Shown in pieces: positions 1-64,000 of a stretch of 64,000 nt of DNA. The DNA comes from Amphiscolops sp. MND2022 (Eukaryota): NCBI GenBank assembly GCA_964187785.1, contig OZ076409.1, forward strand, positions 55,120,001 to 55,184,000. The letters are read 5' to 3'. The position numbers were made by a program, and so were the translations under genes. The notes under the pieces were generated by a model. It was not told the origin of the DNA. It was given only the letters and a program-made list of their open reading frames with translations, and made no database searches. Numbering within the stretch: position 1 is the stretch's first letter; each line of letters opens with the position of its first letter.

Positions 1-287
1 TCATTCAACAATGTATTAGAGTCCTATATGTGCAGTGGCACCAAATTTGTATAGCTGGGATGTGAGAAACATTGCCTAAATTAGCCCAAAAATGGCCAAA
101 AAACAGTCATTTTTCGATTCTCGCAAAAACTGTCTATACGATTCAAACGAAATTTTCTACAGCCATTTTCTACACCGGAACATGGTCATATATGTGCAAT
201 TTTATTAAATTCGTATGACTGGGGATGGAGCGAGTCAGAAGGAAAAAGACCTAAGCCGACTCCTTTACCGCATATGCGGCTCTGGTT
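1..287 (+). mobile_element. Dispersed non-autonomous repeat family B (Helentron/HINE-like); other copies ~3448-3781, ~26832-27233, ~34613-34850
   Basis: Shared body and a shared 3' end (AAGCCGACTCCTTTA-CCGCATATGCGG hairpin-CTCTGG followed by a T run). The 5' GGAGTCGG at ~34614 is the inverse of the 3' CCGACTCC. The class assignment is inferred from structure only. Confidence 0.6.
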
Positions 288-348
288 TTTTACTTCAATT
301 GACAATTCAGAAAAAGTGTTCCAAATGACTTCAAAGTTGTTTGTGGCC

Positions 349-829
349 GTTTTTAGTCGGCGTTTTTTTTGTGAAAAAAGACCGACTATAAGAGTTTTTT
401 TTCGTCAGCCTACAATCTCGCTCTTATTGGGCCACTTTTCTTACAATCGAAACTACTACCATAAGGCGAAGTCCGGTCAGCGGAAGTTAGTGCAAAAGGG
501 TCCCCCTTTCATTTTTCACTTTTTTCAACGTAACCTACAAAACCGGACGAGACTAAAAGGTCCCCCTTTTGAGTTTTTTCGGCACTATGCGACTTTTTTG
601 CCGAAATTTCTTCAATGTCTCAAAAGAGTCCCCTTTCCAGATTTGTGATATTTAGCAACAAAATATATGTCAATAAATCCCAAAGGGTCCCCCTTCTACA
701 TTTTTTCGGCACTATGCGACATTTTCTCTAAGAAAAAAATCAAAAATTTCAAGTTTTCTTTCAAACAAAAGTCTTGCGCTTTTTGAGCCTTAGATATAGC
801 TCCGACTTTAGACGTTCATGTCTTGTTTG
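349..829 (+). mobile_element. Dispersed non-autonomous repeat family A ('GGGTCCCCC' family, Helentron/DINE-1-like); about 10 copies in the window
   Basis: 5' TTTTAGTCGGCG...CCGACTA, internal GGGTCCCCC-containing repeats, and a 3' GAGCCTTAGATATAGC(G/T)CCGACT-TT-AGACGTTC(C/T/A)(C/T)GTCT-TGTTT end (subterminal inverse plus hairpin, T-rich flanks). Other copies: 3843-4048+18215-18501, 24421-25015(-), 36242-36670, 41140-42005(-), 42497-42990, 46125-46541, 53828-54420(-), 57315-57812(-). Confidence 0.7.
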
Positions 830-2475
830 TGATTCGACAAGATTGAAAAAACTTGCGTGAAGCCATTATATTAGTGTCGTTTTCATATAAATTGCCTAGT
901 TTTTGTTTACTGTTTTTTTCGTTTTTCACACGAAGTCTAACGAAATGATCAGCGACACATGGAGATTATGAGCTGATGTGTTTCTAAACTTTTGCATGTG
1001 ACCTATGTTCATCGTTGTCACGGCTGCCGAGTTCCTAATAATAATGATTATATAAGTTGTTCCTTATCGGGTGCCTTACGTGGTTTTATGTTACCAAGTG
1101 GTTGGCACACACCCGTGGGCTCCAAATGAGGAGAAACAATGAGCGAGAATGCTTATCAGAAGACTTATTACCCATGCGGGCCCTTATTTCAGTAAACCGG
1201 CAGAAATGAACGAAATTGTTAAATTAGCAACCCATCATTGTCCAAAAGAGCAACCGCCTGAAAACTGAAAAGTTTACATCCTCGTTTCTGTGAAAATCAC
1301 TTCTTGCAGCTCCGACCCGCAATGTCAGTAATTTTTTGTCAGTGTTGCATGTATGTGTAACAGGCAACTACCTGCTTAGTCGTGGTTTTTGTCTCACTCA
1401 GTTAATCCCATGCTTTTGATTTATACTTTGAAGAGATTAGAAATGAGTTCCATAGCAGGAATACGACCCTATGATTTTGCTAATTCAACTATGACTATAA
1501 CGATTGTCTCATTCCTCATCATGAAAAAAGATTGTGGACAAACTTTTCGGAATTTACATAGTTTGTCGTTTTTTTGCAACTGAAAACGTGTGATATGAAA
1601 GTTTTATGTTGAAAATCAAAAAGATGCAAAAAGTGCTGTCTTGAGCCTCAGTTGTCTCCTATTGCGTTTTTATCCTCTATTCGGTACCCTTGTCACTATT
1701 GATCCTTAGCATTTTCATATATGGAGAACTCTGGCCTTTCTCGGAAAACGCCCAAATGATGTTTACTGTTTTATAAATTTTTTCGCAGAATTTTTAAATT
1801 AATCTGAACTGCTCTTGCGTGCTACTGAATTCTCTTTTTGTATTTCACCCATTTCTTTTCAGTAATATTCAAATTTCCGAGTTTGTTTATAATGAGTTGT
1901 TTAACTGCACATCATAGATGTTCTTGACACAAAGCGATGTGTTATTTTATTTCCTGAGAATGAACTTCAGTAGATTTTTTTGTTTCAATTTTACCTGCTT
2001 GCTACGAAGTCGAAAGCTGAATTCGTGCTTGCATAAATTATCGAGACTTCACTGAACCCGAAGACAACATCACTGTGTTCCTAATTTTTGTTCAAATGCT
2101 GGTGTTCTAATGAATGTGTTCGGAGATGACGAACCAGGAATGACTGCGTTCTAGACAACATTAAGAATGAAAAAAATTCATGCGCATGAATTCCTTTGGC
2201 TCAGGTGTAGGGGTAGACCTGCATTTTCCGTTCAACTGAAGGCGTTCATAAGCCGTGTGGCGTCGTGAATTCGTATGGTTTTTATTGAATATGGAATTTC
2301 AGTGTTTCCACTTTTCAACAGTTCACTTTAAACTCTATAATTATCACAAGTCTTCCATATATATTGTCAATTACGTTACATTTCTAGCTTCAATATTACG
2401 ACCACAGTCGTATTTTTTATCAATTAAAAGGTCTGGTCTCTTACAAGTATCCGAATTCTTTGAATGCGAGTAAAA

Positions 2476-3447
2476 GTCACGGTTGTGGATGCTCTTGCAC
2501 CCAGTCGCCTGAATCAAGGCTCTTTATGCAACCCGGGAACCACCGCCACCGAGGCTCAAAAATTGATAAGAATCGCGAATTAATAGACAATGGATACATT
2601 TTTCAGCCAGTGGCCTTGGAAGTACAGGGTTCTTTAGGCGAGAGCAGTGAAATTTTCATCACGCGTCTCTGTAAAATGCTCTGTCGTTCGCACGACGATC
2701 AACGATCCGGCAGCTTTTTGAAGCAACGGATTTCAATGGCTCTTCTGATCGGCAATGCGGCCTGTGTTCTAGGAACTGTGAGCAACAGAGATGCGTTCGA
2801 ATAATTTTATTACACATAGCCTAATTTTTTTGACATTTATATCAAAGCAGCTTTCAAAAAAATTCCACCGGTCGACTGAATAGTGGCTGGTTTGAGTAGT
2901 TTTTTGGTTGTTTTTTTTGTTAATGGTCTACTGGGATAGTGGCTGGTATGGGGTTCCCTTCTTTCGTTGCAGACGGGTGGCTGTAAATAGGTCGAATTTT
3001 TCTGGTCGAAAGGACAGAGGTCGAACCTTTTGATCGAATTGCAGGGATCGAATGAAATGCGGTCGAATATCATCGTATTTGTTGTATGGCTCATTCATCG
3101 CTTCGCTCCCTTCGCCAAGTAGCAACATTGAGGCATGGCCATATGGCACGTCGCTCCGCTTCGCTTCGCTCCTGTATTCAGGGCACTAGGGGTATGTGAA
3201 CATATCTGACTACGTTAAAAAAATTTCGATCCGAGTTGCTTCGATCCCATTCAAAAATTTGGTATGTCGACCTGAGGACTAACTTTGATTTTCGATTCCG
3301 TTCCTTCGACCTACGTCCGCCCACCCGTTGCAGACCACGGGTGTGTGTCTTCTGCCCCCAACATGATGATACACATGGCACTTAATTGATGACGAAGATC
3401 CATGATATCTGATAGAGAAAAAAAAACAAAAAAAGAAAAAAGAAAAC
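2476..3447 (+). mobile_element. 5'-truncated CRE-like (restriction-like endonuclease) non-LTR retrotransposon with 3' UTR and A-rich tail
   Basis: Translation across one frameshift reads VTVVDALAPSRLNQGSLCNPGTTATEA..IDKNRELIDNGYIFQPVALEVQGSLG...FLKQRISMALLIGNAACVLGTV, the C-terminal REL-endonuclease pattern of CRE-type elements. Stop at 2802-2804; A-rich tail at ~3418-3447. Confidence 0.75.
2975..3326. mobile_element. MITE (GGGTGG...CCACCC termini, 9-bp TSD; Mutator-like)
   Basis: TSD GTTGCAGAC at 2966-2974 and 3327-3335. A second copy lies at 17057-17971. Confidence 0.88.
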
Positions 3448-4048
3448 AATTTCTCAAAAACTGTTCATACGAATCGAACGAAATTTTTTACAGTCATTCA
3501 ACACCGTATTAGAGTCCTATATGTGCAGTGGCACCAAAATTGTACAGCTGGGATGTGAGAAACATTGCCTAAATTAGCCCAAAAATGGCCAAAAAACAGT
3601 CATTTTTCGATTCTCGCAAAAACTGTCCATACGATTCAAACGAAATTTTCTACAGACATTTTCTACACCGGAACATGGTCCTATATGTGCAATTTTAATA
3701 AATTCGTATGACTGGGGATGGAGCGAGTCAGAAGGAAAAAGACCTAAGCCGACTCCTTTACCGCATATGCGGCTCTGGTTTTTTACTTCAATTGACAATT
3801 CAGAAAAAGTGTTCCAAATGACTTCAAAGTTGTTTGTGGCCGTTTTTAGTCGGCGTTTTTCTTGTGAAAAAAGACCGACTATTACAGAGGCTAGTTTTTT
3901 TTCGTCAGCCTACAATCTCGCTCTGATTCGGCCACTTTTTTCACAATCGAAACTACTACCATAAGGCGAAGTCCGGTCAGCTGAAGTTAGTGCAAAAGGG
4001 TCCCCCCTTTCATTTTTTACTTTTTTTAACGTAACCTACAAAACCGGA

Positions 4049-4487
4049 TGTAAAATTCTTGGGGTTTTCCGGTTTTTAAATCTCTTTTGCTTTAGGTTTC
4101 TTCAGAGCGGGGCGTGAGGAAGGCTTTACAGAAAAGATTTTATTGTCGATGTTTTATAGTCAACTATTCAATAGAAGCCCAAAAATTCTTGTCCTCAAAT
4201 TTTTGTCATCAATGTTTTATTTTCTTCACTTTATTGTTTCCTGTCATGCGGAAATTAACCAAAATATTTTTTATCAAAAACTGCCCATGCGTGTATTTAG
4301 AGGGTGGGTCATAATATATTTTTATTGCTTTTTTTATTGTTCGTGAAATTACGATTTGCTCTCCGAGGGGTTGTTTTATTAAGATTAAATATTCATAGCT
4401 CCAATTGAGGGTCAAAATAATTAGTGAGGGTTTATATTGATTAGCTTCACAAAGTTTAATACCTTCTAATATTCAAAGAATATTACA
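4049..4487 (-). repeat. 3' LTR (439 bp)
   Basis: TGTAAAATTCTT...AAGAATATTACA imperfect terminal inverted repeat. Matches the interrupted LTR at 16273-18214 with about 19 substitutions by manual count. Confidence 0.95.
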
Positions 4488-4516
4488 CTACCCGACTTTG
4501 ATTCTTTCACTCGCCG
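4488..4516 (-). promoter_or_regulatory. Polypurine-tract-like sequence next to the 3' LTR
   Basis: Minus strand reads GGCGAGTGAAAGAATCAAAGTCGGGTAG immediately before the LTR TGTAAT. Confidence 0.55.
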
Positions 4517-4566
4517 ATTTAAAAAGTTCATCAAAACGTCGAGAAAGTTAGTAGTTTTCTTTCCTT

Positions 4567-6826
4567 TCAAATTTGACCTGTTCGTAGTTGTCTATTGAGT
4601 TGTGAGTAGATTGGGGCATCGGGCTCAGGGTTTCGTGTTTCTTTTAGTTGAGATTCCGGAATCAGCAAACTGTTGTTCCTCCACGGAAATTTTTCGTCGT
4701 TTTCCAATCCTTCCATCCTTCCAGATAATGATCTTCCACCATCATTATCGGTTTCAGTGACACCTTTTGGTTGTCCAGTTTATGGAAGAATGGTAGAAAT
4801 TTTGGTAGTCTCTTGTATCTGTGTAGTGCATACGTAACACCCAGGTGGAGTGCTGTACTAACAAAGAATACTACAAAGCCAATCGCAAGGTGACTTTTCC
4901 ATGACAGATAATTGTTGAACTGTTTCTCCAGGGACGGCTTTAGAGCTGTAAGTTTCTGAGCAATTGGCTGTGCAATATAATTCAAGTCTGAACGGTATGA
5001 ATTATCCGGTTGGGATTGTAGTTCCAATTTCATTGAGCTCAGGAGTTGAATATTCGCTTCCACTCGTGTGTTGTAATGGGGAAGCTGGTCCACTGTTGGA
5101 ATAAGGCTGAACAGTCTAGCCATTGGTTCCGGTAGTGTTACATTGAGTTTCAGTGGTGGAACTTTCATGCAAGTGCTAAGGTCAGATCTGATTCTAACGT
5201 TGGGGCCGATCAATTGTTTACCACAGCGTAGACTCACCAGGCATATCTGACAACCATCTATCGTTGTAGATCCTGCTGTGGTTGTTGCATTCATGTAGGA
5301 TTCACGAAACTTGAAGTTGGATGAGGTTGAGGTTATGAGCCATATTCCATAACCTAGGTTCGTTGCTTTCTCTTTTAGGGGGAGTGTCACAGCTTCGGTG
5401 TCGCAATCTTCAATTGCGTCCATAACATTTCCAAAATAGAGTACTGCCAAGCATGACGCATCTGATGTTTCAGCTGCCATGGTTTCGTGACAAATCTTGT
5501 TTTTGTTGGAGCCGATGCACTTTCCCAGTTGATCACGTGTTACCAATGCGGTTTCTCTTAGGTCTTCAGATATTGCAATATACTCCGTTTCCACAGTCCA
5601 CTGGATTGCATACGCTGTTTCCAGTTGTGGCATGGGGACCACTATTGCTTTGTAGACTGTGAAAACTGTTTGGCGGGATGCCAGTGATTAGACATTGTCA
5701 TCAGCAAGCCATCGTCTAATGTTAGGACGTCTAAGAGCAGTCGCGCTTCATAATACGCCAGAAGCTCGTCCAAGGGAATAGCCAAAGTTAGTCTGTCGCG
5801 GGATTGTAGTTGTTCTGTGGCCACCTGCTGTAGAATAATTTCCAGAGATTCTTTCGGTAACAAGGACATCGGAACATATTGCGTGAGTAAGGAAATTATT
5901 GCATTCATGATGTTCATTTGGAAGGCATACAGTGCTGCTCTGTAGGACTTTACATTACTGTAAATCAAAGATAAGAGTGATAAGATGGTGTCAAAGTTGA
6001 AGTTCACTTGCTGTCGTGTATAGAGCAGTTGATCACAATTTCTCATCTCGTGGATATTTTGCTGAAAGGTGTTGAACTGTTTCTCAATTGCTCTCCAGTT
6101 TTGGTTTTGGGTCCCAATGATTTGTCTTTGGATGCCATGTAACATCTCTAGTTCCTTTGATACTCGTAAAAATTTAGTATCCGTTGAGTTTGCCAGCTGT
6201 TGGATATTTTCGCCCGAAGATATCGCGTATTCTCCCAGTTTTTCAATATTCCTTGCGTTCTGTTTTGCTTTTTCCTGACATGAGCCGATAATACCCATAA
6301 TTCCACAATCTCCAGAGCCAAACATTATGCCACCTCCGAATAAACCGATTGCACCTACCGCTGCTGCTGTTAACGGGAGAGCTCGTTTTTTCCGTGTCCT
6401 TTTGTTTTCTTGTGTACCCTTTAGGAAAGATGCCACGTCACCCTTGATTTTAAGCAGGTCGTTTTGTGCACATGAAATTTCCTTTTGTGTTTCCTTGAGG
6501 AGCCAGTCCATTTTGAAATCTACTTCACTTGTATTTGTGAAGTTGAGATAGCAGAAGTAAGTTGGGGTTTGCCACATATTTTGGAGTGACTGTGCTATTT
6601 GGTCAACATTCGAAATAAGGGTCACTTCAAAGCGTGGGAAAGGGACCAAAAATTGGACATTGATAAATTTTTTTACCAGGAGGATTTTGGTTTCTTCATT
6701 AAAGAAAATGCCCTTGTCCAAGCTGCCTTGACGACTGATACCCTGCGCTATGTGAATGAACAGAATTAAGGAAAGCATTTTGGGCAGAGGTCTAGGCCTC
6801 TCAATCGTAGGGTGTTGTACTAACAT
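4567..6826 (-). pseudogene. env: env: class I viral fusion glycoprotein (F-type architecture), two frameshifts
   Basis: Signal peptide MLSLILFIHIAQG (ATG 6778); furin site RTRKKR followed by fusion peptide ALPLTAAAVGAIGLFGGGIMFG (~6400-6320); heptad region; Cys-rich ectodomain; TM segment LAIGFVVFFVSTALHLGVTYAL. One frameshift at ~5685. An 8-bp duplication (GGAAGGAT, ~4707-4722) shifts the tail, whose restored frame ends ...PIYSQLNRQLRTGQI* at 4567. Confidence 0.88.
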
Positions 6827-6828
6827 TA

Positions 6829-7164
6829 TTAGGGTAGCTCAATCGCCATGTAGTCCAAAAGGTCAAGGAGTTGGTCTTTCATCTGCTGTTGCCCTTTCAT
6901 AGTATTTCTTAGTGTCTGGAGTAGGTAGAAGAGATCCTCAAACTCTGGTGTTTCTTCGTCAATGTCCATGATACTGAAGGTGCTAGTGTTTTCTGTTGTC
7001 GCTTGAATAAAAAGGGGTGCACAACATCCACATTGTTGAGTTTGAATGGTATGGATTAGGATTGGATTTAGCTGTCGCGCCGGAGTCCATTTGAAAGGTG
7101 TCGGGAAAGTGATTTTCATGGGCACTAGTGTAACTCTCACTGTTAGGCCTGGTGATGTAGACAT
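6829..7164 (-). CDS. Orphan 111-aa accessory ORF of the LTR element, directly upstream of env
   Basis: ATG-initiated, uninterrupted and on the element strand. Its stop runs TAA-TAATG into the first env-frame ATG (6826). No recognisable domain. Confidence 0.5.
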   Translation of the reverse strand: MSTSPGLTVRVTLVPMKITFPTPFKWTPARQLNPILIHTIQTQQCGCCAPLFIQATTENTSTFSIMDIDEETPEFEDLFYLLQTLRNTMKGQQQMKDQLLDLLDYMAIELP

Positions 7165-8034
7165 TTTGGGTTATTTACTGTGAGTCAAAGTTGTCATTTC
7201 ATATATGTAGGTAAGGACTCTTTGGAATTTGTTGAGTGTTCAGAATGTTGAATGTTTTGGGTTGAATTTCAAGTAAATTTCAGATAGAATGGGGTTGTTG
7301 ATACCCAATAAAGAATCAATAAATTTTCAGCAGTCTTGTCGGCGTCTTGGTTATTAAATTCAAGCAAATAATTTCAGCAACCACGGAAAAATTTTATTAA
7401 ATAGACGTTATTTTATTATTTGTCACTGTTCGACCGGAATTTCAATAATCTGAACTCATTAGAATGTACTCGCCCGGAAATTTTCAATTTCCATTTTAAT
7501 TGAATTGTTTTGTTGGCCCAAGCTTGAATGGCGTCCCTTTGTTTACTGTTGTTTTATTACCAGACTATCTGCCAAAATGTTGAACTCTGCCAAAATCTGA
7601 ACTTTGCCAAAATGTTGTTCGAGTTCTTTCAGAGCATAAGCATTACCACATAACTTTGTCAAAGTTGCACCAGCTTTTGTGTTGTCCTGGTGGCACTACA
7701 GCTTTCGAAGGTGGGCGTCCAGTCAGTTTTGTACCCAACCGGGATCCGCGTTGTTCCTTAGACGGAAAGACTCCTCAGAAGGGCGGATCAGCCAGTCATT
7801 TTGATGATGACTCCCTCCAGTGTTTGTTTGTGCCCTGGTTGCTTGCCCTGATATTCATAGGGGTAACTTTTCTGTTTTGCCTCGAAAGACTCTGCAACCG
7901 AGATTAACTGGTTTACCTTACTAGATTGAACTTTTTGGATATAGTTAGTTTGCCTTAGTTTGGTTCAATTCTGGTCCCTAAAGCAAGAAACGTATGAAGT
8001 ATGGACTTGAAGGTTCCTTTTTTCCATATTTCTG

Positions 8035-8853
8035 ATGGAGAAATTTAATTTACTCTTGGAACTATGTCAGGGTCAATGCAAGGAAGTTCCACCTGTATCT
8101 GCTGCTGAGGCTGCAAAGTTCGAAAACATTAGTATTGTACGTGGTGTCACATGTTATTATAAAGTTCCGCTGTTACAGCAGTTGTCCGTTGAATGAACCG
8201 ATTTGGCAGTTCTTAAAGAGTCTTTCACCAATTGGGGTGAGGAGAAGCAAAATGTTGAGTTCTCTAGTACTAGTCTGTTAACAGCTTTAATGCCAACGAA
8301 GGATGTGAATGATATTAGCAAATGGTTTCACAGCGCCGTTGTACCCATTGAAAGAGTTTATGAGCCTGTTCTCCTGGTAGCGACTGGTAATTGCTTGACC
8401 GTCTTTCATGTCGATAATAGCCCGCCTACCGAAATTGTGGCTTCTTTATTACGCGGACGTAAATTATGGATATTCGCCAGTCATGGGTCAAAATCAGCAG
8501 CCCGGTTGGTCAAAAGAAAAGAAGAGACAGAATTTCAGCAATTTATTGAAGATCTTATGTTTCATCGTTTCCAAGATCTTTTATTTTGTGTGCAGGAACC
8601 TCGTGATACAGTGTGTTTTCCCGCCAGAACAGTGCATTTTGTTTTGAGTGTGACAGCAGGAAATGAATGGAATTGTTTATTAGGTCATAATATTAGTCAC
8701 AGAGAGGAGGTAGCTACCGCTATGGAAGTGAAAGCTTACAATCGTTGTAGTGGAATTGCTTCTCGTATAGTGCAAGGAAAAACGACAAAGCGGTCTGGTG
8801 TTACAAAGACGCGTTTTACCAATCGTCGAAGAACACAGAACTCTTCAAAATGA
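8035..8853 (+). pseudogene. JmjC-domain (Fe(II)/2-oxoglutarate cupin oxygenase, demethylase/hydroxylase-like) ORF, antisense within the LTR element
   Basis: Motifs LTVFHVD (His 8407-8409, Asp 8413-8415), LLRGRKLWIF (Lys 8461-8463) and CVQEPRDTVCFPARTVHFVLS (His 8635-8637) match the JmjC core T-x-F-H-x-D / G-x-K-x-W / C-x-Q-x-P-G-x-T...P-x-x-x-x-H-x-V. The frame is open from ATG 8035 apart from one TGA at 8194-8196. The C-terminus is basic. Confidence 0.8.
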
Positions 8854-8944
8854 TGGTTAGTCTATTTTAGGAACAAGTTTTTCGAAATCCTTTTATGCAT
8901 ATTTTTTTATGCTATCGCACAGACTGTTTTTTCAAAACCCAGTG

Positions 8945-9690
8945 TGTGTCAGTAGCTGCCGTAAGATGTTTAAGCACAGTTTTTTTAAACAGGTAAGGTC
9001 TTTTTAGAAGGCCTTTTTAGCGTTTTGGGCATTCTAGCCCTTCCGCTATCACCTTGTCGTGTAGTGCTCATGTAACGTGGTCCATTTGGGGGTATTTCGC
9101 GTGGCTGGCCAATTGCACTTAGCCAGTCGCAGTGACAAAATCGGAGTTGTCCGCTAATGTAGGGTAAGGTCGTTTTTGTTTAACATGTATTTTTTTTTGG
9201 TTTTTTGATGGATGAGCGCATCCGCTACCACCCTATGGTGTAGTTCTCATGGAGCACAATCCGGGGAAGGACAATATGCACTGATTTTTTCTTCCACTTA
9301 GCCAGTCGCAGTGGCAAAATTGTCGTTTTTGTGGAAACTTACTGAGGTCGAAAAAAATTGTAACTGGGAGGATGAAGTTTTTCTTATATAATTTTGCTTT
9401 TGCGCGCTTTTTCTATCACCCTATCGTGTAGTACACGTTTAGGGGTATCTGTTGAGGTATTTTCCGTGTCGGAATCTTGTCTCTTTTTCTCAGTCGCAGT
9501 CGCAAACTGTCAATTTTTATCATAAGGTCAGATAGGACTTTTTTTCTAATAGGGTATTTATGGATCAGCAATGCTTTTTGAAGGTACAATAGATACCCTA
9601 TCTTGTAGATGAAATTCTAAGGTGTCCATCAGTGTGTTTTTTGTATGGTTAACATGTCACTTTTTTATGTTCGCAGTGTCAAAATGTGGT
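8945..9690. repeat. Degenerate tandem array, period ~178-188 bp, four units plus a partial one
   Basis: Box A CTAYCACCYTRTSGTGTAG at 9046, 9225, 9413 and degenerate ~9592; box B CAGTCGCAGT..CAAA at 9124, 9303, 9491 and ~9668; T(A/G)AGGTC at 8995, 9165, 9343, 9523. Confidence 0.75.
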
Positions 9691-9917
9691 CAATGCCAAA
9701 TGTCGTATGTCAAGATAGTCGATTCTCTGCTCATTTTTCGAAAAGTGTCTTGTCTAAAGACATGTCCTTGAAGTTTTGCTGCAGAAATTTTTCAATCCAT
9801 GGGTTTTTTGCAGGTTGTGGAAGTGGAGGAACATAGAGTTTTCACGGTTTTCAAGGCTAAATTCAGTTGGTTGGTTAATGTTAACTTACGGGTGTCTGGT
9901 ATGGGAAGGTTGGTCCG

Positions 9918-10365
9918 TCATTGGGCGTAGGGTGCTCTGTGAGGAAATACACAAACGGTTATCGTCAAATTCGTGTGTTGGAAGACTTCTATCAAGAGGT
10001 TGCGTACTTGTTGCCATGGGAGTTTGTCTCTTCCACATCCAAGTTTGGGTAATCGGATTTTATCTACTCCATACCGTTGAGCATGGTCACGCATCAGTAG
10101 AAGGCTTTAACGCAGTGATGCAATTGAAGGCTTGTGGAAAAATTTTCGTTTCGTCACCAAGTTGTATATCCATTGTCGGGAATACTTGTCATAGAATGCA
10201 AAAACTGAACCAGGAGCAAGGTTCTTCGATGATTGTGTTTTTATTCGGGGTTATAGCCTGTCAAACCGGTCGGCTATACCTATACCCATTGCAAAGTCCG
10301 AAGACACGCAGTGTGCCATACTAGAGGACGAACAGAAGATGTTGTCATAGACTATGTTGACATTG
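9918..10365 (-). pseudogene. TARG1/OARD1 (Poa1p-like) macrodomain, ADP-ribose glycohydrolase-like, downstream of integrase
   Basis: Manual translation: VNIVYDNIFCSSSSMAHCVSSDFAMGIGIADRFDRL*PRIK...WIYNLVTKRKFFHKPSIASLR*SLLLMRDHAQRYGVDKIRLPKLGCGRDKLPWQQVRNLLIEVFQHTNLTITVCV. This carries the AHC-x-S-x-D-x-x-MG-x-GIA, L-(I/V)-TK and P-x-(I/L)-GCG-x-D-x-L-x-W motifs. Internal stops at 10251-10253 and 10107-10109. Confidence 0.88.
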
Positions 10366-11086
10366 TTTCTTGTCTGACATATTTCATTGATGCCTGGGCG
10401 TGATCTTTTTCCATTGGATCCTTCTTGTTGAGATCCAGGTCTTTGGACAAATTGCGTTTGCTGGCGTTCTAATCTGCGGTTTTGAGTAGGTCAATAAAGT
10501 TACGTGCTTCTTTGATTTCTCCTTGTGATGTCCGTTTCATGGGGTTTGAGGTTTTCAGTTGTCTTCCCACAGCTTCAATCAGTCTAAAGTTTGGTTGAGG
10601 TTGTGTGGCTATTCTTTCTGATCTGCGCAGGGGTTGTATTGTTTCAGGGTTTTCATCCGAACTGTCGGAAGTTTCTGGTATGTCTGCGGTCAGGTTGACT
10701 GGGGGTGCTAGTCGTATACTCGTATGGTCCGGTTCTACTATGGTGTGGTTTTCATTCGCGGTATTGGGGTTTCTCGCTGGTGGTATAGGTAGTGGTAGGT
10801 GTTGTTGGGCCTGATTGCTTTTTCCAAAGGAAATTGAAACTCTTACTGGGCTATCAAATGTTGTCGGTTGAACAGACTCAACAGGTGTGTCATCTTGTAG
10901 TAATGATGGGTAACCTCTGTCGAAGTAATCTGTGTCTCCTCTGTTATGTCCCAGTTCTAAAATTTGCAGGGCCTATTTCGGGAATGTCTTCAACTTGGTA
11001 TTGTGGTGTAATAGGTCTGATCCTGATTCTATGCACAATCTGTGTATAGTTTGTTCCAATTTTGCGAATAAGATAATTAGAGTCTG

Positions 11087-11833
11087 TCAATACTTTTCCC
11101 CTCCATAAAGTGCATGCCATTTTTGTATTAATTTGGAGCTGAAGGTAGATTGTTCTGTCAGTTTAGGGTTTAGTAGGAGGCAAAACTGGTGTTGTTGTAA
11201 TGGGTTTGCACGTGCTTTCTGATCATAATACCTGCGGTATCGTGCGAAAGACTTTACGAGACTCTCTTTTGTTTCGGAGAATTTCTTCAACATTTCATCT
11301 CGTAAAGATTCCACAAAGTCGTAATTGAAAGCTGCCTTTCGGATACATGTGCTGTAGAATCTGAGATCCAACGGTTTCATTGGTTCTCTGCCGTAGAAGA
11401 GTACTGTTGGTGCGCATCCAATAGAAGTATGGTATGATGTATTGTGGATGAAAGTCACCAAAGGTACGTACCGATGCCAGTTTGTTAACGTATCATTACT
11501 GTTTAGTTTGAGGATTCTTGTGAGTGCTGCGTGTGATCGTTCAAGTGCTCCAATTGTCTGTGGGTGCTTAAGAGAGGGATGTGTAATTTTGTTTTCCAAG
11601 AGCTTTGTAAGTTCACTAAAAAGTTCTGAGACAAATTGTGTTCCAAGGTCCGATATTATTTCTTTTGGTATATAGCTGTGATTGAACATAATTGAGGCCA
11701 ATGCTGCAGCTACTGATGGCGCACTTATTGTGGTCAAGGGCACAGCAAAAAGGTATTTGGAAAAGACAACAATTGCTGTGAGCACATATTTATACGGAGA
11801 TGAGGGAAATGCTCCTTGAATATCGATCTGCAT
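11087..11833 (-). pseudogene. pol: pol: integrase catalytic core
   Basis: MQIDIQG...IISDLGTQF...HPQTIGALERSH (D,D35E pattern). A frameshifted C-terminal extension continues below 11087. Confidence 0.92.
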
Positions 11834-11887
11834 TATGTCTCCGGGGAAGGATGTTTTTGAAGATAGTTCGCTTAGCGGAGGTTTGAG

Positions 11888-13255
11888 TCAAGTTGGTTGG
11901 ACAAGTTTGAGTTGTAAACAGGTTGAGCAGTTTCTGATGTGGCTTGCAATTTGTTCTATGTCATTCGGGCAGTAAAAGCGCCTACGAAACTCGGCGATTG
12001 TTCTTGTTATTCCCAAATGTCCTCCTGTGGGTGAATTATGTATTCTATAGAGGATTTCTTTTAGCATGTGTTTGGGTACACATACTTGTTTATGAAGGAT
12101 AGTACCATCATGGTCGTAATAGTTCCGTTTAAGGATTCCATTGTCTATGATTAATCGCGGGAGTTGTTTCCGATATTTCTGTTCTTCTCCTGATGAATAA
12201 ATATTATGTGGTGGTTCTGTACCTTCTGTAAGCCAGGTTGTCACTTTCGAGAGTAGGGCGTCATTTTGTTGTTCCCTTTCTAGAGTTGCCACCGATGTCT
12301 CAAGTTCTGGATAATTGTCCATCGGGTTTTGTAATTGTAGTGCGTTGATCGGGACTGCTTGTTTGTATCTGGTCAATTGGATTTCTTCATTTTGGGTTGC
12401 CAGGGCTTTTTGGTGTTGTGAGGCATTCTCAAAGTTTCCAGATTGTTTCAATGTTATTAATGTGTTCATATCAACCACTTGAAGTAAGTCATCGGGGAAT
12501 TCACCAGAGAAAAGTTCATTAATTGTATTGTCTGGTAATTTAGCTCGAATATCAATCTCTACTTCGCGTACCGGAATACGGTCTGTAAGTTTGAATTCTA
12601 CTGTTTCGTTCGAATTTGGTTGCAGGCGAGATAAAAAATCCGCTGCTGCGTTTGCTTTCCCGGGAATATGAGCGACTACTATGTTGAATGTGGTTACTCT
12701 GTCGACATAGCTCCAAAGGGATGGAGGAATTGTCTTTGCTTGACAGAAGCGTGTGAGGCTTTTGTTATCTGTCAGTATCAGTACAGGTTTTTCGCTACCC
12801 CATATGAAGTGTGAGAAGGTTTCTAGAGCAAAACAAAATGACAGGAATTCTTTGCAGTAGATTGGCATTTTCAACTGAGCTGTCTTGAAGACTTTCGATC
12901 CAAATGAGACTGGTGCGTATGACTTTACATCTTCACCTTTCTCATTTTTGACATAGTCTTCAATCATGAGTACGAATCCACTCGAATGGTAACTTGCGTC
13001 ACAAAAAATTACATAATGTAGTCCTGGTTTTGCCAATCGTAGTGTTTGCGTTGCAGTTGTTTTGAGTTTCTCCTTCAAGGTTTCAAACGAATCCAGTATT
13101 TCTTCTGTCACTTTGAATACCACATTTTTCCGCAGCAGTTTATAGAATGGTAAGATATGCTCATTCAAATTGGGGTTGAAGTTTCTGAAAAACTGAAGGA
13201 AACCTATCAGTCTTTTTACTTGTTTAACAGATTTTGGTATATCCAGTGTTTTCAA
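11888..13255 (-). pseudogene. pol: pol: RT connection, RNase H and integrase HHCC zinc-binding domain
   Basis: VIFCDAS, ILTDNKSL, HIPGKANAAADFLSR; HNSPTGGHLG...CSTC. Confidence 0.92.
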
Positions 13256-13263
13256 GATATTCT

Positions 13264-15060
13264 CTATTTTGTTTCTGGTTTTAGGCCTTCTTTGGTAATC
13301 ACATTTCCAAGAAAACTAACTTGTTCAGAACCAAATACACACTTTTTTGGAGATAATTTGAGTCCTGAGCGTCTGAGGCCTTGAAATATTTGTCTGAGGT
13401 ATGGTTCCAAATAGTTTCTCACAAAAGCACTGAATCCGGTTACAGATCGGTTCAATCCTCTCGCTAATCGCTGATAGGCTAGGGTTCGTGAAGCAAAGTT
13501 GAATGCCAGTAGTTGTACCGAGAGTGGGTCTGCCATTTGTACACAATGGTAGGCCTGAGAGCAATCAAATTTGCAAAACAGTTTCTTTCCGGCAAAATGA
13601 GCAGTTGTGTCTGCCCTTGTTGAGAATGGAAAGTTATTGTTGTGATAATCATGAAGGAGTAAATGGTTGATACGGCGTAGGTCTACTAGGATTCGAAGTT
13701 CTCCATTAGTTTTACGGTGTGCGAAAATTGGACTGCTATATTTTGAATGGTTGAGGCTGGTGATAATTCCAAAATATTGTAAGAGTGCAAGTTCAACCTG
13801 TAGTTCCTCTCGTAAGTGTATTGGTGTCGGTGGGCTTTGCGTGTAGACAGGTTTATCATGTTCAGGAGTCAATTTCATTGTTATTTCCGAATTATAACTG
13901 ACGTCAAATCTATGTTTGGCAAATATATCCGAGAATTCAATCAGTAGCTCTTCTAGTTTTTGTTTTTGATGTGGATTCAGTACTGAGTCTTTCCATTGGA
14001 ATCTTTGGAGGAATATTTCACGGTAGTTAGCGTCCATTTGTGGGTCTATATTTTCTAACTCTTGGAGCTTCAATAGTTCCTCATAAATCCTTTTTTCCAC
14101 TCCTTGAAGATTTTCCGTATTTCGACAAGTTTCTGGGGTCTGGAACCAAAAACTTTTGTAGTCTGGTTGAGGTCTAGGAGGTTGCGATTCTGAGTTAAAA
14201 GTTTGATCTATTACCAATTGGTTTATTCCAGTGACTAAATCATCTGGGTTTTTGAATTTTGCTAAAGTCAGTAGTTGAGGGTCAATTGGTGTTAAGGTTT
14301 CAGCTTGTTGGGGTGAGAGAAATTTAAAGAGAGCAATGTCTGAATTTCGAGGTATCGTGACTTCATTTTCTTGAAGGTTCAATGCAGAAATGAATAGGTG
14401 ACCTGAAGAGTCAACTTTCGAAAGGGATGAGATTATGCACAAACCCGTTTTTTCCTCGAAACTAGTTTTCGGTTCGACTATCCCGCAAAGCTCCGATACT
14501 TTATTCTTGGAGAGTAACACGCATTTTAAAATTGTTTGTTGGTTCGGGGCAATCGTTGTTTTCTCGACCGTTCTAATTGAGTACTGGGGTTTTGTAGTTT
14601 TCTCAAGTTTGTCCATTTCATTCAATTGTAGTGTCAGGTCTGGAAGTTTCATCAAGTTTTCTTTTGGGTATAGTTCTACGGAGTTATTTTTGAAGAAAGG
14701 GTTTCCCAAAATAATACTACTTGTATTGGGCAGAACAAGGAATGTTTCCTTAAAGGAATGATTGGCAATGGAAAATTGGAGTTCTATTTGGCCACGCACA
14801 GGTATAAGTTGTCCGGAAGCTAATTTCACTTTACTGACCTGTTTTGGTGTAGTGAGTTGCGAGATGTTTCCACCCACAAGAAGATTTCAAGTCTTCATAG
14901 TCATGTTCATTGATGGCATTTGCACAGGCTCCAGTGTCAATTAGAGCTTTTCTCGTTTCTTTAGAGAAAAATTTTAGTGGTACATAGGATAGAATATCAC
15001 CCTGAAGGGATATGCATGCAGTAATTTGGTGGTCCTCTCTTTGTGTCGTTTCTTCCGTTT
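13264..15060 (-). pseudogene. pol: pol: aspartic protease and reverse transcriptase (frameshifted; catalytic DD block deleted)
   Basis: ALIDTGACANAI protease motif (~14930). RT motifs YSSPIF, LRILVDLRRIN, KFDCSQAYHC, RLARGL and GLKLSPKKC. No (Y/F)xDD between YLEP and YLRQIF. Confidence 0.92.
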
Positions 15061-15081
15061 TGTCTTCATACTGGCGTGGCT

Positions 15082-16242
15082 CTACTCGTTTTTTGGTGCT
15101 GTTCGATATGGAATTTGCTGGTTTCTCTGTGCTGGTTGACGTTGAATACAATCCTTGGCGTAGTGGTTTGGGTATCCACAGTTGTAACATACATTTTTCG
15201 AGTAACTGGTCTCTTCAATATGTCCATCATCAGATGACTGTTGTAGCTGTGGGTTGTTGTTACCATAGTTGTTTTGGTTACCTCTGTTATTGTTGTATTT
15301 GCCATAGCACCCTCTGTTGTTGTTATATCTACCTTTTCCTCTGTTGTTTCCTCGATTGAAGTTTCCTCTTCCTCTGTATCCTCTCGAGTTATTATATCTG
15401 TTGTTACCTCTGTAGTTAGAGTTTCTGTTCTGATTATTGTCGTTGTTGTAATTCTGGTTACCCATGTTTTGACAGCTGAATGTGTTGATTCTGTTCGACA
15501 TTTCAGTTTGGTGTTGTTTGATTTCATCTTGTTGTTGAGTTAATTTAGTTAATGCACTAACCAAGTTTTCTGAGAGCGTTGTACTCACTTCGTTGAATGC
15601 GTCTCTGGACCAATCGTCACTCGGGCACAGCTCAAAGAACACCATTTGCCTTCGAGCCACAGTGCACAAGTCTTGAACTGTTGCTGCTTCATTTTGATCC
15701 AAAAGTTTTCTTTTAATGAAGTTTGGCATTGAGTTTGTGAAGATTTCTTTTATCCTTCTGTTTCTTTCATTTGTCGCATTGTCCAAAACAGTCTGATTCG
15801 CTGCTTCTGTTGCCGCAACTCTGGCAATTCCAGCTTGGTCATTTGGTGGATTAGCTGGTGGAATAGGTGCAAACACTGGGTCAGGATAGGCTTGTGTTGC
15901 TTTGATTTGCACTTGTACGAGGAAGTCTTCTGGGCTACCAGTTTTGTGATCAAATTTCAAGTTATGTAGTTGTAATTCTCGAAGATTTGGGTTACAGTAG
16001 TGGTTGCGCAGAGCTGTAATGGCTGCATCGAAGTTATCTCTTGTAGCTTGTGGTAATGTTCTAAAGAATTGTAGGGCTTGGTCTAGTAGATGTAGTTGCA
16101 GGAATTGTGGTCGGTTTGCCGCTGGGATGTTCCCCACATTGATCAAGCTTCTGAGTAGACTCTCAAAATCTGGCCAATTTTCATCTGGTTTTCCGCGGAA
16201 TGGGTTGAGTAAGATGTGTGGTTGAGGGTTTGCAGCTGCCCT
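15082..16242 (-). pseudogene. gag: gag with CCHC zinc knuckle and an Asn/Arg/Gly-rich region
   Basis: The frame is open from 16242 (AGG GCA GCT GCA..., probably a mutated ATG) through PFRGKPDENWPDFE. It contains CYNCGYPNHYAKDC and overlaps the start of pol. Confidence 0.88.
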
Positions 16243-16254
16243 TGTCTTTTCCTC

Positions 16255-16272
16255 ACTTCCTCCTTGTCACCA
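16255..16272 (-). promoter_or_regulatory. Primer-binding site
   Basis: Minus strand TGGTGACAAGGAGG... starts immediately after the CA end of the 5' LTR; TGG is complementary to the tRNA CCA end. The priming tRNA was not identified. Confidence 0.7.
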
Positions 16273-16398
16273 TGTAAAATTCTTGGGGTTTTCCAGTTTT
16301 TAAATCTCTTTTGCTTTAGGTTTCTTCAGAGCGGGGCGTGAGGAAGGCTTTACAGAAAAGATTTTAGTGTCGATGTTTTACAATCAATTATTCAATAG

Positions 16399-16968
16399 GG
16401 GAACAAGACGTTTCGGCACAAGACGTTTCGGCAACAAAATGGCGGAAGACGTTTCGGCAACAAAATGTTGCCGAAACGTCTTTCACCTGCTGTGAAGACG
16501 TTTCGGCACCAAAGACGTTTCGGCAACAAGAAGAATAATCTGTAGTTTTCTTTAGTATGAAACGTGCCCCATATATGTCCCCATTTCCTCTAGTGCCCCG
16601 CGGCCCCTTGGGGCCGCTTATATTCCCATCTTGCTAAGCGAGGTCGAACAGGAGCAAAGACCTAGCGGAAACGGAGATCGCGAAGCGATCGTAGTGGGAG
16701 CTGGTCTTTGCGACGGTGAGGGCGAGCGTGCATACACCGAATATGCCCCCACATTAGAAGGGGAAAGTCCTGAAAATTTTGCAAGACATTCACGAAAAGT
16801 AAAAATTTATTCTTAAGAAGTCAAAAAAAGTCACAAAATGTTGCCGAAACGTCTTTCACCTGCTGTGAAGACGTTTCGGCACCAAAGACGTTTCGGCAAC
16901 AAAAAGTTGCCGAAACGTCTTCCGCCATCTTGTTGCCGAAACGTCTTGTGCCGAAACGTCCGGAACCC
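16399..16968. mobile_element. Foldback-type MITE with arms of AAGACGTTTCGGCA(A)C repeats, 8-bp TSD
   Basis: TSD TTCAATAG (16391-16398, 16969-16976); GGG...CCC termini; long modular inverted arms. Confidence 0.88.
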
Positions 16969-17056
16969 TTCAATAGAAGCCCAAAATTTCTTGTCCTCAA
17001 ATTATTGTCATCAATGTTTTATTTTCTTCACTTTATTGTTTCCTGTCATGCGGGAA

Positions 17057-17971
17057 GGGTGGCTGTAAATAGGTCGAATTTTTGGTAAATGGTCACTTGG
17101 CTTAATGCCATTTGGCTTAAAGTCATTTGGCTTAATACAATTGGTCACTTGGCTTAATTTTTTTAAGCTAAGTGTCTCGGGAATTGGTCACTTGGCTTAA
17201 AGTCATTTGACTTAAAACCACTTAGTTGAAAACACGTGACAGATTTTGTCGAATTTATCTTTATAACGGAATCAGCGTATCAATATAACATGTCATATCA
17301 AGTACCCCTCGTATATGTCCCCATTTCCTCTAGTGCCCTGCGGCCCCTTGGGGCCGCTTGTATTCCCATCTTGCTAAGCGAGGTCGAACAGGAGCAAAGA
17401 CCTAGCGGGAACGAAGATCGCGAAGCGATCGTAGTGTGAGCTGGTCTTTGCGACGGTGAGGGCGAGCGTGCATACACCGCATATGCCGCGCATTATGATA
17501 TTTCCGGGAGTTGACATATTTTTTCCTTGAGTTAGAACGGAGTTGGCTTAATTTTGTGGTCACTTGGCTTAAAATTTTTAAGCCAAATGACTCGACGAAA
17601 AAATTAAGCCAAATGGTATTAAGCCAAGTGACTGGTAACCGAATTTTTCTGGTCGAAAGGACAGAGGTCGAACCTTTTGATCGAATTGCAGAGATCGAAT
17701 GGAATGCGGTCGAATTTTATCGTATTTGTTGCATGGCTCGGTCGCTTCGCTCCCTTCGCCAAGTAGCAACATTGAGGCATGGCCATATGGCACGTCGCTC
17801 CGCTTCGCTTCGCTCCTGCATTCAGGGCACTAGGGGTATGTGAACATATCTGACTACGTTATAAAAATTTCGATCCGAGTTGTTTCGATCCCATTCAAAA
17901 ACTTTGGTATGTCGACCTGAGGACTAACTCTGATTTTCGATCCCGTTCCTTCGTTCTACTTCCGCCCACCC
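17057..17971. mobile_element. MITE, second copy of 2975-3326, containing a nested MITE
   Basis: 9-bp TSD ATGCGG(G/A)AA (17048-17056, 17972-17980). The body matches 2975-3326. Confidence 0.88.
17084..17640. mobile_element. Foldback-type MITE with arms of GTCA(C/T)TTGGCTTAA repeats, 8-bp TSD
   Basis: TSD GAATTTTT (17076-17083, 17641-17648). Termini GGTAAATGGTCACTTGGCTTAA and TTAAGCCAAGTGACTGGTAACC. Confidence 0.88.
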
Positions 17972-19131
17972 ATGCGGAAATTGACCAATATATTTTTTAT
18001 TAAAAACTGCCCATGCGTGTATTTAGCGTGTGGGTCATAATATATTTTTTATTGCTTTTTTTATTGTTCGTGAAATTACGATTTGCATTCCGGGGGGTTG
18101 TTTTATTAGGATTAAATATTCATAGCTCCAATTGGGGGTCAAATTAATTAGTGAGGGTATATATTGATTAGCTTCACAAAGTTTAATACCTTCTAATATT
18201 CAAAGAATATTACACCGGACGAGACTAAAAGGTCCCCCTTTTGATTTTTTTCAGCACTATGCGACTTTTTTTCCGAAATTTCTTCAATGTCTCAAAAGAG
18301 TCCCCTTTCCAGTTTTGTGATATTTTGCAACAGAATATATGTCAATAAATCCCAAAGGGTCCCTCTTTTCTACATTTTTCGGCACTATGCGGCATTTTCT
18401 CTAAGGAAAAAAATCAAAAATTTCAAGTTTTCTTTCAAACAAAAGTCTTGCGCTTTTTGAGCCTTAGATATAGCTCCGACTTTAGACGTTCATGTCTTGT
18501 TTGTGATTCGACAAGATTGAAAAAACTTGCGTGAAGCCATTATATTAGTGTCGTTTTTATATAAATTGCCTAGTTTTTGTTTACTGTTTTTTTTCGTTTT
18601 TCACACGAAGTCCAACGAAATGATGGAGATTATGAGCTGATGTGTTTCTAAACTTTTGCATGTGACCTATGTTCATCGTTGTCACGGCTGCCGAGTTCCT
18701 AATAATAATGATTATATAAGTTGTTCCTTATCGGGTGCCTTACGTGGTTTTATGTTACCAAGTGGTTGGCACACACCCGTGGGCTCCAAATGAGGGGAAA
18801 CAATGAGCGAGAATGCTTATCAGAAGACTTATTACCCATGCGGGCCCTTATTTCAGTAAACCGGCAGAAATGAACGAAATTTTTAAATTAGCAACCCATC
18901 ATTGTCCAAAAGAGCAACCGCCTGAAAACTGAAAAGTTTACATCCTCGTTTCTGTGAAAATCACTTCTTGCAGCTCCGACCCGCGATGTCAGTAATTTTT
19001 TGTCAGTGTTGCATGTATGTGTAGCAGGCAACTACCTGATTAGTCGTGGTTTTTGTCTCACTCAGTTAATCCCATGCTTTTGATTTATACTTCGAAGAGA
19101 TTAGAAATGAGTTCCATAGCAGGAATATGAC

Positions 19132-21242
19132 CAGGGGCTGGCAATTAAAAATTGATATTCCAATTAATTGCAATAATTGATAAACAATTATTTAATTGCT
19201 ATTCTTTTCAATTACCAATAATTGATTGCGTGCTTTCAATAATTGCAATAATTGTTCTTCAGTATATTTCAGGTCAGCATGTCGAAAAATCAAGCTGAGA
19301 TCTGTAAAACATTCTTTAAATTACTCGAAAGTGAAAATGATACTTAGCTTTGCAAATGTGGCCGAAAATTGAAGCAGCGAAAAGGTACAGGTTGGAGCAA
19401 TTTGTAGGCTCATATAAAAGTGCAACATCAGCAGAAAAGTGAAACAGTTGCAAGTGAAACTCAGGCAACATACTAATTTGCGTCCTGTTCTTTTCAATGC
19501 AACAAGGTGGTCGAGTGTCTTTGATATGATATGTCGATATCGTGAATTTAAATCAATAATACAAGAAGAGATGCAATCTGAAGCCAATATAGTTGACCTA
19601 TTACTTTCTCCCAAAGAAAACTCTGAAGTGGACTCCTTATTTTCAGAACTAAAAGATTTGAACTCCGTGAGTGTTGCGCTGCAAAAGGAAAAACTAGATA
19701 TGTCCACTGCCCGATTGCTCATTGACGAAACAGCTAAAAAGTTTCCAAAACTCGATCCAGAGAATAAGTATCTCGGAAAAACGCCCGTATTGTGAAGAAT
19801 AAGCATTTCGAAACAGGAATTGTAAAAATTCTTGATGAGAAAGAAAACGAGCTCAGCTTGACCGAAATTTTACAATGTAAAAGATTGAAAAAACATGAAG
19901 ATGACGAAGAAAACCAAACTCCGGTAATAGTAGAGACAGGGGTTTGCAATAATTAATTGGTCTTCCAATAATTGCAATAATAATTGCCAATATTATTGAT
20001 TGGGCACTTTTCCAATAACCAATTAATTGGAAATCGTTTTGCCAATTATTGGTTTCATTGGTTTTCAAATTGAAAGCTCTTTTTCAGGTTTGAAATGAGT
20101 TCGAACAGAGATTTTAAAACCATATGCAAGAAATATTTCACACCAATGGAAAATGACATTTTCAAATGCAAATGTGGCAAAATTTTGAAGCAAAAAAAAG
20201 GTACCGGTTGGTCTAATTTGATGGTGCATATTCGAACACAACACGAAACAACTCCATCCGGTCCCTAAAATACTTTGGACTTTATGCAATGTAAGAAGTC
20301 TCAAACCATCCATGATTGGATCGAATGGATATGCATGGAGCTTCGACCTTTTAGCTTTGTGGAAAGCGAGTATGTGAAGAAAAATGTCAAGCTTGAAGCA
20401 ATTTCAAAGAATACTTTGCAAAAGTATATGCATCTCCTCACCAAGAAAGTGGAACAAGAAATCATCAAAGCAATGCCAGAAAAAATTGCTTTGATAGTTG
20501 ATGGATGGACATCTGGTAGCACCCACTACTTGGGCGTAATGGCATCGTTCTGCGACATGGATCAAATTGTTGAAGTTCCGTTGTTAGCTTTTTCGCCGCT
20601 CATTTGAGTGTGCATGCCGCTGAGTGAGCTGTTTTATAACGCGTCTTTTCGATGATTTTTGTAATTTAATCACTCTGAAACAGCTGTTTTTTAAAGTGCC
20701 CAATTATTGCACTTATTGCAATAATTTATTGGTCAAGGGTCCAATAATCAATTAATTGGTTTTCAGAAGTTTTGGGACCAATAATTATTGCAATTATTTA
20801 TTGCAAAGCCCTGAGTAGAGAGTGATTTCGCTGAAGAAATTCTGCAAAAGAGGCAGAAAAAGGGGGATGAATCGAAATATCTTAACTGTCGCTTCTTGTT
20901 CCCGACATCCAATATTTTGGAGAGGTTTTTTAGTGCTGCAGGCTATGCTCTGAATGATTTGAGACAGAATATAACCCCTGAACATTTGGAACAACAGCTG
21001 TTCCTTCGGGCGAACAAAAAATACTGGACCGTTAAAACGGTCAATTCTGTTCTTTCTGATTGATATCGTTTCGTAATTGTTTTTTTTTTCGATTGATTTT
21101 TGTTTTCATTTCTTACTGTTTCATGTGACTCAATTATTGCAATTATTGGTATCAATTATTGATTGGCAAGTATTTTCATCAATTATTAATTGAAACATTT
21201 TTTATCCCCAATTATTATCCAATTTTTAATTGCCAGGCCCTG
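19132..21242 (+). mobile_element. hAT DNA transposon, internally deleted (outer element)
   Basis: TIRs CAGGG(G/C)CTGGCAATTAAAAATTG; 8-bp TSD AATATGAC (19124-19131, 21243-21250). Remnants include a BED-like finger (CKCGRKLKQRKGTGWSNL..H), NATRWSSVFDMICRY and the C-terminal PTSNILERFFSAAG...LFLRAN dimerisation motif. Confidence 0.92.
19937..20813 (+). mobile_element. hAT DNA transposon deletion derivative nested in the outer hAT
   Basis: TIRs CAGGG(G/C)TTTGCAATAA; TSD AGTAGAGA (19929-19936, 20814-20821). Encodes a BED-like finger (CKCGKILKQKKGTGWSNLMVH) and the first catalytic block IALIVDGWTSGSTHYLGV. Confidence 0.92.
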
Positions 21243-22678
21243 AATATGACCCTATGATTTTGCTAATTCAACTATGACTATAACGATCGTCTCATTCCTC
21301 ATCATGAAAAAAGATTGTGGACAAACTTTTCGGAATTTACATAGTTTGTCATTTTTCTTGCAACTGAAAACGTGTGATATGAAAGTTATATGTTGAAAAT
21401 CAAAAAGAGGCAAAAGGTGCTGTCTTGAGCCTCAGTTGTCCTCTGTCGCGTTTTTATCCTCTATTCGGTACCCTTGTCACTATTGTTCCTTAGCATTTTC
21501 ATATATGGAGAACTCTGGCCTTTCTCGGAAATCGCCCAAATGATGTTTACTGTTTTATAAATTTTTTCGCAGAATTTTTAAATTAATCTGAACTGCTCTT
21601 GCGTGCTACTGAAATCTCTTTTTGTATTTCACCCATTTCTTTTCAGTAATATTCAAATTTCCGAGTTTGTTTATAATGAGTTGTTTAACTGCGCATCATA
21701 GATGTTCTTGACACAAAGCGATGTGTTATTTTAATTCCTAAGAATGAACTTCAATAGATTTTTTCGTTTCAATTTTACCTGCTTGCTACGAAGTCGAAAG
21801 CTGAATTCGTGCTTGCATAAATTATTGAGACTTCACTGAACCCGAAGACAACATCACTGTGTTCCTAATTTTTGTTCAAATGCTGGTGTTCTAATGAATG
21901 TGTTCGGAGATGACGAACCAGGAATGACTGCGTTCTAGACAACATTAAGAATGAATAAAATTCATGCGCATGAATTCCTTTGGCTCAGGTGTAGGGGTAG
22001 ACCTGCATTTTCCGTTCAAGTGAAGGCGTTCATAAGCCGTGTGGCGTCGTGAATTCGTATTCACTCGGTTTTTATTGAATATGGAAATTCAGTGTTTCCA
22101 CTTTTCAACAGTTCACTTTAAACTCTAATTACCACACAGTCTTCCATATATAATGTCAATAACGTTACATTTCTAGCTTCAATATTACGACCACAATCGT
22201 ATTTTTTATCAATTAGAAGGTCTGGTCTCTATTACAAGTGTCCGAATTCTTTGAATGCGAGTAAAAGTTGTTGGACTTGCTCTTGCATTAATAAGACTTT
22301 AATTTACGGAATTTTCCAGTTTTTTGTGAGCAGCGGCTATGAACAAACCAATTCATCAGTTTGTCAATCACAGTTGAGTTTTAACATGGTCAACTGAATT
22401 CGATTCTTGTTGAAACGCGTTCAAACCGCATTTGCAACTTTCTCGTTACATAGCATTAACCAACTTCAATACTTCGATAAGTGATCCTTTGTTTCCGAAT
22501 AAATTCGACCACCTCAAATTTGGATTGGAATGCAATTAACCGCAAGTTAACCTCAGTTTACAATCAATTAGTTTTATTATGATTTTACAGTTCATTATCC
22601 CAAATTGGTAAGTTGGCATTCTGTGAAATTTCAGATCTATTTGCTGCCGCGAGTAGTGCGAGATAATAGTTGTGCACA

Positions 22679-22905
22679 ATGCCGATCCAGGATCACCTCA
22701 CAATCGATGTTTCCGAGCAGAAGATGGCTGATGCCAAGTTGGATCAGCCCACCCGCAAAGCTGTGAAAGAGGAACTGCCATCGCCCAGAGCAAGACCCCC
22801 TGTGCCGCCCACCAGTGGTATAGATCAACCCCTCAAGAGCTCAATGCACCCTTCGTCGAACAACTCCAAAGAAAACAGCAAACGCACCACACGTTTGGCC
22901 ACCAG
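22679..22905 (+). CDS. AHCYL1: AHCYL1/IRBIT-like gene, probable first coding exon
   Basis: Pro-rich open frame from ATG 22679 (alternative ATG 22724). The AG|GTATC phase-2 donor joins in frame to exon 24194, giving ...ATR-TLSVSS. Confidence 0.6.
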
Positions 22906-24193
22906 GTATCATATGTCACACTGAATTTTAAATTCTCTCACAAATGATCACAAAAGTTTATATCGCCTTTTTTTCAGAAAAAAAGTTGAAACAACGGCCT
23001 AATTGAGAGTTCAATCCAACATGGGCAATGGGCCATTAATTGAGTACTGAAACTATTTTCGGCTTGTCAAGAGATTCTTACAGAGATACGGAGATTGCAA
23101 AAACATGCGTATTTTCAAAGATTCTTAATGTCATCTGCTCTGTATTTTGAGCTTTGTTTGAATTTAATGTAAATCTTGAAAATCGTGCCAAAGTGCTGCA
23201 ATTTGCCTGCACTGTATAATTGACGGGGTTGGCAAATGAACGAAGTTTCACCTATTGAATGAACAGTTTTTTAAAACAAAAAAACATGCTGTTGTCTTCA
23301 AGTCATGTTTGACGTCAAACTTCGAATTGACGTTAAAGATCAGCCGAGAGTCACTGAAAATCAGCAAAGTTCAATTAAGAGGGCACTTTTGGCATTTCAT
23401 TTTCTCGGCTGAATGCGAGCAGACATTTGATGGTAGAGAATTGGAAAACTTATTCGTTCAACATGAAATTTTCGCGTGAAACATCAAGAACGCTTTTTGC
23501 TGGTGTTTTCCTGTCGCATGTTTCTGACTGCCTTAATATTTCTGATTGAGTCATTAAAGTTTAATTACTGCATAGTCTGAAAAAAACTAATCCTTTGATA
23601 GGCTAAATGTAACTGAAAGCTATTGCACCTTTTTAGTAGTCAAGTTCCATGCCTTTTGCTCAAAAGTGTAATGATCCGTCCAAAAAATCGGAATTTCTTT
23701 CAAATTTTGCCCGTTTCATAGACTTTTTTAAAATTTTAAATGTTTTCATGGACATGAGCATGAACATCTACAGAGTTCAAAACCAAAACTTTCATTGAAA
23801 TCAGAAGAAAGCTTTCATATGCACAAAACTCAAAAAGTCCACTTTTTTAGTCGGCGCTTTTCTTAAGAAAAGAGCCCGACTATTACAGTCACTCGTTTTT
23901 TAGTCGCAGCAGCTCCAAACAACCCTTGTTCATGGGTATCCAAGTTTTTGTGTATTTCATGGTACTGTATTTCAAGATATTTTGGGTTTTTCATTAAGTT
24001 TTTCGACCCTATATGGTTTTCCATTAGATTTCAACTATGGGATGATGTGAGAAATTGTAATCGATCATGGAGTCGAAATACACAAAAATTATTTTGACTC
24101 CAGGTGCCTTATTAATTTATTGAACTTCTCGGAGCAAATTTCAAGCCTCTAAATTAATTGATATAATTCAAGCCTCTAAACTCTTTGTTACAG

Positions 24194-24387
24194 AACATTG
24201 TCTGTGTCTTCGGCCGACTCACTCACGTCATCTTTCTCGGATCTGGACGACGATCAAGATGACTCATGCTCAGTGCGCAACAGAGTACAACTGAACTCGA
24301 AAGGCTTTTCCGACTTCTGTGTCCGGAAAATAGCCAGAGCCGAATTCGGGAGACGAGAAATCGAGATTGCTGAGCAAGAAATGCCAG
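24194..24387 (+). CDS. AHCYL1: AHCYL1/IRBIT-like exon: serine-rich IRBIT region and start of the AHCY-like domain
   Basis: TTACAG acceptor; SVSSADSLTSSFSDLDDD...NSKGFSDFCVRKIARAEFGRREIEIAEQEMPG; G|GTTAG donor. Confidence 0.9.
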
Positions 24388-26496
24388 GTTAGACTTGAAC
24401 GTATTGGATAAAATGAAAAACAAGACGGGAACGTCTAAAGTCGGCGCTATATCTAAGGCTCAAAAAAGCGCTTAGTTTTTAAACTTGTAAAAGGGGGGAC
24501 CCTTTCAGCTTTTTGAAAATCCAGTCTGTTGCAAAATATCAAAAAAATTGAAGGAGACAATAAAAAAATTCGGAAATTTTTTTGAAAAAACTTTCGAAAA
24601 AACGAAAAATGAGAAGTTTGAAACAGTCTCACAGTGCCGAAAACTAGAGAGGGGGGACCCTTTGGGCTTTTTGAAACTTCAGTTTGCTGCAAAATATCAA
24701 AAAACTTGAAGGGGGGACCGTTTGGCGACAAAAGAAAATTCGAAAAAAAAGTCGCACAGTGCCGAAAAAAATTCAAAGGGGGGGACCCTGTAGTCCCGTC
24801 CGGTTTTGTATCTTACGTTAAAAATTGAGTACACGAAAGGGGGGACCCTTTGCAGTAACTCAGATGTGATTCCGCTTGCCGGTTCAGTACTTTTAGTAGT
24901 TCTGTAAAAAGTGTCCACTACGCATACATTCTGTGGTCTGACGAAAAAAAAAAGAAAAAAAAACTTGCCACTGTAATAGTCGGGCTCATTTTCTTCTAAA
25001 ATGCGCCGACTAAAAATAATGATTTGTAAGTTACAGTGACATAAAACTAAAAATCGTTCATTATGTGAGATGTAACATTTGTCTTGTAGATTGGCTAGAA
25101 CATCTGAAACCTTTTCTCAACGTATAATAGTAGCGGAGAACTTTAACCTTCCACCTCACTGTACCCATATTTCTTCATGATCTTTCTTCGAATTTTCCAC
25201 AACCTCCCTTTATCTGTATTTTTTAAATTTCAGCTTTAATAAAGAGCTTTGAGATGCTAAACTGTATCAATGCTTATATTTACATATATACTTTTGACAT
25301 TTGCGTCTAAATAAATGAACTTTCTTCAGCTTAATTCAATTTTAAGTTCAATTATTAAGTTACTCTGGTTTCTCTATTTTTCGGAGGGTTTGATTGAATA
25401 ATTCGATCTGTGCTTATGCATTGAAACGTCACCAGTCCATTCAGATACCATTTGTAAGGAAATTGGCAATTTTTGAACATCAGAAGTTACGCGGCCCGCG
25501 CGGCAAATTGAGACACAAAAGTATTATAGAAATGGAGAAAAATGGATCATCCTATTGAAATCACAAAAAATACCCGCCCTTAGTTATGCCCAAAATAATT
25601 GCGCCCTTCTTGTACTTTGTTTTTGTCTTAAATTCCTTAGAGCCTGTGATCCAATTTTGTGTATGGCCTCATTATTCCGTTAGAATTGTACCAAGCGGTA
25701 TGCAAAATGGCGATGATTGAATTTCTGCCGCAATTTGAATGGAGTAACTCAGGTTCATTTTTGGTACAAAGATGATGATTGATATAAACGGCATTTAAAA
25801 ATAATTACCATCAAAAGTATTGGTCGGCAATGCTTTCTTCTAAAAACCTACCATTTAACAAGTCGTATATTTCATTTCGTTCATTCGTTATGGAGGTGAA
25901 TTTTTTTCCGAGATGAAACGCATTTCCGTTTTGACGAGACAAGGAAGCTTCTTAAAAGCTGATAATTTTACATTTTTTGTATTTTACAATACAAATTAGT
26001 TTTCTTTCGATTTGGTATGTACAATTTGGGAAAGTTGCGAAGTGCTTGCAAGCGCTTCTAGTCGAGGAATAACTTTTGGTTGTCGCTTCGATTACGCGAG
26101 ACTTGCAGATTGTTTGCGGAATTCGTCTATAAAAAAATCTTTGAAGGTTATAAACTATTTGAAGGTTAAATTGAGACAAATTATTATATTCACGTGGTAA
26201 TAGGAGGCGTGTTGAAGCCATAGACCAATTTCACCTCGCAGTCCAATTCAGCCGCGAATTTTATTTGAAGCCGCTGACGCAAATATAATGAATTACTATT
26301 ACAAATAATCTGAAAGTGTTGTTGATGCGTTATTGTTCATCTGATTATAGATTAGCTGAGTCTACTTACCGAGGTTTATTATCATTTTGTTCGAGCTGGG
26401 ATACTACACGTACTGTACTTACGATCTCATGTGTGTCAACAATATCAGACTGCATCTGAACTTAGTTATCTGACATAGCAATATCACTACTGCAAG

Positions 26497-26779
26497 ATGG
26501 ATTCGCTCCCTAAATTGATCATTAACCATAATGATGTCCTTAAATCCTCCAAAGATGACTCGAATATTAATACCAGAACTCGTACTTTGTCGATTTCGTC
26601 ATCGAGCGATTCTTTGTCGTCTTCACTTTCCGACCTGGACGATATTCCCAATCATGTTGCCTCAATTCGTAACCGAGTTCAATGCAATTCCAAAGGTTTT
26701 TCCGATTTCCGGGTGCGCAAATTATCCAGGGCAGAATTTGGGAAACGTTGTATTGAGATTGCCGAGGAGGAAATGTTTG
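26497..26779 (+). CDS. AHCYL1: Duplicated paralogous exon of the AHCYL gene with its own ATG (candidate alternative first exon)
   Basis: MDSLPK...TRTLSISSSSDSLSSSLSDLDD...NSKGFSDFRVRKLSRAEFGKRCIEIAEEEMFG; same phase-1 G|GTTAG donor as the 24194-24387 exon. Confidence 0.75.
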
Positions 26780-29509
26780 GTTAGTTGAATTAGGACCACG
26801 TAATTTTTAGTTAGCTTCTCATTGCATTTTTAGGAAAAATTTTTTCGACTACTTATGCAATCGTGTCTTTTTTTTCTCCCGACCTTTTCATGAAAATTTC
26901 AAATTTGTCAAAAACTGTCCATACGATTTTTATAAAATTTTGCAGTCATTCTACACTCAAAGGGGCCCCTGCGTGCGCAAAGGCATCAAAATCGTATGAC
27001 TGGAATGTGAGAAACAAAGCCAAAATTAGCCCAAAAATGGCCAAAAAACAGTCATTTTTCGATTTTCGCAAAAACTGTCCATACGATTCGAACGAAATTT
27101 TCTACAGTCATTTTCTACACCGTAATTTGGTCCTATGTGTGCAATTTCAATAAGTTCGTATGACTGGGATTGGAGCGAGTCAGAAGGAAAAAGACCTAAG
27201 CCGACTCCTTTACCGCATATGCGGCTCTGGTTTAAAACTCTGCATGTTTTATCACGTAAGACTTTCATTTACACGGATTTTTAAATCTAGAGAACCTTCA
27301 CAAATGGTGAACAGTTAGGTCTTGCAATCTTTTCTTTTTTCATCCGGAAGCGTCTGATAGACCCATTAAGACCCAGGAATAAAATTTTCGTGTCGGGGTG
27401 GGTATGTGAATGAGGAACATGGACCGAATTTTAAGTTGATGAAGTTTTCAACATGCCATGCAGTGCTTAATCACACAGGTCCGCAACACCTCAAGCAAAT
27501 GCCGAAGAAAAATAACAGTTAGGAAATTGCAGTGTCGTAACCTCCCTCAAACCACCTAATTTCTTGCCATGATGTGTTTCATGTTTTTTTCTTGGTTTGA
27601 TTCAAATTCACCTGATAATCACGAGTCGAATTGTTTCATGTTCAGGTACATCCATCATTTATATTGTCATTACCAAGTTCCATCTAATCAATCATGCCAA
27701 AGAGACCAGATTGATCAAATGACAGTCAATAAACGATGGTTCACAGATGTTCAAAGATTTGTTTAAACTTCCATTTGTCGTTGTGTAGTTTGTACCAGAG
27801 TCACCGCACCTCAGTTCAATTACGCGACGATTCACTGCATAAGTTGAATGTTTCATATCAGACTCAACTTGGCGGCCTCTAGATTAAATTGCGTTTTTTC
27901 TAACTTCATTATCTCGAGAGAGTTGGTTGAATGGTCTCGATGAATGTCTCTTGTCATGTCTTGTTGACACGTAGATTAGAACAGCCGTTGTACCATCTGA
28001 AACTTGACATGAAGTATTCACATGAACCGTCTACAAAATATTTCGTTCAAGTCTGTTGGCAAAAAAACATGAATGAAAAATTGGGAAACGTGCGTGAACA
28101 AAATGTAATCGTAAAAAAGCGGCGTGAACAAATTTTGAATGGCTCTGAAACTTGAATTTGTTCATGCTTCAAACCATTCATTCAATGCTTCTCCATTAAT
28201 TTTCCCGCAAATTCTGTTTGAATTGGATTGGTCCTGAAATGAAGAATTGAATGCAACTCCTTAAGGCAATCTGGAATCAGTGGAAATTTTTTTTGAGCTT
28301 ATTTGCTTTTCAGGAAACATGAACAAACAGTTCATGCCTAGACATGACATGTTAATTGTACATCAGAACAAACAGTAATCCATGCCTAGACATGACATGT
28401 TAATTGTACATCAGAATTAATGTATTTGTTATTGTACATCAGAATTTTATTTTGGACCATGTCATCTATTCCGTCGACATCCATTATTTTATTGGACCAA
28501 AATTCCAACGCAAACAATGTCGACATAATAGTGTTTGAACCTTCTCTCTTATTTCCCCCTGCCGCAGTTGGGGGAATAGATGGCATGGTCCTTCATTTTT
28601 ACAAGAATATACTGATATTATAATGTATTTACTAAATTATTATTTAGAAGAATATATCTACTGAATAAGGGTCAATAATTTCAAACAGCTCGAAATGCTC
28701 ATTTTAAATTTGGTTTGCGATATAACTCAAGCGTTAAATATGGCGATTTCATGAACGATAGTATTAAAACTACGTTAAATGCTGTTTCAAAAAGATCAGA
28801 AAGAAAAATACTGTTCCTATTCTGGAATTTCGGTTTTTCCATATATCTTGCTTTTAACCTTAAGTTGGCCAGGAAAATTCTTGTTCCATCCAAAAATCGG
28901 ATGCTTCAACTTTAAACCGCAATATCTCCTGAACTATTCAAGTCCGAAAAACGATTTATACAGCGTTCAAAAGAGGAGCATCAGGGTTTTCAAATCAATT
29001 TATAAACTGCTGGGCTGGGGGCCCACTAGCTCCGCACTGGCTCCGGACTTTGCGCCAAAACTTAGCACGCGTCGTGTCTCTGCTTGCTTTTCAACATGTT
29101 CCAAAACATTCTGAGGCCGCTTTGACCCAATGTTGACACCAGTGGGTTAAAAGGGCCAGAAACAAAACTGGGAAAATGGAAAATCTGCAGTTTTTTTTTG
29201 AATTTTTTGTCTCATTTTCTGGATTTCGGAGACATCACGTCAATATTCCGTGAAAAGGCGCCGAATGCTATGCAATATTGTCTGAAAATCTTATTCAAGA
29301 GTTTGCTTTACCATACAATCAGCTGGTGCGTTTAGAATTTGCAGAAAATAAATGTGCCAAATTTGGCACATTGGCCAAGTTAAGGTTAAGCATTGCTTCG
29401 AATATCCGGGAGTTTCATGTCCGGATTCGGCGAAACTGAAGTTTGTGATGTTTATAGGCAAAATTTTGGCCTAATGTTAAATACTTTTATTGGAAGTCTT
29501 TGTTGGGCG

Positions 29510-30656
29510 CAGTGTTGGCTGATTTAAATCAACAGTAAAAATCCGATTTAAATTAAGATTTAAATCAAAGCCTTTGTGGTTGATTTATTTCTTGTCAATA
29601 TTTTTATATAGTGAAGGGAACTATTCAGTATATACTGAGTTGTTCACCATCAACGGCGGACCTGGAGAAAATTTTTTCAACCTACAGTTGGGTACACTCC
29701 AAGGAGTGCAATCGCCTAGGAGTTGAAAATCAGCAAATCACAAACCCTGAACATGTCCCGATGATTGTGAAGTATTATATTATGCTTTCTAAGTGTATCA
29801 TCTGAATTATTAAAGGTTACGCAGTAAAAATGTTTTCAAACTAACACTGTAGGTGACTTTGATTTTTATTATTTCTGCGATAGCAGGAATATTATAGAAA
29901 TCTCAGAAGTCTACTTATTTTTTTTCAGTACAATTTGTTCGGCAGTGACTGTAAGCGTGAGAATTAAATTTCTCAAGCTGCCGACATTTCAATTCTTGTG
30001 TGATGGAACGAGCGAGTGGTAATTATGCATTCGTATGCTGACGTCATTGAGATGAAGCGAGTGAATGTTCGTAATTATGCGTTAATTATTCGTTCGTTGA
30101 GAGCTTCGCCTGCATTCAAATGCGAAAGCGAATCTTCGTCTACGCTTAGTAGTTATATTTTCTTTAGTCCGAGAAGAATTAAAGGCGGTGTAAACTTGGA
30201 TTACGTACCAAATAACATAAGAGCAAATAACATAAAAAAATAACATAAAAATGAAATTAGTTTCAAATAACATAAAAATAAAACCGAATGCCCGGTTAAA
30301 CAATCGAACTCACGAAATTTTATTTGTAATTTTTATACTTTTTTCAGTGAGTCTTTTGAATTGTGAATGATTTTGACCAGTAAAACTCTCTCGTAAACAA
30401 TTTTATTTTTGTTTAGTAAAACTCATTTCATTTTTGTTATTTGAAACTATTTTTTTTTGTTATTTTCTCTTATCTTATGTGAGAATTCACCGTAAACTTG
30501 TACAGTGATTAATTGTGCGCTAAATTATGATTAAACAGGAGTGTATTGGTATTCCATATATGATTCTAATCTTAATGAAAGATTAAAGCAGAAATAATAA
30601 TGTGCCCCGGAGGGGCCTATTTTTTAAAATAAAAATCCGATTTTTTTCCAGCACTG
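29510..30656 (+). mobile_element. Non-autonomous hAT element in an AHCYL intron, with a nested family C repeat
   Basis: TIR CAGTGTTGG/CCAGCACTG; 8-bp TSD GTTGGGCG (29502-29509, 30657-30664); remnant PSTADLEKIFSTYSWVHSKECNRLG of the hAT C-terminal domain. Confidence 0.85.
29930..30622 (+). mobile_element. Dispersed repeat family C (Helitron/Helentron-like 3' hairpin); other copies ~40445-40873, ~47380-48312, and a partial inverted copy ~59090-59230
   Basis: Shared body (AAGCGTGAGA.TT.AATT...GAGCGAGTGGTAATTATGCATTCGTA) ending in a GCCCC-x-GGG(G)C hairpin followed by CTATTTT. Confidence 0.6.
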
Positions 30657-30717
30657 GTTGGGCGTCTCTTGAATGGCGTCTCATGTAAACGGTTGTAATT
30701 TTTCGTTGTAAAGATGA

Positions 30718-31278
<561 letters not shown>

Positions 31279-31345
31279 TGAAACAGTTAATAAAGCGCTC
31301 AAAATAACTAAAATGAAACAGGATATGGAATTCTCTTTAACATGA

Positions 31346-31840
<495 letters not shown>

Positions 31841-32112
31841 TAGTTAGAAAATTATATGTTGAAACTTTTCGTGAATTTTCCTAGAATGGGCTTAAATGTC
31901 GTTTTCGTTCACCGTGGAGCTATATCAGTTGGTTCAAGCGTCGCGTACCGCTGAAGTTTTGTTACCTTCAAAAACAACCATACAGTTTTGAGCTTTCAGG
32001 TTGAAAATTTTCGAATTTTTTTCGCAAAGGATGACAAATAGAAATTCACACACGTGTCGCCTGATCAGTTTGCAAATATCTCTTTTAGATTCATTGTCAA
32101 AAACTGTCATAG

Positions 32113-32577
<465 letters not shown>

Positions 32578-33129
32578 TAACCCCTGAAATAATAAAAAAT
32601 ATTAAAATCCTGTTTTTTGAAGTGTTTAAACAATTTAGCTACAATTTTGGGCCGTTTGTTATTTACTCATCTAACTTAGCTACCAAGTTGATTTAATGTT
32701 TTCATCGTTTTCTTTTTAAGGCGTGAATGCAAAACTTCATTAAACATCACTTGGAATATCGTTTCTTGGTAAAGTGTCAAAAAATTGTTGTCCTTCATTC
32801 AAGTAACAAAGCTTATGGTCCAACATAGCTTATTTGAATGTTTTATATATTTTATTCGAGAATCAGCTTGTAATTGCAGCAAAGAATCGCATGTAAAGCT
32901 TTGCTGTTGCAAATTTTGTCAAATTTTTATTCCCTTTGAGCTGAAATGTATACTTGATGCATTTTTTTGGAAATTTGTTTGCAGTCGCAGTCTTGATACT
33001 GGGTCGCTTTTTCGTTGAAATCTGACTTTTTGAATCCTTGTGCGGTCTCTAATAAACTTTCCAAATTTTTCGAATCTTTGTTGGCTTCCCATCTAGCTCA
33101 CATTTGCTAGTTGTCCTATCTGATATTAA

Positions 33130-33381
<252 letters not shown>

Positions 33382-36300
33382 ACAGACAGCTCCTTTTGGC
33401 TGCTTGAGCTGACAAGACAAAAGAAACTAGTTTTTATCTACAAATGTGCTCTAACCAGATGTCAGAAGAAGAACGTATGCAAAATTAATACAACACCAAA
33501 TGAAAGCTACTCATGGTGCAATTAGATTTATATTGTAACATCTCTTGCTTTGACCTCTGGCCCTTTCGGCCATTTTCTAGTTTTGTTAATTTTAGACTAG
33601 GCTTCAAATTTATTCATTCAATTCAACGTTGGTTCTTGAAATGCAGGTCGATGTCAATCAGTACTCATCTCCATTCATACATGGTCATTGTCAACAAGTC
33701 TGTGAAATGTCTGATTCTACAACAGACTCAAATATCTTCGAAAAAACTTGGAAACTTCACGTTGCTACTCAATGGCAGCCATTTAAATGTTGTATAGGAT
33801 TATGTATGGATCTCATTTGATCTGGTGCAAGTAAATGATCTTAGGAGGGCTTCTGCAGCAAAGGTTTTTCGTATATGAGAAAAGACTGCTGTTTGAAAGA
33901 AATTGGTTTCTTCGTTTCGTTGTTCCAAGGAGAGAAAAGTTAAGTATTGAGAACTGATGTTCTCTAAATCAACTTTTGAATTTAATTTCCAAGCTCCCAA
34001 CTCCCAGTTTTCCTGTTATTCTAGAAGTTTGGAAATCAAAGGGCTTCATGAAAAGACCCTAAAAACTGAAATGGCAAAAATTAGGTGAAACTTGAACTAA
34101 CAGCAATTGATACGGATTCATCTTTTTACGTGATTACGGTTCGAAATTCCATAGACATCCTCATTGCCACAATAGCTGGTAGGATGCCAAATTGTAGCTT
34201 CGTAGCAACAATTATTTTTGGTTTCAAATGATTTTTAGGGGTTCGAATAATTGGGCCTATTCAAGGTCAGCTGAAAGAAAAATCATGTGGAAAGTAGCCT
34301 TACATGGTTGTAAGGTATTTAAATCCTGCTTAATTGTTAACGCCGTGTCCCGGTCGGTGTCATTTTGTCTACTTCCGGTTCCGAAAACTACAGTCAAGGT
34401 GGTTGTAGGGAGTTGGAATTTGATATCCAGGTAGCCCGTGATCTTTAGTATGCATATGCCCAGTTACGTCGCGCTGACTCAATTTCAAGTGTAAAAAAAG
34501 GCCTCATGGGAAAAGGCTAAACACCTAAGAAACTTTTGCTCAACCAAGCTCAGTTCCTCGAGACCAACCAGTCTCGAATTATCAAGTTAGTGAATGAACC
34601 AGGTCAATTTTTAGGAGTCGGAAAAATTTTTGACTACTTGTTCATTCGTACCTTTTTTCTCCCGACCTTTATAATGAAAATTTCAAAATTCGTCAAAAAC
34701 TCAAAGCAATTTTTATAAAATTCAGCAATCATGCTACACCCAAAGGGCCTCCTGTGTGCGGAATGACATCAAAATCGTATGACTATGGTTTGAGAAACGA
34801 CCAAAATTTTAACCGGACTCCTTTACTTACCGCACATGCGGCGCTGGTTTTGATATGTAGTCAATAATCTCTAGTATTTGTGTGCCAAGTCTCATAGCGT
34901 TAGCTGAATTTCAAGGGTAATTGGCTACATGTGAAAAAAATGGTCCCCTAGGGAACATTCACAAATCCCAATTTCATTTATCCTGGTGATGTCACAGAAT
35001 GCTAAGCTGGAGCGGCAGCCACTAATTGGTCGCAGCTCCGCGTGCAGCACGAATTCAAGAGATTTACTTGTAATTGTCATGTTTATGCGGGTTGTCACTA
35101 CGAGACAAAGTGCAAATTTGATAAAACTTCAAATTTTCAATTTCTAACTTTTGTAATTTCGTAGCTGACCATTTTTAGTATTCATGACAATTTTCAAGAT
35201 ATTTGGATTTGAAAATGCCATTTTAAGCAATGGAGTTGTGATATTTTTGAACGCTACTGTATTGTCCATTTTTTGATTCGCGAGAAAGCGCGCACCGAAA
35301 AATAGATAGCGTTCTATTTTTCATGCCTGCAGAAAGCGTTTCTACACTTGTGTAATTTAAATAATATGGTTGATGTTGACATAAGCCTGCATAAGGGTAA
35401 TGATCTCTACTTTAGGTCACATTTCCATCTTGAATGTCTGATGGTGCTAAAACCTCCTCATTCGAAAACTTCTCTTCGTAATTCTTCCTAATTCTGGTTG
35501 ACTTCTTTGTTGAGACAGACGAAATACAGCAAATGCCGCGTCCATGTAAATGATTTCAATTTCGATAGCTGATGCCGGGTTACGTCAATTGTCTCCAACA
35601 AATTTCTAGTCGATCAGTAACTTTCAGATGAATGTCAATTATCAGGTAAAGGTCTCAAACTTTGGGTGTTGCATAAGACCCTGTAGATGTGCAGTAGTCT
35701 TATGGTTCTGCAGAAATTACTCAATGGTTCTGTTTATCAGTCTTTTGGTGTTGAATACAGATGATCCGAAATTGTGAATTGGTAGATTTTGTTTCTTTTG
35801 TAAATTAATAAATTCTTCGTGCTATTGAATTTTCTGAGTACTGAATTATAGTTCGAAATTTAAAAGATTTTGTCTGAGGAGCGAATTCGTTCGTAAAATT
35901 AGAAGTCTTAAATTAACGTTCATTTTCATGTCGGCTTCAGAAAATATGAGTTTTTTTATTTTGGATTACTCCTATAGTAGTATACTGTTTTGATCTTTAT
36001 ACCATTTTGACATTTCAACTGTATATACTCTTTTGACATTTGTCGTTCATTTTGAGCACTTTGAAAAAATAAAATCTCTTTATACGAGCGATAAGGAGCT
36101 CATTTTGTCGTTGAACTATGTTGATTATCATACCCCGAAAACATTCAAAAACCACCAAAATTGCATACGTTTGGGCTATTTTTGATAATTTCTCAAAATA
36201 TATTGCATATATTTATTGAATACATATACCACGAACATAATTTTTAGTCGGCGCTCCATGAAGTGAAACGCGACTATACCAGTGACTTTTTTCAATCCTC

Positions 36301-38952
36301 TACTAAGTTCTACGAATCTTCAAGGTCCCAAATTGGACCAATTGGCACAAAAAACTGAAATGAGTTGCTTTTTTTTTTCAGCGTAAAAACAATACTGGGC
36401 GAGACTAAAGGGCCCCCCTTTCAGTTTTTTGCGGCGTTGAGACTTTTCGAATTGTTTTGTCCAAAGGGTCCCCCTTCGTTTTTTTGATGTTTTGCGACAG
36501 AATGGATGTTGAAAAATCCCACAGGGTTCCCCGTCCTTTTAGCGCGCCAATTCGGTCCAACATTTGGGTTTTTCGGGTACTGTAAAAGAGAATGTTTGAC
36601 AATTTGAAGTGCTTTTGCGATTTTTGAGCCTTAGATATGGCGCCGATTTCTGCCGTTCCGGGCGTGTTAGTCAGTTGTTTTTACTAATAAAAGTGCAAGT
36701 CTTGGTGGCAAGCTTTTTTCGTCAGTCACCCTGAAACGTTCACTTTTAATAATTTAAAATGAAAGGTACCGCCGTTTGGCCTAGTGATTAACGCAAATTT
36801 TCAGGCCTGGTGACAGGGCTTGAGAAGCAGGCGTGCGTTGGTTCTAGTCTTGCATTGTTTGTGATTTTTGTGATTGCAAATGTAGAGAAGACCCTTAACG
36901 TTTTTAGACCGAAAGGGTCCCCTTTGTTTTTTCGGCAATGTGTGACTTTTGGTTAAATTTTGAATCCATAAAAGGGTCCTCGCTTTGAATTTTTTATGTT
37001 TCTGGTAATAGAAAAACCGAAGCCTTTTGAGCCGCTGGATTTTTTCGGCATTATGAAATTGAGAATTTTTTCAAAAAGATTCCTCGACACTTGGATGTAC
37101 TTTTGTTCTTTTCAGCCTTAAATAGGGTGCCGATTCATGCTATTCCCGACTTTTTCTTGTACTGGTCGTGTTTTTCGTTCATCTTGACTGCCTCCAAGTC
37201 TCAGGTTGCCTGGTCAAATTTCCATCCATGATTCACGAATGTAAAGTTATGAACGAAGTGAACTTCTTGTAATATACCAATGCAGGGCAAATAAATGATT
37301 AAAGGCTGTTACATATTTTTTCAGCGTCAGTCTTTGTTCAAAATTATCCACTTCAAGGGAAAAAACAAGAACTGTTGATAATATAGGCTTCTGATTTCAA
37401 ATTTGCTCTCATAGGAATTCATGATTTCGCATAAAAATTTGTTGTTTGTACTTGCTGTGTGATGAGAAAGTCCATCAATTTACTGCATGCAAATTTAAGC
37501 TGCTTTCAAAGGCTTTTTGTCAAAGGAAAGCTGATACTTTGTTGCAAAATTGTGCATTTTGTTGTATAACATGTAACAGGGCTTGTGATGCCGACTACAT
37601 CAAAAGCATATTTTATAGTCTGTCTTGAAATGTAAAATGTATTTTAGCTTGCCACTGGAGATTCCTGAAGATTTCATAAATGAATGATGGATGAATCATG
37701 CAATGATATCAGCAATGATTTTTCATTGGATGTAGGGCTAAGGTCCATAAATCCTTGATCCTGGAATATTTTCCATGAATAAGTTACGACACAACCTGGA
37801 GTTCAATAACTGCGAAAGTGTGTAAAGCACCGCCTCATTACATTGTCAACAAATTCAAATTTTGTTTTCAACGTGGGTGTTTCATCTGTTTTTGTCGTCG
37901 TCATAAATGTTGCATTGATTACCGATGATGATCCTCTTCGTTTTTTCCGTATTCTCAGTGCCCGTCTTGATTATTATTGTCACCTGAATCAAAAAACGTT
38001 TACTTGGATTTGGATTTTACTCACTGAAATAGCCCACGGCTAAAAAACCTTCCATTTGAATACTAGCAACCAAAATGCAACGTATTAGCAATAAATATAT
38101 TTTCAAATGATGCCGTTTTCCGCTTCCAGTGACAAGTGTGCGAGTTTTGAAGTTCACGCACTGAATTTTTGGCCAGTAAATGGAACAAATGGCGCGTAAA
38201 AGTTGAGTAAATTGAATTGAACTTCACCACATAGTTGAGGTGTTATTGCGGTGTTAAAGTAATTTTGACAGCAAACCATATGACTATCTACAATAAGTTT
38301 TATAAATAGTTTCTGTCAGCAATTTCAAATGGTTTTACTTTTCTATCGATGATTTAGTGTTGGCTTACAAATGAGCCAATTTTTAGGTTTAACTTTATTG
38401 TCTTGTGCAGCGACGGTTTTCTGTCGTCAACATAAAATTACTGCTGTTTTTTGTCGGCGTTTTGTGAAATGGAACGCGATTATATAATGCTTTTCAGTTT
38501 GTTTTTGCAATTCGGTCAGATTACAACTGGAAAGCGCAGGGGAGTAGAGCATTGACTTTCTATACAGGAGGTCCTGGGCTCAATTGCAGGAACATACAAT
38601 CGTTGTAAATTTTTCTGTTTGACCTTTTCAAAATGCTATGCTTTATGACATCAAATGGTTTGTGGTTTTTCGGCCGTTTTTTTGCGAAATTTGTCATTGA
38701 ATAAAATGACTCCCCCATGGTATTCTGAATATTTTCAGTGAAGAAAAGGCGTTTTTGAGTGTTTTTTAGTACAAAGGGCCCATATTGTACTACTTTTTCA
38801 AGCCGGAACTTTCAATTTGGAAAATTTTTTGGCACTGTAAGATATATGGAAAGTTTCTCAATAACTGTCCCTGAGCATGTTAGAGATTTTGCTCTTCATT
38901 ACACTCCAGCCGTGCGCCGACTTTCGTTGTTCCCGGCTTGTTAACTTTTACG

Positions 38953-39197
38953 CTAATATTTAAAATCTGTGATATACCCACCGGGTCGAAAAACACGAAT
39001 TTCACAAAGTGCCCACGGGCCTTTAGGGACTTCCAAAACAACCAGGTTTCCCTCTATGACATTCGTTGTGACGTCAAGTTCTACAGAAGCCCATTCGCCT
39101 TTCTCGGCCGGTCCAACAACTCCAAACTTCTCACAGCTGACTGCACTGTCCCGACAAATTCGGATGATAGATCCTTCCAAGGCGAAATTGTCAAATC
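38953..39197 (-). CDS. Exon of the EGF/lectin-like gene: second half of F-type-lectin/discoidin-like domain 2
   Basis: TTAG acceptor; FDNFALEGSIIRIC...CEKFG...GNLVVL...LCEIRVF parallels the 51548-51760 exon. The 3' boundary (stop versus internal donor) is uncertain. Confidence 0.6.
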
Positions 39198-39645
39198 CTA
39201 ACAAAAATAGAATCATATGCTAATACTAATCGGATTGTCTGTTTATCAGAAGGACTTGAAAGGTTTTTTCCTCAACTAATTGTTCGGATGAATATATCTA
39301 TCTTTTTTGAATATAATCTAAAATACCTTCATTTCTGATTGAATGGCGCAAAGAAAGATGAATGACCGTGTTTAAGCACTCTGTGCTGTGAAGAAAATGA
39401 TAGTTTTCTTTTAGCCCCTAAAACTCAGCAGGGTGTTCTGATTCTTTTTCACTTATCTTCAGAGCCAAATTTTGATTCCTGGTAGAGACCCGGTTTTAAT
39501 TAATAACCCCTTGTATAATCTTAGATTTTATAAATTGCGTCTTCAATCTAATCAATGTTCAAATATTATCTAACTAATATGATGCTGCAATGTTCAAGAG
39601 AATTGTTGAATAATTCATTCAAAAATTTCTGTACTTTGCACTCAC

Positions 39646-39879
39646 TTTTGCTGTTGACATTCAACAAGTCAATTCTTCCGACCTTTGATGAACTGATATT
39701 GAAATGGATGTGACCAAGGGGGGATTTCATTGTGCAGACATAACACAGCAATCGATTCACATAGTATGTTCCATCGTACATGTATTTTTGTCTACTGAAA
39801 AGACCCCTTTTGTAATCGCCGTGAACAGATGATTTTTGTATCTTCACTTCAAACAAGTCTGATTCTAGGCCAGCCACTT
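39646..39879 (-). CDS. Exon of the EGF/lectin-like gene: first half of domain 2
   Basis: TTTTCAG acceptor, GTGAGT donor, phase 1-1. YDG...CY...FNI...VGRIDLLN parallels FDG...CY...FHI...VEAVRLLN in 52514-52750. Confidence 0.6.
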
Positions 39880-41315
39880 CTGAAAAAAACCCACTGTATT
39901 CAAAACAACAGCAATGTCAGCCAGCAACTGATGGGAAACAGTAAGTCCTTTCAAGGTGTTCTATGTTGAGATGATCTAAATTCTTCCTGAGCAAAATGAA
40001 AATTTGGCCTGAAAAGAACCTGCACGAAAGTATGCGGCTGAGAGAATAAATTTCCTTCATTTGGAATATGTGCGGAAATAATTAGCAATCTAAAGTTTCT
40101 GTGAATTTTCTTAGAGCAATTGAGATCTTTGAAGTGTTAAGCTTGAGTTACCTAACAGGTCTGGAAGAAGGTGCTTCTGCTTTCCCTCAATGGAATCTTG
40201 TGGATTGACAATCTATATACCGACTAATGGACAAATGATGAAACTATTGAATCTATCAAATTTATTACGGTCATGAGTTACCGTAAACTCGTGAATAATC
40301 ACGGTTTCAAAAAATAGGCATGTTTGGCTTGGAAAAAGCTTGAGATTATGAGTCTTAAAAAGTAAAAATCATGTCAAAACAAGCAGTCAAAAAAGCTTTT
40401 TGTCAGTCCAACTTTTCGTACGCAATTCGAGTACCTACTGAAAAATTCAGATTTTATGTTCAGTGAGTATAAGCGTGAGATTTGAATTCCTCAAGCTGCC
40501 GACGACAATTGGTTTCTCGTGCGATGAAATGAGCGAGTGGTAATTATGCATTCGTACGCCGAATTCATCGAGATGAAGCGAGTGAATTTTCATAATTGTT
40601 TTCGCACGACGAATTAGTGAAATGAAGCGAACGAGTGTTAATTTGTCGTTCACCGAGAGCTTAGCTTGCATTCAAATGCGAATATGAAACCGTCTACACT
40701 TGGTAGCTATATTTTCTTTGGTCCGAGAAAAATTAAATGCGGTGTAAACTGGCACAGTGATTAATTGTGCGCTGTATAATTACTGGAGTGTTTAATTATT
40801 CCAAATATGCTTCTATTAATGAACATGAAAGCCTAAAAAGCAGAAATAATACTGTGCCCCGCAGGGCCTATTTTAAAATTAAGAAATTGAGAATTTAAAA
40901 TTGAACTCTAAAGTGATTTTGATCTTCGAAGTTTTTGCGGGCAAGTTTTGATTATTTGCAAACTAACTTTTTTGGGCTTCTGTGCCTATATTGATTTCAA
41001 GCAGTTGCTTTTAAAAGGGTGCACCTGAGTGTGATGAATGCTCCAGAAAATTATTTCTGAAGAAATTTTGGACAAAACATCTTTCGCATGAAAACTCGGT
41101 TTTTCGAGATATGGTTGGTACGAAAGTCCCTTAGAGTACAAGCCGGGACCGGCCCAAGTCAGCGCCATATCCAAGGCTCAAAAATAGCAAAAGGACTTCC
41201 AAGTGTCAAGTTTTCTCTTTTACAGTACTCGAAAATCGAAAATTTTTGAAAAAAATTTTTCGAAAGAATTACATACTCAAAAAAATGAAAAAAATGGACC
41301 GAGTGGCGCGCTAAA

Positions 41316-41815
41316 GTCTCACAATGCCAAAAAACTGAAAGGGGGACCCTTTGAGGTTTTTCAACATCCATTATGTCGCAAAACATGAAGAAATTGAAAA
41401 CAAAAATTTTCATTTTCGGGAAAAAATCTCACAATGCCGAAAAAAACTGAAAGGGGGGACCCTTTGAGGTTTTTCAACATCCATTCTGTCGCAAAACATG
41501 AAAAAATTGAAGAAAACAAAAAATTTCATTTTCGGGAAAAAATCTCACAATGCCGAAAAAAACTGAAAGGGGGGACCCTTTGAGGTTTTTCAACATCCAT
41601 TCTGTCGCAAAACATGAAAAAATTCAAGAAAACAAATATTTTCCTATTCGGGAAAAAATCTCACAATGCCGAAAAAAACTGAAAGGGGGACCCTTTGGGA
41701 TTTTTCAACATCCATTCTGTCGCAAAACATCAAAAAAATGCAAGGGGACCCTTTGGGAAAAAAAATTCGAAAAAAAGTCCCGCAATGCCGAAAAAACTGA
41801 AAGGGGGACCCTTTA
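41316..41815. repeat. Tandem ~115-118-bp repeats inside a family A element
   Basis: TCTCACAATGCC(G)AAAAAA(A)CTGAAAGGGGGACCCTTT recurs at ~41317, 41427, 41543, 41659 and 41779. Confidence 0.9.
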
Positions 41816-43178
41816 GTCTCTCCCGGTATTAAGTGTTACGCGGAAAAAGAGGAAAAATTTTTTGGTATAGTTCGCTGGGCCAGATCTTTCAATTTGGGAC
41901 CATAATTTTTCGTAGAACTTTCAAGAACTATTTTGGTCAGTTTGTGTGGATTGAAAGAAAGTCACTATAATAGTAGCGTTTCACTTCTTGAAGCGCCGAC
42001 TAAAAATAAACGTGAGTTGGTTTAAATATGTTACAACCAAAATACAGGCGTTTCCGAATTGCAACAAAACATGTATTTGGTCTCAACTTTGATTTGTGTA
42101 GCTAATGCGATCGATTTTAGTTCAGATATTAGTTTCATTGTTTACATTATTTTACGCCATTATTTCATATGGGAAAGGGAAAAATTTAAATCAGCCGCGT
42201 TTTGTTCTTCACAAGTTTCGCCACGTTCCAAATTAATACCCAAGGTAAAGGGTTTCACCTATTGAATTCAACTGCGTAAATTTAGTTTCATGCGATATGT
42301 TTGTAGAGATTTTTAGATTTTTTGGTTGACCCCGGAATGACCTAAAAATGACAAAAAGAGCAAAGTGTTCCGATTTCTAATGTTTTTTTGAAATTTTAGT
42401 CAAATTTTTGATAAGATTCGTGGTTCAGAATGTTGAAAACGTTCGAAAAGGAAAGAATTTGTTGTCCAGGTCGCCCCTTTGAAGAAAAGAAGGCAGTTTT
42501 TAGTCGGTGCTTTCGAAGTGAAAAGTGCCCGACTATTACAGTGGCTAGATTTTTTTCCTTTTTTTCGTCAGACCACAGAATTCACCTTGTATGTACCACT
42601 TTCTAGTACAGACTTTAATCAGTTTACGGGGAACCCAGCGGTCGTGGGTTCGAGTCCCTGCTTTGGCCAGAAATTTTTTCGAGTATTTGCGAAAGCGGAT
42701 GAGACTTATGGCACTGTGCGAATTTTTTTTGATTTTTTTGCCTTCAAAGAGTCCCCCTTTCAATTTTTTTGTTTTGCAACAAACTGGTTGTTCGAAAAGC
42801 CAAAAAGGCCCCTCCGTTTACATTTTTTGGAAATATGAGACTGTTTCAAAATTCTCATTTTTCGTCTGAAATTAGATTCTCAATGTACACCCACAAATAT
42901 TTATTTTTCAATAGTATCCCCATTAGACGTAATATAACGAGTAAAGCGCTAAGACCAAGTTTTTAACGTTATATCCGAACTATATTGCGTTTTACTAAAG
43001 AGCAGGGGGATGTCACAGCCCCAGCTGAGCTGTGAGAACTGCCACGAAACAAGCGCAGTATACGGAGAAGGAAAATGGGAGTAAATTGAAATAAAGGAAC
43101 AAGTGAAACAATCGACATATAACTTATGTGCTAATTTAGTATTAGTAATTTAAAGATATCGGAGCTAAAATAATGTAT

Positions 43179-43378
43179 NNNNNNNNNNNNNNNNNNNNNN
43201 NNNNNNNNNNNNNNNNNNNNNNNNNNNNNNNNNNNNNNNNNNNNNNNNNNNNNNNNNNNNNNNNNNNNNNNNNNNNNNNNNNNNNNNNNNNNNNNNNNNN
43301 NNNNNNNNNNNNNNNNNNNNNNNNNNNNNNNNNNNNNNNNNNNNNNNNNNNNNNNNNNNNNNNNNNNNNNNNNNNNNN
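43179..43378. other. Assembly gap (200 N)
   Basis: Run of N. Confidence 1.
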
Positions 43379-44750
43379 TATTCTTGTATGTAATTATGCA
43401 AATACTAACATACATTATTTTAGCTCCGATATCTTTAAATTATTAATACTAAATTAGCACATAAGTTATTTGTCGATTGTTTCACTTGTTCCTTTATTTC
43501 AATTTACTCCCATTTTCTTTCTGCGTAGACTGCGCTTGTTTCGTGGCAGTTCTCACAGCTCAGCTATATATATATATGGCACGCTTTAATCCAATATGTG
43601 AATGCACTGAAAAAGATTACATGTAAAAGTATTAGTGTTGGAAAGATGACTGACAAGGCGCTACACATGTAATTGAAAATATAAATGAATACGAGTGCTA
43701 AATTTGAAATGTCAATGGACAGTCGCCTAGAATGCGGCCTGAAGTGGGAAGTGTATGAAATCCGTTGTAGAAATGAAAAGTGTTAATGTGAATAATAATT
43801 TTCCCTCCCAATGAGCCTACCAACAAATAACAGTGATTGAAACGTTGATTGACAGTTGAAAGAACTGTATGATGCTATTCATTCATGTAAACCAAGTATA
43901 GTTGATGAATATAAGAAACCACGGCCCAGACCTCGGCCAGAGACTGATTTTTCAATCCGCGCAATTTAATAACTATAAATGATTCGTGCTACCTTTTTCA
44001 AGCCAATTTTCCATCCAATTGGATTAATCAGTACAGTACCCTGAATAATGTCCCATAGACAATTTGCTTCATGTAAAATTTCAAGTGTTGCTATTCCAGC
44101 TTATTTTACTATGAGAAGTGATTTATTTTCCTAACCGTCCTGGTCCGCAGCTGAGGACCAGGATTTTCATCCTCTCTCTCAACCAATGCTGCTAACGTGT
44201 TGTGAGTGAAATTATAGTTCTGTTTGTTGGTCCATCAACATAATTGGATTGATCATCAGTTTATGCAGTGATTAAATTAATTGGATTTATTTGAGAAATT
44301 TCTCATTTTCATTGTTGCTTTATTTCATCATTTCGCGCTTTAGGCGCGTGCAGTGATTCACTTTTGACATTTTGTTCAGCTTCGGCGTCCTGAAGAGGCG
44401 GGAATTGGAGGCGAAGGGAAGCTGAGTCGCAACTCCGACAGGAAGTGGACGCTGGATGAACAAACTGAGAGTCTGGGTTCGACAAAGCGGAACTGAACTT
44501 CCTGTTTCTCCGCGTTGGAAGGACGCCGGACTGAACGAGGTGTGGAAGTGTCGCGGATTTTTCCCGCTTCACGTGTGCGGAAAGTATATATACTTGTAAA
44601 ATTTCAAATAATTTGAGTTGAAAAATTTATATTCTCAGTTGTAAAATAATTCTGTTCCCTTCGTTTCGAAAATCAATAAATATCAAAACTCTCAACTTTC
44701 TTCATTTTTCGTTGAATAATCTCGAGCTTTCTGGAAAATCCCAAACTAAA

Positions 44751-45195
44751 ATGCTTGACAAAATGCTCCTCGTCTAAAAAAGCAAGGAGAGATTCTGTAT
44801 CTAGTTCACTGGGTGAACCTGAGGCCGCCAGCCAAAGGACTGAAAACGTACCTAGCATCTCAGACTGAGACTTCTCTGAAGTATCAGAAAAGATTGAAAA
44901 ATCTGTCAGTAAGAGGATAAAAGATACCGAGATTGGACAAAGGGAAATCCTCAAGATGATTGAAAATCTATCCTCAAAGATAGATTCATTGTCTGGTCAG
45001 ACATCCAGGACCGGAAATTCGGAATTAGATCACGTAGATACCGAAAGTCAAGCTTCAACATCTAGATCAACCGTGACAAACGAGTTGCCCCTATTAGAGG
45101 GTCAACACAGCGGAGGTTCGAAAACAGGAGTTTCTCATGAAAATGTCCTACTAAAGAAACAATTTGTTGTTCCAGACGCTTCTCTGGAAAAGTAA
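44751..45195 (+). pseudogene. Probable transposon gag/ORF1-like N-terminal fragment
   Basis: One frame from ATG 44751 with a single internal stop. Low-complexity sequence plus a coiled-coil-like QREILKMIENLSSKIDSL; no splice context. Confidence 0.3.
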
Positions 45196-47593
45196 CTGCA
45201 TTTTCTTTTAGGAAAAAATTTCCACTTCATGAAGCGCCGACTGAAAACATGAGCATTCAACAACGAACAAACGCCCTATTAAATGAGCTTTTGGAAAAAA
45301 ATGTAGTTTTTTGTAATAAAAGTGCCCCCACATTAGTCCAATTTTTCGATAATTTCCATTTTCTGACAACTTTAATAAATTTTCTTTCAAATCATAAAGT
45401 TTTTTGAGTTAACAGCTTCCAAAAGATTCAGACGAAACAACTAGGTTCGCAGCAAGTTTCCAAGAAAAATATCTCAGAATGACTCAATTTATTCAAAAAA
45501 GTTTCAAGTGTAGATGTTTTTGTGCAGTTTTTTTTCGGAAACCTTTTTGGCTAATTCATGGCATACAGCAGTTTAAATACTCAACAACAACTCAGTTCGA
45601 ATTCGAGAAAAAAATCGATAATGCTATACGAGCAATGAAAACTCCGAAAAGTCATCTTCGAACTTCGAAAACATTACTTTCGAGCTTTGAAAACGTTATA
45701 TCCGAACTTTGAAAACGTTATATCCGAACTAAAATATTCCGGCTAAAAAGTTGAACAAATGAACAAAAAAGTGGACCATTAAGAGTGAACTGAGAAAAAC
45801 TTTCAAAAAAGGCAGAGATATCCCTAAAAATCCAAACGTGTTTGACGTTTTCATGCAAATTTTGTAAAACTTTCGAGCCTTTTCATGAATTAGATTGGTG
45901 TAAATATTCACGATCGACATAATCCAGTATCCATTTGGCATTTTGAAGAGATATCTCCAGTTTCTTGTTTGAAAAGCGCGTCAAAATGACTCAAAAGGGT
46001 CGAAAATATCAAAGTTTTTGAATTTTTATTGACTTTTTGTGTATTCAAACAAATGAAAAATTGGTTGATTAGGTACTGGTATTCACTTAGTTCAACAACT
46101 ACTCAATTCCGTACTTCGTGTATTTTTAGTCGGCACGTTTTCCTGTTGATGAAAAATGCCCGACTGTAGCAGTGTTCTTTTTTCTCTTCAGACTACAATA
46201 CTCACACTGATCGGTCCACTTTTTAGAAACATTCCTGAAACCACCTAAAGGACAAGGCAAACTTAGTCCAAAGGGTCCCCCCTTTCACTTTTTACTTTTT
46301 CAAGGAAACCTACAAAAAAATTTTAAGGTCCCCAAAGGGTCCCCCTTCGAGTTTTTTTGATTATTTGCAACAGAATGTATTTTGATAAATCCAAAAGGGT
46401 CCCCCTTTTACATGTTTCGGCGGCACTATGGGACATTTTTCGAAAGAAAAAATTCAAAAATTTCAATTTTCTTACCAAAAAATGGTTTGCGCTTTTTGAG
46501 CCTTAGATATAGCGCCGACTTTAGACGTTCTCGTCTTGTTTGAATTAGGTGTTTCCCCTAAAAAAGGAACAAGATGAATAAAAAAGGGCAAAAATTCGTT
46601 CCTTCAAGCTTCTATGCATTTTCATAGTGCATTGGCTACTTTTGAGCCTCAAAATCATGTCGTAGTAGAACAGTTTGAGGCGGAAAATATCTCTCTGGTT
46701 AGCCGGCATCTTGTTTCACCAAGTTTCTAACTACCCACCGATTTTTCGCCAAGTTTCTAATCTCCCTTTTCCATTGAGTTTTCATCAACATCCTAACTAG
46801 AAATAATACCCTTACATGTATTAGGATTGGGTATAAATTCATGTTCAGAAAATGCTAATTTTCGATGGGAAAATAACAAAGTGAAAGTTTGTACGATAAA
46901 CTGGTTTTGGGCATCATCATGTTGATGACATTATTGCAAGTTGTGAATTATGGTTTGAATCTTGAAACAGAAAGTTCTGACAATGAATTATCAACAATGA
47001 TTTGAAAAAATCATGACGCTTAAAGTCTCATAATTTGTGTTGGAGCATTTATGAAATCAATCCTTTATTCAGAAGTTTATGCCTGAAAAATCTATAAATT
47101 GAGAATTATTATGACCTATTTTCAAAGACATTTTTAATCACACTATTGTGCATGTCACTACAGGCAAACAAAGGTTCAAAGTGCTTTGAAAACAACAATT
47201 GGCAAGGAATTGCCAGCCTCACGGTGAGATAAATTATCAGCAACTCGAAGCTAGAATTTAATTGATATGAGTTTTGAAGAAACCTAGGTTTCTGCGGCCA
47301 AAATTTCACTTCTTTATTATTATTTCTGCGATATATACTTTTTTTCAGTACAATTCTTCGCACGATACTGAATAATTCAGATATTTGTTCGGCAGTGACT
47401 ATAAGCGTGAGAATTAAATTTCTCAAGTTGCCGACGACATTTTAATTTTCGTGCGATGAAACGAGCGAGTGGTAATTATGCATTCGTACGCTGACATCAT
47501 TGAGATGAAGCGAATGAGTGTTAATTATTTGTTCGTTGAAAACTTCGTCTGCATTCAAATGCGAATGCGAAACTTCGTTTCCGCTTAGTAGTT

Positions 47594-48140
47594 CCCTAGC
47601 CGAGAATGCTTGAACTTTTTACATGCTGCATGGAAACATGCAGGCTAAATTTTTATAAAACATGGAAAATTCCGGGACCATGCATGGAAACATTTTGTAG
47701 GATTACAATGCAGCCTTTACTATTTGAATTAAAACTGAAAACAATTCAACTTCTTCGCCGCAGCGATCACTTTGTTTTCACGCGTAAGTTTCTCAAGTAA
47801 TGACTTTATGTAATCACCGTTAGCCAAATAGCACGCTGAATATGACGCTACTCTGAAACTTATAATGTGACTGAAGTTTATTTGCATTAAAATTGCGGTA
47901 AAATTGATGAAGGTCTCAGCTGCTTTCAAAATTAGAACGGCGTCTTAATGAAACCTGCAAAACGTCGCGGCGCAGAATTGCCGCCAAATTTAAGATGCAT
48001 TTTATAGGCAGCTTGATAAAATTAAATCGAATCAGTGAAGTTTTAATGCATTGACATTTCTTTGAATTTTATAAAATCATGGAAAATTAGCTTGGTAACC
48101 TACAAAAACATGTAAAAAGTTCAAGCATTTCCAACCAGGG
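47594..48140. mobile_element. MITE with CCC...GGG termini, inserted in a family C repeat
   Basis: CCCTAGCCGAGAATGCTTGAACTTTTTACATG versus the inverse of CATGTAAAAAGTTCAAGCATTTCCAACCAGGG. It interrupts sequence that is contiguous at ~30145-30165. Confidence 0.8.
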
Positions 48141-48312
48141 TTATACATATTTTCTTTAGTCCGAGAAGAATTAAAGGCGGTGTAAACTTGTACAGTGATT
48201 AATTGTGCTCTAAATTATGATTAAACAGGGGTGTATTGGTATTCCAGATATGTTTCTATTATTAATGAAAGATTAATGCAGAAATATTAATGTGCCCCAG
48301 AGGGGCCTATTT

Positions 48313-48509
48313 TAGTGTTAATGTTTATACCTCTTTAAATTTTTAAATTCGCAATACTGACTTGTATTCAGCTAATTTGGACCAGAAATACAATGGAAAT
48401 ACTAGTAAGCAAAGTATTAGTCTTTCCATTGTATTTCGGGTCCAAATTAGCTGAACACAAGTCAGTATTGCGAATATATAATTTTAAAGAGGTATAAATA
48501 TTAACACTA
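48313..48509. mobile_element. Small palindromic MITE (~70-bp inverted arms)
   Basis: TAGTGTTAAT.TTTATACCTCTTTAAA...CAGCTAATTTGGACC is inverted at 48440-48509. Confidence 0.75.
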
Positions 48510-49282
48510 TAAAGAAGTGAAATTTTCGCCGCAGAAATTTTGTTGCGAGACATTTCGCCGTAATAGCCAATCGAGAATGTCCGTCGTCAGAAGTCTCCGA
48601 AGTTTTGTTGTTTAATATTCTAAATTATCAGTTCATTGAGTTGGGGTCTCAAAAACACGATTCAACTTGACTCCTCCATAAACACCAACATTGAGGGCCC
48701 CGAGTTAATTGCGTCCAATCAGCTCAATCAAGACGCTCACATAGCAACGGTATAATATTGTCATGAACTATTTCAGCAACAAACATTCAAAATTTTTTTA
48801 AAATGGAGAAACGTGTAGAAGTAAGGTGTAAAAATCTATGATAATGGTTGATATACTATGAACAGTCCCTGACTGACTTCCTGTGTATCCTCGTACTTGT
48901 TTTCTCAAAATTATTACTCCTAATGATCAATGATACTATGCCTTTCAGTTAACGGCATTCGCTCATAAGCGGAATTAATATGAAATGATTCACTCACGGT
49001 TCTTGAAAAGCAAGCTAAATTTCGACAAAATTTTGAAGAAAGTAAGTCTCGACGAGGAAATTTTAGGTGACATTTTTTACAAAATTTCCTACAACAAAAT
49101 TCCTGGGAATCCCGCTATGGTCTCCGAATATTTTGAATTTCGGTACCACGTTGACATAGAACTTGTTGAATGACTTAGAGAAAGTGGCAATTGACTCAAA
49201 GCTGATTCGTTGAACGCCACTTTTTTCACATAGAAACCCAACATCTGTTTAATCGTAGGAATTTTCACGAATGAAACCTTAC

Positions 49283-49579
49283 CCGAGGATTTGATAGTAG
49301 TTGTAGACCCATGAGCTACATTTGCAGTCGGGGTGGATGTTATCTCTTCATTCTCAACGGGTCCAGCGTCGCATGAGTAAGAGCCTTGGGTGTTTCTACA
49401 CTCTTTTGATTCTTTGCAAAGTCCATCTTCGTCCTCACACTCGTCTACGTCATCACAAGAATCTGTGACGTTGTTGTAGAAGAACCCGGAGTTACACTCA
49501 CAGTATGAGATGCCGTGATAACTGAGACATCGCTCGTTAGGAAAGTTACAGTCTGTGTCTGTCCCACACTGTGTTTTCT
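49283..49579 (-). CDS. Exon: EGF + calcium-binding EGF + Ser/Thr linker
   Basis: CGTDTDC...CECNSGF...CDDVDECEDEDGLC...CRNTQGSYSC; GACAG acceptor, GTAAG donor, phase 1-1. Confidence 0.88.
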
Positions 49580-50098
49580 CTGTCAATGGGGATTGATGAA
49601 TGAAGGTTTCTTGAACGCTACACTATTTTTCAAATTTGTCATAACGTTACAAATCAAACTTCTATGCATGCAGTGATATTTCAACGGAAAATTAGGAAGT
49701 TACACTAAAAAAGGTGGCATGCCCCCTGATTTTGCTTGTAGAGAACATATAAAGCTTTAGAACTTGAAATACCCCGTGTTTTTTCTTCTTGACAATACCC
49801 CGTGTTCGACGACATGAAACGCTGGCCAAGATCATAATAAACTTAAACTAATGTAAAACATACGCTTACCAAAATCATCTTGTAACACGGAACGCTTGGC
49901 ACATTCATGCATGATCATGATACCCTAGATAAAATCATTATAAAAATTTACCAACGGTAGGTAGTACTTTACGGTGGGCCTTGGAAAACGTTTCGTATCT
50001 TCGGGCACTGATTTTAGAAAGGATACAAAAATGAGCTGATCCAATCTTTATTGGCTTCACCTTTCAAATATGTCCCTAAAATAGGCAATCATTCTAAC

Positions 50099-50359
50099 CT
50101 TGACAAACTCCTTTCAATCGCTTGAAACCCTTCTGGCACTCACAAAGGAAGGAGCCTTCAGTGTCAACACAAACCTCGTGATTCTGACGGCAAACATCCT
50201 TTTGTAAGCATTCGTCGACGTTTTTACACTTCGCTTCTGATTCGTTTTTCGCATACCCTTCACCACATTCACATTCGTACGACCCGAACGTGTTCACGCA
50301 TCTCTCAGTAATGACGTCACACTTCAAAGTGCTTTCGTCGTCTTCACATTCGTTCCGAT
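50099..50359 (-). CDS. Exon: two calcium-binding EGF repeats
   Basis: DRNEC...CVNTFGSYECECGEGY...NVDEC...CVDTEGSFLCECQKGF; phase 1-1 AG/GT. Confidence 0.9.
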
Positions 50360-50705
50360 CTGAATGCCGGAAAACGGTATACTCAGCATTGCCATACATA
50401 GCGTCTTCAATTTTTGATAATTTGGAACAAAGGAGAGCCACGACTCAGATTTCAGAGGTTTCAAAAAAGTTTGAAGCAATGAGCACACCTTGGAAAAAAA
50501 TTCTGATTATAGTGCACGCTAAATGGCATCGATGAAAAAAGCATTTTCTAATAGGAGTGCTCAATATTCGGTTTATATTTTTATTTTCTGACACTTTTAT
50601 TGTCTAAACTTTGAAATAATTGATTTTTTCCAGAAATTTTCAATACTTTCAAGTTCAAATTTTGATTTGGTTTTAATCTCTGAACTTTTATCTGAAGGTG
50701 CTCAC

Positions 50706-50819
50706 CAGTACAACTGTGGCCATCACCTTCGTAGTTTGCATAGCAGACACACGTGTTGATAGAATTGATTTCAACACAGTAAGCGTTCTCTGAGCAAATA
50801 TTCCCTTCTTGCCAGCACT
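50706..50819 (-). CDS. Exon: EGF-like repeat
   Basis: ECWQEGNICSENAYC...CVCYANYEGDGHSCT; TTTTAG acceptor, GTGAG donor. Confidence 0.88.
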
Positions 50820-51547
50820 CTAAAACCAAAAAGTCCCTGGTAGCACGCTAACAAAAGTCTTTGGTTGTTCTATTTTTGCGGGTTTTCAAATTACAAGAAA
50901 AGCTCAAAGTTTATATCAGATTTGAATTTGCATTTCTATTTAATCAAGTGAAGATACTGAAAAGGCCCAGTGTTTGCTGAAACAAGTTAGTAATAGAAGA
51001 AATTGTCAGTATCAAAACATTTGATTTGTTTTTAGGGGGAGCAACCGAGACACCGAAAAATTCGCCATTCATACATATTCCACTCAAGAATGAAACAACC
51101 TAAAGTATACAACCACGAGTGTCCCAAAATCATCAAACGATTTGGTCTAACATCTTAGAGGTGACTTGGATGCAACTTTCAGATATTCTGATTTTGGATC
51201 AGCCTTTTTTCAATTTCTGTTTCAATCCTTTGGCAATTGAGAAATATTTGACAGAATATGGAGAACACTATTAGCAGAAAATGAGTGCAACTGTTTCAGT
51301 GGCAGGTTTTTTTCTTTTTTTTGTCAGATAACAGAATGTACGTGTAGTGGACACTCTTTACAGAAGCTACTCAACTACTGGACCGTCCTGCGGAAACGGA
51401 TCCAAGTTAGTGCAAAGAGACTCCGATGTGTCATTTTTTCCGAATAGCTTTCTTACCCAGGATTCAATGTTTACTGCTGTGCTTCTTGTATTTACAATTC
51501 CTAGTAAATTCGCTACTAGGGGATGGTTCATAGACATGATGCCTCAC

Positions 51548-51760
51548 CGTTTGGTTTTCCATAGATTTCCAATTCACAGAAAGTGAGAGCTTTTCCATGA
51601 CTCAGCAGTATCACTTGATTTGTAACGTGCCACTCATTTTCACATTTCACATACGCCCATTCGCCTCTTTTTGTGTCTTGTACAAGTCCACAATTTCGGC
51701 ATGTGTTTGAACCCAAACAAACTTTAATTTGGACTCCATCCAGAAGTTTGGCTACCAAAA
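51548..51760 (-). CDS. Exon: second half of F-type-lectin/discoidin-like domain 1
   Basis: TTTCAG acceptor; LLDGVQIKVC...CG...VKC...QVIL...LTFCELEIYG; GTGAG donor. Confidence 0.75.
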
Positions 51761-52513
51761 CTGAAATTATATCACGCTTTTTTAAGTACATAAAGGCTTG
51801 ACTCATCTATATCTGAAAATTTTTAAATGAGAAACTGGAGAAAAATCTAATGAATAAAAATAAATATATATATTTCATTTTCTTAATTTTGCCGGATTTT
51901 TGTATTTTCTAGCTCGACTACTTTCTATAAATACATATTATATAGGTTTATTTTTATGGAAAATGGGTTCGTTTTTGGTTTTCTAGTGAGCTTTTACAAA
52001 CGTTTCGATGAAATGGATCTCATTAAGGCGCTCAATGATCGAAATCAAAGCACCAACTTTGATAGCAATTTTGAGCTCCAGAATTTTTATCACTTGCTTC
52101 TCTACTTAGTTTCCAATTGTATTCATTTTCGAATGTTTTGACTTGAAAGAAGTTTTGTCATCATAAACAAAAGTCATCATAAACATCAACTCGTCACAAC
52201 AAACAACAAAAACTACTAATCATATGAAGTATCAAAAGCAAAAAATACCTTCATTTTCATTTCATCGAGCGCAACAACATTCACAAAGAAAAAAATAGTG
52301 AATTCCCAGATCTTTCGATTTAAGTAACAAAGCTTCTAGTCAGTAAGAGGAAAAAGTGACGAGTCTATAGATTTATATAGACTTCAGTTTTCGTATATAA
52401 AGTATAACTATAGTCACAGAGTTTGTTTCAAGATCTTGTCACGGAATTTTCTTTGACCCAGGGTATGAAATGTTTGAGTTATCAAGCCTGTAGCTCCATC
52501 TTTTGTAACTAAC

Positions 52514-52750
52514 CTGAATCGTTCCTGTTGAGCAACCTAACAGCTTCAACATTCGTGAAATCGATGTGGAATTTCGCCCAGACATCGGCTGTCGAGCTAG
52601 ACAGATAACAGCCACTTATTACAGTTGAGTTGTTTCCGTCAAATGTGTTCTCAATTGTAGTAGCTGGTAGGTTTTCATAATTTGCCATGGCTTCAGCTCG
52701 GAGAATATCAATTTTGAATCCTTTAATTTCTCCTCTCCAATCATTTTCAC
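52514..52750 (-). CDS. Exon: first half of F-type-lectin/discoidin-like domain 1
   Basis: Manual translation GENDWRGEIKGFKIDILRAEAMANYENLPATTIENTFDGNNSTVISGCYLSSSTADVWAKFHIDFTNVEAVRLLNRNDS; TTTAG acceptor, GTTAG donor; in phase with the 51760 exon. Confidence 0.7.
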
Positions 52751-54602
52751 CTAAATGCAGTTTCTACGATGCAGACCAAACCTTTATGTGGTGAAATGGC
52801 AACACCTAATGTTTATGGAAATTAATCAGTTGAAAGATCTAGAAAAAAATCAATGGCTTGGTTCCATTTTGCTCGTTTTTGGCATCAAAAGTTACAGATA
52901 TTACCAGCGTTTGTAGTAACCCTGGACTGCCAAATGGTTGACTCAACTTTAAAACTTCATAGTGTCATGCCGGAAGCCTGATTAGAATAATGGAAATACA
53001 CTGATGTTGTCGAATAAACAACACCTAACAGCGCTACATGCGAGAAATATAACTAAATGGGAAAATGACGCGGTTGATTACGCCAGATCATATGAATCAA
53101 ATGTATGAAATGGATAGTAGTATAATGCAAATTTGACTAGTGATGCTGTCAACCATACAGCATAACTCTGGCGACTAAACTTCAGCAGAAGAAAATATCG
53201 CTAAACTCAACAACAACGTTGCCTACATTACTACATGCCGATCACTACGCTACCAAGAAATGGGAACACTGGAGATTTAACTGCAACGCTGTCAAGTACA
53301 CTACATCACACATGGTTGATGGCTTATACAGAGTAAAATCGACAGCAATGCTGACAGTCAAACAGCACTACAAAGGCAAACGGGAAGATGCACTCAAACA
53401 TTTTAAACTTTAAACTCGTCAAATAACGCACGTAGGTAAATGCATTAACTTATACGAGATACTTCAACATTCATGAATTACAACTGAGTGACGACGAGCC
53501 TATCCCATCATCATTACCATTATCCAAAGCCAAGTCATTTTGTAAAATTAGCACCGTTTATACCAATACGTTCATCATATACCATGTAAAAGTGCTTTTA
53601 ACATTTTTAGCCTCTCATTAGTGATTTAAATATATTTCATGAAAGGATGGCAATAAATATATCATCATCGTATTTCAATATAACCATTTCACTCATATAA
53701 GCACAGAGGTGAACCCGTGCTTCGCAAGCACTTGCGCAGAAGGTTGCGAACTTTCGAAGAAAACCAAATCAGCAAAATCATACGGAGAACCAAGTGTAAA
53801 ATGACATTGTTAAAATTGCATCAATTTTACAGCGCCAAAAAATACCTGAAGGGATACGCATAAATCTCGAAAACCATTCTTCCCCAACTGGAAACTGCAA
53901 AAAACCCAACTTTCTCAACTGGAAACATTAAGAAAAAACAAAAATAAGGAAAAATTTTTTTGGAGAAGGTCTCCGGTAAGTCGCATAGTGCCGAAAACCT
54001 TGAGCATTCCTTTATGCTCGCAAAACGTTTCATTTTAAGTAAAACCTGAGGGGGGGGCTTCGATGAAAACAAATTTAAAAAGTAGCATAGAAAAAACGCA
54101 GGTCTTGAAAAAAGATTGTTTTAACAACGCTGGATTTTTCAACAACCATTCTGTTGCGAAATTTCAAAAAAAATTGAAGGGGAACCCATTCGAGTCTTTG
54201 AAAAATTTTCGAAAAAAAAACAAAAAACGAGAGTTTTTAACAGTCTCATAGTGCCGAAAAATCTGAAAGAAGGGACTCTTTGGGAGTTTTTTACATTTGG
54301 GATTTTTAACATTTGGGAGGACCCTTAGAGGACATTAAAAACTTTCGAAAAGAAATCGAAAAAAGGAGGAGTCTCATACTGCCGAAAACCTGAGAACCTT
54401 CTGCTTCGGCATACTTGTAAAAAAAGAACACAACTATCTGGGTTGAAATGCAAGCATCTTACCACTAGACCACGAACGCCTGAACTATGCGACTTGCGGG
54501 CTGAAACGAGAGAGTTGTCGCGCGGAAAAAAAGCACCCGCACTTCCCCATAACACTTGCTTATCGCAAGTGTAATTTCACTGTGACGTTGATTGATGATT
54601 CA

Positions 54603-55246
54603 TGTAACGATGGCAACATACCAGCATAGCATTAAACTACGAAACCTCAATTGCGCAATTACTAGTATGAAGCGCTAATTAAAACCTACCCGAGAGTGCA
54701 GTGCTATTGATCAATTCAGTCGCGTGACGTTGTCACATGACCAGCTTTGGTGAAGTTGGTAGCAGGTGTTGAAATACAGCCATTACACTTTCGTATACCT
54801 TGACGCAACGTTGCTCACTACATCATCAGAATGATACAGCGAGTTATACATTCCCATTAAACACAGCAATACTTATATCTCAATCACAATTCAAATCTTA
54901 AAATCACCATTTTGTACCTATGGTAAAAACTAGATCCCAGAACAAAAGGACTGAAACTGCCAGTACTACCAGAATGGAAGGATACAGTGACAATGAAAGC
55001 GAATGTAGCTTGCTAGAGGTCCTGTCTAGAGACCAAATGAATGATTTCGATAACGGAGATTTACTCGGTCGCAGAATCGACTTCGAACAAAATATGGTCG
55101 ACCGAACGCTCTTGGAGATGAATAGACAAATCAGCGATCTAACTAGTCTAGTGCTAGCTTTAACAGCAAAGATATCCTCTACCAATAGAGAAGGGAACGG
55201 ACGGGACTGTTAACTTCATCTAATGCACATGAGACCCGTTCCTACA
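54603..55246 (+). mobile_element. Probable solo LTR containing the start of a gag-like ORF (54920-55213)
   Basis: TGTA...TACA ends. The ORF begins MVKTRSQ, has a coiled-coil-like segment and stops near the terminus. No clean TSD seen. Confidence 0.4.
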
Positions 55247-57882
55247 CATAGTTTTCGAGAATTCATAATCTTAAAAGCCAAAATTTAAATTTCATAATTT
55301 AAGGAAGCATTTTGGGTATTTCGAGCGTGACAAGCTCGTCGATTTGTAGCAATTTCTGGCTCTTTTCAAACAATTTTGCACTTTGTTTGTATGATGACCG
55401 TGAAAACATTCTTGAAGTTTCCAATTATCAGATGACATCTATAGTCAACTTGAAACTGGTGCCTTATAAGTCAACATGCTAAAGCATATGGAACTCAAGA
55501 GTGGTCTGCAAACAAAAGCAACAACCAGTAAAAAAAGTCGAACTGATATTGCAACACTGAACATTATATCAGGTAGAGCAGCATTATACACGTGTTCACA
55601 AAGCTGTAATTTAGGCGATTGACAAGAAGAACGTCAATAACATTGATATCCAGTATCGAGAGTTTCACATCCACCACGGAATTAAAGTGAACGGGAATTT
55701 TAGCTCGACATCCGAAACGACCAGCACTAATGTTGCTATACAAGCTCTTCGAACCTTTCTGACCGACGTTTCCACCGCAAGGGCACTCATGGTTGCTTGG
55801 AGGCGTGAACCAATCGACGTGTTCAGTTGGCGATTTTTTTTCAGTTTTTTATAAACACCTCGTAGACATCTCGGGTTTTATTGATTTCTGCGAAACCAGA
55901 AATTTAGCGAGGTTTTTCTAAGGTACGCGAAGTGATCGTCGTTAGAAACTTGCACCAGGAGCGGTAGTCTAGATATTAGTTGTCACCTTACGAGTCTAAA
56001 GCAGGGAGTGCCAGGTAGGTTCCAAGGGGATAACCATCAAATCCTTAGTACCAGCTTAGTCCTAACAGTTTAGTCCTAGGGGTACCAGCTTAGTCCTAAC
56101 AGTTTCTCATTGCTTCAACAATCTACGGTACGATGTTGAAAAAAATTAGTCCAGCCACAAGCGGAAATGAGACCTTGGGTATGAAAATGGAGCCATTATT
56201 TGGTGATTGGTTTTCAAGCCTCACGTAGCAACTAAAATTGCTGAATTATTTACGAGTGAAATATGCGATATCGAAGGCGAGTTGGCGTAGTTGTAAAAGG
56301 AAGAAATTCGTAGGCACATATTTGTTGGATCGAACATGTTCAGGCCATAATGGTTTTACAGGATCGCATGTGCTAGTGGGACACTAGGTTTCATGATGTA
56401 TATATATTTTTTGAGTATTACGCGAAGCGCCGATTTTATCACTTTCCGTTTGCTTATAAATACGACATGTGTCAATTGAAAACTTTTAGATACAAGACTA
56501 CTTTTCTCGTACATATGTGACGCAATTCGTGAGTTCGATTATTAATTTGTTAAATTCTTAAAACCAGACCTCTTCCTCAGTCATGGGACCAATCCAATAA
56601 TTTGACAAATGTTTCCTGTATTGGTAAAAAACTGAATGCAAAGTCCAATGGAAATTCAACAATAGTGTGCATTAAAGTATATAACTGTGGATCCTTGTTT
56701 GCTTTTTTCTTTTGAAAAGGTCTCTCAAAATTGGAATCTTTTCTGCTAATTTCCCCACCAATTGATTCTCCCCAGTTAAGCGGTCAAACGAAAGTATCAT
56801 TGAATTAATAAAAACAACCAATCAAATTGCGGTACTCATAACTATATATATGCAACTGAAACTCATCGCTATTACTGGGGGGATTAAAATTTTTGCGCTT
56901 ACTGTGCTGGGGGGGGGGTTGTTGTTAATAGAAATGTGTTTATTGCTATGTAACCCTGTGGATTCGATTCCAGTAGAACTCGTCGACCAAACAGCGTGTA
57001 ATTCATTCTCAACTGTGCATTAACATGAAGTATATCAATGTTTTACGCGCCGCAAACCAATGATCAGTGATGAGTGAAAAAACAGGCCCCAGCGGTGCAC
57101 AGTAATATTTCTGCTTTTTAAGTTTTCATGTTTAATAAGAAAAACATATCTGGAATAACTAAACACGCGGGAACTAAGTTGTGACATGATTTTTGTTTCG
57201 AGTGTTTTCGTTTAAAAAAAACAACGGATATCATTTCGAGTAGTTTCAATGAAACAACAGGATGTGATTTTAACAAAAAAAAACAACGGGATGTGATTTC
57301 GGAGAAAAAATAAAACAAGACGGGGACGTCTAAAGTCGGCGCTATATCTAAGGCTCAAAAAGCGCAAAAGACTTTTTTTGAAAAAAAAACTTGAAATTTT
57401 TGATTTTTTTCTTTCAGAAAATGTCGCATAGTGCCAAAAAATGTAAAAGGGGGGACCCTTTGGGCTTTATTAACATATATTCTGTTTCAAAATATTTAAA
57501 AAAAAAACTCAAAAGGGGGACTCTTTTGAGACATTAAATTTTCGAAAAAAAGTCGCACAATGCCGAAAAACAATCGAAAGGGGGACCCTTTAGTCTCGTC
57601 CGGTTTTGTAGGTTACGTTAAAATAGTAAAAAATGAAAGGGGGGACCCTTTTGCACAAATTTCCGCTGACCGGACTTGGCCTTATGGTAGTAGTTTTAGT
57701 AGTTTCGATTGTAAAAAAAGTGGCCCAATCAGAGTGAGATTGTAGTCTGACGAAAAAAAAACTAGCCACTGTAAGAGTCGGGCACTTTTCACTAGAAAAG
57801 CGCCGACTAAAAACAACGTGGTGATTCGGACGTTGTTCAATTTCTTTTTCTCCCTGGCTATCAATTAACAAGCAGCTTCAAC

Positions 57883-58960
57883 ATGCCAAAACAGCAATTA
57901 AAAGAATTGATTCCTATGCATATGAATTTCAGGTAATTTTGGAAAGACTTGGCAAAAACTTAGTCTGTAAACTATGCGGCGTGACACTATCACAGCATTT
58001 GAAAACCGAAAAACACCGAGGCTAGGAAAACATGCACCGGTTTGGAAGAATTAAAACTTTTGAAGACCTCAAAAAGAACTCATTCAATAATGCTCTCTGA
58101 TATGCTCATTGTCAGCAAATATTTCAATACACAAATTGGGTATTCAACGCGGTATTTAAGCAATTCTTAGACGAATATACTAAACTCACTGTACCCGATC
58201 CTTCCACTTTTACGAAAGACGTATGTTTTGACTACTTATAATCAAAAGCTTCAAGCCGTCAAAGATAAGATTGGAAATGACCCAATTTGTAATGGTGTTG
58301 ATGAAAACTACAGATCGCACGCACCGTTTGGTAGTCATTGTTGTGGTCGCTTCGATGAAAAGTGGAGAAAAAGTCCTGCTGAACACGGAGTTTCCAGGTA
58401 GGACCAAAACTCAAACAATTGGCGTGGCAATTATCAATTCCTTGCAGAAGTTTTATAGAAACAGTATATAGTATGAAAATGTTCTGTTGTTACTGTCTGA
58501 TGTTTGCATATCTTGCACAATATTGTTGAATATGTTCGTGGGTGTTTCCGTGAAGTGGACAAATTGATATTTGCTGTGAAAAACTCAAAAAATCACTCAA
58601 ACGAATCCCGATTTTCCGTGAAATGTTTCCCAAAACTTCGCTGTATTCCCGAAACTTTGAAAGTATTGGAAGCAATTCACGATGGATTGGCGACCCTGCT
58701 CTAATGTCAAAATTTACGACCTTTCTGAAAAAAATAACGGTCTAAAAATCTTGTGGAACGGTTTTGAAAACGTTTTGGAAGGACCGATACAGGAATGGAA
58801 TACACGTGATCGTTCGTATTCAAGAAATTCCTCTCACAACATTGTGACGTCGAGAGGAGTTTCAGAAGGTACAAGGACATTCGTTCGGCAAAACGTCAGA
58901 AATTGACTAAAAATATTCGGTGACTATTAATTTGTGTTTGCAATAAAGAATTGTGATCTC
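57883..58960 (+). pseudogene. Heavily decayed DNA transposase (zinc finger plus hAT-like core)
   Basis: Fragments in shifting frames: KNLVCKLCGVT..QHLKTEKH, VDE(N)TTDR-like, VLLLLSD, and a C-terminal PHNIVTSRGVSEG region. Confidence 0.4.
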
Positions 58961-61142
58961 GCATGGGGCTTGAATAAGTTTTTTGAGCACATAATGTTTT
59001 CACTTATTTTGAAAGTGTTAGCTAATACTATATTTAATGTAGGTACGTCTTTAAGCTCATATAATTCCTGTCCGTATTAAGAACATTTGCTCGCTTCATC
59101 TTAATGAATTCGGCGTACGAATGCATAATTACCACTCACTTGTTTCACCGCACGAGAAATGAATTGTCGTCGGTAGCTTGAGAAATTTGAATCTGACTCT
59201 TATACTCACTGCCGAACAAAATATTTGAATTTTTAGTAGGTACTCGAATAGGTAACAAAAGTTGACTGAAAAAATTGAGATTTCAATATTATTCCTGCTA
59301 TCGCAGAAATAACAAAAATATGGTGGTGCGCAGTTTTTCTCCACACTTGGATAACTTTACAAAATAGAAGCGAGAAAGTTAATTCAGATTTTGGCCTCTT
59401 GTATTGATTACAAACGGTGCCATCAGAATGAAAACATACCCTGTTTCTGATGTTGCCATTTATCTGTCACGTTTTCGTTCAGTTGGGGCTTGCAGTCCAA
59501 TCCGTATGGACCGTCTCTGCAATCTGCTTCTTGGTTACATCCCCTGTGCTGACAGACGAGAATGCCATCGGGGCACAAGAAGCCTACACACGTACGCCAG
59601 ATTTCAAACGGTTTCTAATTTACAGTGATCTCTGTCACTTTGAAAAAAGAAGTATTTGCATATTTCACGGTTTCTTGCAAAAAACTCTCTTTACAAAAAA
59701 ACTTTCAGAGATGAAAAATTGTCAACTCGCTACTGCAGCATTTCTAACTTGTAGTTTTTTAAAAGGTAGCAAACTGTCAATTTTTCAATTCAAAAACTTC
59801 TTCATACCGTCGATTTTTGCTCTTTCAAACTTCAATGTCACAAATTTAGTTGTTAGACTCCTTCAACCGACCAGATGAGTTTTTCATGCTACTAAACTAA
59901 CTAGTCAACGTTTTTGCTTAACGCTACTAACGTGTCATTGCAGTTTTGATAATTCAACATTTTGTTACTTATTGTTTATAAGTATTGAATAGCTCATAGT
60001 AGTTTTACTTACTGCTAGCCAGAATGAGTTTAAGGTTGATCAGAATGAAAATTTCAAGTAAGGTCTTCATTTCTAGATAGAAGATTTGAAATCCACTGAT
60101 TATAGTAATTCCAGGTTATAATAATTCAGAGCAATTTTCAAAATTTTATGAAAAGTAGGTGTGAGCTTGTCATAATCTTGTAAATATTAACAACCGAATG
60201 ACAACCGAATGAGAATAATGATTGAATTGAAATCTAGAAAACTCAATTTTACTTGAAAAGATTTTAATACAAAATTGCATCAGATCAGGCATTTAGAAAG
60301 CAGGTGATTCAAGAAATGAAAACTGCAATAATGAAACCAATTTCACATTTCAGCATTATTCATATTTTTGTTTTATTTATACGCTAAAGTGTTGCGTTTT
60401 TCGTTTGCACGTTTCAGCATTGTTCTCAAAATTTTTTATTTACACACTGAAGTGCTGCATTTTTGCCGTAATTAAACATTTATTTCAACTTCAATTTCCT
60501 TGCATTTTGAGAGTTAACTCACAAATTCAGGTATCAAAAAAGAAAACCACGAAATTGACATTTTTTAAATCTTGATTCGGCATTTTATGTAATTTTGAAA
60601 AATTTTGTCAGCTTTCTCGAAAAATGTACGGAAACTGATTAAATCATTTGAAGAGGGAGGAAAATTGGATTTTGTGTGAAAAAGAAAAAAATAGTACACT
60701 TATTTATCAGAATTGGAAATAGTCATTTTTGGGGATTTTTTGCAATTTTGGGGTCACTAAAAAGTCCAAAAACCCCTTCAAGTACATATCGAAGAGATTC
60801 GGGCCATACCTGGCAGAAGGTGCGGTGTTCTATTCTTGCCGACGTCAGATGTTTTTTGTACTGCAATATAGATCGTTTCCCACGGTGGAACGTGGCCCAC
60901 TGGAGGTATTTTGCTTGTTATGAGCAAAAGAATTGCGCTTTTCGACCCCTGTGCCATCAAAACATTTTGCGAAATTGAATTTTGAGCTACATTTCTCTAA
61001 CTGATTCTTTTGCCTATTTCACTACTGAGGAGTTTGAATTGTTTTGAAATTTTAAACGCTTTTAGTCGGCGCTTTCATATAAAAAAATTATATCATTCGT
61101 TTTATAATAGTCAGGCTCTTTTATTATACAGTCACTCGTTTT

Positions 61143-61340
61143 TTATGAGACAGAACAATTAGATACTAGAATGTCAAGAGTGACCCCTGTAAACCCGTGT
61201 TTTTCCATTTGTTCTGATAACAACTTACAATCGATGTCGTCGAACGCTTTCTCGACGGCAGCAGAGAAAGCTGCTGGTGCCGTATTTTTTCTCTCGATTT
61301 CGTTTCTCATGGATTCATTCGGTGACAGAATTGATTGCAT
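61143..61340 (-). pseudogene. LINE (CR1/L2-like) reverse transcriptase fragment
   Basis: AVEKAFDDIDCKLLSEQMEKHGFTGVTLDILVS fits the D-x-x-KAFD-x-(I/V)...LL...G-x-x-G RT motif. Confidence 0.6.
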
Positions 61341-62449
61341 CTAAACGTGATCGCATCGAACAAAAACCATGTTGTATTGTGGTGTGAATGATACACTTTT
61401 GCCCACATTTAATCATTCTTTTATGTAGAAGTCCCTCAAAAAACTTTCTCATTGAGCTCAACAGGTTGATGGGTCTATAATTTGAAGGTCATCGTCGCTA
61501 TCACCAGAGCCATACAAACGAGTATACACCTGCAACAATGTCCATGCAACAGTGTAGTCGACAGTGCCTCCCTGGCTCCAGGGGTCCACTCTGGGACCCA
61601 GAGTCGGAAAAAAAACCAAGGGAAGTCACTTAAACTGTCGGCGACTTTTTTCTCAGTGGAAACCAAGAAACTAAGAAGCGTATCTGTTGCAGGTTGCCGC
61701 CTATGATGGTAATTTTTATTAAAAACCAATGGGACCCACCAGGGTTATTACCAATTTAAACTACTTGGTCCTCTTGTCTTTGCAGCTACACCAAAATCGA
61801 ACACCTACTGGAGGAAGCTTTATTCGAACCGTCCGGATGTTTGGTCTGTACGGTGACACGAAAATTGGCATTTTTGACCTTCAAAACTGTGTTTTATTGC
61901 CCAATTCTTCTTTCTGTGCCTTTAATACTGTTGAATTAAGGTTGATTAGCAAAACTTGTAATACAAAACAACAGCAATGTAAAGTTAAATGTCTCAATGA
62001 GCAAGTAAAATGTGAGTACACTTTAACAAGTAAACGAGTTTGAATAATCTATTGCTACAGCTTATTTTACTCCCTGTCCAAGTTTCAATTAGCCAATGAG
62101 AATGGAGCTATTCTACGCATTTTTTCTAGCCGGACAGACTTAACGTCTGTCACAGTATAAGTGTCATTTTCATTGTTTACTCTAGACATGAAGTGTTGAT
62201 AGTTGTAATATAAACTGTAAATAGTGCATAAATCCCCATCATGTAAATCTTTGACCCGCAAGTCTACCCTACCCGCCTTTTGCCAATAAACCTTTGATGC
62301 TATTTTTGTATCATAATTATAGTAACGTAATTCTTACGTCAGTTCAGGGGGGGCTATTTCTGAAACCCTATGTGCTTTTTATAGACGGCTGATGAGCATA
62401 AGTTTGCGTCTCACGGTCTTCTAACGAAAAAAAGGGTCTGTCCAAGCCT

Positions 62450-64000
62450 AGGGACACAATTTGATTTGCGATACACGAGTTGATTACGATTGATTCACTT
62501 TTTACTTGTTGAATAACTTCCTTCCTTAGTACTTGTTGAACTTTACCATTCATATTCCACAAAAAAACCACATCTCCAATAAAGCTTTTGACTGGGAAGG
62601 AAAATGCGTCTTCGGCGATAAAACTCAAAGTTTGGTGTATGATATTTTCATCTTGAACATGTCTAAGAGGCATGTCCAAGAAAAACTGTGCAATGAACTG
62701 AAAGAAAAACCTGCCGAAGCATTAGAAAATGCAATAGCGTTGGCAAACGATATTAGAAAACAGAAGACAATCGGACAGCTGACTTCTATGAAAATCAGAA
62801 AACAACCGGTATATGCAGTCACAAGCCAGGAAAACAAATAAGAATGCTGAAGATGCGGTGCCGGGAAATTTAAATCAGCAAACATGAAGGTTGGCATGTC
62901 CCGAAACGAATTCTAATTATTATTGCGGCATAAAAGGCCATTTTTAGAATTGTTGTACTTCGAAGCAGAGGGACAAGTTGAAGAAAACTGACATTCCAAG
63001 AAAAAGAGACAGACGTGACCGAAGTGCAAAAAAAGTCCAAAGAGTATCTTATTAGGGCGAAGACGAAGATTCTGAAAATGATGAATTGGTCCTAATTGTG
63101 GAAATTGAAGGTGCATAAAGCACTAAATGGAAGGATGGATAAATGGTTTTCGTTTCAAAAGCATGATTGTTACTGGCCCACCAGTAACAACATTTGCGTT
63201 AGATAAAAGGTAAAATGGAGGAAGATGTCGATTGCATTGGAAAGCACCTTATTTTACTGGGATATGTTTGCCAACTACAAGTGAGGGAAAGCTTATAAAG
63301 AAAGCGCTTGAGCTACTCGCATGACAGAGGCATGAAATCAATAGTGGATGAATTAGACATTATTGCAGTTGAGAAGGAGGCAAAAAAATTAGGCACATAA
63401 ACAAAATCTTTAGTAAACAAATTTCCACAGTTGTTTTTGAGAAAAGGAAAAGTGAAAGATCATGAGATCCGAAAAAAATGAAAGACGACGCCGTAATCTC
63501 GCAGCAAAATAAAAGAAGGATACCAATCCCAATGCAAAAAGCGGTAGACGCGGAAATAAAACGTCTATTAGAAAAACGGTCATTCTCGAAAAGTCGCTGA
63601 AATTAAGGTTGAAGTTTTCATCCACCAACTGTTATAACTGTGAAGAAAGACCGGTCAGTAAAAACTGCGGTGGTTGCGAGAGCCTTAAAAAAGCCATCGA
63701 AGACAAATACCATGTACCAAACTGAGAAAGTCTGATAGAAACGATAGCCAAAATGCTATATAATACCAATGGGGAGGCTTGGTATTCATCAGTTGATTTA
63801 ACATATGTTTATGGACAAGTCCCTTTACATGCGCTAACGGCGAAGCATTGCAATTTTCACATTATCGGCGGAGAATCAACGGGCACGTATCATTTCGTAA
63901 CAGGTTTTTTTGTCTGACGATTATGCCGACAGAATTTCAAAAGGTTATGGATAACCCTTCAGCTAGATTTAGAGAAGACTCGTTTTGAGCGATGACAATT
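62450..64000 (+). pseudogene. Decayed Ty3/Gypsy gag-pol fragment, running to the window end
   Basis: DIFILNM...VQEKLCNE gag-like segment. RT remnants VITVKKDRSVK, KYHVPN, WYSSVDLTYVYGQVPL, CNFHIIGGESTGTYHFVTG and IMPTEFQKVMD. Many frameshifts. Confidence 0.8.

Follow-up and report, generated by a model that had tools for sequence, protein, structure and literature searches.

The env-carrying Ty3/Gypsy errantiviruses of invertebrates (PMC13524379) resemble the element analysed here in their LTR-gag-pol-env layout, in being multicopy and in the class-I-like anatomy of Env. Our element adds to this layout an antisense cassette, which includes a JmjC gene, and a macrodomain in Pol; the main text of that paper contains "JmjC" and "macro" 0 times. 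Comparable features occur on other retroelements. The extra ORFs of bdelloid retroelements (PMC5408684) likewise represent enzymatic cargo common to unrelated retroelement types, and plant Retand (PMC11963269) likewise has antisense ORFs and tandem arrays after pol; however, the cargo in these cases is an esterase, an exonuclease or TRP28, unlike the JmjC protein described here. Fish epsilon-like endogenous retroviruses (PMC4977317) already have macro-domain ORFs, so the presence of a macrodomain is not in itself new, although here it is of the TARG1 type and fused to the C-terminus of Pol.

JmjC genes have been described on other genomic parasites. JmjC-only, reader-less genes were found in giant-virus insertions of Amoebidium and proposed to oppose host chromatin silencing (PMC11244446), and JmjC genes are also present in wasp filamentous viruses (PMC11013392). 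Large DNA viruses are the carriers in both cases, and the Amoebidium genes resemble KDM4; the genes reported here, by contrast, are intronless, lie antisense on LTR retroelements and appear nearest to KDM7/KDM2 by profile. Other host chromatin machinery under selection on mobile DNA includes DNMTs captured by dinoflagellate and charophyte retrotransposons (PMC5890265), MBD and TET/JBP captures by transposons (cited in PMC11244446) and a viral TET in punuivirus (PMC13692296). Such proteins act on or read DNA methylation, whereas the fold seen here is that of a protein-lysine oxygenase. Our literature searches, which covered papers rather than Repbase, Dfam or GyDB, turned up no report of JmjC on an LTR retroelement, and the keyword "JmjC" gave 0 matches in the accessible text of PMC13524379, PMC3597677, PMC6431247 and PMC6338049.

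An env-bearing Ty3/Gypsy provirus with an antisense cassette

The window is a 64,000-nucleotide stretch of the Amphiscolops sp. MND2022 genome (contig OZ076409.1, positions 55,120,001 to 55,184,000). It contains, at 4049..18214, a decayed env-bearing Ty3/Gypsy provirus on the minus strand, flanked by LTRs and by a 5-bp target site duplication (TSD) with identical copies at 4044..4048 and 18215..18219. The 3' LTR (4049..4487, minus strand) is 439 bp long; the 5' LTR (16273..18214, minus strand) has two nested insertions (16399-16968 and 17057-17970). Both have TG...CA ends, and they are 94.7-96.6% identical when compared in three pieces. A polypurine tract, purine-rich on the element strand, adjoins the 3' LTR (4488..4500, minus strand), and a TGG motif resembling a primer-binding site, assigned by motif rather than by a match to a tRNA, is in the expected position (16255..16272, minus strand).

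Along the minus strand, the order is gag, protease, reverse transcriptase, RNase H, integrase, macrodomain, array, plus-strand JmjC gene, plus-strand small transmembrane ORF, orphan ORF and env. Pfam identified gag with its CCHC zinc knuckle (zf-CCHC; 15082..16266, minus strand) and a broken region of RNase H, integrase (H2C2, rve) and integrase tail (10469..13315, minus strand); protease, with a DTG motif, and reverse transcriptase (13264..15214, minus strand; ORFs and Pfam) are also broken. The succession of protease, reverse transcriptase, RNase H and integrase downstream of gag, together with the LTR ends, TSD, primer-binding site and polypurine tract, is that of Ty3/Gypsy elements, as an earlier sequence-only reading had proposed. 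That reading had also called this copy dead, and we agree: env, protease/reverse transcriptase and RNase H/integrase are broken, and stops interrupt the macrodomain and the JmjC gene. Its gene order stands as well, except that the macrodomain is a domain of Pol and not a separate gene, and that a second antisense ORF (7528-7907) had been overlooked. Comparison with sister copies, whose architecture was inferred from search coordinates and 3.6-kb loci rather than from wide flanks, shows that the element belongs to a family of env-bearing, endogenous retrovirus-like Ty3/Gypsy elements in which an antisense accessory cassette, located between pol and env, can be exchanged.

The env-like gene (4662..6838, minus strand), recognized from ORFs and broken here, encodes a signal peptide, an R-x-K/R-R site, a hydrophobic fusion-peptide-like stretch and a C-terminal transmembrane segment; in sisters the frame is open over 754 aa. 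As in errantiviruses, this third sense ORF has the anatomy of a class I fusogen (signal, furin site, fusion peptide, transmembrane segment) in 7 homologs, 6 of which have the furin-like motif. Searches against Pfam and PDB gave no significant match, whether to F-type or gB-type glycoproteins or to any other family (best E 0.18, to HA2); thus, Env is class-I-fusogen-like by anatomy only. Adjacent to it is an orphan ORF of 111 aa (6829..7164, minus strand) that has no family match, is retained in sisters and shows a dN/dS of about 0.3 between diverged copies.

The first gene of the variable cassette is a small antisense Cys-rich ORF with a C-terminal transmembrane segment (7528..7907, plus strand). 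Frameshifted here and 124-126 aa long in sisters, it has a dN/dS of 0.34-0.47 between alleles, no family match and only ESM Atlas matches below threshold (0.77). For the alternative cargo, identity as an OTU deubiquitinase was considered on the basis of resemblance and rejected, as Pfam, PDB and homolog searches gave it no support.

The array of about 180-bp units noted earlier resolves into three degenerate units, each about 180-190 bp long (8970..9520, minus strand; cores at 9117, 9296 and 9484). The units are 56-62% identical (z 6.0-9.7 against shuffles), and the 26-nt core had 0 matches in 500 shuffles; a TRF run did not report the array. Its fold z is -2.7, and we rejected a known RNA family, as Rfam gave no match. 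The right-hand breakpoints of the cassette are located in the array cores.

The JmjC protein

The second antisense gene (8035..8853, plus strand) encodes a predicted JmjC-only Fe(II)/2OG oxygenase of about 270 aa with a basic C-terminal tail (13-15 K/R within the last 40 residues in alleles A-C). The window copy has a single premature stop at 8194-8196. The sequence-only reading of this gene as JmjC is borne out by a Pfam match (E 0.0018), by a match of the family profile to KDM7A (E 1.1e-9) and by an AlphaFold model with a pLDDT of 90.9. The Fe/2OG site is intact by sequence (H125, D127, H201 and K143): most of 43 JmjC rows retain the metal His and Asp/Glu, the distal His and the 2OG Lys, and across 51 sequences conservation reaches at least 90% for H125, K143 and H201. 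The Tyr that follows the HxD motif in KDM7, which has a role in 2OG binding, aligns with Ala, Ser or Cys.

By profile, the nearest solved relatives are KDM7A (1e-9) and PHF8 (4e-9), then JMJD6 (1e-4) and KDM2A (2e-4). The model has the double-stranded beta-helix JmjC fold (Foldseek E 1e-8), and VIA rows 1-14 are all PHF2, PHF8, KDM7 or KDM2 (Z 14.4-13.4), the best with Z 14.4 and an rmsd of 5.5 A over 229 aligned residues. The metal triad and the 2OG Thr/Lys are in register with these proteins; however, their sequence identity to solved JmjC proteins amounts to just 11-17%, and in these 270-300-aa proteins Pfam detected JmjC alone, with no PHD, CXXC or JHD domain. A single-sequence PDB search gave no match, and ESM Atlas returned only generic JmjC/cupin clusters (0.91-0.93). 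Thus, the protein appears nearest to KDM7/PHF8/KDM2 by profile without their reader domains, while its structure score ties with FIH and JMJD5, which are within 1 Z of the KDM7 group in VIA (Z 13.4 and 13.3). The modelled fold does not tell demethylases from hydroxylases.

The protein could be an active oxygenase on a non-histone substrate, like JMJD5, JMJD6, FIH or TYW5. It would then act by hydroxylation or demethylation on a tRNA, an element protein or a host factor for defence, splicing or translation, in favour of expression or frameshifting. This would suit the small JmjC-only architecture, the leading Foldseek matches (JMJD5 and TYW5), the tie in Z and the JMJD6 profile match; moreover, the wybutosine status of tRNA is linked to retroelement frameshifting in PMC2938197. 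We nevertheless consider it rather unlikely, because the sequence profile prefers KDM7/PHF8 by about 15 bits, and because other mobile elements of the same genome carry a clearly KDM2/7-like JmjC (E 3e-18), so that a KDM2/7-type source was available. The host KDM2/7 locus was recovered solely as a JHD exon; the JmjC tree therefore includes no cellular KDM7 JmjC sequence.

Retention and exchange of the JmjC gene

All 11 sister loci with a macrodomain match of at least 87% also have the JmjC gene, 1.5-1.7 kb away; the cargo is thus not a one-off capture of the window copy. Of the 12 copies, 8 have an open JmjC frame and 4 a broken one. The gene is retained also in the 5 copies that lost env and is therefore not tied to an infectious route.

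Four JmjC alleles are synonymously saturated (pS 0.74-0.83 versus pN 0.21-0.27; Fisher p <=1e-26), while the backbones around them are about 90% identical. Thus, the JmjC gene has not evolved neutrally: at the level of sequence, this pattern shows an old gene, long kept by the elements under purifying selection and exchanged via recombination. In other comparisons, dN/dS was 0.26 (L021/L022) and 0.31-0.60 (BEL copies). No opposite-strand ORF accounts for the constraint, with 8-19 stops per frame. Within alleles, changes are too few to reveal ongoing selection (for example, 0 synonymous versus 5 non-synonymous in the L008/L009 pair). In sisters representing each of the four alleles, an acceptor-like site is found 5-8 nt upstream of the JmjC ATG; overall, 9 of 22 start sites have one, against a background of 12.6% (start codons were hand-chosen).

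A neutral passenger or one-off capture, functionless for the element, would explain why recent copies decay (4/12 broken) and why JmjC is missing from most env-Gypsy families examined: all six others (L048-L053) do well without it. On the other hand, the saturated dS with low dN, the existence of four alleles and the spread over several superfamilies and two genomes make this reading scarcely credible, and the substitution data have largely refuted it already.

JmjC in other element families

The same JmjC family is present in other Gypsy families and in four BEL/Pao families, in one of which it is enclosed by both LTRs, as well as in a second genome, on a BEL/Pao element. The JmjC-only family is therefore common to Gypsy and BEL/Pao elements. 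Quick trees suggest repeated transfer between the two; however, AU tests reject neither Gypsy monophyly (p 0.115) nor BEL monophyly (p 0.149), and we therefore limit our claim to both superfamilies carrying the family. Copia was rejected as a carrier: in the one candidate (L028), JmjC is part of a BEL element adjoining a Copia gag. Viral contigs searched with A2 and L036 contained no relative.

In every LTR family examined the JmjC gene is antisense. Antisense genes of retroviruses can serve latency or copy-number control, and the gene here might be such a self-regulator rather than a counter-defence factor, limiting or timing element expression or binding methyl-lysine with little turnover. 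The uniform orientation and modest copy numbers (the JmjC family numbers only about 12 copies) are consistent with this. So is plant Retand, which has antisense ORFs together with tandem arrays in the corresponding region, for which a regulatory role is proposed (PMC11963269). We regard self-regulation as improbable, because the catalytic residues are conserved even among very divergent members and because the gene is found in unrelated superfamilies, as would suit a generic activity in trans.

The Pol macrodomain

The TARG1/OARD1-like macrodomain (9918..10490, minus strand) has two in-frame stops in this copy and, with these read as X, matched Pfam with E 0.0023. The earlier assignment to the TARG1 type is upheld by an open sister sequence, which matched human TARG1 with E 6e-25; a Lys and an Asp align with the catalytic residues of the human protein. 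In sisters, open frames of 1794 and 1795 aa fuse the domain into the Pol polyprotein, of which, by this reading of the frames, it is the C-terminal domain. It is common in the genome: all 150 scored candidates, of 960, matched.

The sequence-only reading had joined JmjC and the macrodomain into one counter-defence module. Both are present in 12/12 copies of the window family and also in L013, and ADP-ribosylation can feed retroelement silencing, as a SIRT6-KAP1 study indicates (PMC4695847). However, related env-Gypsy families show all four combinations, namely JmjC without the macrodomain (L021, L022 and L027), the macrodomain without JmjC (L048 and L051), neither (L049, L050, L052 and L053) and both. 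In addition, the stretches read at BEL JmjC loci contain no macro ORF, and the two genes are on opposite strands and of very different ages (macro pS 0.01-0.09). The joint module is thus unsupported, and co-dependence of the two domains is very unlikely. The TARG1-like domain may instead be an independent Pol-linked accessory, probably removing ADP-ribose near the replication or integration complex.

A possible role in escape from silencing

In animals, the silencing of retroelements relies mainly on repressive histone methylation; to our knowledge, suppressors of this layer encoded by the elements themselves have rarely been documented. The host genome contains Pre-SET (4 matches) and Piwi-domain genes. 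We propose, with about even confidence for and against, that the JmjC protein works in the nucleus as a demethylase-like enzyme by which the elements relax host silencing. It would probably be translated from a spliced antisense mRNA, apart from the genomic RNA, and enter the nucleus via its basic tail. There it would most likely remove repressive lysine methylation of the KDM7/PHF8 type (the substrates of these enzymes are H3K9me1/2 and H3K27me2), working in trans with no reader domain, and so might keep proviral LTRs transcribable. More tentatively, Gypsy, BEL/Pao and some DNA elements may share a pool of JmjC-only histone demethylases, which retroelements express from antisense cassettes that are exchanged as alleles would be, as part of an arms race against host H3K9/piRNA silencing. 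Related JmjC enzymes on unrelated jumping genes suggest a common route of escaping host silencing.

The JmjC protein offers a compact, well-folding, selected candidate enzyme in a natural allelic and cross-superfamily series, and it makes it possible to ask directly, by peptide assay, if a transposon is able to erase the marks that silence it. As a very divergent minimal JmjC family, it should also be useful to enzymology, and JmjC "gene expansions" in such genomes call for caution, as they may be transposon cargo. More broadly, these elements appear to be invertebrate errantiviruses with retrovirus-like complexity, which combine as many as four accessory functions with an antisense slot that recombines. 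If the proposed role is true, these genes would form the first family of histone demethylases encoded by retroelements, and complex invertebrate retroviruses would possess a slot in which accessory genes can be interchanged.

Structure of the provirus

The element lies on the minus strand of the window between LTRs with TG...CA ends (4049-4487 and 16273-18214), flanked by an identical 5-bp TSD; matched LTRs with a TSD had been noted in the sequence-only reading. It has a TGG primer site and a purine tract, and its LTRs are 94.7-96.6% identical, the 5' LTR being split by two insertions. These MITE-like insertions, 16399-16968 (which has terminal inverted arms) and 17057-17970, have a 176-bp segment in common; part of the second is found again at 2993-3325, and the right flank of the element (18214-18922) repeats 542-1258. 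Elsewhere on the plus strand are an ORF fragment (19418-19795) that we take to resemble the C-terminal region of a hAT transposase and a host gene with introns (30718-32580), presumably encoding an adenosylhomocysteinase, judging by its translation.

Pfam matches in this copy comprise gag (zf-CCHC), RT, RNase H, integrase, a macrodomain (E 0.0023, in a translation with X in place of two stops) and a plus-strand JmjC (E 0.0018). The JmjC gene (8035-8853) and a small transmembrane (TM) ORF (7528-7907) form an antisense cassette between pol and env. The copy is dead, as that reading had also recognized: gag-pol, macro, the TM ORF and env are all broken, and JmjC is interrupted by one stop. The array that the reading reported is borne out as real in shuffle tests (units at z 6.0-9.7 against 200 shuffles; core absent from 500 of 500) but is degenerate, its three units being 56-62% identical.

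Sister copies, the Pol macrodomain and env

Sister copies were sought in G000, the 1.07-Gb assembly whose contig C1 includes the window and whose BEL/Pao elements, env-bearing Gypsy elements and genes with introns point to an animal host. Among the 150 of 297 JmjC candidates that were scored, 118 matched, and 11 loci besides the window match its JmjC at 64-95%; among the 150 of 960 macro candidates scored, those that match at 87% or more lie at precisely these 11 loci. The cargo is thus hardly a one-off capture, as all 11 sister elements, which are bracketed by LTR and RT matches, have both JmjC and macro. Of the 12 copies, 8 have an open JmjC frame, the damage in the others being one stop each in two sisters and the window copy and a frameshift in one sister. 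The sister macrodomain sits inside open frames that reach 1794-1795 aa and is therefore a C-terminal domain of Pol; that of an open sister matches human TARG1 (E 6e-25), with Lys and Asp, which we take to be the catalytic residues of TARG1, aligned in register. Many TARG1-like macro matches in the assembly lie in open frames of ~835 aa, besides Pol frames of ~1845 aa, and the shorter frames probably represent another macro-bearing element family.

Env is present at 91% or more in 7 of the 12 copies; in the other five, the LTR is too near the cassette to leave space for it. The N-terminus of the env homologs is hydrophobic; an R-x-K/R-R site, present in 6 of 7, is followed by a hydrophobic stretch, and a TM segment lies at the C-terminus. 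Library searches gave no significant match for them. In four of the five env-less copies (L005, L006, L007, L009 and L012), the LTR lies ~430-460 bp from the orphan ORF, and two different JmjC alleles occur among them; a lineage without env has both spread and undergone recombination.

An exchangeable antisense cassette

Upstream of JmjC, sisters carry a second plus-strand ORF of 124-126 aa, Cys-rich and with a C-terminal TM segment. In 100-bp bins, the cassette flanks of sisters are mostly 80-100% identical to the window; from ~7600 to 9000-9200, identity is only 10-77% in six of the nine sisters compared, a drop by which we defined four alleles, A to D. Between alleles, JmjC is saturated at synonymous sites (pS 0.74-0.83; pN 0.21-0.27; p 1e-26 or smaller), and the macrodomain in the same elements has pS of 0.01-0.09; therefore, the cassette is far older than the backbones. 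With saturated pS and low pN, it is hardly credible that JmjC is neutral, and no long opposite-strand ORF was found that would account for the constraint. These comparisons indicate that the cassette was under purifying selection in the past and exchanged by recombination; comparisons within alleles are too shallow to reveal current selection. On the right, homology begins again at 9127 (alleles B and C) or 9303 (allele D), both within array cores (9117-9142 and 9296-9321), and we infer that these cores act as template-switch points. A pyrimidine-rich acceptor-like site lies 5-8 nt before the ATG in sisters of all four alleles; overall, such a site was found at 9 of 22 starts, chosen by hand, compared with 12.6% of 8872 background ATGs.

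The sequence-only reading had treated JmjC and macro as a joint module. JmjC is absent from all six intervals examined in other env-Gypsy families (L048-L053), and a Pol macrodomain is present in two and absent in four; in all six, a small TM ORF and a different conserved gene, apparently spliced, occupy the same antisense slot. JmjC and macro are therefore independent accessories, and the conserved feature is the antisense slot, not the pair; that the two form an obligate module is very improbable, since each occurs without the other among env-Gypsy families. The alternative slot gene, which in L050 contains two gaps resembling GT-AG introns on the antisense strand, encodes CxxC and conserved G-x-C motifs and matched nothing in Pfam or PDB.

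JmjC relatives in other elements and genomes

Related antisense JmjC ORFs also occur in two further env-Gypsy families, one lacking macro (L021, L022, L027) and one with it (L013), and in four BEL/Pao families (L031; L032/L023/L028; L033; L035). The Gypsy family of L013, L015 and L024 has an additional antisense hydrophobic ORF of 150-190 aa between JmjC and macro, for which Pfam gave no match. In L031 (C3:25071300-25080600), each LTR (at least 1.5 kb, 98% identical) holds an antisense JmjC ORF, which has 143 matches genome-wide, many as pairs ~7 kb apart. At L034 (C12:40279500-40286500), a family member neighbors a PIF1 helicase ORF (Pfam E 3e-9) as well as a further ORF, without a Pfam match, bearing what we take to be a tyrosine-recombinase-like motif; this locus, with ~5 similar matches, is likely a DNA element.

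A metagenome scan gave 37 pattern matches that reduced to nine loci, one a bacterial JmjC and eight from one other assembly. In L036 of that assembly, an open 281-aa antisense JmjC comes after a BEL RNase H-integrase; nothing in G000 is closer to this integrase than 65-70% over part of its length, and the BEL-JmjC arrangement therefore extends to a second genome. A 50%-cluster library contained 157 JmjC relatives, 82 of them with E of 1e-10 or lower, and the ten looked up are all unnamed or "hypothetical"; the family was not found in viral contigs. Gypsy and BEL members are intermixed in quick trees, and AU tests reject neither a Gypsy clade (p 0.115) nor a BEL clade (p 0.149). Two multicopy non-retro repeats, L046 (C1:6289500-6296000) and L047 (C1:26457500-26463500), with ~35 and at least 11 Pfam matches, combine a BRCT ORF and long tandem arrays with a JmjC that is clearly KDM2/KDM7-like (E 3e-18 to KDM2A).

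The JmjC enzyme and its possible role

The cassette protein is beyond doubt a JmjC oxygenase. Its fold, modeled from an alignment of 51 natural relatives, is predicted at pLDDT 90.9; His125, Lys143 and His201 are each at least 90% conserved in the 51 sequences, and most rows preserve Asp127 and Thr/Ser122. That the protein is a self-limiting or non-catalytic regulator we consider unlikely. Against solved structures, the family profile scored best with KDM7A (1.1e-9), PHF8, ceKDM7 and PHF2, then with JMJD6 (1e-4) and KDM2A (2e-4), although by domain content the cassette JmjC falls outside the KDM2/7 group. VIA-align likewise placed PHF2/PHF8/KDM7/KDM2 first (Z 14.4, rmsd 5.5, 229 aligned); FIH and JMJD5 followed less than 1 Z behind, and the top Foldseek matches were JMJD5 and TYW5. 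To a non-histone hydroxylase we give a lower probability than to the demethylase reading below.

The element family is real, its cargo has been selected and exchanged as alleles, the JmjC active site is intact, and the JmjC family is spread over superfamilies and two genomes. With moderate confidence, and arguing from sequence, we favor an antisense-made nuclear JmjC: a spliced antisense mRNA would let the protein be made separately from genomic RNA, the basic tail that ends most full-length members would carry it into the nucleus, and it would act in trans to strip repressive methylation from lysines. Pre-SET and Piwi-domain genes are present in the host genome; thus, the presumed target system exists.

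Published work describes env-bearing Gypsy elements as widespread (PMC13524379), macro ORFs in fish ERVs (PMC4977317), JmjC-only demethylase-like genes in Amoebidium giant-virus insertions (PMC11244446) and wasp filamentous viruses (PMC11013392), retrotransposons with DNMTs (PMC5890265), and precedents for cargo sharing and antisense ORFs (PMC5408684, PMC11963269). Searches of the openly accessible full-text literature turned up no case of JmjC on LTR retroelements. Capture of chromatin enzymes by genomic parasites is already known; its JmjC form described here is, as far as we searched, new for LTR retroelements and is directly testable.

What the first reader, a model, noticed from the sequence alone, without database searches (positions are those of the whole stretch)
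8945..9690. Array of ~180-bp units with conserved boxes at fixed spacing and divergent spacers, between the convergent macro and JmjC genes
Box A (CTAYCACCYTRTSGTGTAG) and box B (CAGTCGCAGT..CAAA) start exactly 78 nt apart in units 1-3 (9046/9124, 9225/9303, 9413/9491), while the sequence between them has diverged almost completely. Unit periods are about 179, 188 and 178 bp. The most protein-like minus frame (LHDKVIAE/LHHRVVAD/LHDRVIEK) has stops at the same two positions in units 1 and 2, which favours a DNA- or RNA-level function. Inferred options: nucleosome-spaced protein-binding sites (compare the tandem motifs bound by VANC anti-silencing proteins of plant VANDAL elements), an enhancer or insulator, or a processed small/structured RNA array with variable guide-like segments.
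Basis: partly seen in the sequence, partly recalled or inferred. Interest (0 to 1): 0.72.

Follow-up and report, generated by a model that had tools for sequence, protein, structure and literature searches.

The report
Small-RNA-gene-like array inside a retrotransposon
A virus-like jumping gene in an animal genome carries four copies of a 180-letter non-coding unit laid out like small-nuclear-RNA genes, which, if confirmed, would mean such elements make their own small RNAs.

Summary
The array is real. Four ~180-bp units (plus a remnant) lie between the convergent 3' ends of pol (with a C-terminal macro domain) and an antisense JmjC gene, inside a complete env-bearing Ty3/gypsy element (4049-18214) in an animal genome. 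The region is non-coding and has no shared fold apart from a hairpin-shaped box A. Best reading (0.40): read on the element's own (minus) strand each unit is an snRNA-type gene: box B as PSE-type promoter 56 nt from an invariant A, RNA starting with the box A hairpin, a variable body, box C, then a 3'-box-like signal (p about 0.02); the window's only perfect 3' box closes the array. The PSE match itself is not significant and all motif tests are post hoc. Main rival (0.28): DNA protein-binding modules (enhancer/insulator). No other copy, genome or RNA data could be reached, so expression and cross-copy conservation are untested.

The parts
8945..9700 (.). array of four ~180-bp units plus a remnant
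9668..9685 (-). box B, unit 4 (first on the minus strand; candidate PSE-type promoter)
   Evidence: 8 of 12 to the published human PSE consensus
9590..9608 (-). box A, unit 4 (degenerate, hairpin broken); predicted start A at 9615
9524..9529 (-). box C after unit 4; 3'-box-like 9521-9510 (3 mismatches)
9491..9508 (-). box B, unit 3
   Evidence: 7 of 12
9413..9431 (-). box A, unit 3 (dyad/hairpin); predicted start A at 9438
9344..9349 (-). box C after unit 3; 3'-box-like 9338-9323 (2 mismatches with a 4-nt gap, 3 with the published 0-3 gap)
9303..9320 (-). box B, unit 2
   Evidence: 7 of 12
9225..9243 (-). box A, unit 2 (dyad/hairpin); predicted start A at 9250
9166..9171 (-). box C after unit 2; no 3'-box-like sequence follows (5 mismatches)
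9124..9141 (-). box B, unit 1
   Evidence: 8 of 12
9046..9064 (-). box A, unit 1 (dyad/hairpin); predicted start A at 9071
8995..9000 (-). box C after unit 1; 3'-box-like 8990-8976 (2 mismatches)
8950..8967 (-). degenerate fifth box B with no box A 78 nt away
   Evidence: 5 of 12
8861..8874 (-). perfect match to the published snRNA 3' box consensus, the only one on either strand of the window
8035..8853 (+). antisense JmjC gene, 272 codons, one stop in this copy; H-x-D...H kept; basic C-terminal tail
9918..10400 (-). TARG1/OARD1-type macro domain at the C-terminus of pol (3 stops in this copy)
10400..15214 (-). pol: protease region, RT, RNase H, integrase; broken by stops, frameshifts and a deletion in RT
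15082..16266 (-). gag with zinc knuckle
4662..6838 (-). env-like class I fusion protein in two frames
   Evidence: features only; no Pfam hit at cut-off
4049..4487 (-). 3' LTR; target-site duplication CCGGA
16273..18214 (-). 5' LTR split by two insertions; pieces 96.1, 96.6 and 94.7% identical to the 3' LTR
7568..7617 (+). 17-bp x 2.8 repeat upstream of JmjC holding TGNCAAAAT, the same word as the 3' half of box B

Best explanation
A cluster of four snRNA-type (SNAPc/PSE, Pol II, 3' box) small-RNA genes carried on the sense strand of an env-bearing Ty3/gypsy element. Shown: four homologous non-coding units with three boxes, a fixed B-A distance and free A-C and C-B distances. Inferred: box B is the promoter element; transcription starts at the invariant A 7 nt before box A; the RNA (roughly 60-95 nt) begins with the box A hairpin, runs through a variable A-rich body and ends near box C, cut at a 3' box just behind it; the next promoter follows. 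Because a 3' box works only on transcripts from an snRNA-type promoter, the element's full-length RNA from the LTR could read through. The RNAs most likely act as decoys or regulators of host silencing or RNA-processing factors, in line with the two other accessory parts (JmjC oxygenase, macro ADP-ribose hydrolase); this last step is a guess.
For: B-A distance 78 in 4 of 4, while B-C and C-A differ in every unit: the pattern expected if B sets the start site and A is the 5' end of the RNA. On the minus strand the array reads as four complete B-A-C units plus one remnant; on the plus strand only three are complete. Centre of the PSE frame in B to the invariant A is 56 nt; PMC1761439 gives 50-55 bp for animal PSEs and reports weaker conservation running on behind the PSE (passages), as in this spacer. 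3'-box-like sequence within 15 nt after C scores 2, 5, 3, 3 mismatches, p 0.018-0.030 against the element and the window (0.010-0.015 with a 4-nt gap allowed). The only perfect 3' box among about 128,000 positions lies on the minus strand 76 nt past the last B. All 4 variable sites of box A in units 1-3 fall in loop or bulge (p 0.009). One TATA-like site only, and no T-run to stop Pol III in three of the four predicted RNAs, fitting Pol II. Promoter-3' box coupling: PMC5493778 section 2.
Against: The PSE match is not significant: 7-8 of 12 per unit, reached by 1.4-5.5% of positions; column-shuffle p 0.12 for B, and box A on the other strand scores just as well (p 0.09). Unit 2 has no 3'-box-like sequence; unit 4 breaks the hairpin; no compensatory change. 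The perfect 3' box is not where a complete unit would put it (121 nt past the last C). No Rfam match in the array, no shared fold, no Sm site in three of four predicted RNAs. The motif tests were made after looking at the sequence, among about ten motif classes tried, and use human consensus sequences in a host whose snRNA promoters I could not see. No expression data and no second copy.
Confidence: 0.4

Rival explanations
1. DNA-level protein-binding modules (internal enhancer, insulator or anti-silencing platform): a dyad site (A) and an asymmetric site (B) held 78 bp apart, about one turn of DNA round a nucleosome, in nucleosome-length units; no RNA product.
For: Box A is a dyad without compensatory changes, as fits a dimeric binder. 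Period 177-188 bp. TGNCAAAAT occurs 13 times in the window, 6 of them in the element: 3 in B boxes and 3 in the repeat upstream of JmjC. Tandem arrays next to pol and antisense ORFs are common in plant Retand elements (PMC11963269, passages); VANC targets form tandem repeats (PMC5735166, passages). The one-turn figure is recalled.
Against: Enhancer sites rarely need an indel-free 59-nt spacer; it does not explain box C or the 3'-box-like signals; no 10-bp AT/GC periodicity of note; the upstream motif is one triplicated event chosen after the fact; no element-encoded DNA-binding protein found.
Confidence: 0.28
2. RNA signals in the element's full-length RNA or in the JmjC 3' UTR (export, packaging, localisation, splicing), each unit giving one protein-binding hairpin (A) and short motifs.
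For: Position just 3' of pol; box A folds as a bulged hairpin in units 1-3; plus-strand fold of the whole array z -2.6 on 20 shuffles; acceptor-like sites at three B boxes and AG|GT at every C on the plus strand; host donors are weak.
Against: No common fold on either strand (alifold no better than column shuffles in 9 of 10 tests; best 9 of 200, a 4-bp stem). Single-stranded signals need no fixed 78-nt distance. The plus strand is T-rich, and 9 acceptor-like sites occur in 8853-9950.
Confidence: 0.12
3. Old tandem duplication decaying without function.
For: Units only 46-65% identical; four sequences only; boxes picked after the fact.
Against: Invariant columns cluster in two blocks (p 1e-5; 0.003 within the block); zero length change over 78 nt against different lengths in both other segments.
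Confidence: 0.1
4. Plus-strand snRNA-type genes of spliced-leader kind: A as PSE, leader from B to a donor at C, U-rich Sm-like tract behind.
For: Box A holds TCACCNT in 2 of 4 units and scores 7-8 of 12; AG|GT at all four C boxes; an acoel has SL trans-splicing (PMC9911081, passages).
Against: Similarity to that published leader is not significant (p 0.14-0.39; best unit matched by 3.6% of tiles); Sm-type site in 1 of 4 units; no SL-type shared fold; A centre to B start is 69 nt; the host is not shown to be an acoel.
Confidence: 0.07
5. Relic of a repeat-protein gene.
For: 78 is a multiple of 3; one plus frame gives TL(S/W)C in all four units.
Against: 11 and 12 stops in 236 codons; stops shared by units 1 and 2; no codon-phase bias (2.84, 3.0, 3.0); periods 179 and 188 break frame; none of 65 candidates scored E <= 10 for that frame, lengths 128-408 aa only, though JmjC and RT of sister copies are in the same collection. 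The minus frame was not searched.
Confidence: 0.03

Closest known systems
Herpesvirus saimiri U RNAs (HSURs)
   Same: A virus-like genome carrying a cluster of short non-coding genes; HSURs are viral Sm-class RNAs that regulate host RNAs (abstract starts of PMC9226524 and PMC13158664); that they use U-type promoters and 3' boxes is recalled.
   Different: DNA herpesvirus, not an LTR retroelement; HSURs carry Sm sites, which three of the four predicted RNAs lack; no sequence match (Rfam); expression here untested.
Animal Pol II snRNA genes (PSE + 3' box)
   Same: Fixed distance from an upstream element to a start A, no TATA, 3'-box-like signal at the end, tandem copies.
   Different: PSE match not significant; bodies match no known snRNA; units only ~180 bp apart; inside a retroelement.
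Retand/Grande (Tat lineage) plant Ty3/gypsy elements
   Same: Long pol-3'LTR region with an antisense ORF and tandem arrays, often next to pol, function unknown (PMC11963269, passages).
   Different: Their units are 8-100 bp and found by Tandem Repeats Finder, which misses this array; antisense ORF is TRP28, not JmjC; no env; plants.
VANC targets of VANDAL DNA transposons
   Same: Motifs multiplied by tandem repeat formation in non-coding parts of an element that encodes a possible anti-silencing protein (PMC5735166, passages).
   Different: 8-9-nt motifs bound by VANC; here three boxes with fixed geometry, an LTR element, and no VANC-like protein.
Orchid Gypsy elements with an AlkB-like 2-ODD domain
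   Same: Ty3/gypsy element with an extra 2-oxoglutarate dioxygenase ORF (PMC9289625, passages).
   Different: AlkB family, not JmjC; the paper's text has no mention of JmjC or macro; no such array reported in the passages seen.

Membership tests
Pol II snRNA-type genes | PSE matching the host's snRNA promoters | tested here: inconclusive
Pol II snRNA-type genes | PSE centre about 50-55 bp upstream of the start | tested here: inconclusive
   56 nt to an invariant A; the start site is predicted, not measured
Pol II snRNA-type genes | 3' box behind each RNA | tested here: inconclusive
   2, 5, 3, 3 mismatches after box C, p 0.02-0.03; one perfect box at the end of the array
Pol II snRNA-type genes | no TATA box | tested here: met
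   one TATA-like site in 8853-9950, outside the B-A spacers
Pol II snRNA-type genes | short capped non-polyadenylated transcripts, Integrator-dependent ends | not testable with these tools
   no run listed
Sm-class RNAs (U snRNAs, HSURs) | Sm site between stem-loops | tested here: not met
   minus-strand RAU4-6G matches lie at B boxes, outside the predicted RNAs; a U7 run in unit 3 only
Spliced-leader RNA genes | leader like the host SL, ending at a donor | tested here: not met
   AG|GT present on the plus strand, but similarity to the S. roscoffensis leader p 0.14-0.39; host identity not established
Pol III type 2 (tRNA-like, BLV-type miRNA) genes | A box plus B box, hairpin, T-run | tested here: not met
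   A-box-like word in units 1-2 (minus) and once on plus, no B box; no tRNA
C/D snoRNA clusters | RUGAUGA and CUGA boxes | tested here: not met
   no RTGATGA on either strand; no Rfam match
CRISPR/TIGR-like guide arrays | conserved repeats with unrelated spacers matching targets | tested here: not met
   spacers homologous to each other; no exact match over 13 nt elsewhere in the window; rest of genome not available
Retand/Grande arrays | [quoted passage not shown] | tested here: met
Retand/Grande arrays | plant Tat lineage, TRP28 ORF, no env, units of 8-100 bp | tested here: not met
   animal host, JmjC ORF, env-like ORF, units 177-188 bp
VANC/VANDAL anti-silencing | element-encoded VANC protein | tested here: not met
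   no such Pfam family among the 13 element frames scanned
VANC/VANDAL anti-silencing | protein binds the repeated motif and lifts silencing | not testable with these tools
   needs EMSA/ChIP

The most novel reading that the evidence does not exclude
An env-bearing LTR retrotransposon family in an invertebrate carries its own cluster of SNAPc/Integrator-type small-RNA genes, the retroelement counterpart of herpesviral HSURs, beside a JmjC oxygenase and a macro ADP-ribose hydrolase, together forming a three-part counter-silencing kit.
Probability: 0.35. Interest if true: 0.85.

Novelty: new variant of a known kind. Interest (0 to 1): 0.62.

Why it matters
[quoted passage not shown] This array is old enough that selection has separated fixed from free parts, so it makes a sharp, cheap prediction (four minus-strand starts at named positions). 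If true, retroelements can encode snRNA-type genes without cutting their own genomic RNA. Independently, the element itself is unusual: a JmjC gene with intact metal ligands in 22 of 25 near-full-length relatives plus a TARG1-type macro domain and env; my searches found no paper holding JmjC, LTR retrotransposon and macro domain together and none of the 4 listed describes such an element, within a library that lacks most subscription journals.

Tried and rejected
No genome is held. No sequencing run was listed, so no reads were laid; this is no evidence on expression. Related-locus scans found no relative: JmjC in viral contigs and metagenome contigs, pol in viral and prokaryote genome contigs. 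Box B-box A pattern scans: 0 in viral and genome contigs; 12 loci in metagenome contigs, each a single match with spacings 79-87 nt, no array, no element protein, GC 0.40-0.58: taken as chance. Earlier-finding look-ups returned nothing. Rfam: 16 weak matches in 3900-18300, none in the array; none at gathering score in the window. tRNA none. Whole-unit RNA fold rejected. SL identity rejected. Read-through products of JmjC relatives gave no view of the array in other copies. Resemblances to T-box, CTCF, nuclear-receptor, initiator and recombination-signal motifs were noted by eye from recall and not tested. A guide listed for the human U2 locus in PMC9138887 (one table passage), read in reverse, shares a short word with box B of units 1-2; that it lies in the U2 PSE is my recall, so it is not counted as evidence. 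PMC5054213, PMC9841428, PMC1790723 and two preprints (passages only) gave no invertebrate PSE sequence. The SL RNA figure in the supplement of PMC9911081 is a picture and gave no sequence; bioRxiv supplements were closed.

Full report
Setting. The finding lies inside a complete LTR element, 4049-18214, on the minus strand: LTRs with TG...CA ends and a CCGGA duplication, gag with zinc knuckle, RT, RNase H and integrase, and an env-like frame whose features resemble class I fusion proteins (no Pfam hit at cut-off). A relative of pol is closest to Ty3 Gag-Pol among solved structures and ends in a TARG1/OARD1 macro domain; 9 of the 120 listed RT relatives match the macro region of the window. So the macro domain is the end of pol (stop near 9917). 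The JmjC gene runs the other way (8035-8853). It has 17 relatives at 51-95% identity, all from one source class; 22 of 25 relatives of 250 aa or more keep H-x-D...H; a model of one relative (pLDDT 75) matches TYW5, FIH, JMJD5 and PHF2/8, and a wider profile weakly hits KDM7/PHF8 (E 0.005-0.07). The LTR pieces are 95-97% identical and the genes carry a few stops and frameshifts, so this copy is decayed but recent. The host is an intron-bearing animal (AHCYL-type gene at 30.7-33.4 kb). That it may be an acoel is my guess from composition and repeat load (GC 0.368 outside the element; 36.7% and LTR-rich in PMC9911081); it is not shown.

Observation. Box A stands at 9046, 9225, 9413, 9590 and box B at 9124, 9303, 9491, 9668: 78 nt in 4 of 4. 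A degenerate B stands at 8950 and a third box, RAGGTC, at 8995, 9166, 9344, 9524. B-C is 45, 42, 41, 33 nt and C-A 51, 59, 69, 66 nt. Mean identity over the four units: A 0.75, spacer 0.44, B 0.82, 45 nt before A 0.38, 14 nt after B 0.29. The spacer is above shuffles (0.27; 0 of 20,000) and only in register 0, so it is homologous and free of indels, not unrelated. Invariant columns cluster in the two boxes (p 1e-5 over 140 columns; 0.003 inside the 96-column block, where the best single window alone gives 0.056). No further unit exists in the window.

Not protein. The two best frames hold 11 and 12 stops in 236 codons against 1 in 272 for JmjC; conservation shows no codon phase; the plus frame found no protein among 65 candidates of 128-408 aa. 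The minus frame was not searched.

Not one folded RNA. Joint folding of the four units was no better than column shuffles in 9 of 10 windows and strands; the tenth (9 of 200) is a 4-bp stem in B. Box A alone is a dyad, CTA-Y-CAC-N6-GTG-TAG: in units 1-3 all 4 variable sites are in loop or bulge (p 0.009), with no compensatory change, and unit 4 breaks it. This fits a hairpin or a dimer site equally. Rfam and ARAGORN find nothing in the array.

First idea, plus strand, rejected. Box A resembles the 5' half of the human PSE consensus printed in PMC5493778 at 8, 7, 8, 7 of 12, and each C offers AG|GT, which suggested spliced-leader genes. Similarity to the published acoel leader was not significant (p 0.14-0.39) and only one unit has an Sm-type site.

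Minus-strand reading. Scanning with the published 3' box consensus gave one perfect match in the whole window, on the minus strand at 8874, 76 nt past the last B. Read on that strand the array is four complete B-A-C units and a remnant. Box B scores 8, 7, 7, 8 of 12 against the PSE consensus, which is not significant (column-shuffle p 0.12; A gives 0.09). The centre of that frame is 56 nt from an A invariant in all four units, 7 nt before box A; animal PSEs are centred 50-55 bp upstream of the start, with weaker conservation continuing behind them (PMC1761439, passages). Within 15 nt after C the best 3'-box-like sequence has 2, 5, 3, 3 mismatches (p 0.018 against the element's minus strand, 0.030 against the window; 2, 5, 2, 3 and p 0.010-0.015 with a 4-nt gap). 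Segments from the invariant A to just past C are 80, 88, 98 and 95 nt; a 3' box lies some 9-19 nt behind the RNA end (recalled), hence RNAs of roughly 60-95 nt. There is no TATA in the spacers and no T-run in three of four, so Pol II rather than Pol III. 3' box processing is coupled to an snRNA-type promoter (PMC5493778 section 2), so such genes need not cut the LTR-driven RNA. This model accounts for which distance is fixed (promoter to RNA 5' end), which are free (RNA body; gap to the next promoter) and for the hairpin pattern of A.

Weight. All motif tests came after inspection and among about ten motif classes; they use human consensus sequences; unit 2 lacks a 3' box; the perfect box is displaced from where a complete unit would have it; and nothing on expression or other copies could be obtained. 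I give the model 0.40, DNA protein-binding modules 0.28 (dyad A, nucleosome-length period, TGNCAAAAT shared with a small repeat upstream of JmjC), RNA signals in longer transcripts 0.12, neutral decay 0.10, plus-strand SL-like genes 0.07, protein relic 0.03.

Known kinds. The layout (antisense ORF and tandem array after pol) matches plant Retand/Grande elements, whose arrays have unknown function (PMC11963269, passages), but lineage, ORF, env and unit size differ. The working model is like herpesviral HSURs (abstract starts only) without Sm sites. VANC targets (PMC5735166, passages) are a functional analogy only. A search for retrotransposon, encodes, small nuclear RNA, HSUR, viral snRNA (4 of 5 terms) listed 3 papers, none on a retroelement-borne snRNA-type cluster by title and abstract start; a search for SL RNA gene, retrotransposon and PSE (3 of 4 terms) listed 25 of 26, none such by title. 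The library lacks most subscription journals.

Verdict. Real, selected, non-coding array in an unusual element; a new variant of pol-3'LTR arrays, with a roughly one-in-three chance of being a retroelement-borne snRNA-type gene cluster. Interest 0.62.

Noticed in passing
window 8035-8853 (+): Stand-alone ~270-aa JmjC gene with a basic C-terminal tail, antisense in a Ty3/gypsy element; many subfamilies in the same source class and more distant stand-alone relatives at 28-40% identity. Possibly as interesting as the array.
   Followed up: partly
window 9918-10400 (-): TARG1/OARD1-type macro domain ends pol here and in 9 of 120 listed RT relatives.
   Followed up: partly
window 8987-9000 and 9158-9171 (-): The predicted RNA ends of units 1 and 2 read GACCUUACC, complementary to a 5' splice-site consensus; units 3 and 4 keep only the first five or six letters.
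   Followed up: no
window 7568-7617 (+): 17-bp x 2.8 repeat about 420 bp upstream of the JmjC start, each copy holding TGCCAAAAT.
   Followed up: partly
window 16399-16968 and 17057-17970: Two insertions in the 5' LTR; the first is bounded by inverted arrays of a 15-17-bp unit, MITE-like.
   Followed up: no
window 1-1468 vs 3494-4048 and 18214-19132: A nearby copy of the repeat into which the element inserted, without the insertion: an empty-site equivalent at 95-96% identity.
   Followed up: partly
window 6829-7170 (-): 113-codon frame just upstream of env, no family hit at cut-off.
   Followed up: no
window 4662-16266: CpG observed/expected is 0.51-0.72 in gag, env and pol but 0.86-0.89 in JmjC, array and macro, and 0.96 outside the element.
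   Followed up: no
window 30770-33380 (+): Host AHCYL-type adenosylhomocysteinase gene with short introns and weak donors.
   Followed up: partly
window 49089-50444 (-), 19321-20607 (+): EGF-repeat exons of a host gene, and pieces that look like a hAT-type transposase (by eye; label recalled).
   Followed up: no
window 41313-41737: 116-bp tandem repeat, 3.7 copies, 93% matches.
   Followed up: no

Follow-up and report, generated by a model that had tools for sequence, protein, structure and literature searches.

The window, the whole 64,000-nucleotide stretch of Amphiscolops sp. DNA that was analysed, contains a Ty3/gypsy LTR element that lies on the minus strand from 18214 to 4049 and carries a macrodomain. 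Its 5' LTR (16273..18214, minus strand, TG...CA) is split by two younger insertions, at about 16399-16968 and about 17057-17970, and a primer-binding-site-like TGG stretch begins beside it at 16272. The 3' LTR (4049..4487, minus strand, 439 bp, TG...CA) has a purine-rich tract directly upstream and aligns to the three 5' LTR pieces with 439 identities, 20 mismatches and one gap (20 of 459 aligned bases differ). A 5-bp target-site duplication (4044..4048, partner 18215-18219) flanks the element, which has inserted into another repeat with an uninterrupted paralogue near 540; no special target is evident at this one site. Specifically, the traits of Ty3/gypsy elements that are present are the TG...CA LTRs, the short duplication, the primer-binding site and the order protease, reverse transcriptase (RT), RNase H and integrase.

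Both insertions in the 5' LTR resemble non-autonomous DNA transposons, with duplications of 8 bp and about 9 bp. The one at 16399-16968 has terminal inverted repeat arms of 77 nt (16407-16483/16884-16960), and the one at 17057-17970 has arms of 40 nt (17081-17120/17604-17643) and a paralogue at 2993-3326. Elsewhere in the window, host exons of AHCYL type (adenosylhomocysteinase-like) lie at 30718-32580 on the plus strand (human AHCY-like proteins 217 bits, the rest at most 161), and an EGF_CA exon lies at 49089-49622 on the minus strand; both point to an animal host.

On the minus strand, a gag ORF of 394 amino acids with a CCHC zinc knuckle (15082..16266, Pfam) is followed by the 5' part of pol (12081..15082), which encodes protease, a dUTPase-like segment, RT and RNase H, and by the integrase (10953..12080), whose H2C2 zinc domain, rve core and C-terminal domain were identified by Pfam, tblastn and translation. 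The dUTPase-like segment, located between protease and RT at about 14580-14330 (minus strand), matches with an E of 0.042 in the window and of 0.00023 in the relative P0244 (21.4 bits against a cut-off of 22). The window copy is dead: frameshifts near 14870 and 13275 interrupt the 5' part of pol, the integrase is broken by a stop (11890-11888) and by frameshifts near 11100 and 10955, and the RT has no [YF]xDD motif left, while the relatives P0241, P0243 and P0244 retain the RT active-site motif.

Downstream of pol, about 1 kb between the macrodomain stop and a JmjC-domain gene contains no recognisable gene, with 0 Pfam families in the three minus frames of 8900-9917. In the non-coding stretch 9100-9500 (minus strand), which lies between the stops of macrodomain and JmjC gene, a short motif occurs three times and is possibly regulatory. 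The JmjC gene itself (8035..8853) lies on the plus strand, antisense to pol; it retains HxD...H and has one in-frame stop (8194-8196). Ahead of env, an ORF of 113 amino acids without a convincing family (6829..7170, minus strand) ends a stop-ridden, protein-like frame at 7902-6829 (minus strand), and a read-through of 6832-7902 gave 0 Pfam families. The env-like gene (4662..6802, minus strand, one frameshift near 5650-5690) was recognised by eye from a signal-peptide-like start, a cleavage-like basic site with a hydrophobic Gly/Ala stretch after it, heptad helices and a C-terminal hydrophobic segment, motifs that we take to be those of class I fusion proteins. Nothing in Pfam, NCBIfam, PHROGs or the PDB sequences matches it, and its single-sequence model (pLDDT 38.5) is too low in confidence for use.

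A macrodomain of the TARG1 class ends Pol

The last domain of Pol is a macrodomain of the TARG1/OARD1 type (9918..10364, minus strand), identified by sequence matches and predicted fold. Six-frame reading places its frame at minus 10364-9921, with a natural stop at 9920-9918, so that the range of 9918-10365 in an earlier note on this DNA was one base off. The two internal stops that the note had described are in-frame TAA codons at 10253-10251 and 10109-10107. An ORF on the plus strand (9758-10324) matches 0 Pfam families; it was rejected as a gene and is, as had been supposed, an antisense shadow of the macrodomain.

The translation of the window macrodomain with X at both stops (P0001) was used as the query. 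In the PDB sequence search, human OARD1/TARG1 matches residues 11-138 with an E of 2.7e-23, and among the eight matches listed five are TARG1, the other three, of which two are DarG, being macrodomains with much weaker matches. PHROG 335 matches with an E of 1.3e-16 and NCBIfam DarG with an E of 2.6e-12, at 46.7 bits far below its cut-off of 250. Searched against the whole 64-kb window, a natural OARD1-like protein scores 92 bits at the macrodomain and 18.9 bits at the next-best place. Pfam Macro (PF01661) matches at 19.2 bits (E 0.0012), below its curated cut-off of 22; the relatives P0016 (24.4 bits), P0005 (25.9) and P0242 (24.7) pass it. In the full-length Pols P0241, P0244 and P0029, Pfam Macro has no listed match, and the macrodomain is easily missed because full-length Pols often score below this cut-off.

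A model of the macrodomain predicted from a 24-row alignment has a pLDDT of 91.4, and in the fold search TARG1 chains occupy ranks 1-8 (TM 0.80-0.86, 33-34% identity). The TARG1 catalytic dyad is Lys84/Asp125 (PMC9411070, available part), and the window residues Lys72 in LVTK (10151-10149) and Asp113 in GCGRD (10028-10026) align with these two, a single numbering offset satisfying both alignments; the earlier note was therefore right both about the kind of domain that lies next to the integrase and about its retained Lys and Asp. The basic positions K50/R86/R126, described as the RNA-docking surface of TARG1 (preprint 10.64898/2026.03.31.715305, available part), read R/K/K in the window copy and are basic at all three. 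Judged by its predicted fold and aligned dyad, the window domain belongs to the TARG1 class and is a predicted hydrolase. The second-best structural class is the antitoxin DarG (ranks 9-12, TM 0.82-0.85, 20-23% identity), which shares the catalytic Lys. However, DarG lacks the dyad Asp (PMC9411070, available part), which the window domain has, whereas the window domain lacks a DarT partner and the DarG C-terminal domain. Membership in DarG was rejected on the score of 46.7 of 250 bits and on the neighbours, which are pol and JmjC, with no DarT partner.

Between the integrase C-terminal domain and the macrodomain lies a Pro/Ser/Thr-rich linker (10365..10972, minus strand), delimited by tblastn of P0003, P0004, P0016 and P0240. 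In the window it is spread over two frames, with a switch near 10481-10484: upstream, a TGA at 10493-10491 closes the macrodomain frame after just 42 codons, and a different frame holds the remaining linker (10972-10472). The claim that the macrodomain frame continues upstream through the linker holds for the last 42 residues but not beyond, where a frameshift cuts it off, and because only these 42 residues share the macrodomain frame, the window copy's own frame makes a weak argument for a fusion.

The proposed C-terminal fusion to Pol is instead established by natural relatives that hold both domains in one ORF. In P0003, whose macrodomain part is 92% identical to the window, integrase C-terminal domain, linker and macrodomain form one ORF, and the same holds for integrase, linker and macrodomain in P0004 and P0016 (60-64% identical in the macrodomain part). 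The complete Pols P0241, P0243 and P0244 comprise 1778, 1817 and 1818 amino acids, represent clusters of 121, 61 and 47 members, and have the macrodomain as their final domain. The single protein P0241 matches Ty3 Gag-Pol (E 6.9e-46, with Ty3 the closest RT among solved structures), foamy-virus integrase and, at residues 1643-1777, TARG1. Among 104 proteins, 71 match a macrodomain, 54 match an integrase and 35 hold the two in one ORF, in a sample of hits and cluster members found with macrodomain-containing queries that would miss macrodomain-less sister families. In all one-ORF cases the macrodomain directly follows the integrase C-terminal domain, across a linker of variable length (about 170-325 amino acids among relatives) whose 23-44% identities, obtained by global alignment of low-complexity sequence, were not counted as homology. 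From each of the three large clusters 14 further members were examined; the macrodomain-less ones that align to the representative are 88-99.7% identical, early-ending fragments, and five members of 431 amino acids failed to align. No relative was found in the viral and metagenome contigs searched. The Pol of this gypsy clade thus consists of protease, dUTPase-like segment, RT, RNase H, integrase, a long flexible linker and a TARG1-type macrodomain.

Descent of the macrodomain and its JmjC neighbour

Within the clade, of the relatives that span the respective column, many of them near-copies, 67 of 69 retain the catalytic Lys and 64 of 65 the catalytic Asp. Among six subfamily representatives, identity is 33-52% in the macrodomain, 72-85% in the integrase core and 77-91% in the RT. 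Small integrase and macrodomain trees, of 11 rows, agree in grouping the window with P0016, P0244 with P0036, P0010 with P0029, and these last four proteins with one another, and the branches of the macrodomain tree are much longer. As read from these trees, there was one old capture of the macrodomain, followed by vertical descent with the integrase through at least six subfamilies. The fast divergence of the macrodomain can also reflect relaxed constraint. Residues at the positions of K50, R86 and R126 are basic in 24 of 70, 42 of 69 and 28 of 65 relatives, respectively. In P0244, P0036, P0012 and their kin the His-Cys and Gly-Cys-Gly motifs are altered and Lys and Asp are kept, and this subfamily may have a functionally shifted macrodomain; because of these altered motifs, function may differ within the clade.

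The JmjC gene follows a different distribution. The window copy is 94-95% identical to open-frame relatives of 286 amino acids, and the relatives as a whole form 17 clusters at 51-95% identity, a multi-copy family. An open-frame relative, P0190, scores 25.4 bits, above the Pfam cut-off of 24, which together with the HxD...H iron motif fits a JmjC hydroxylase/demethylase; a search of the Atlas returned JmjC/cupin clusters at 0.91-0.93, none with a named subfamily, and a comparison with PDB sequences gave 0 matches. The family also has a basic C-terminal tail. For co-occurrence, contigs were paired by exact size with 45 JmjC contigs, with 9 of the 17 clusters expanded, and a shared contig is not the same as a shared element. 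On this measure, JmjC shares a contig with five of the six members of the P0004 family (one contig being just 32.8 kb) and with one of five other proteins of the window branch (P0050, 93% identical, together with P0213, 95% identical); among the contigs of more distant macrodomain families the counts are 1 of 30 and 0 of 46. The co-occurrence of macrodomain and JmjC that had been put forward as a novelty is therefore upheld in the window's sub-branch (5/6) but not beyond it (1/30, 0/46). An obligate macrodomain-JmjC pair was rejected since JmjC is limited to one sub-branch; from the same counts it follows that JmjC is a later cargo of that sub-branch, whereas the macrodomain is the older, clade-wide feature.

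TARG1-class domains also occur in other LTR proteins. A search of 1.84 billion representatives gave 2872 matches, of which the best 150 were taken and the 72 longer ones scanned; seven of these 72, all outside the clade (P0094, P0098, P0101, P0131, P0161, P0174 and P0184), combine a macrodomain with gag, protease, RNase H or integrase domains, in differing positions. Specifically, the TARG1-type domain of P0161, P0098, P0101 and P0094 adjoins gag, protease or RNase H and not integrase; in P0174 it also follows an integrase, whose identity to the P0241 integrase is about 24%. In a quick macrodomain tree of 157 rows and 147 columns (4 short rows dropped), 23 labelled family rows plus 7 unlabelled rows form one branch with an SH-aLRT of 94, and the seven outside-clade LTR proteins fall outside it in five places. 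This is suggestive of repeated macrodomain capture by LTR lineages, in a poorly resolved tree with 76 of 154 inner branches open.

The same scan contained TARG1-like domains in other fusions: with a DNA ligase III-type BRCT domain (P0118, P0075, P0079, P0099, P0125 and P0159, in P0118 within a DNA ligase), with PNKP (P0148), with NADAR and a helicase-like domain (P0120) and with a SLOG (YAcAr) domain (P0069 and P0153).

Discussion

The closest known counterpart of the window domain is human TARG1/OARD1/C6orf130, an ALC1-like protein with which it shares the minimal macrodomain fold, Lys84/Asp125, the Gly-Cys-Gly loop and, in the window copy, basic residues at K50/R86/R126. TARG1/OARD1 is a free cellular protein, whereas here the domain is the tail of a retroelement Pol and, in the quick tree, forms its own fast-evolving branch apart from OARD1-like cellular sequences. 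Macrodomain capture by LTR retroelements is already known: fish epsilon-like endogenous retroviruses carry macrodomain ORFs (Basta et al. 2009, as cited in the available part of PMC4977317), and extra enzymatic ORFs and dUTPase are likewise known (PMC5408684, available part). Compared by description only, however, the fish elements are vertebrate retroviruses with the macrodomain as an additional ORF, whereas the window element is Ty3/gypsy and its Pol type ends in an in-frame TARG1-class domain.

The add-on domains known after gypsy integrases are chiefly chromodomains (PMC13524379 and 10.1101/2021.11.30.470311, available parts), and chromoviruses and chromodomain-bearing errantiviruses likewise have a host-derived domain fused C-terminally to the integrase of a Ty3/gypsy Pol. 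The chromodomain, however, is a reader of methylated histone and the tail of the window clade a predicted enzyme; no chromodomain was found in the 8 and 10 proteins scanned. The F-type 'ancient errantiviruses' (PMC13524379) resemble the window element in their gag-pol-env order, LTRs and multi-copy families in an animal, but their third ORF is homologous to paramyxovirus/baculovirus F, whereas the env likeness here was judged by eye only.

The terms 'macro' and 'JmjC' are absent from the main text of PMC13524379 and from PMC6431247, and neither 'retrovir' nor 'retrotranspos' appears in PMC8120803. In the supplements of PMC13524379, four of ten 'macro' places were examined and are species names, and the available parts of PMC11696869, PMC7217437 and 10.1101/451740 contain nothing relevant. 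In the literature covered, largely at the level of titles and abstracts, no report was found of a gypsy Pol that ends in a TARG1-class domain, nor of an LTR element that carries a JmjC gene; Repbase reports, subscription papers and preprint supplements may contain either.

The available data are compatible with a model in which the macrodomain serves the element's counter-defence. Among positive-strand RNA viruses, macrodomains serve as ADP-ribose erasers against host defence. By analogy with these, the domain most likely works like a viral counter-ADP-ribosylation enzyme. The alpha-, corona- and hepevirus domains, which are likewise ADP-ribose erasers within a replication polyprotein, offer a functional model, but they belong to the MacroD class with a different catalytic chemistry and are only 12-14% identical in the fold search. 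In TARG1, the Lys attacks C1'' of ADP-ribose and the Asp resolves the adduct. By the same steps, the macrodomain, presumably packaged as part of Pol into the particle with RNA and enzymes, would strip ADP-ribose off proteins at Asp/Glu, off the end phosphates of nucleic acids or off bases. TARG1 itself frees Asp/Glu, nucleic-acid end phosphates and O-acyl esters of ADP-ribose (PMC7050489, available part) and is also reported to reverse ADP-ribose on uracil-N3 and guanine-N1 (preprint 10.64898/2026.03.31.715305, available part). Erasing the marks of host PARPs from the element's RNA, cDNA or proteins would then allow translation, reverse transcription and end processing to proceed. In its specific form, that the domain erases host-PARP ADP-ribose from the element's own RNA, cDNA or proteins as a counter-defence, we put this proposal at slightly short of an even chance; the inconstant basic nucleic-acid surface and the one subfamily with altered motifs may argue against a uniform counter-defence.

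The element's protease might cut the linker and release the macrodomain, or the macrodomain might stay joined to the integrase. Were it to stay on the mature integrase, which would deliver it to the integration site as the earlier note supposed, it could erase ADP-ribose at gap ends, PARP1/2 and chromatin and thus damp the damage alarm during joint repair, an unlikely but serious reading that would fit the place of the macrodomain directly after the integrase C-terminal domain, the movement of TARG1 to damage and its reversal of end-phosphate ADP-ribose (PMC7050489, available part), and the action of other add-on domains, such as the chromodomain, from the same position (PMC13524379, available part). 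Against it, the two domains are separated by a variable and possibly cleaved linker, and other LTR polyproteins place the TARG1-type domain by gag, protease or RNase H, which points to packaging and not to integrase tethering; the linker and these varied positions therefore favour a packaging role. Tethering is also central to the decidedly improbable reading of the tail as an ADP-ribose reader, a functional analogue of the chromovirus chromodomain that would recruit the integration complex to chromatin or breaks marked with ADP-ribose: the position is the chromodomain's (PMC13524379 and 10.1101/2021.11.30.470311, available parts), the ALC1-like class contains readers (PMC7050489, available part) and one subfamily has altered motifs, but a pure reader would have no need of the near-invariant hydrolytic dyad, and the window insertion, in another repeat, gives no sign of a special target at its one site.

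The enzyme might also serve housekeeping in the particle by removing small molecules such as O-acetyl-ADP-ribose, and would then sanitise in the manner of retroelement dUTPases, in keeping with the O-acyl-ADP-ribose hydrolysis by TARG1 (PMC7050489, available part) and with the dUTPase-like segment in the same Pol. This is very unlikely, as it leaves the rapid surface divergence and the basic surface in several subfamilies unexplained. We know, moreover, of no need for O-acyl-ADP-ribose clearance in reverse transcription. That a fragment of host OARD1 simply landed beside pol as a neutral passenger is scarcely credible: the window copy is broken and its macrodomain frame discontinuous with the integrase, but many subfamilies carry the fusion in frame, full-length ORFs exist in multiple copies, the trees match and the dyad has been kept, which largely refutes a chance neighbour.

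As judged from sequence comparison, a Pol-terminal TARG1-type macrodomain is a clade-wide feature of this env-bearing gypsy element, of which the window holds a dead copy. In a broader and doubtful extension of the counter-defence model, animals would restrict LTR retrotransposons by ADP-ribosylating the bases or ends of their RNA and cDNA, gypsy lineages would repeatedly have captured TARG1, as the sole eraser class that reverses base-linked ADP-ribose, on their integrase, and a JmjC demethylase in the window's sub-branch would be a second eraser, directed against methyl-based silencing. Reversal of base-linked ADP-ribose on RNA, as well as of end- and Asp/Glu-linked ADP-ribose, is reported for the hydrolase TARG1. 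The dyad kept at the Pol tail by a whole gypsy clade, together with the same class elsewhere in the Gag-Pol of other LTR lineages, would mean that ADP-ribosylation is a standing pressure on retrotransposons. The gypsy Pol tails, in turn, are small natural domains with which this idea of an ADP-ribosylation pressure can be assayed.
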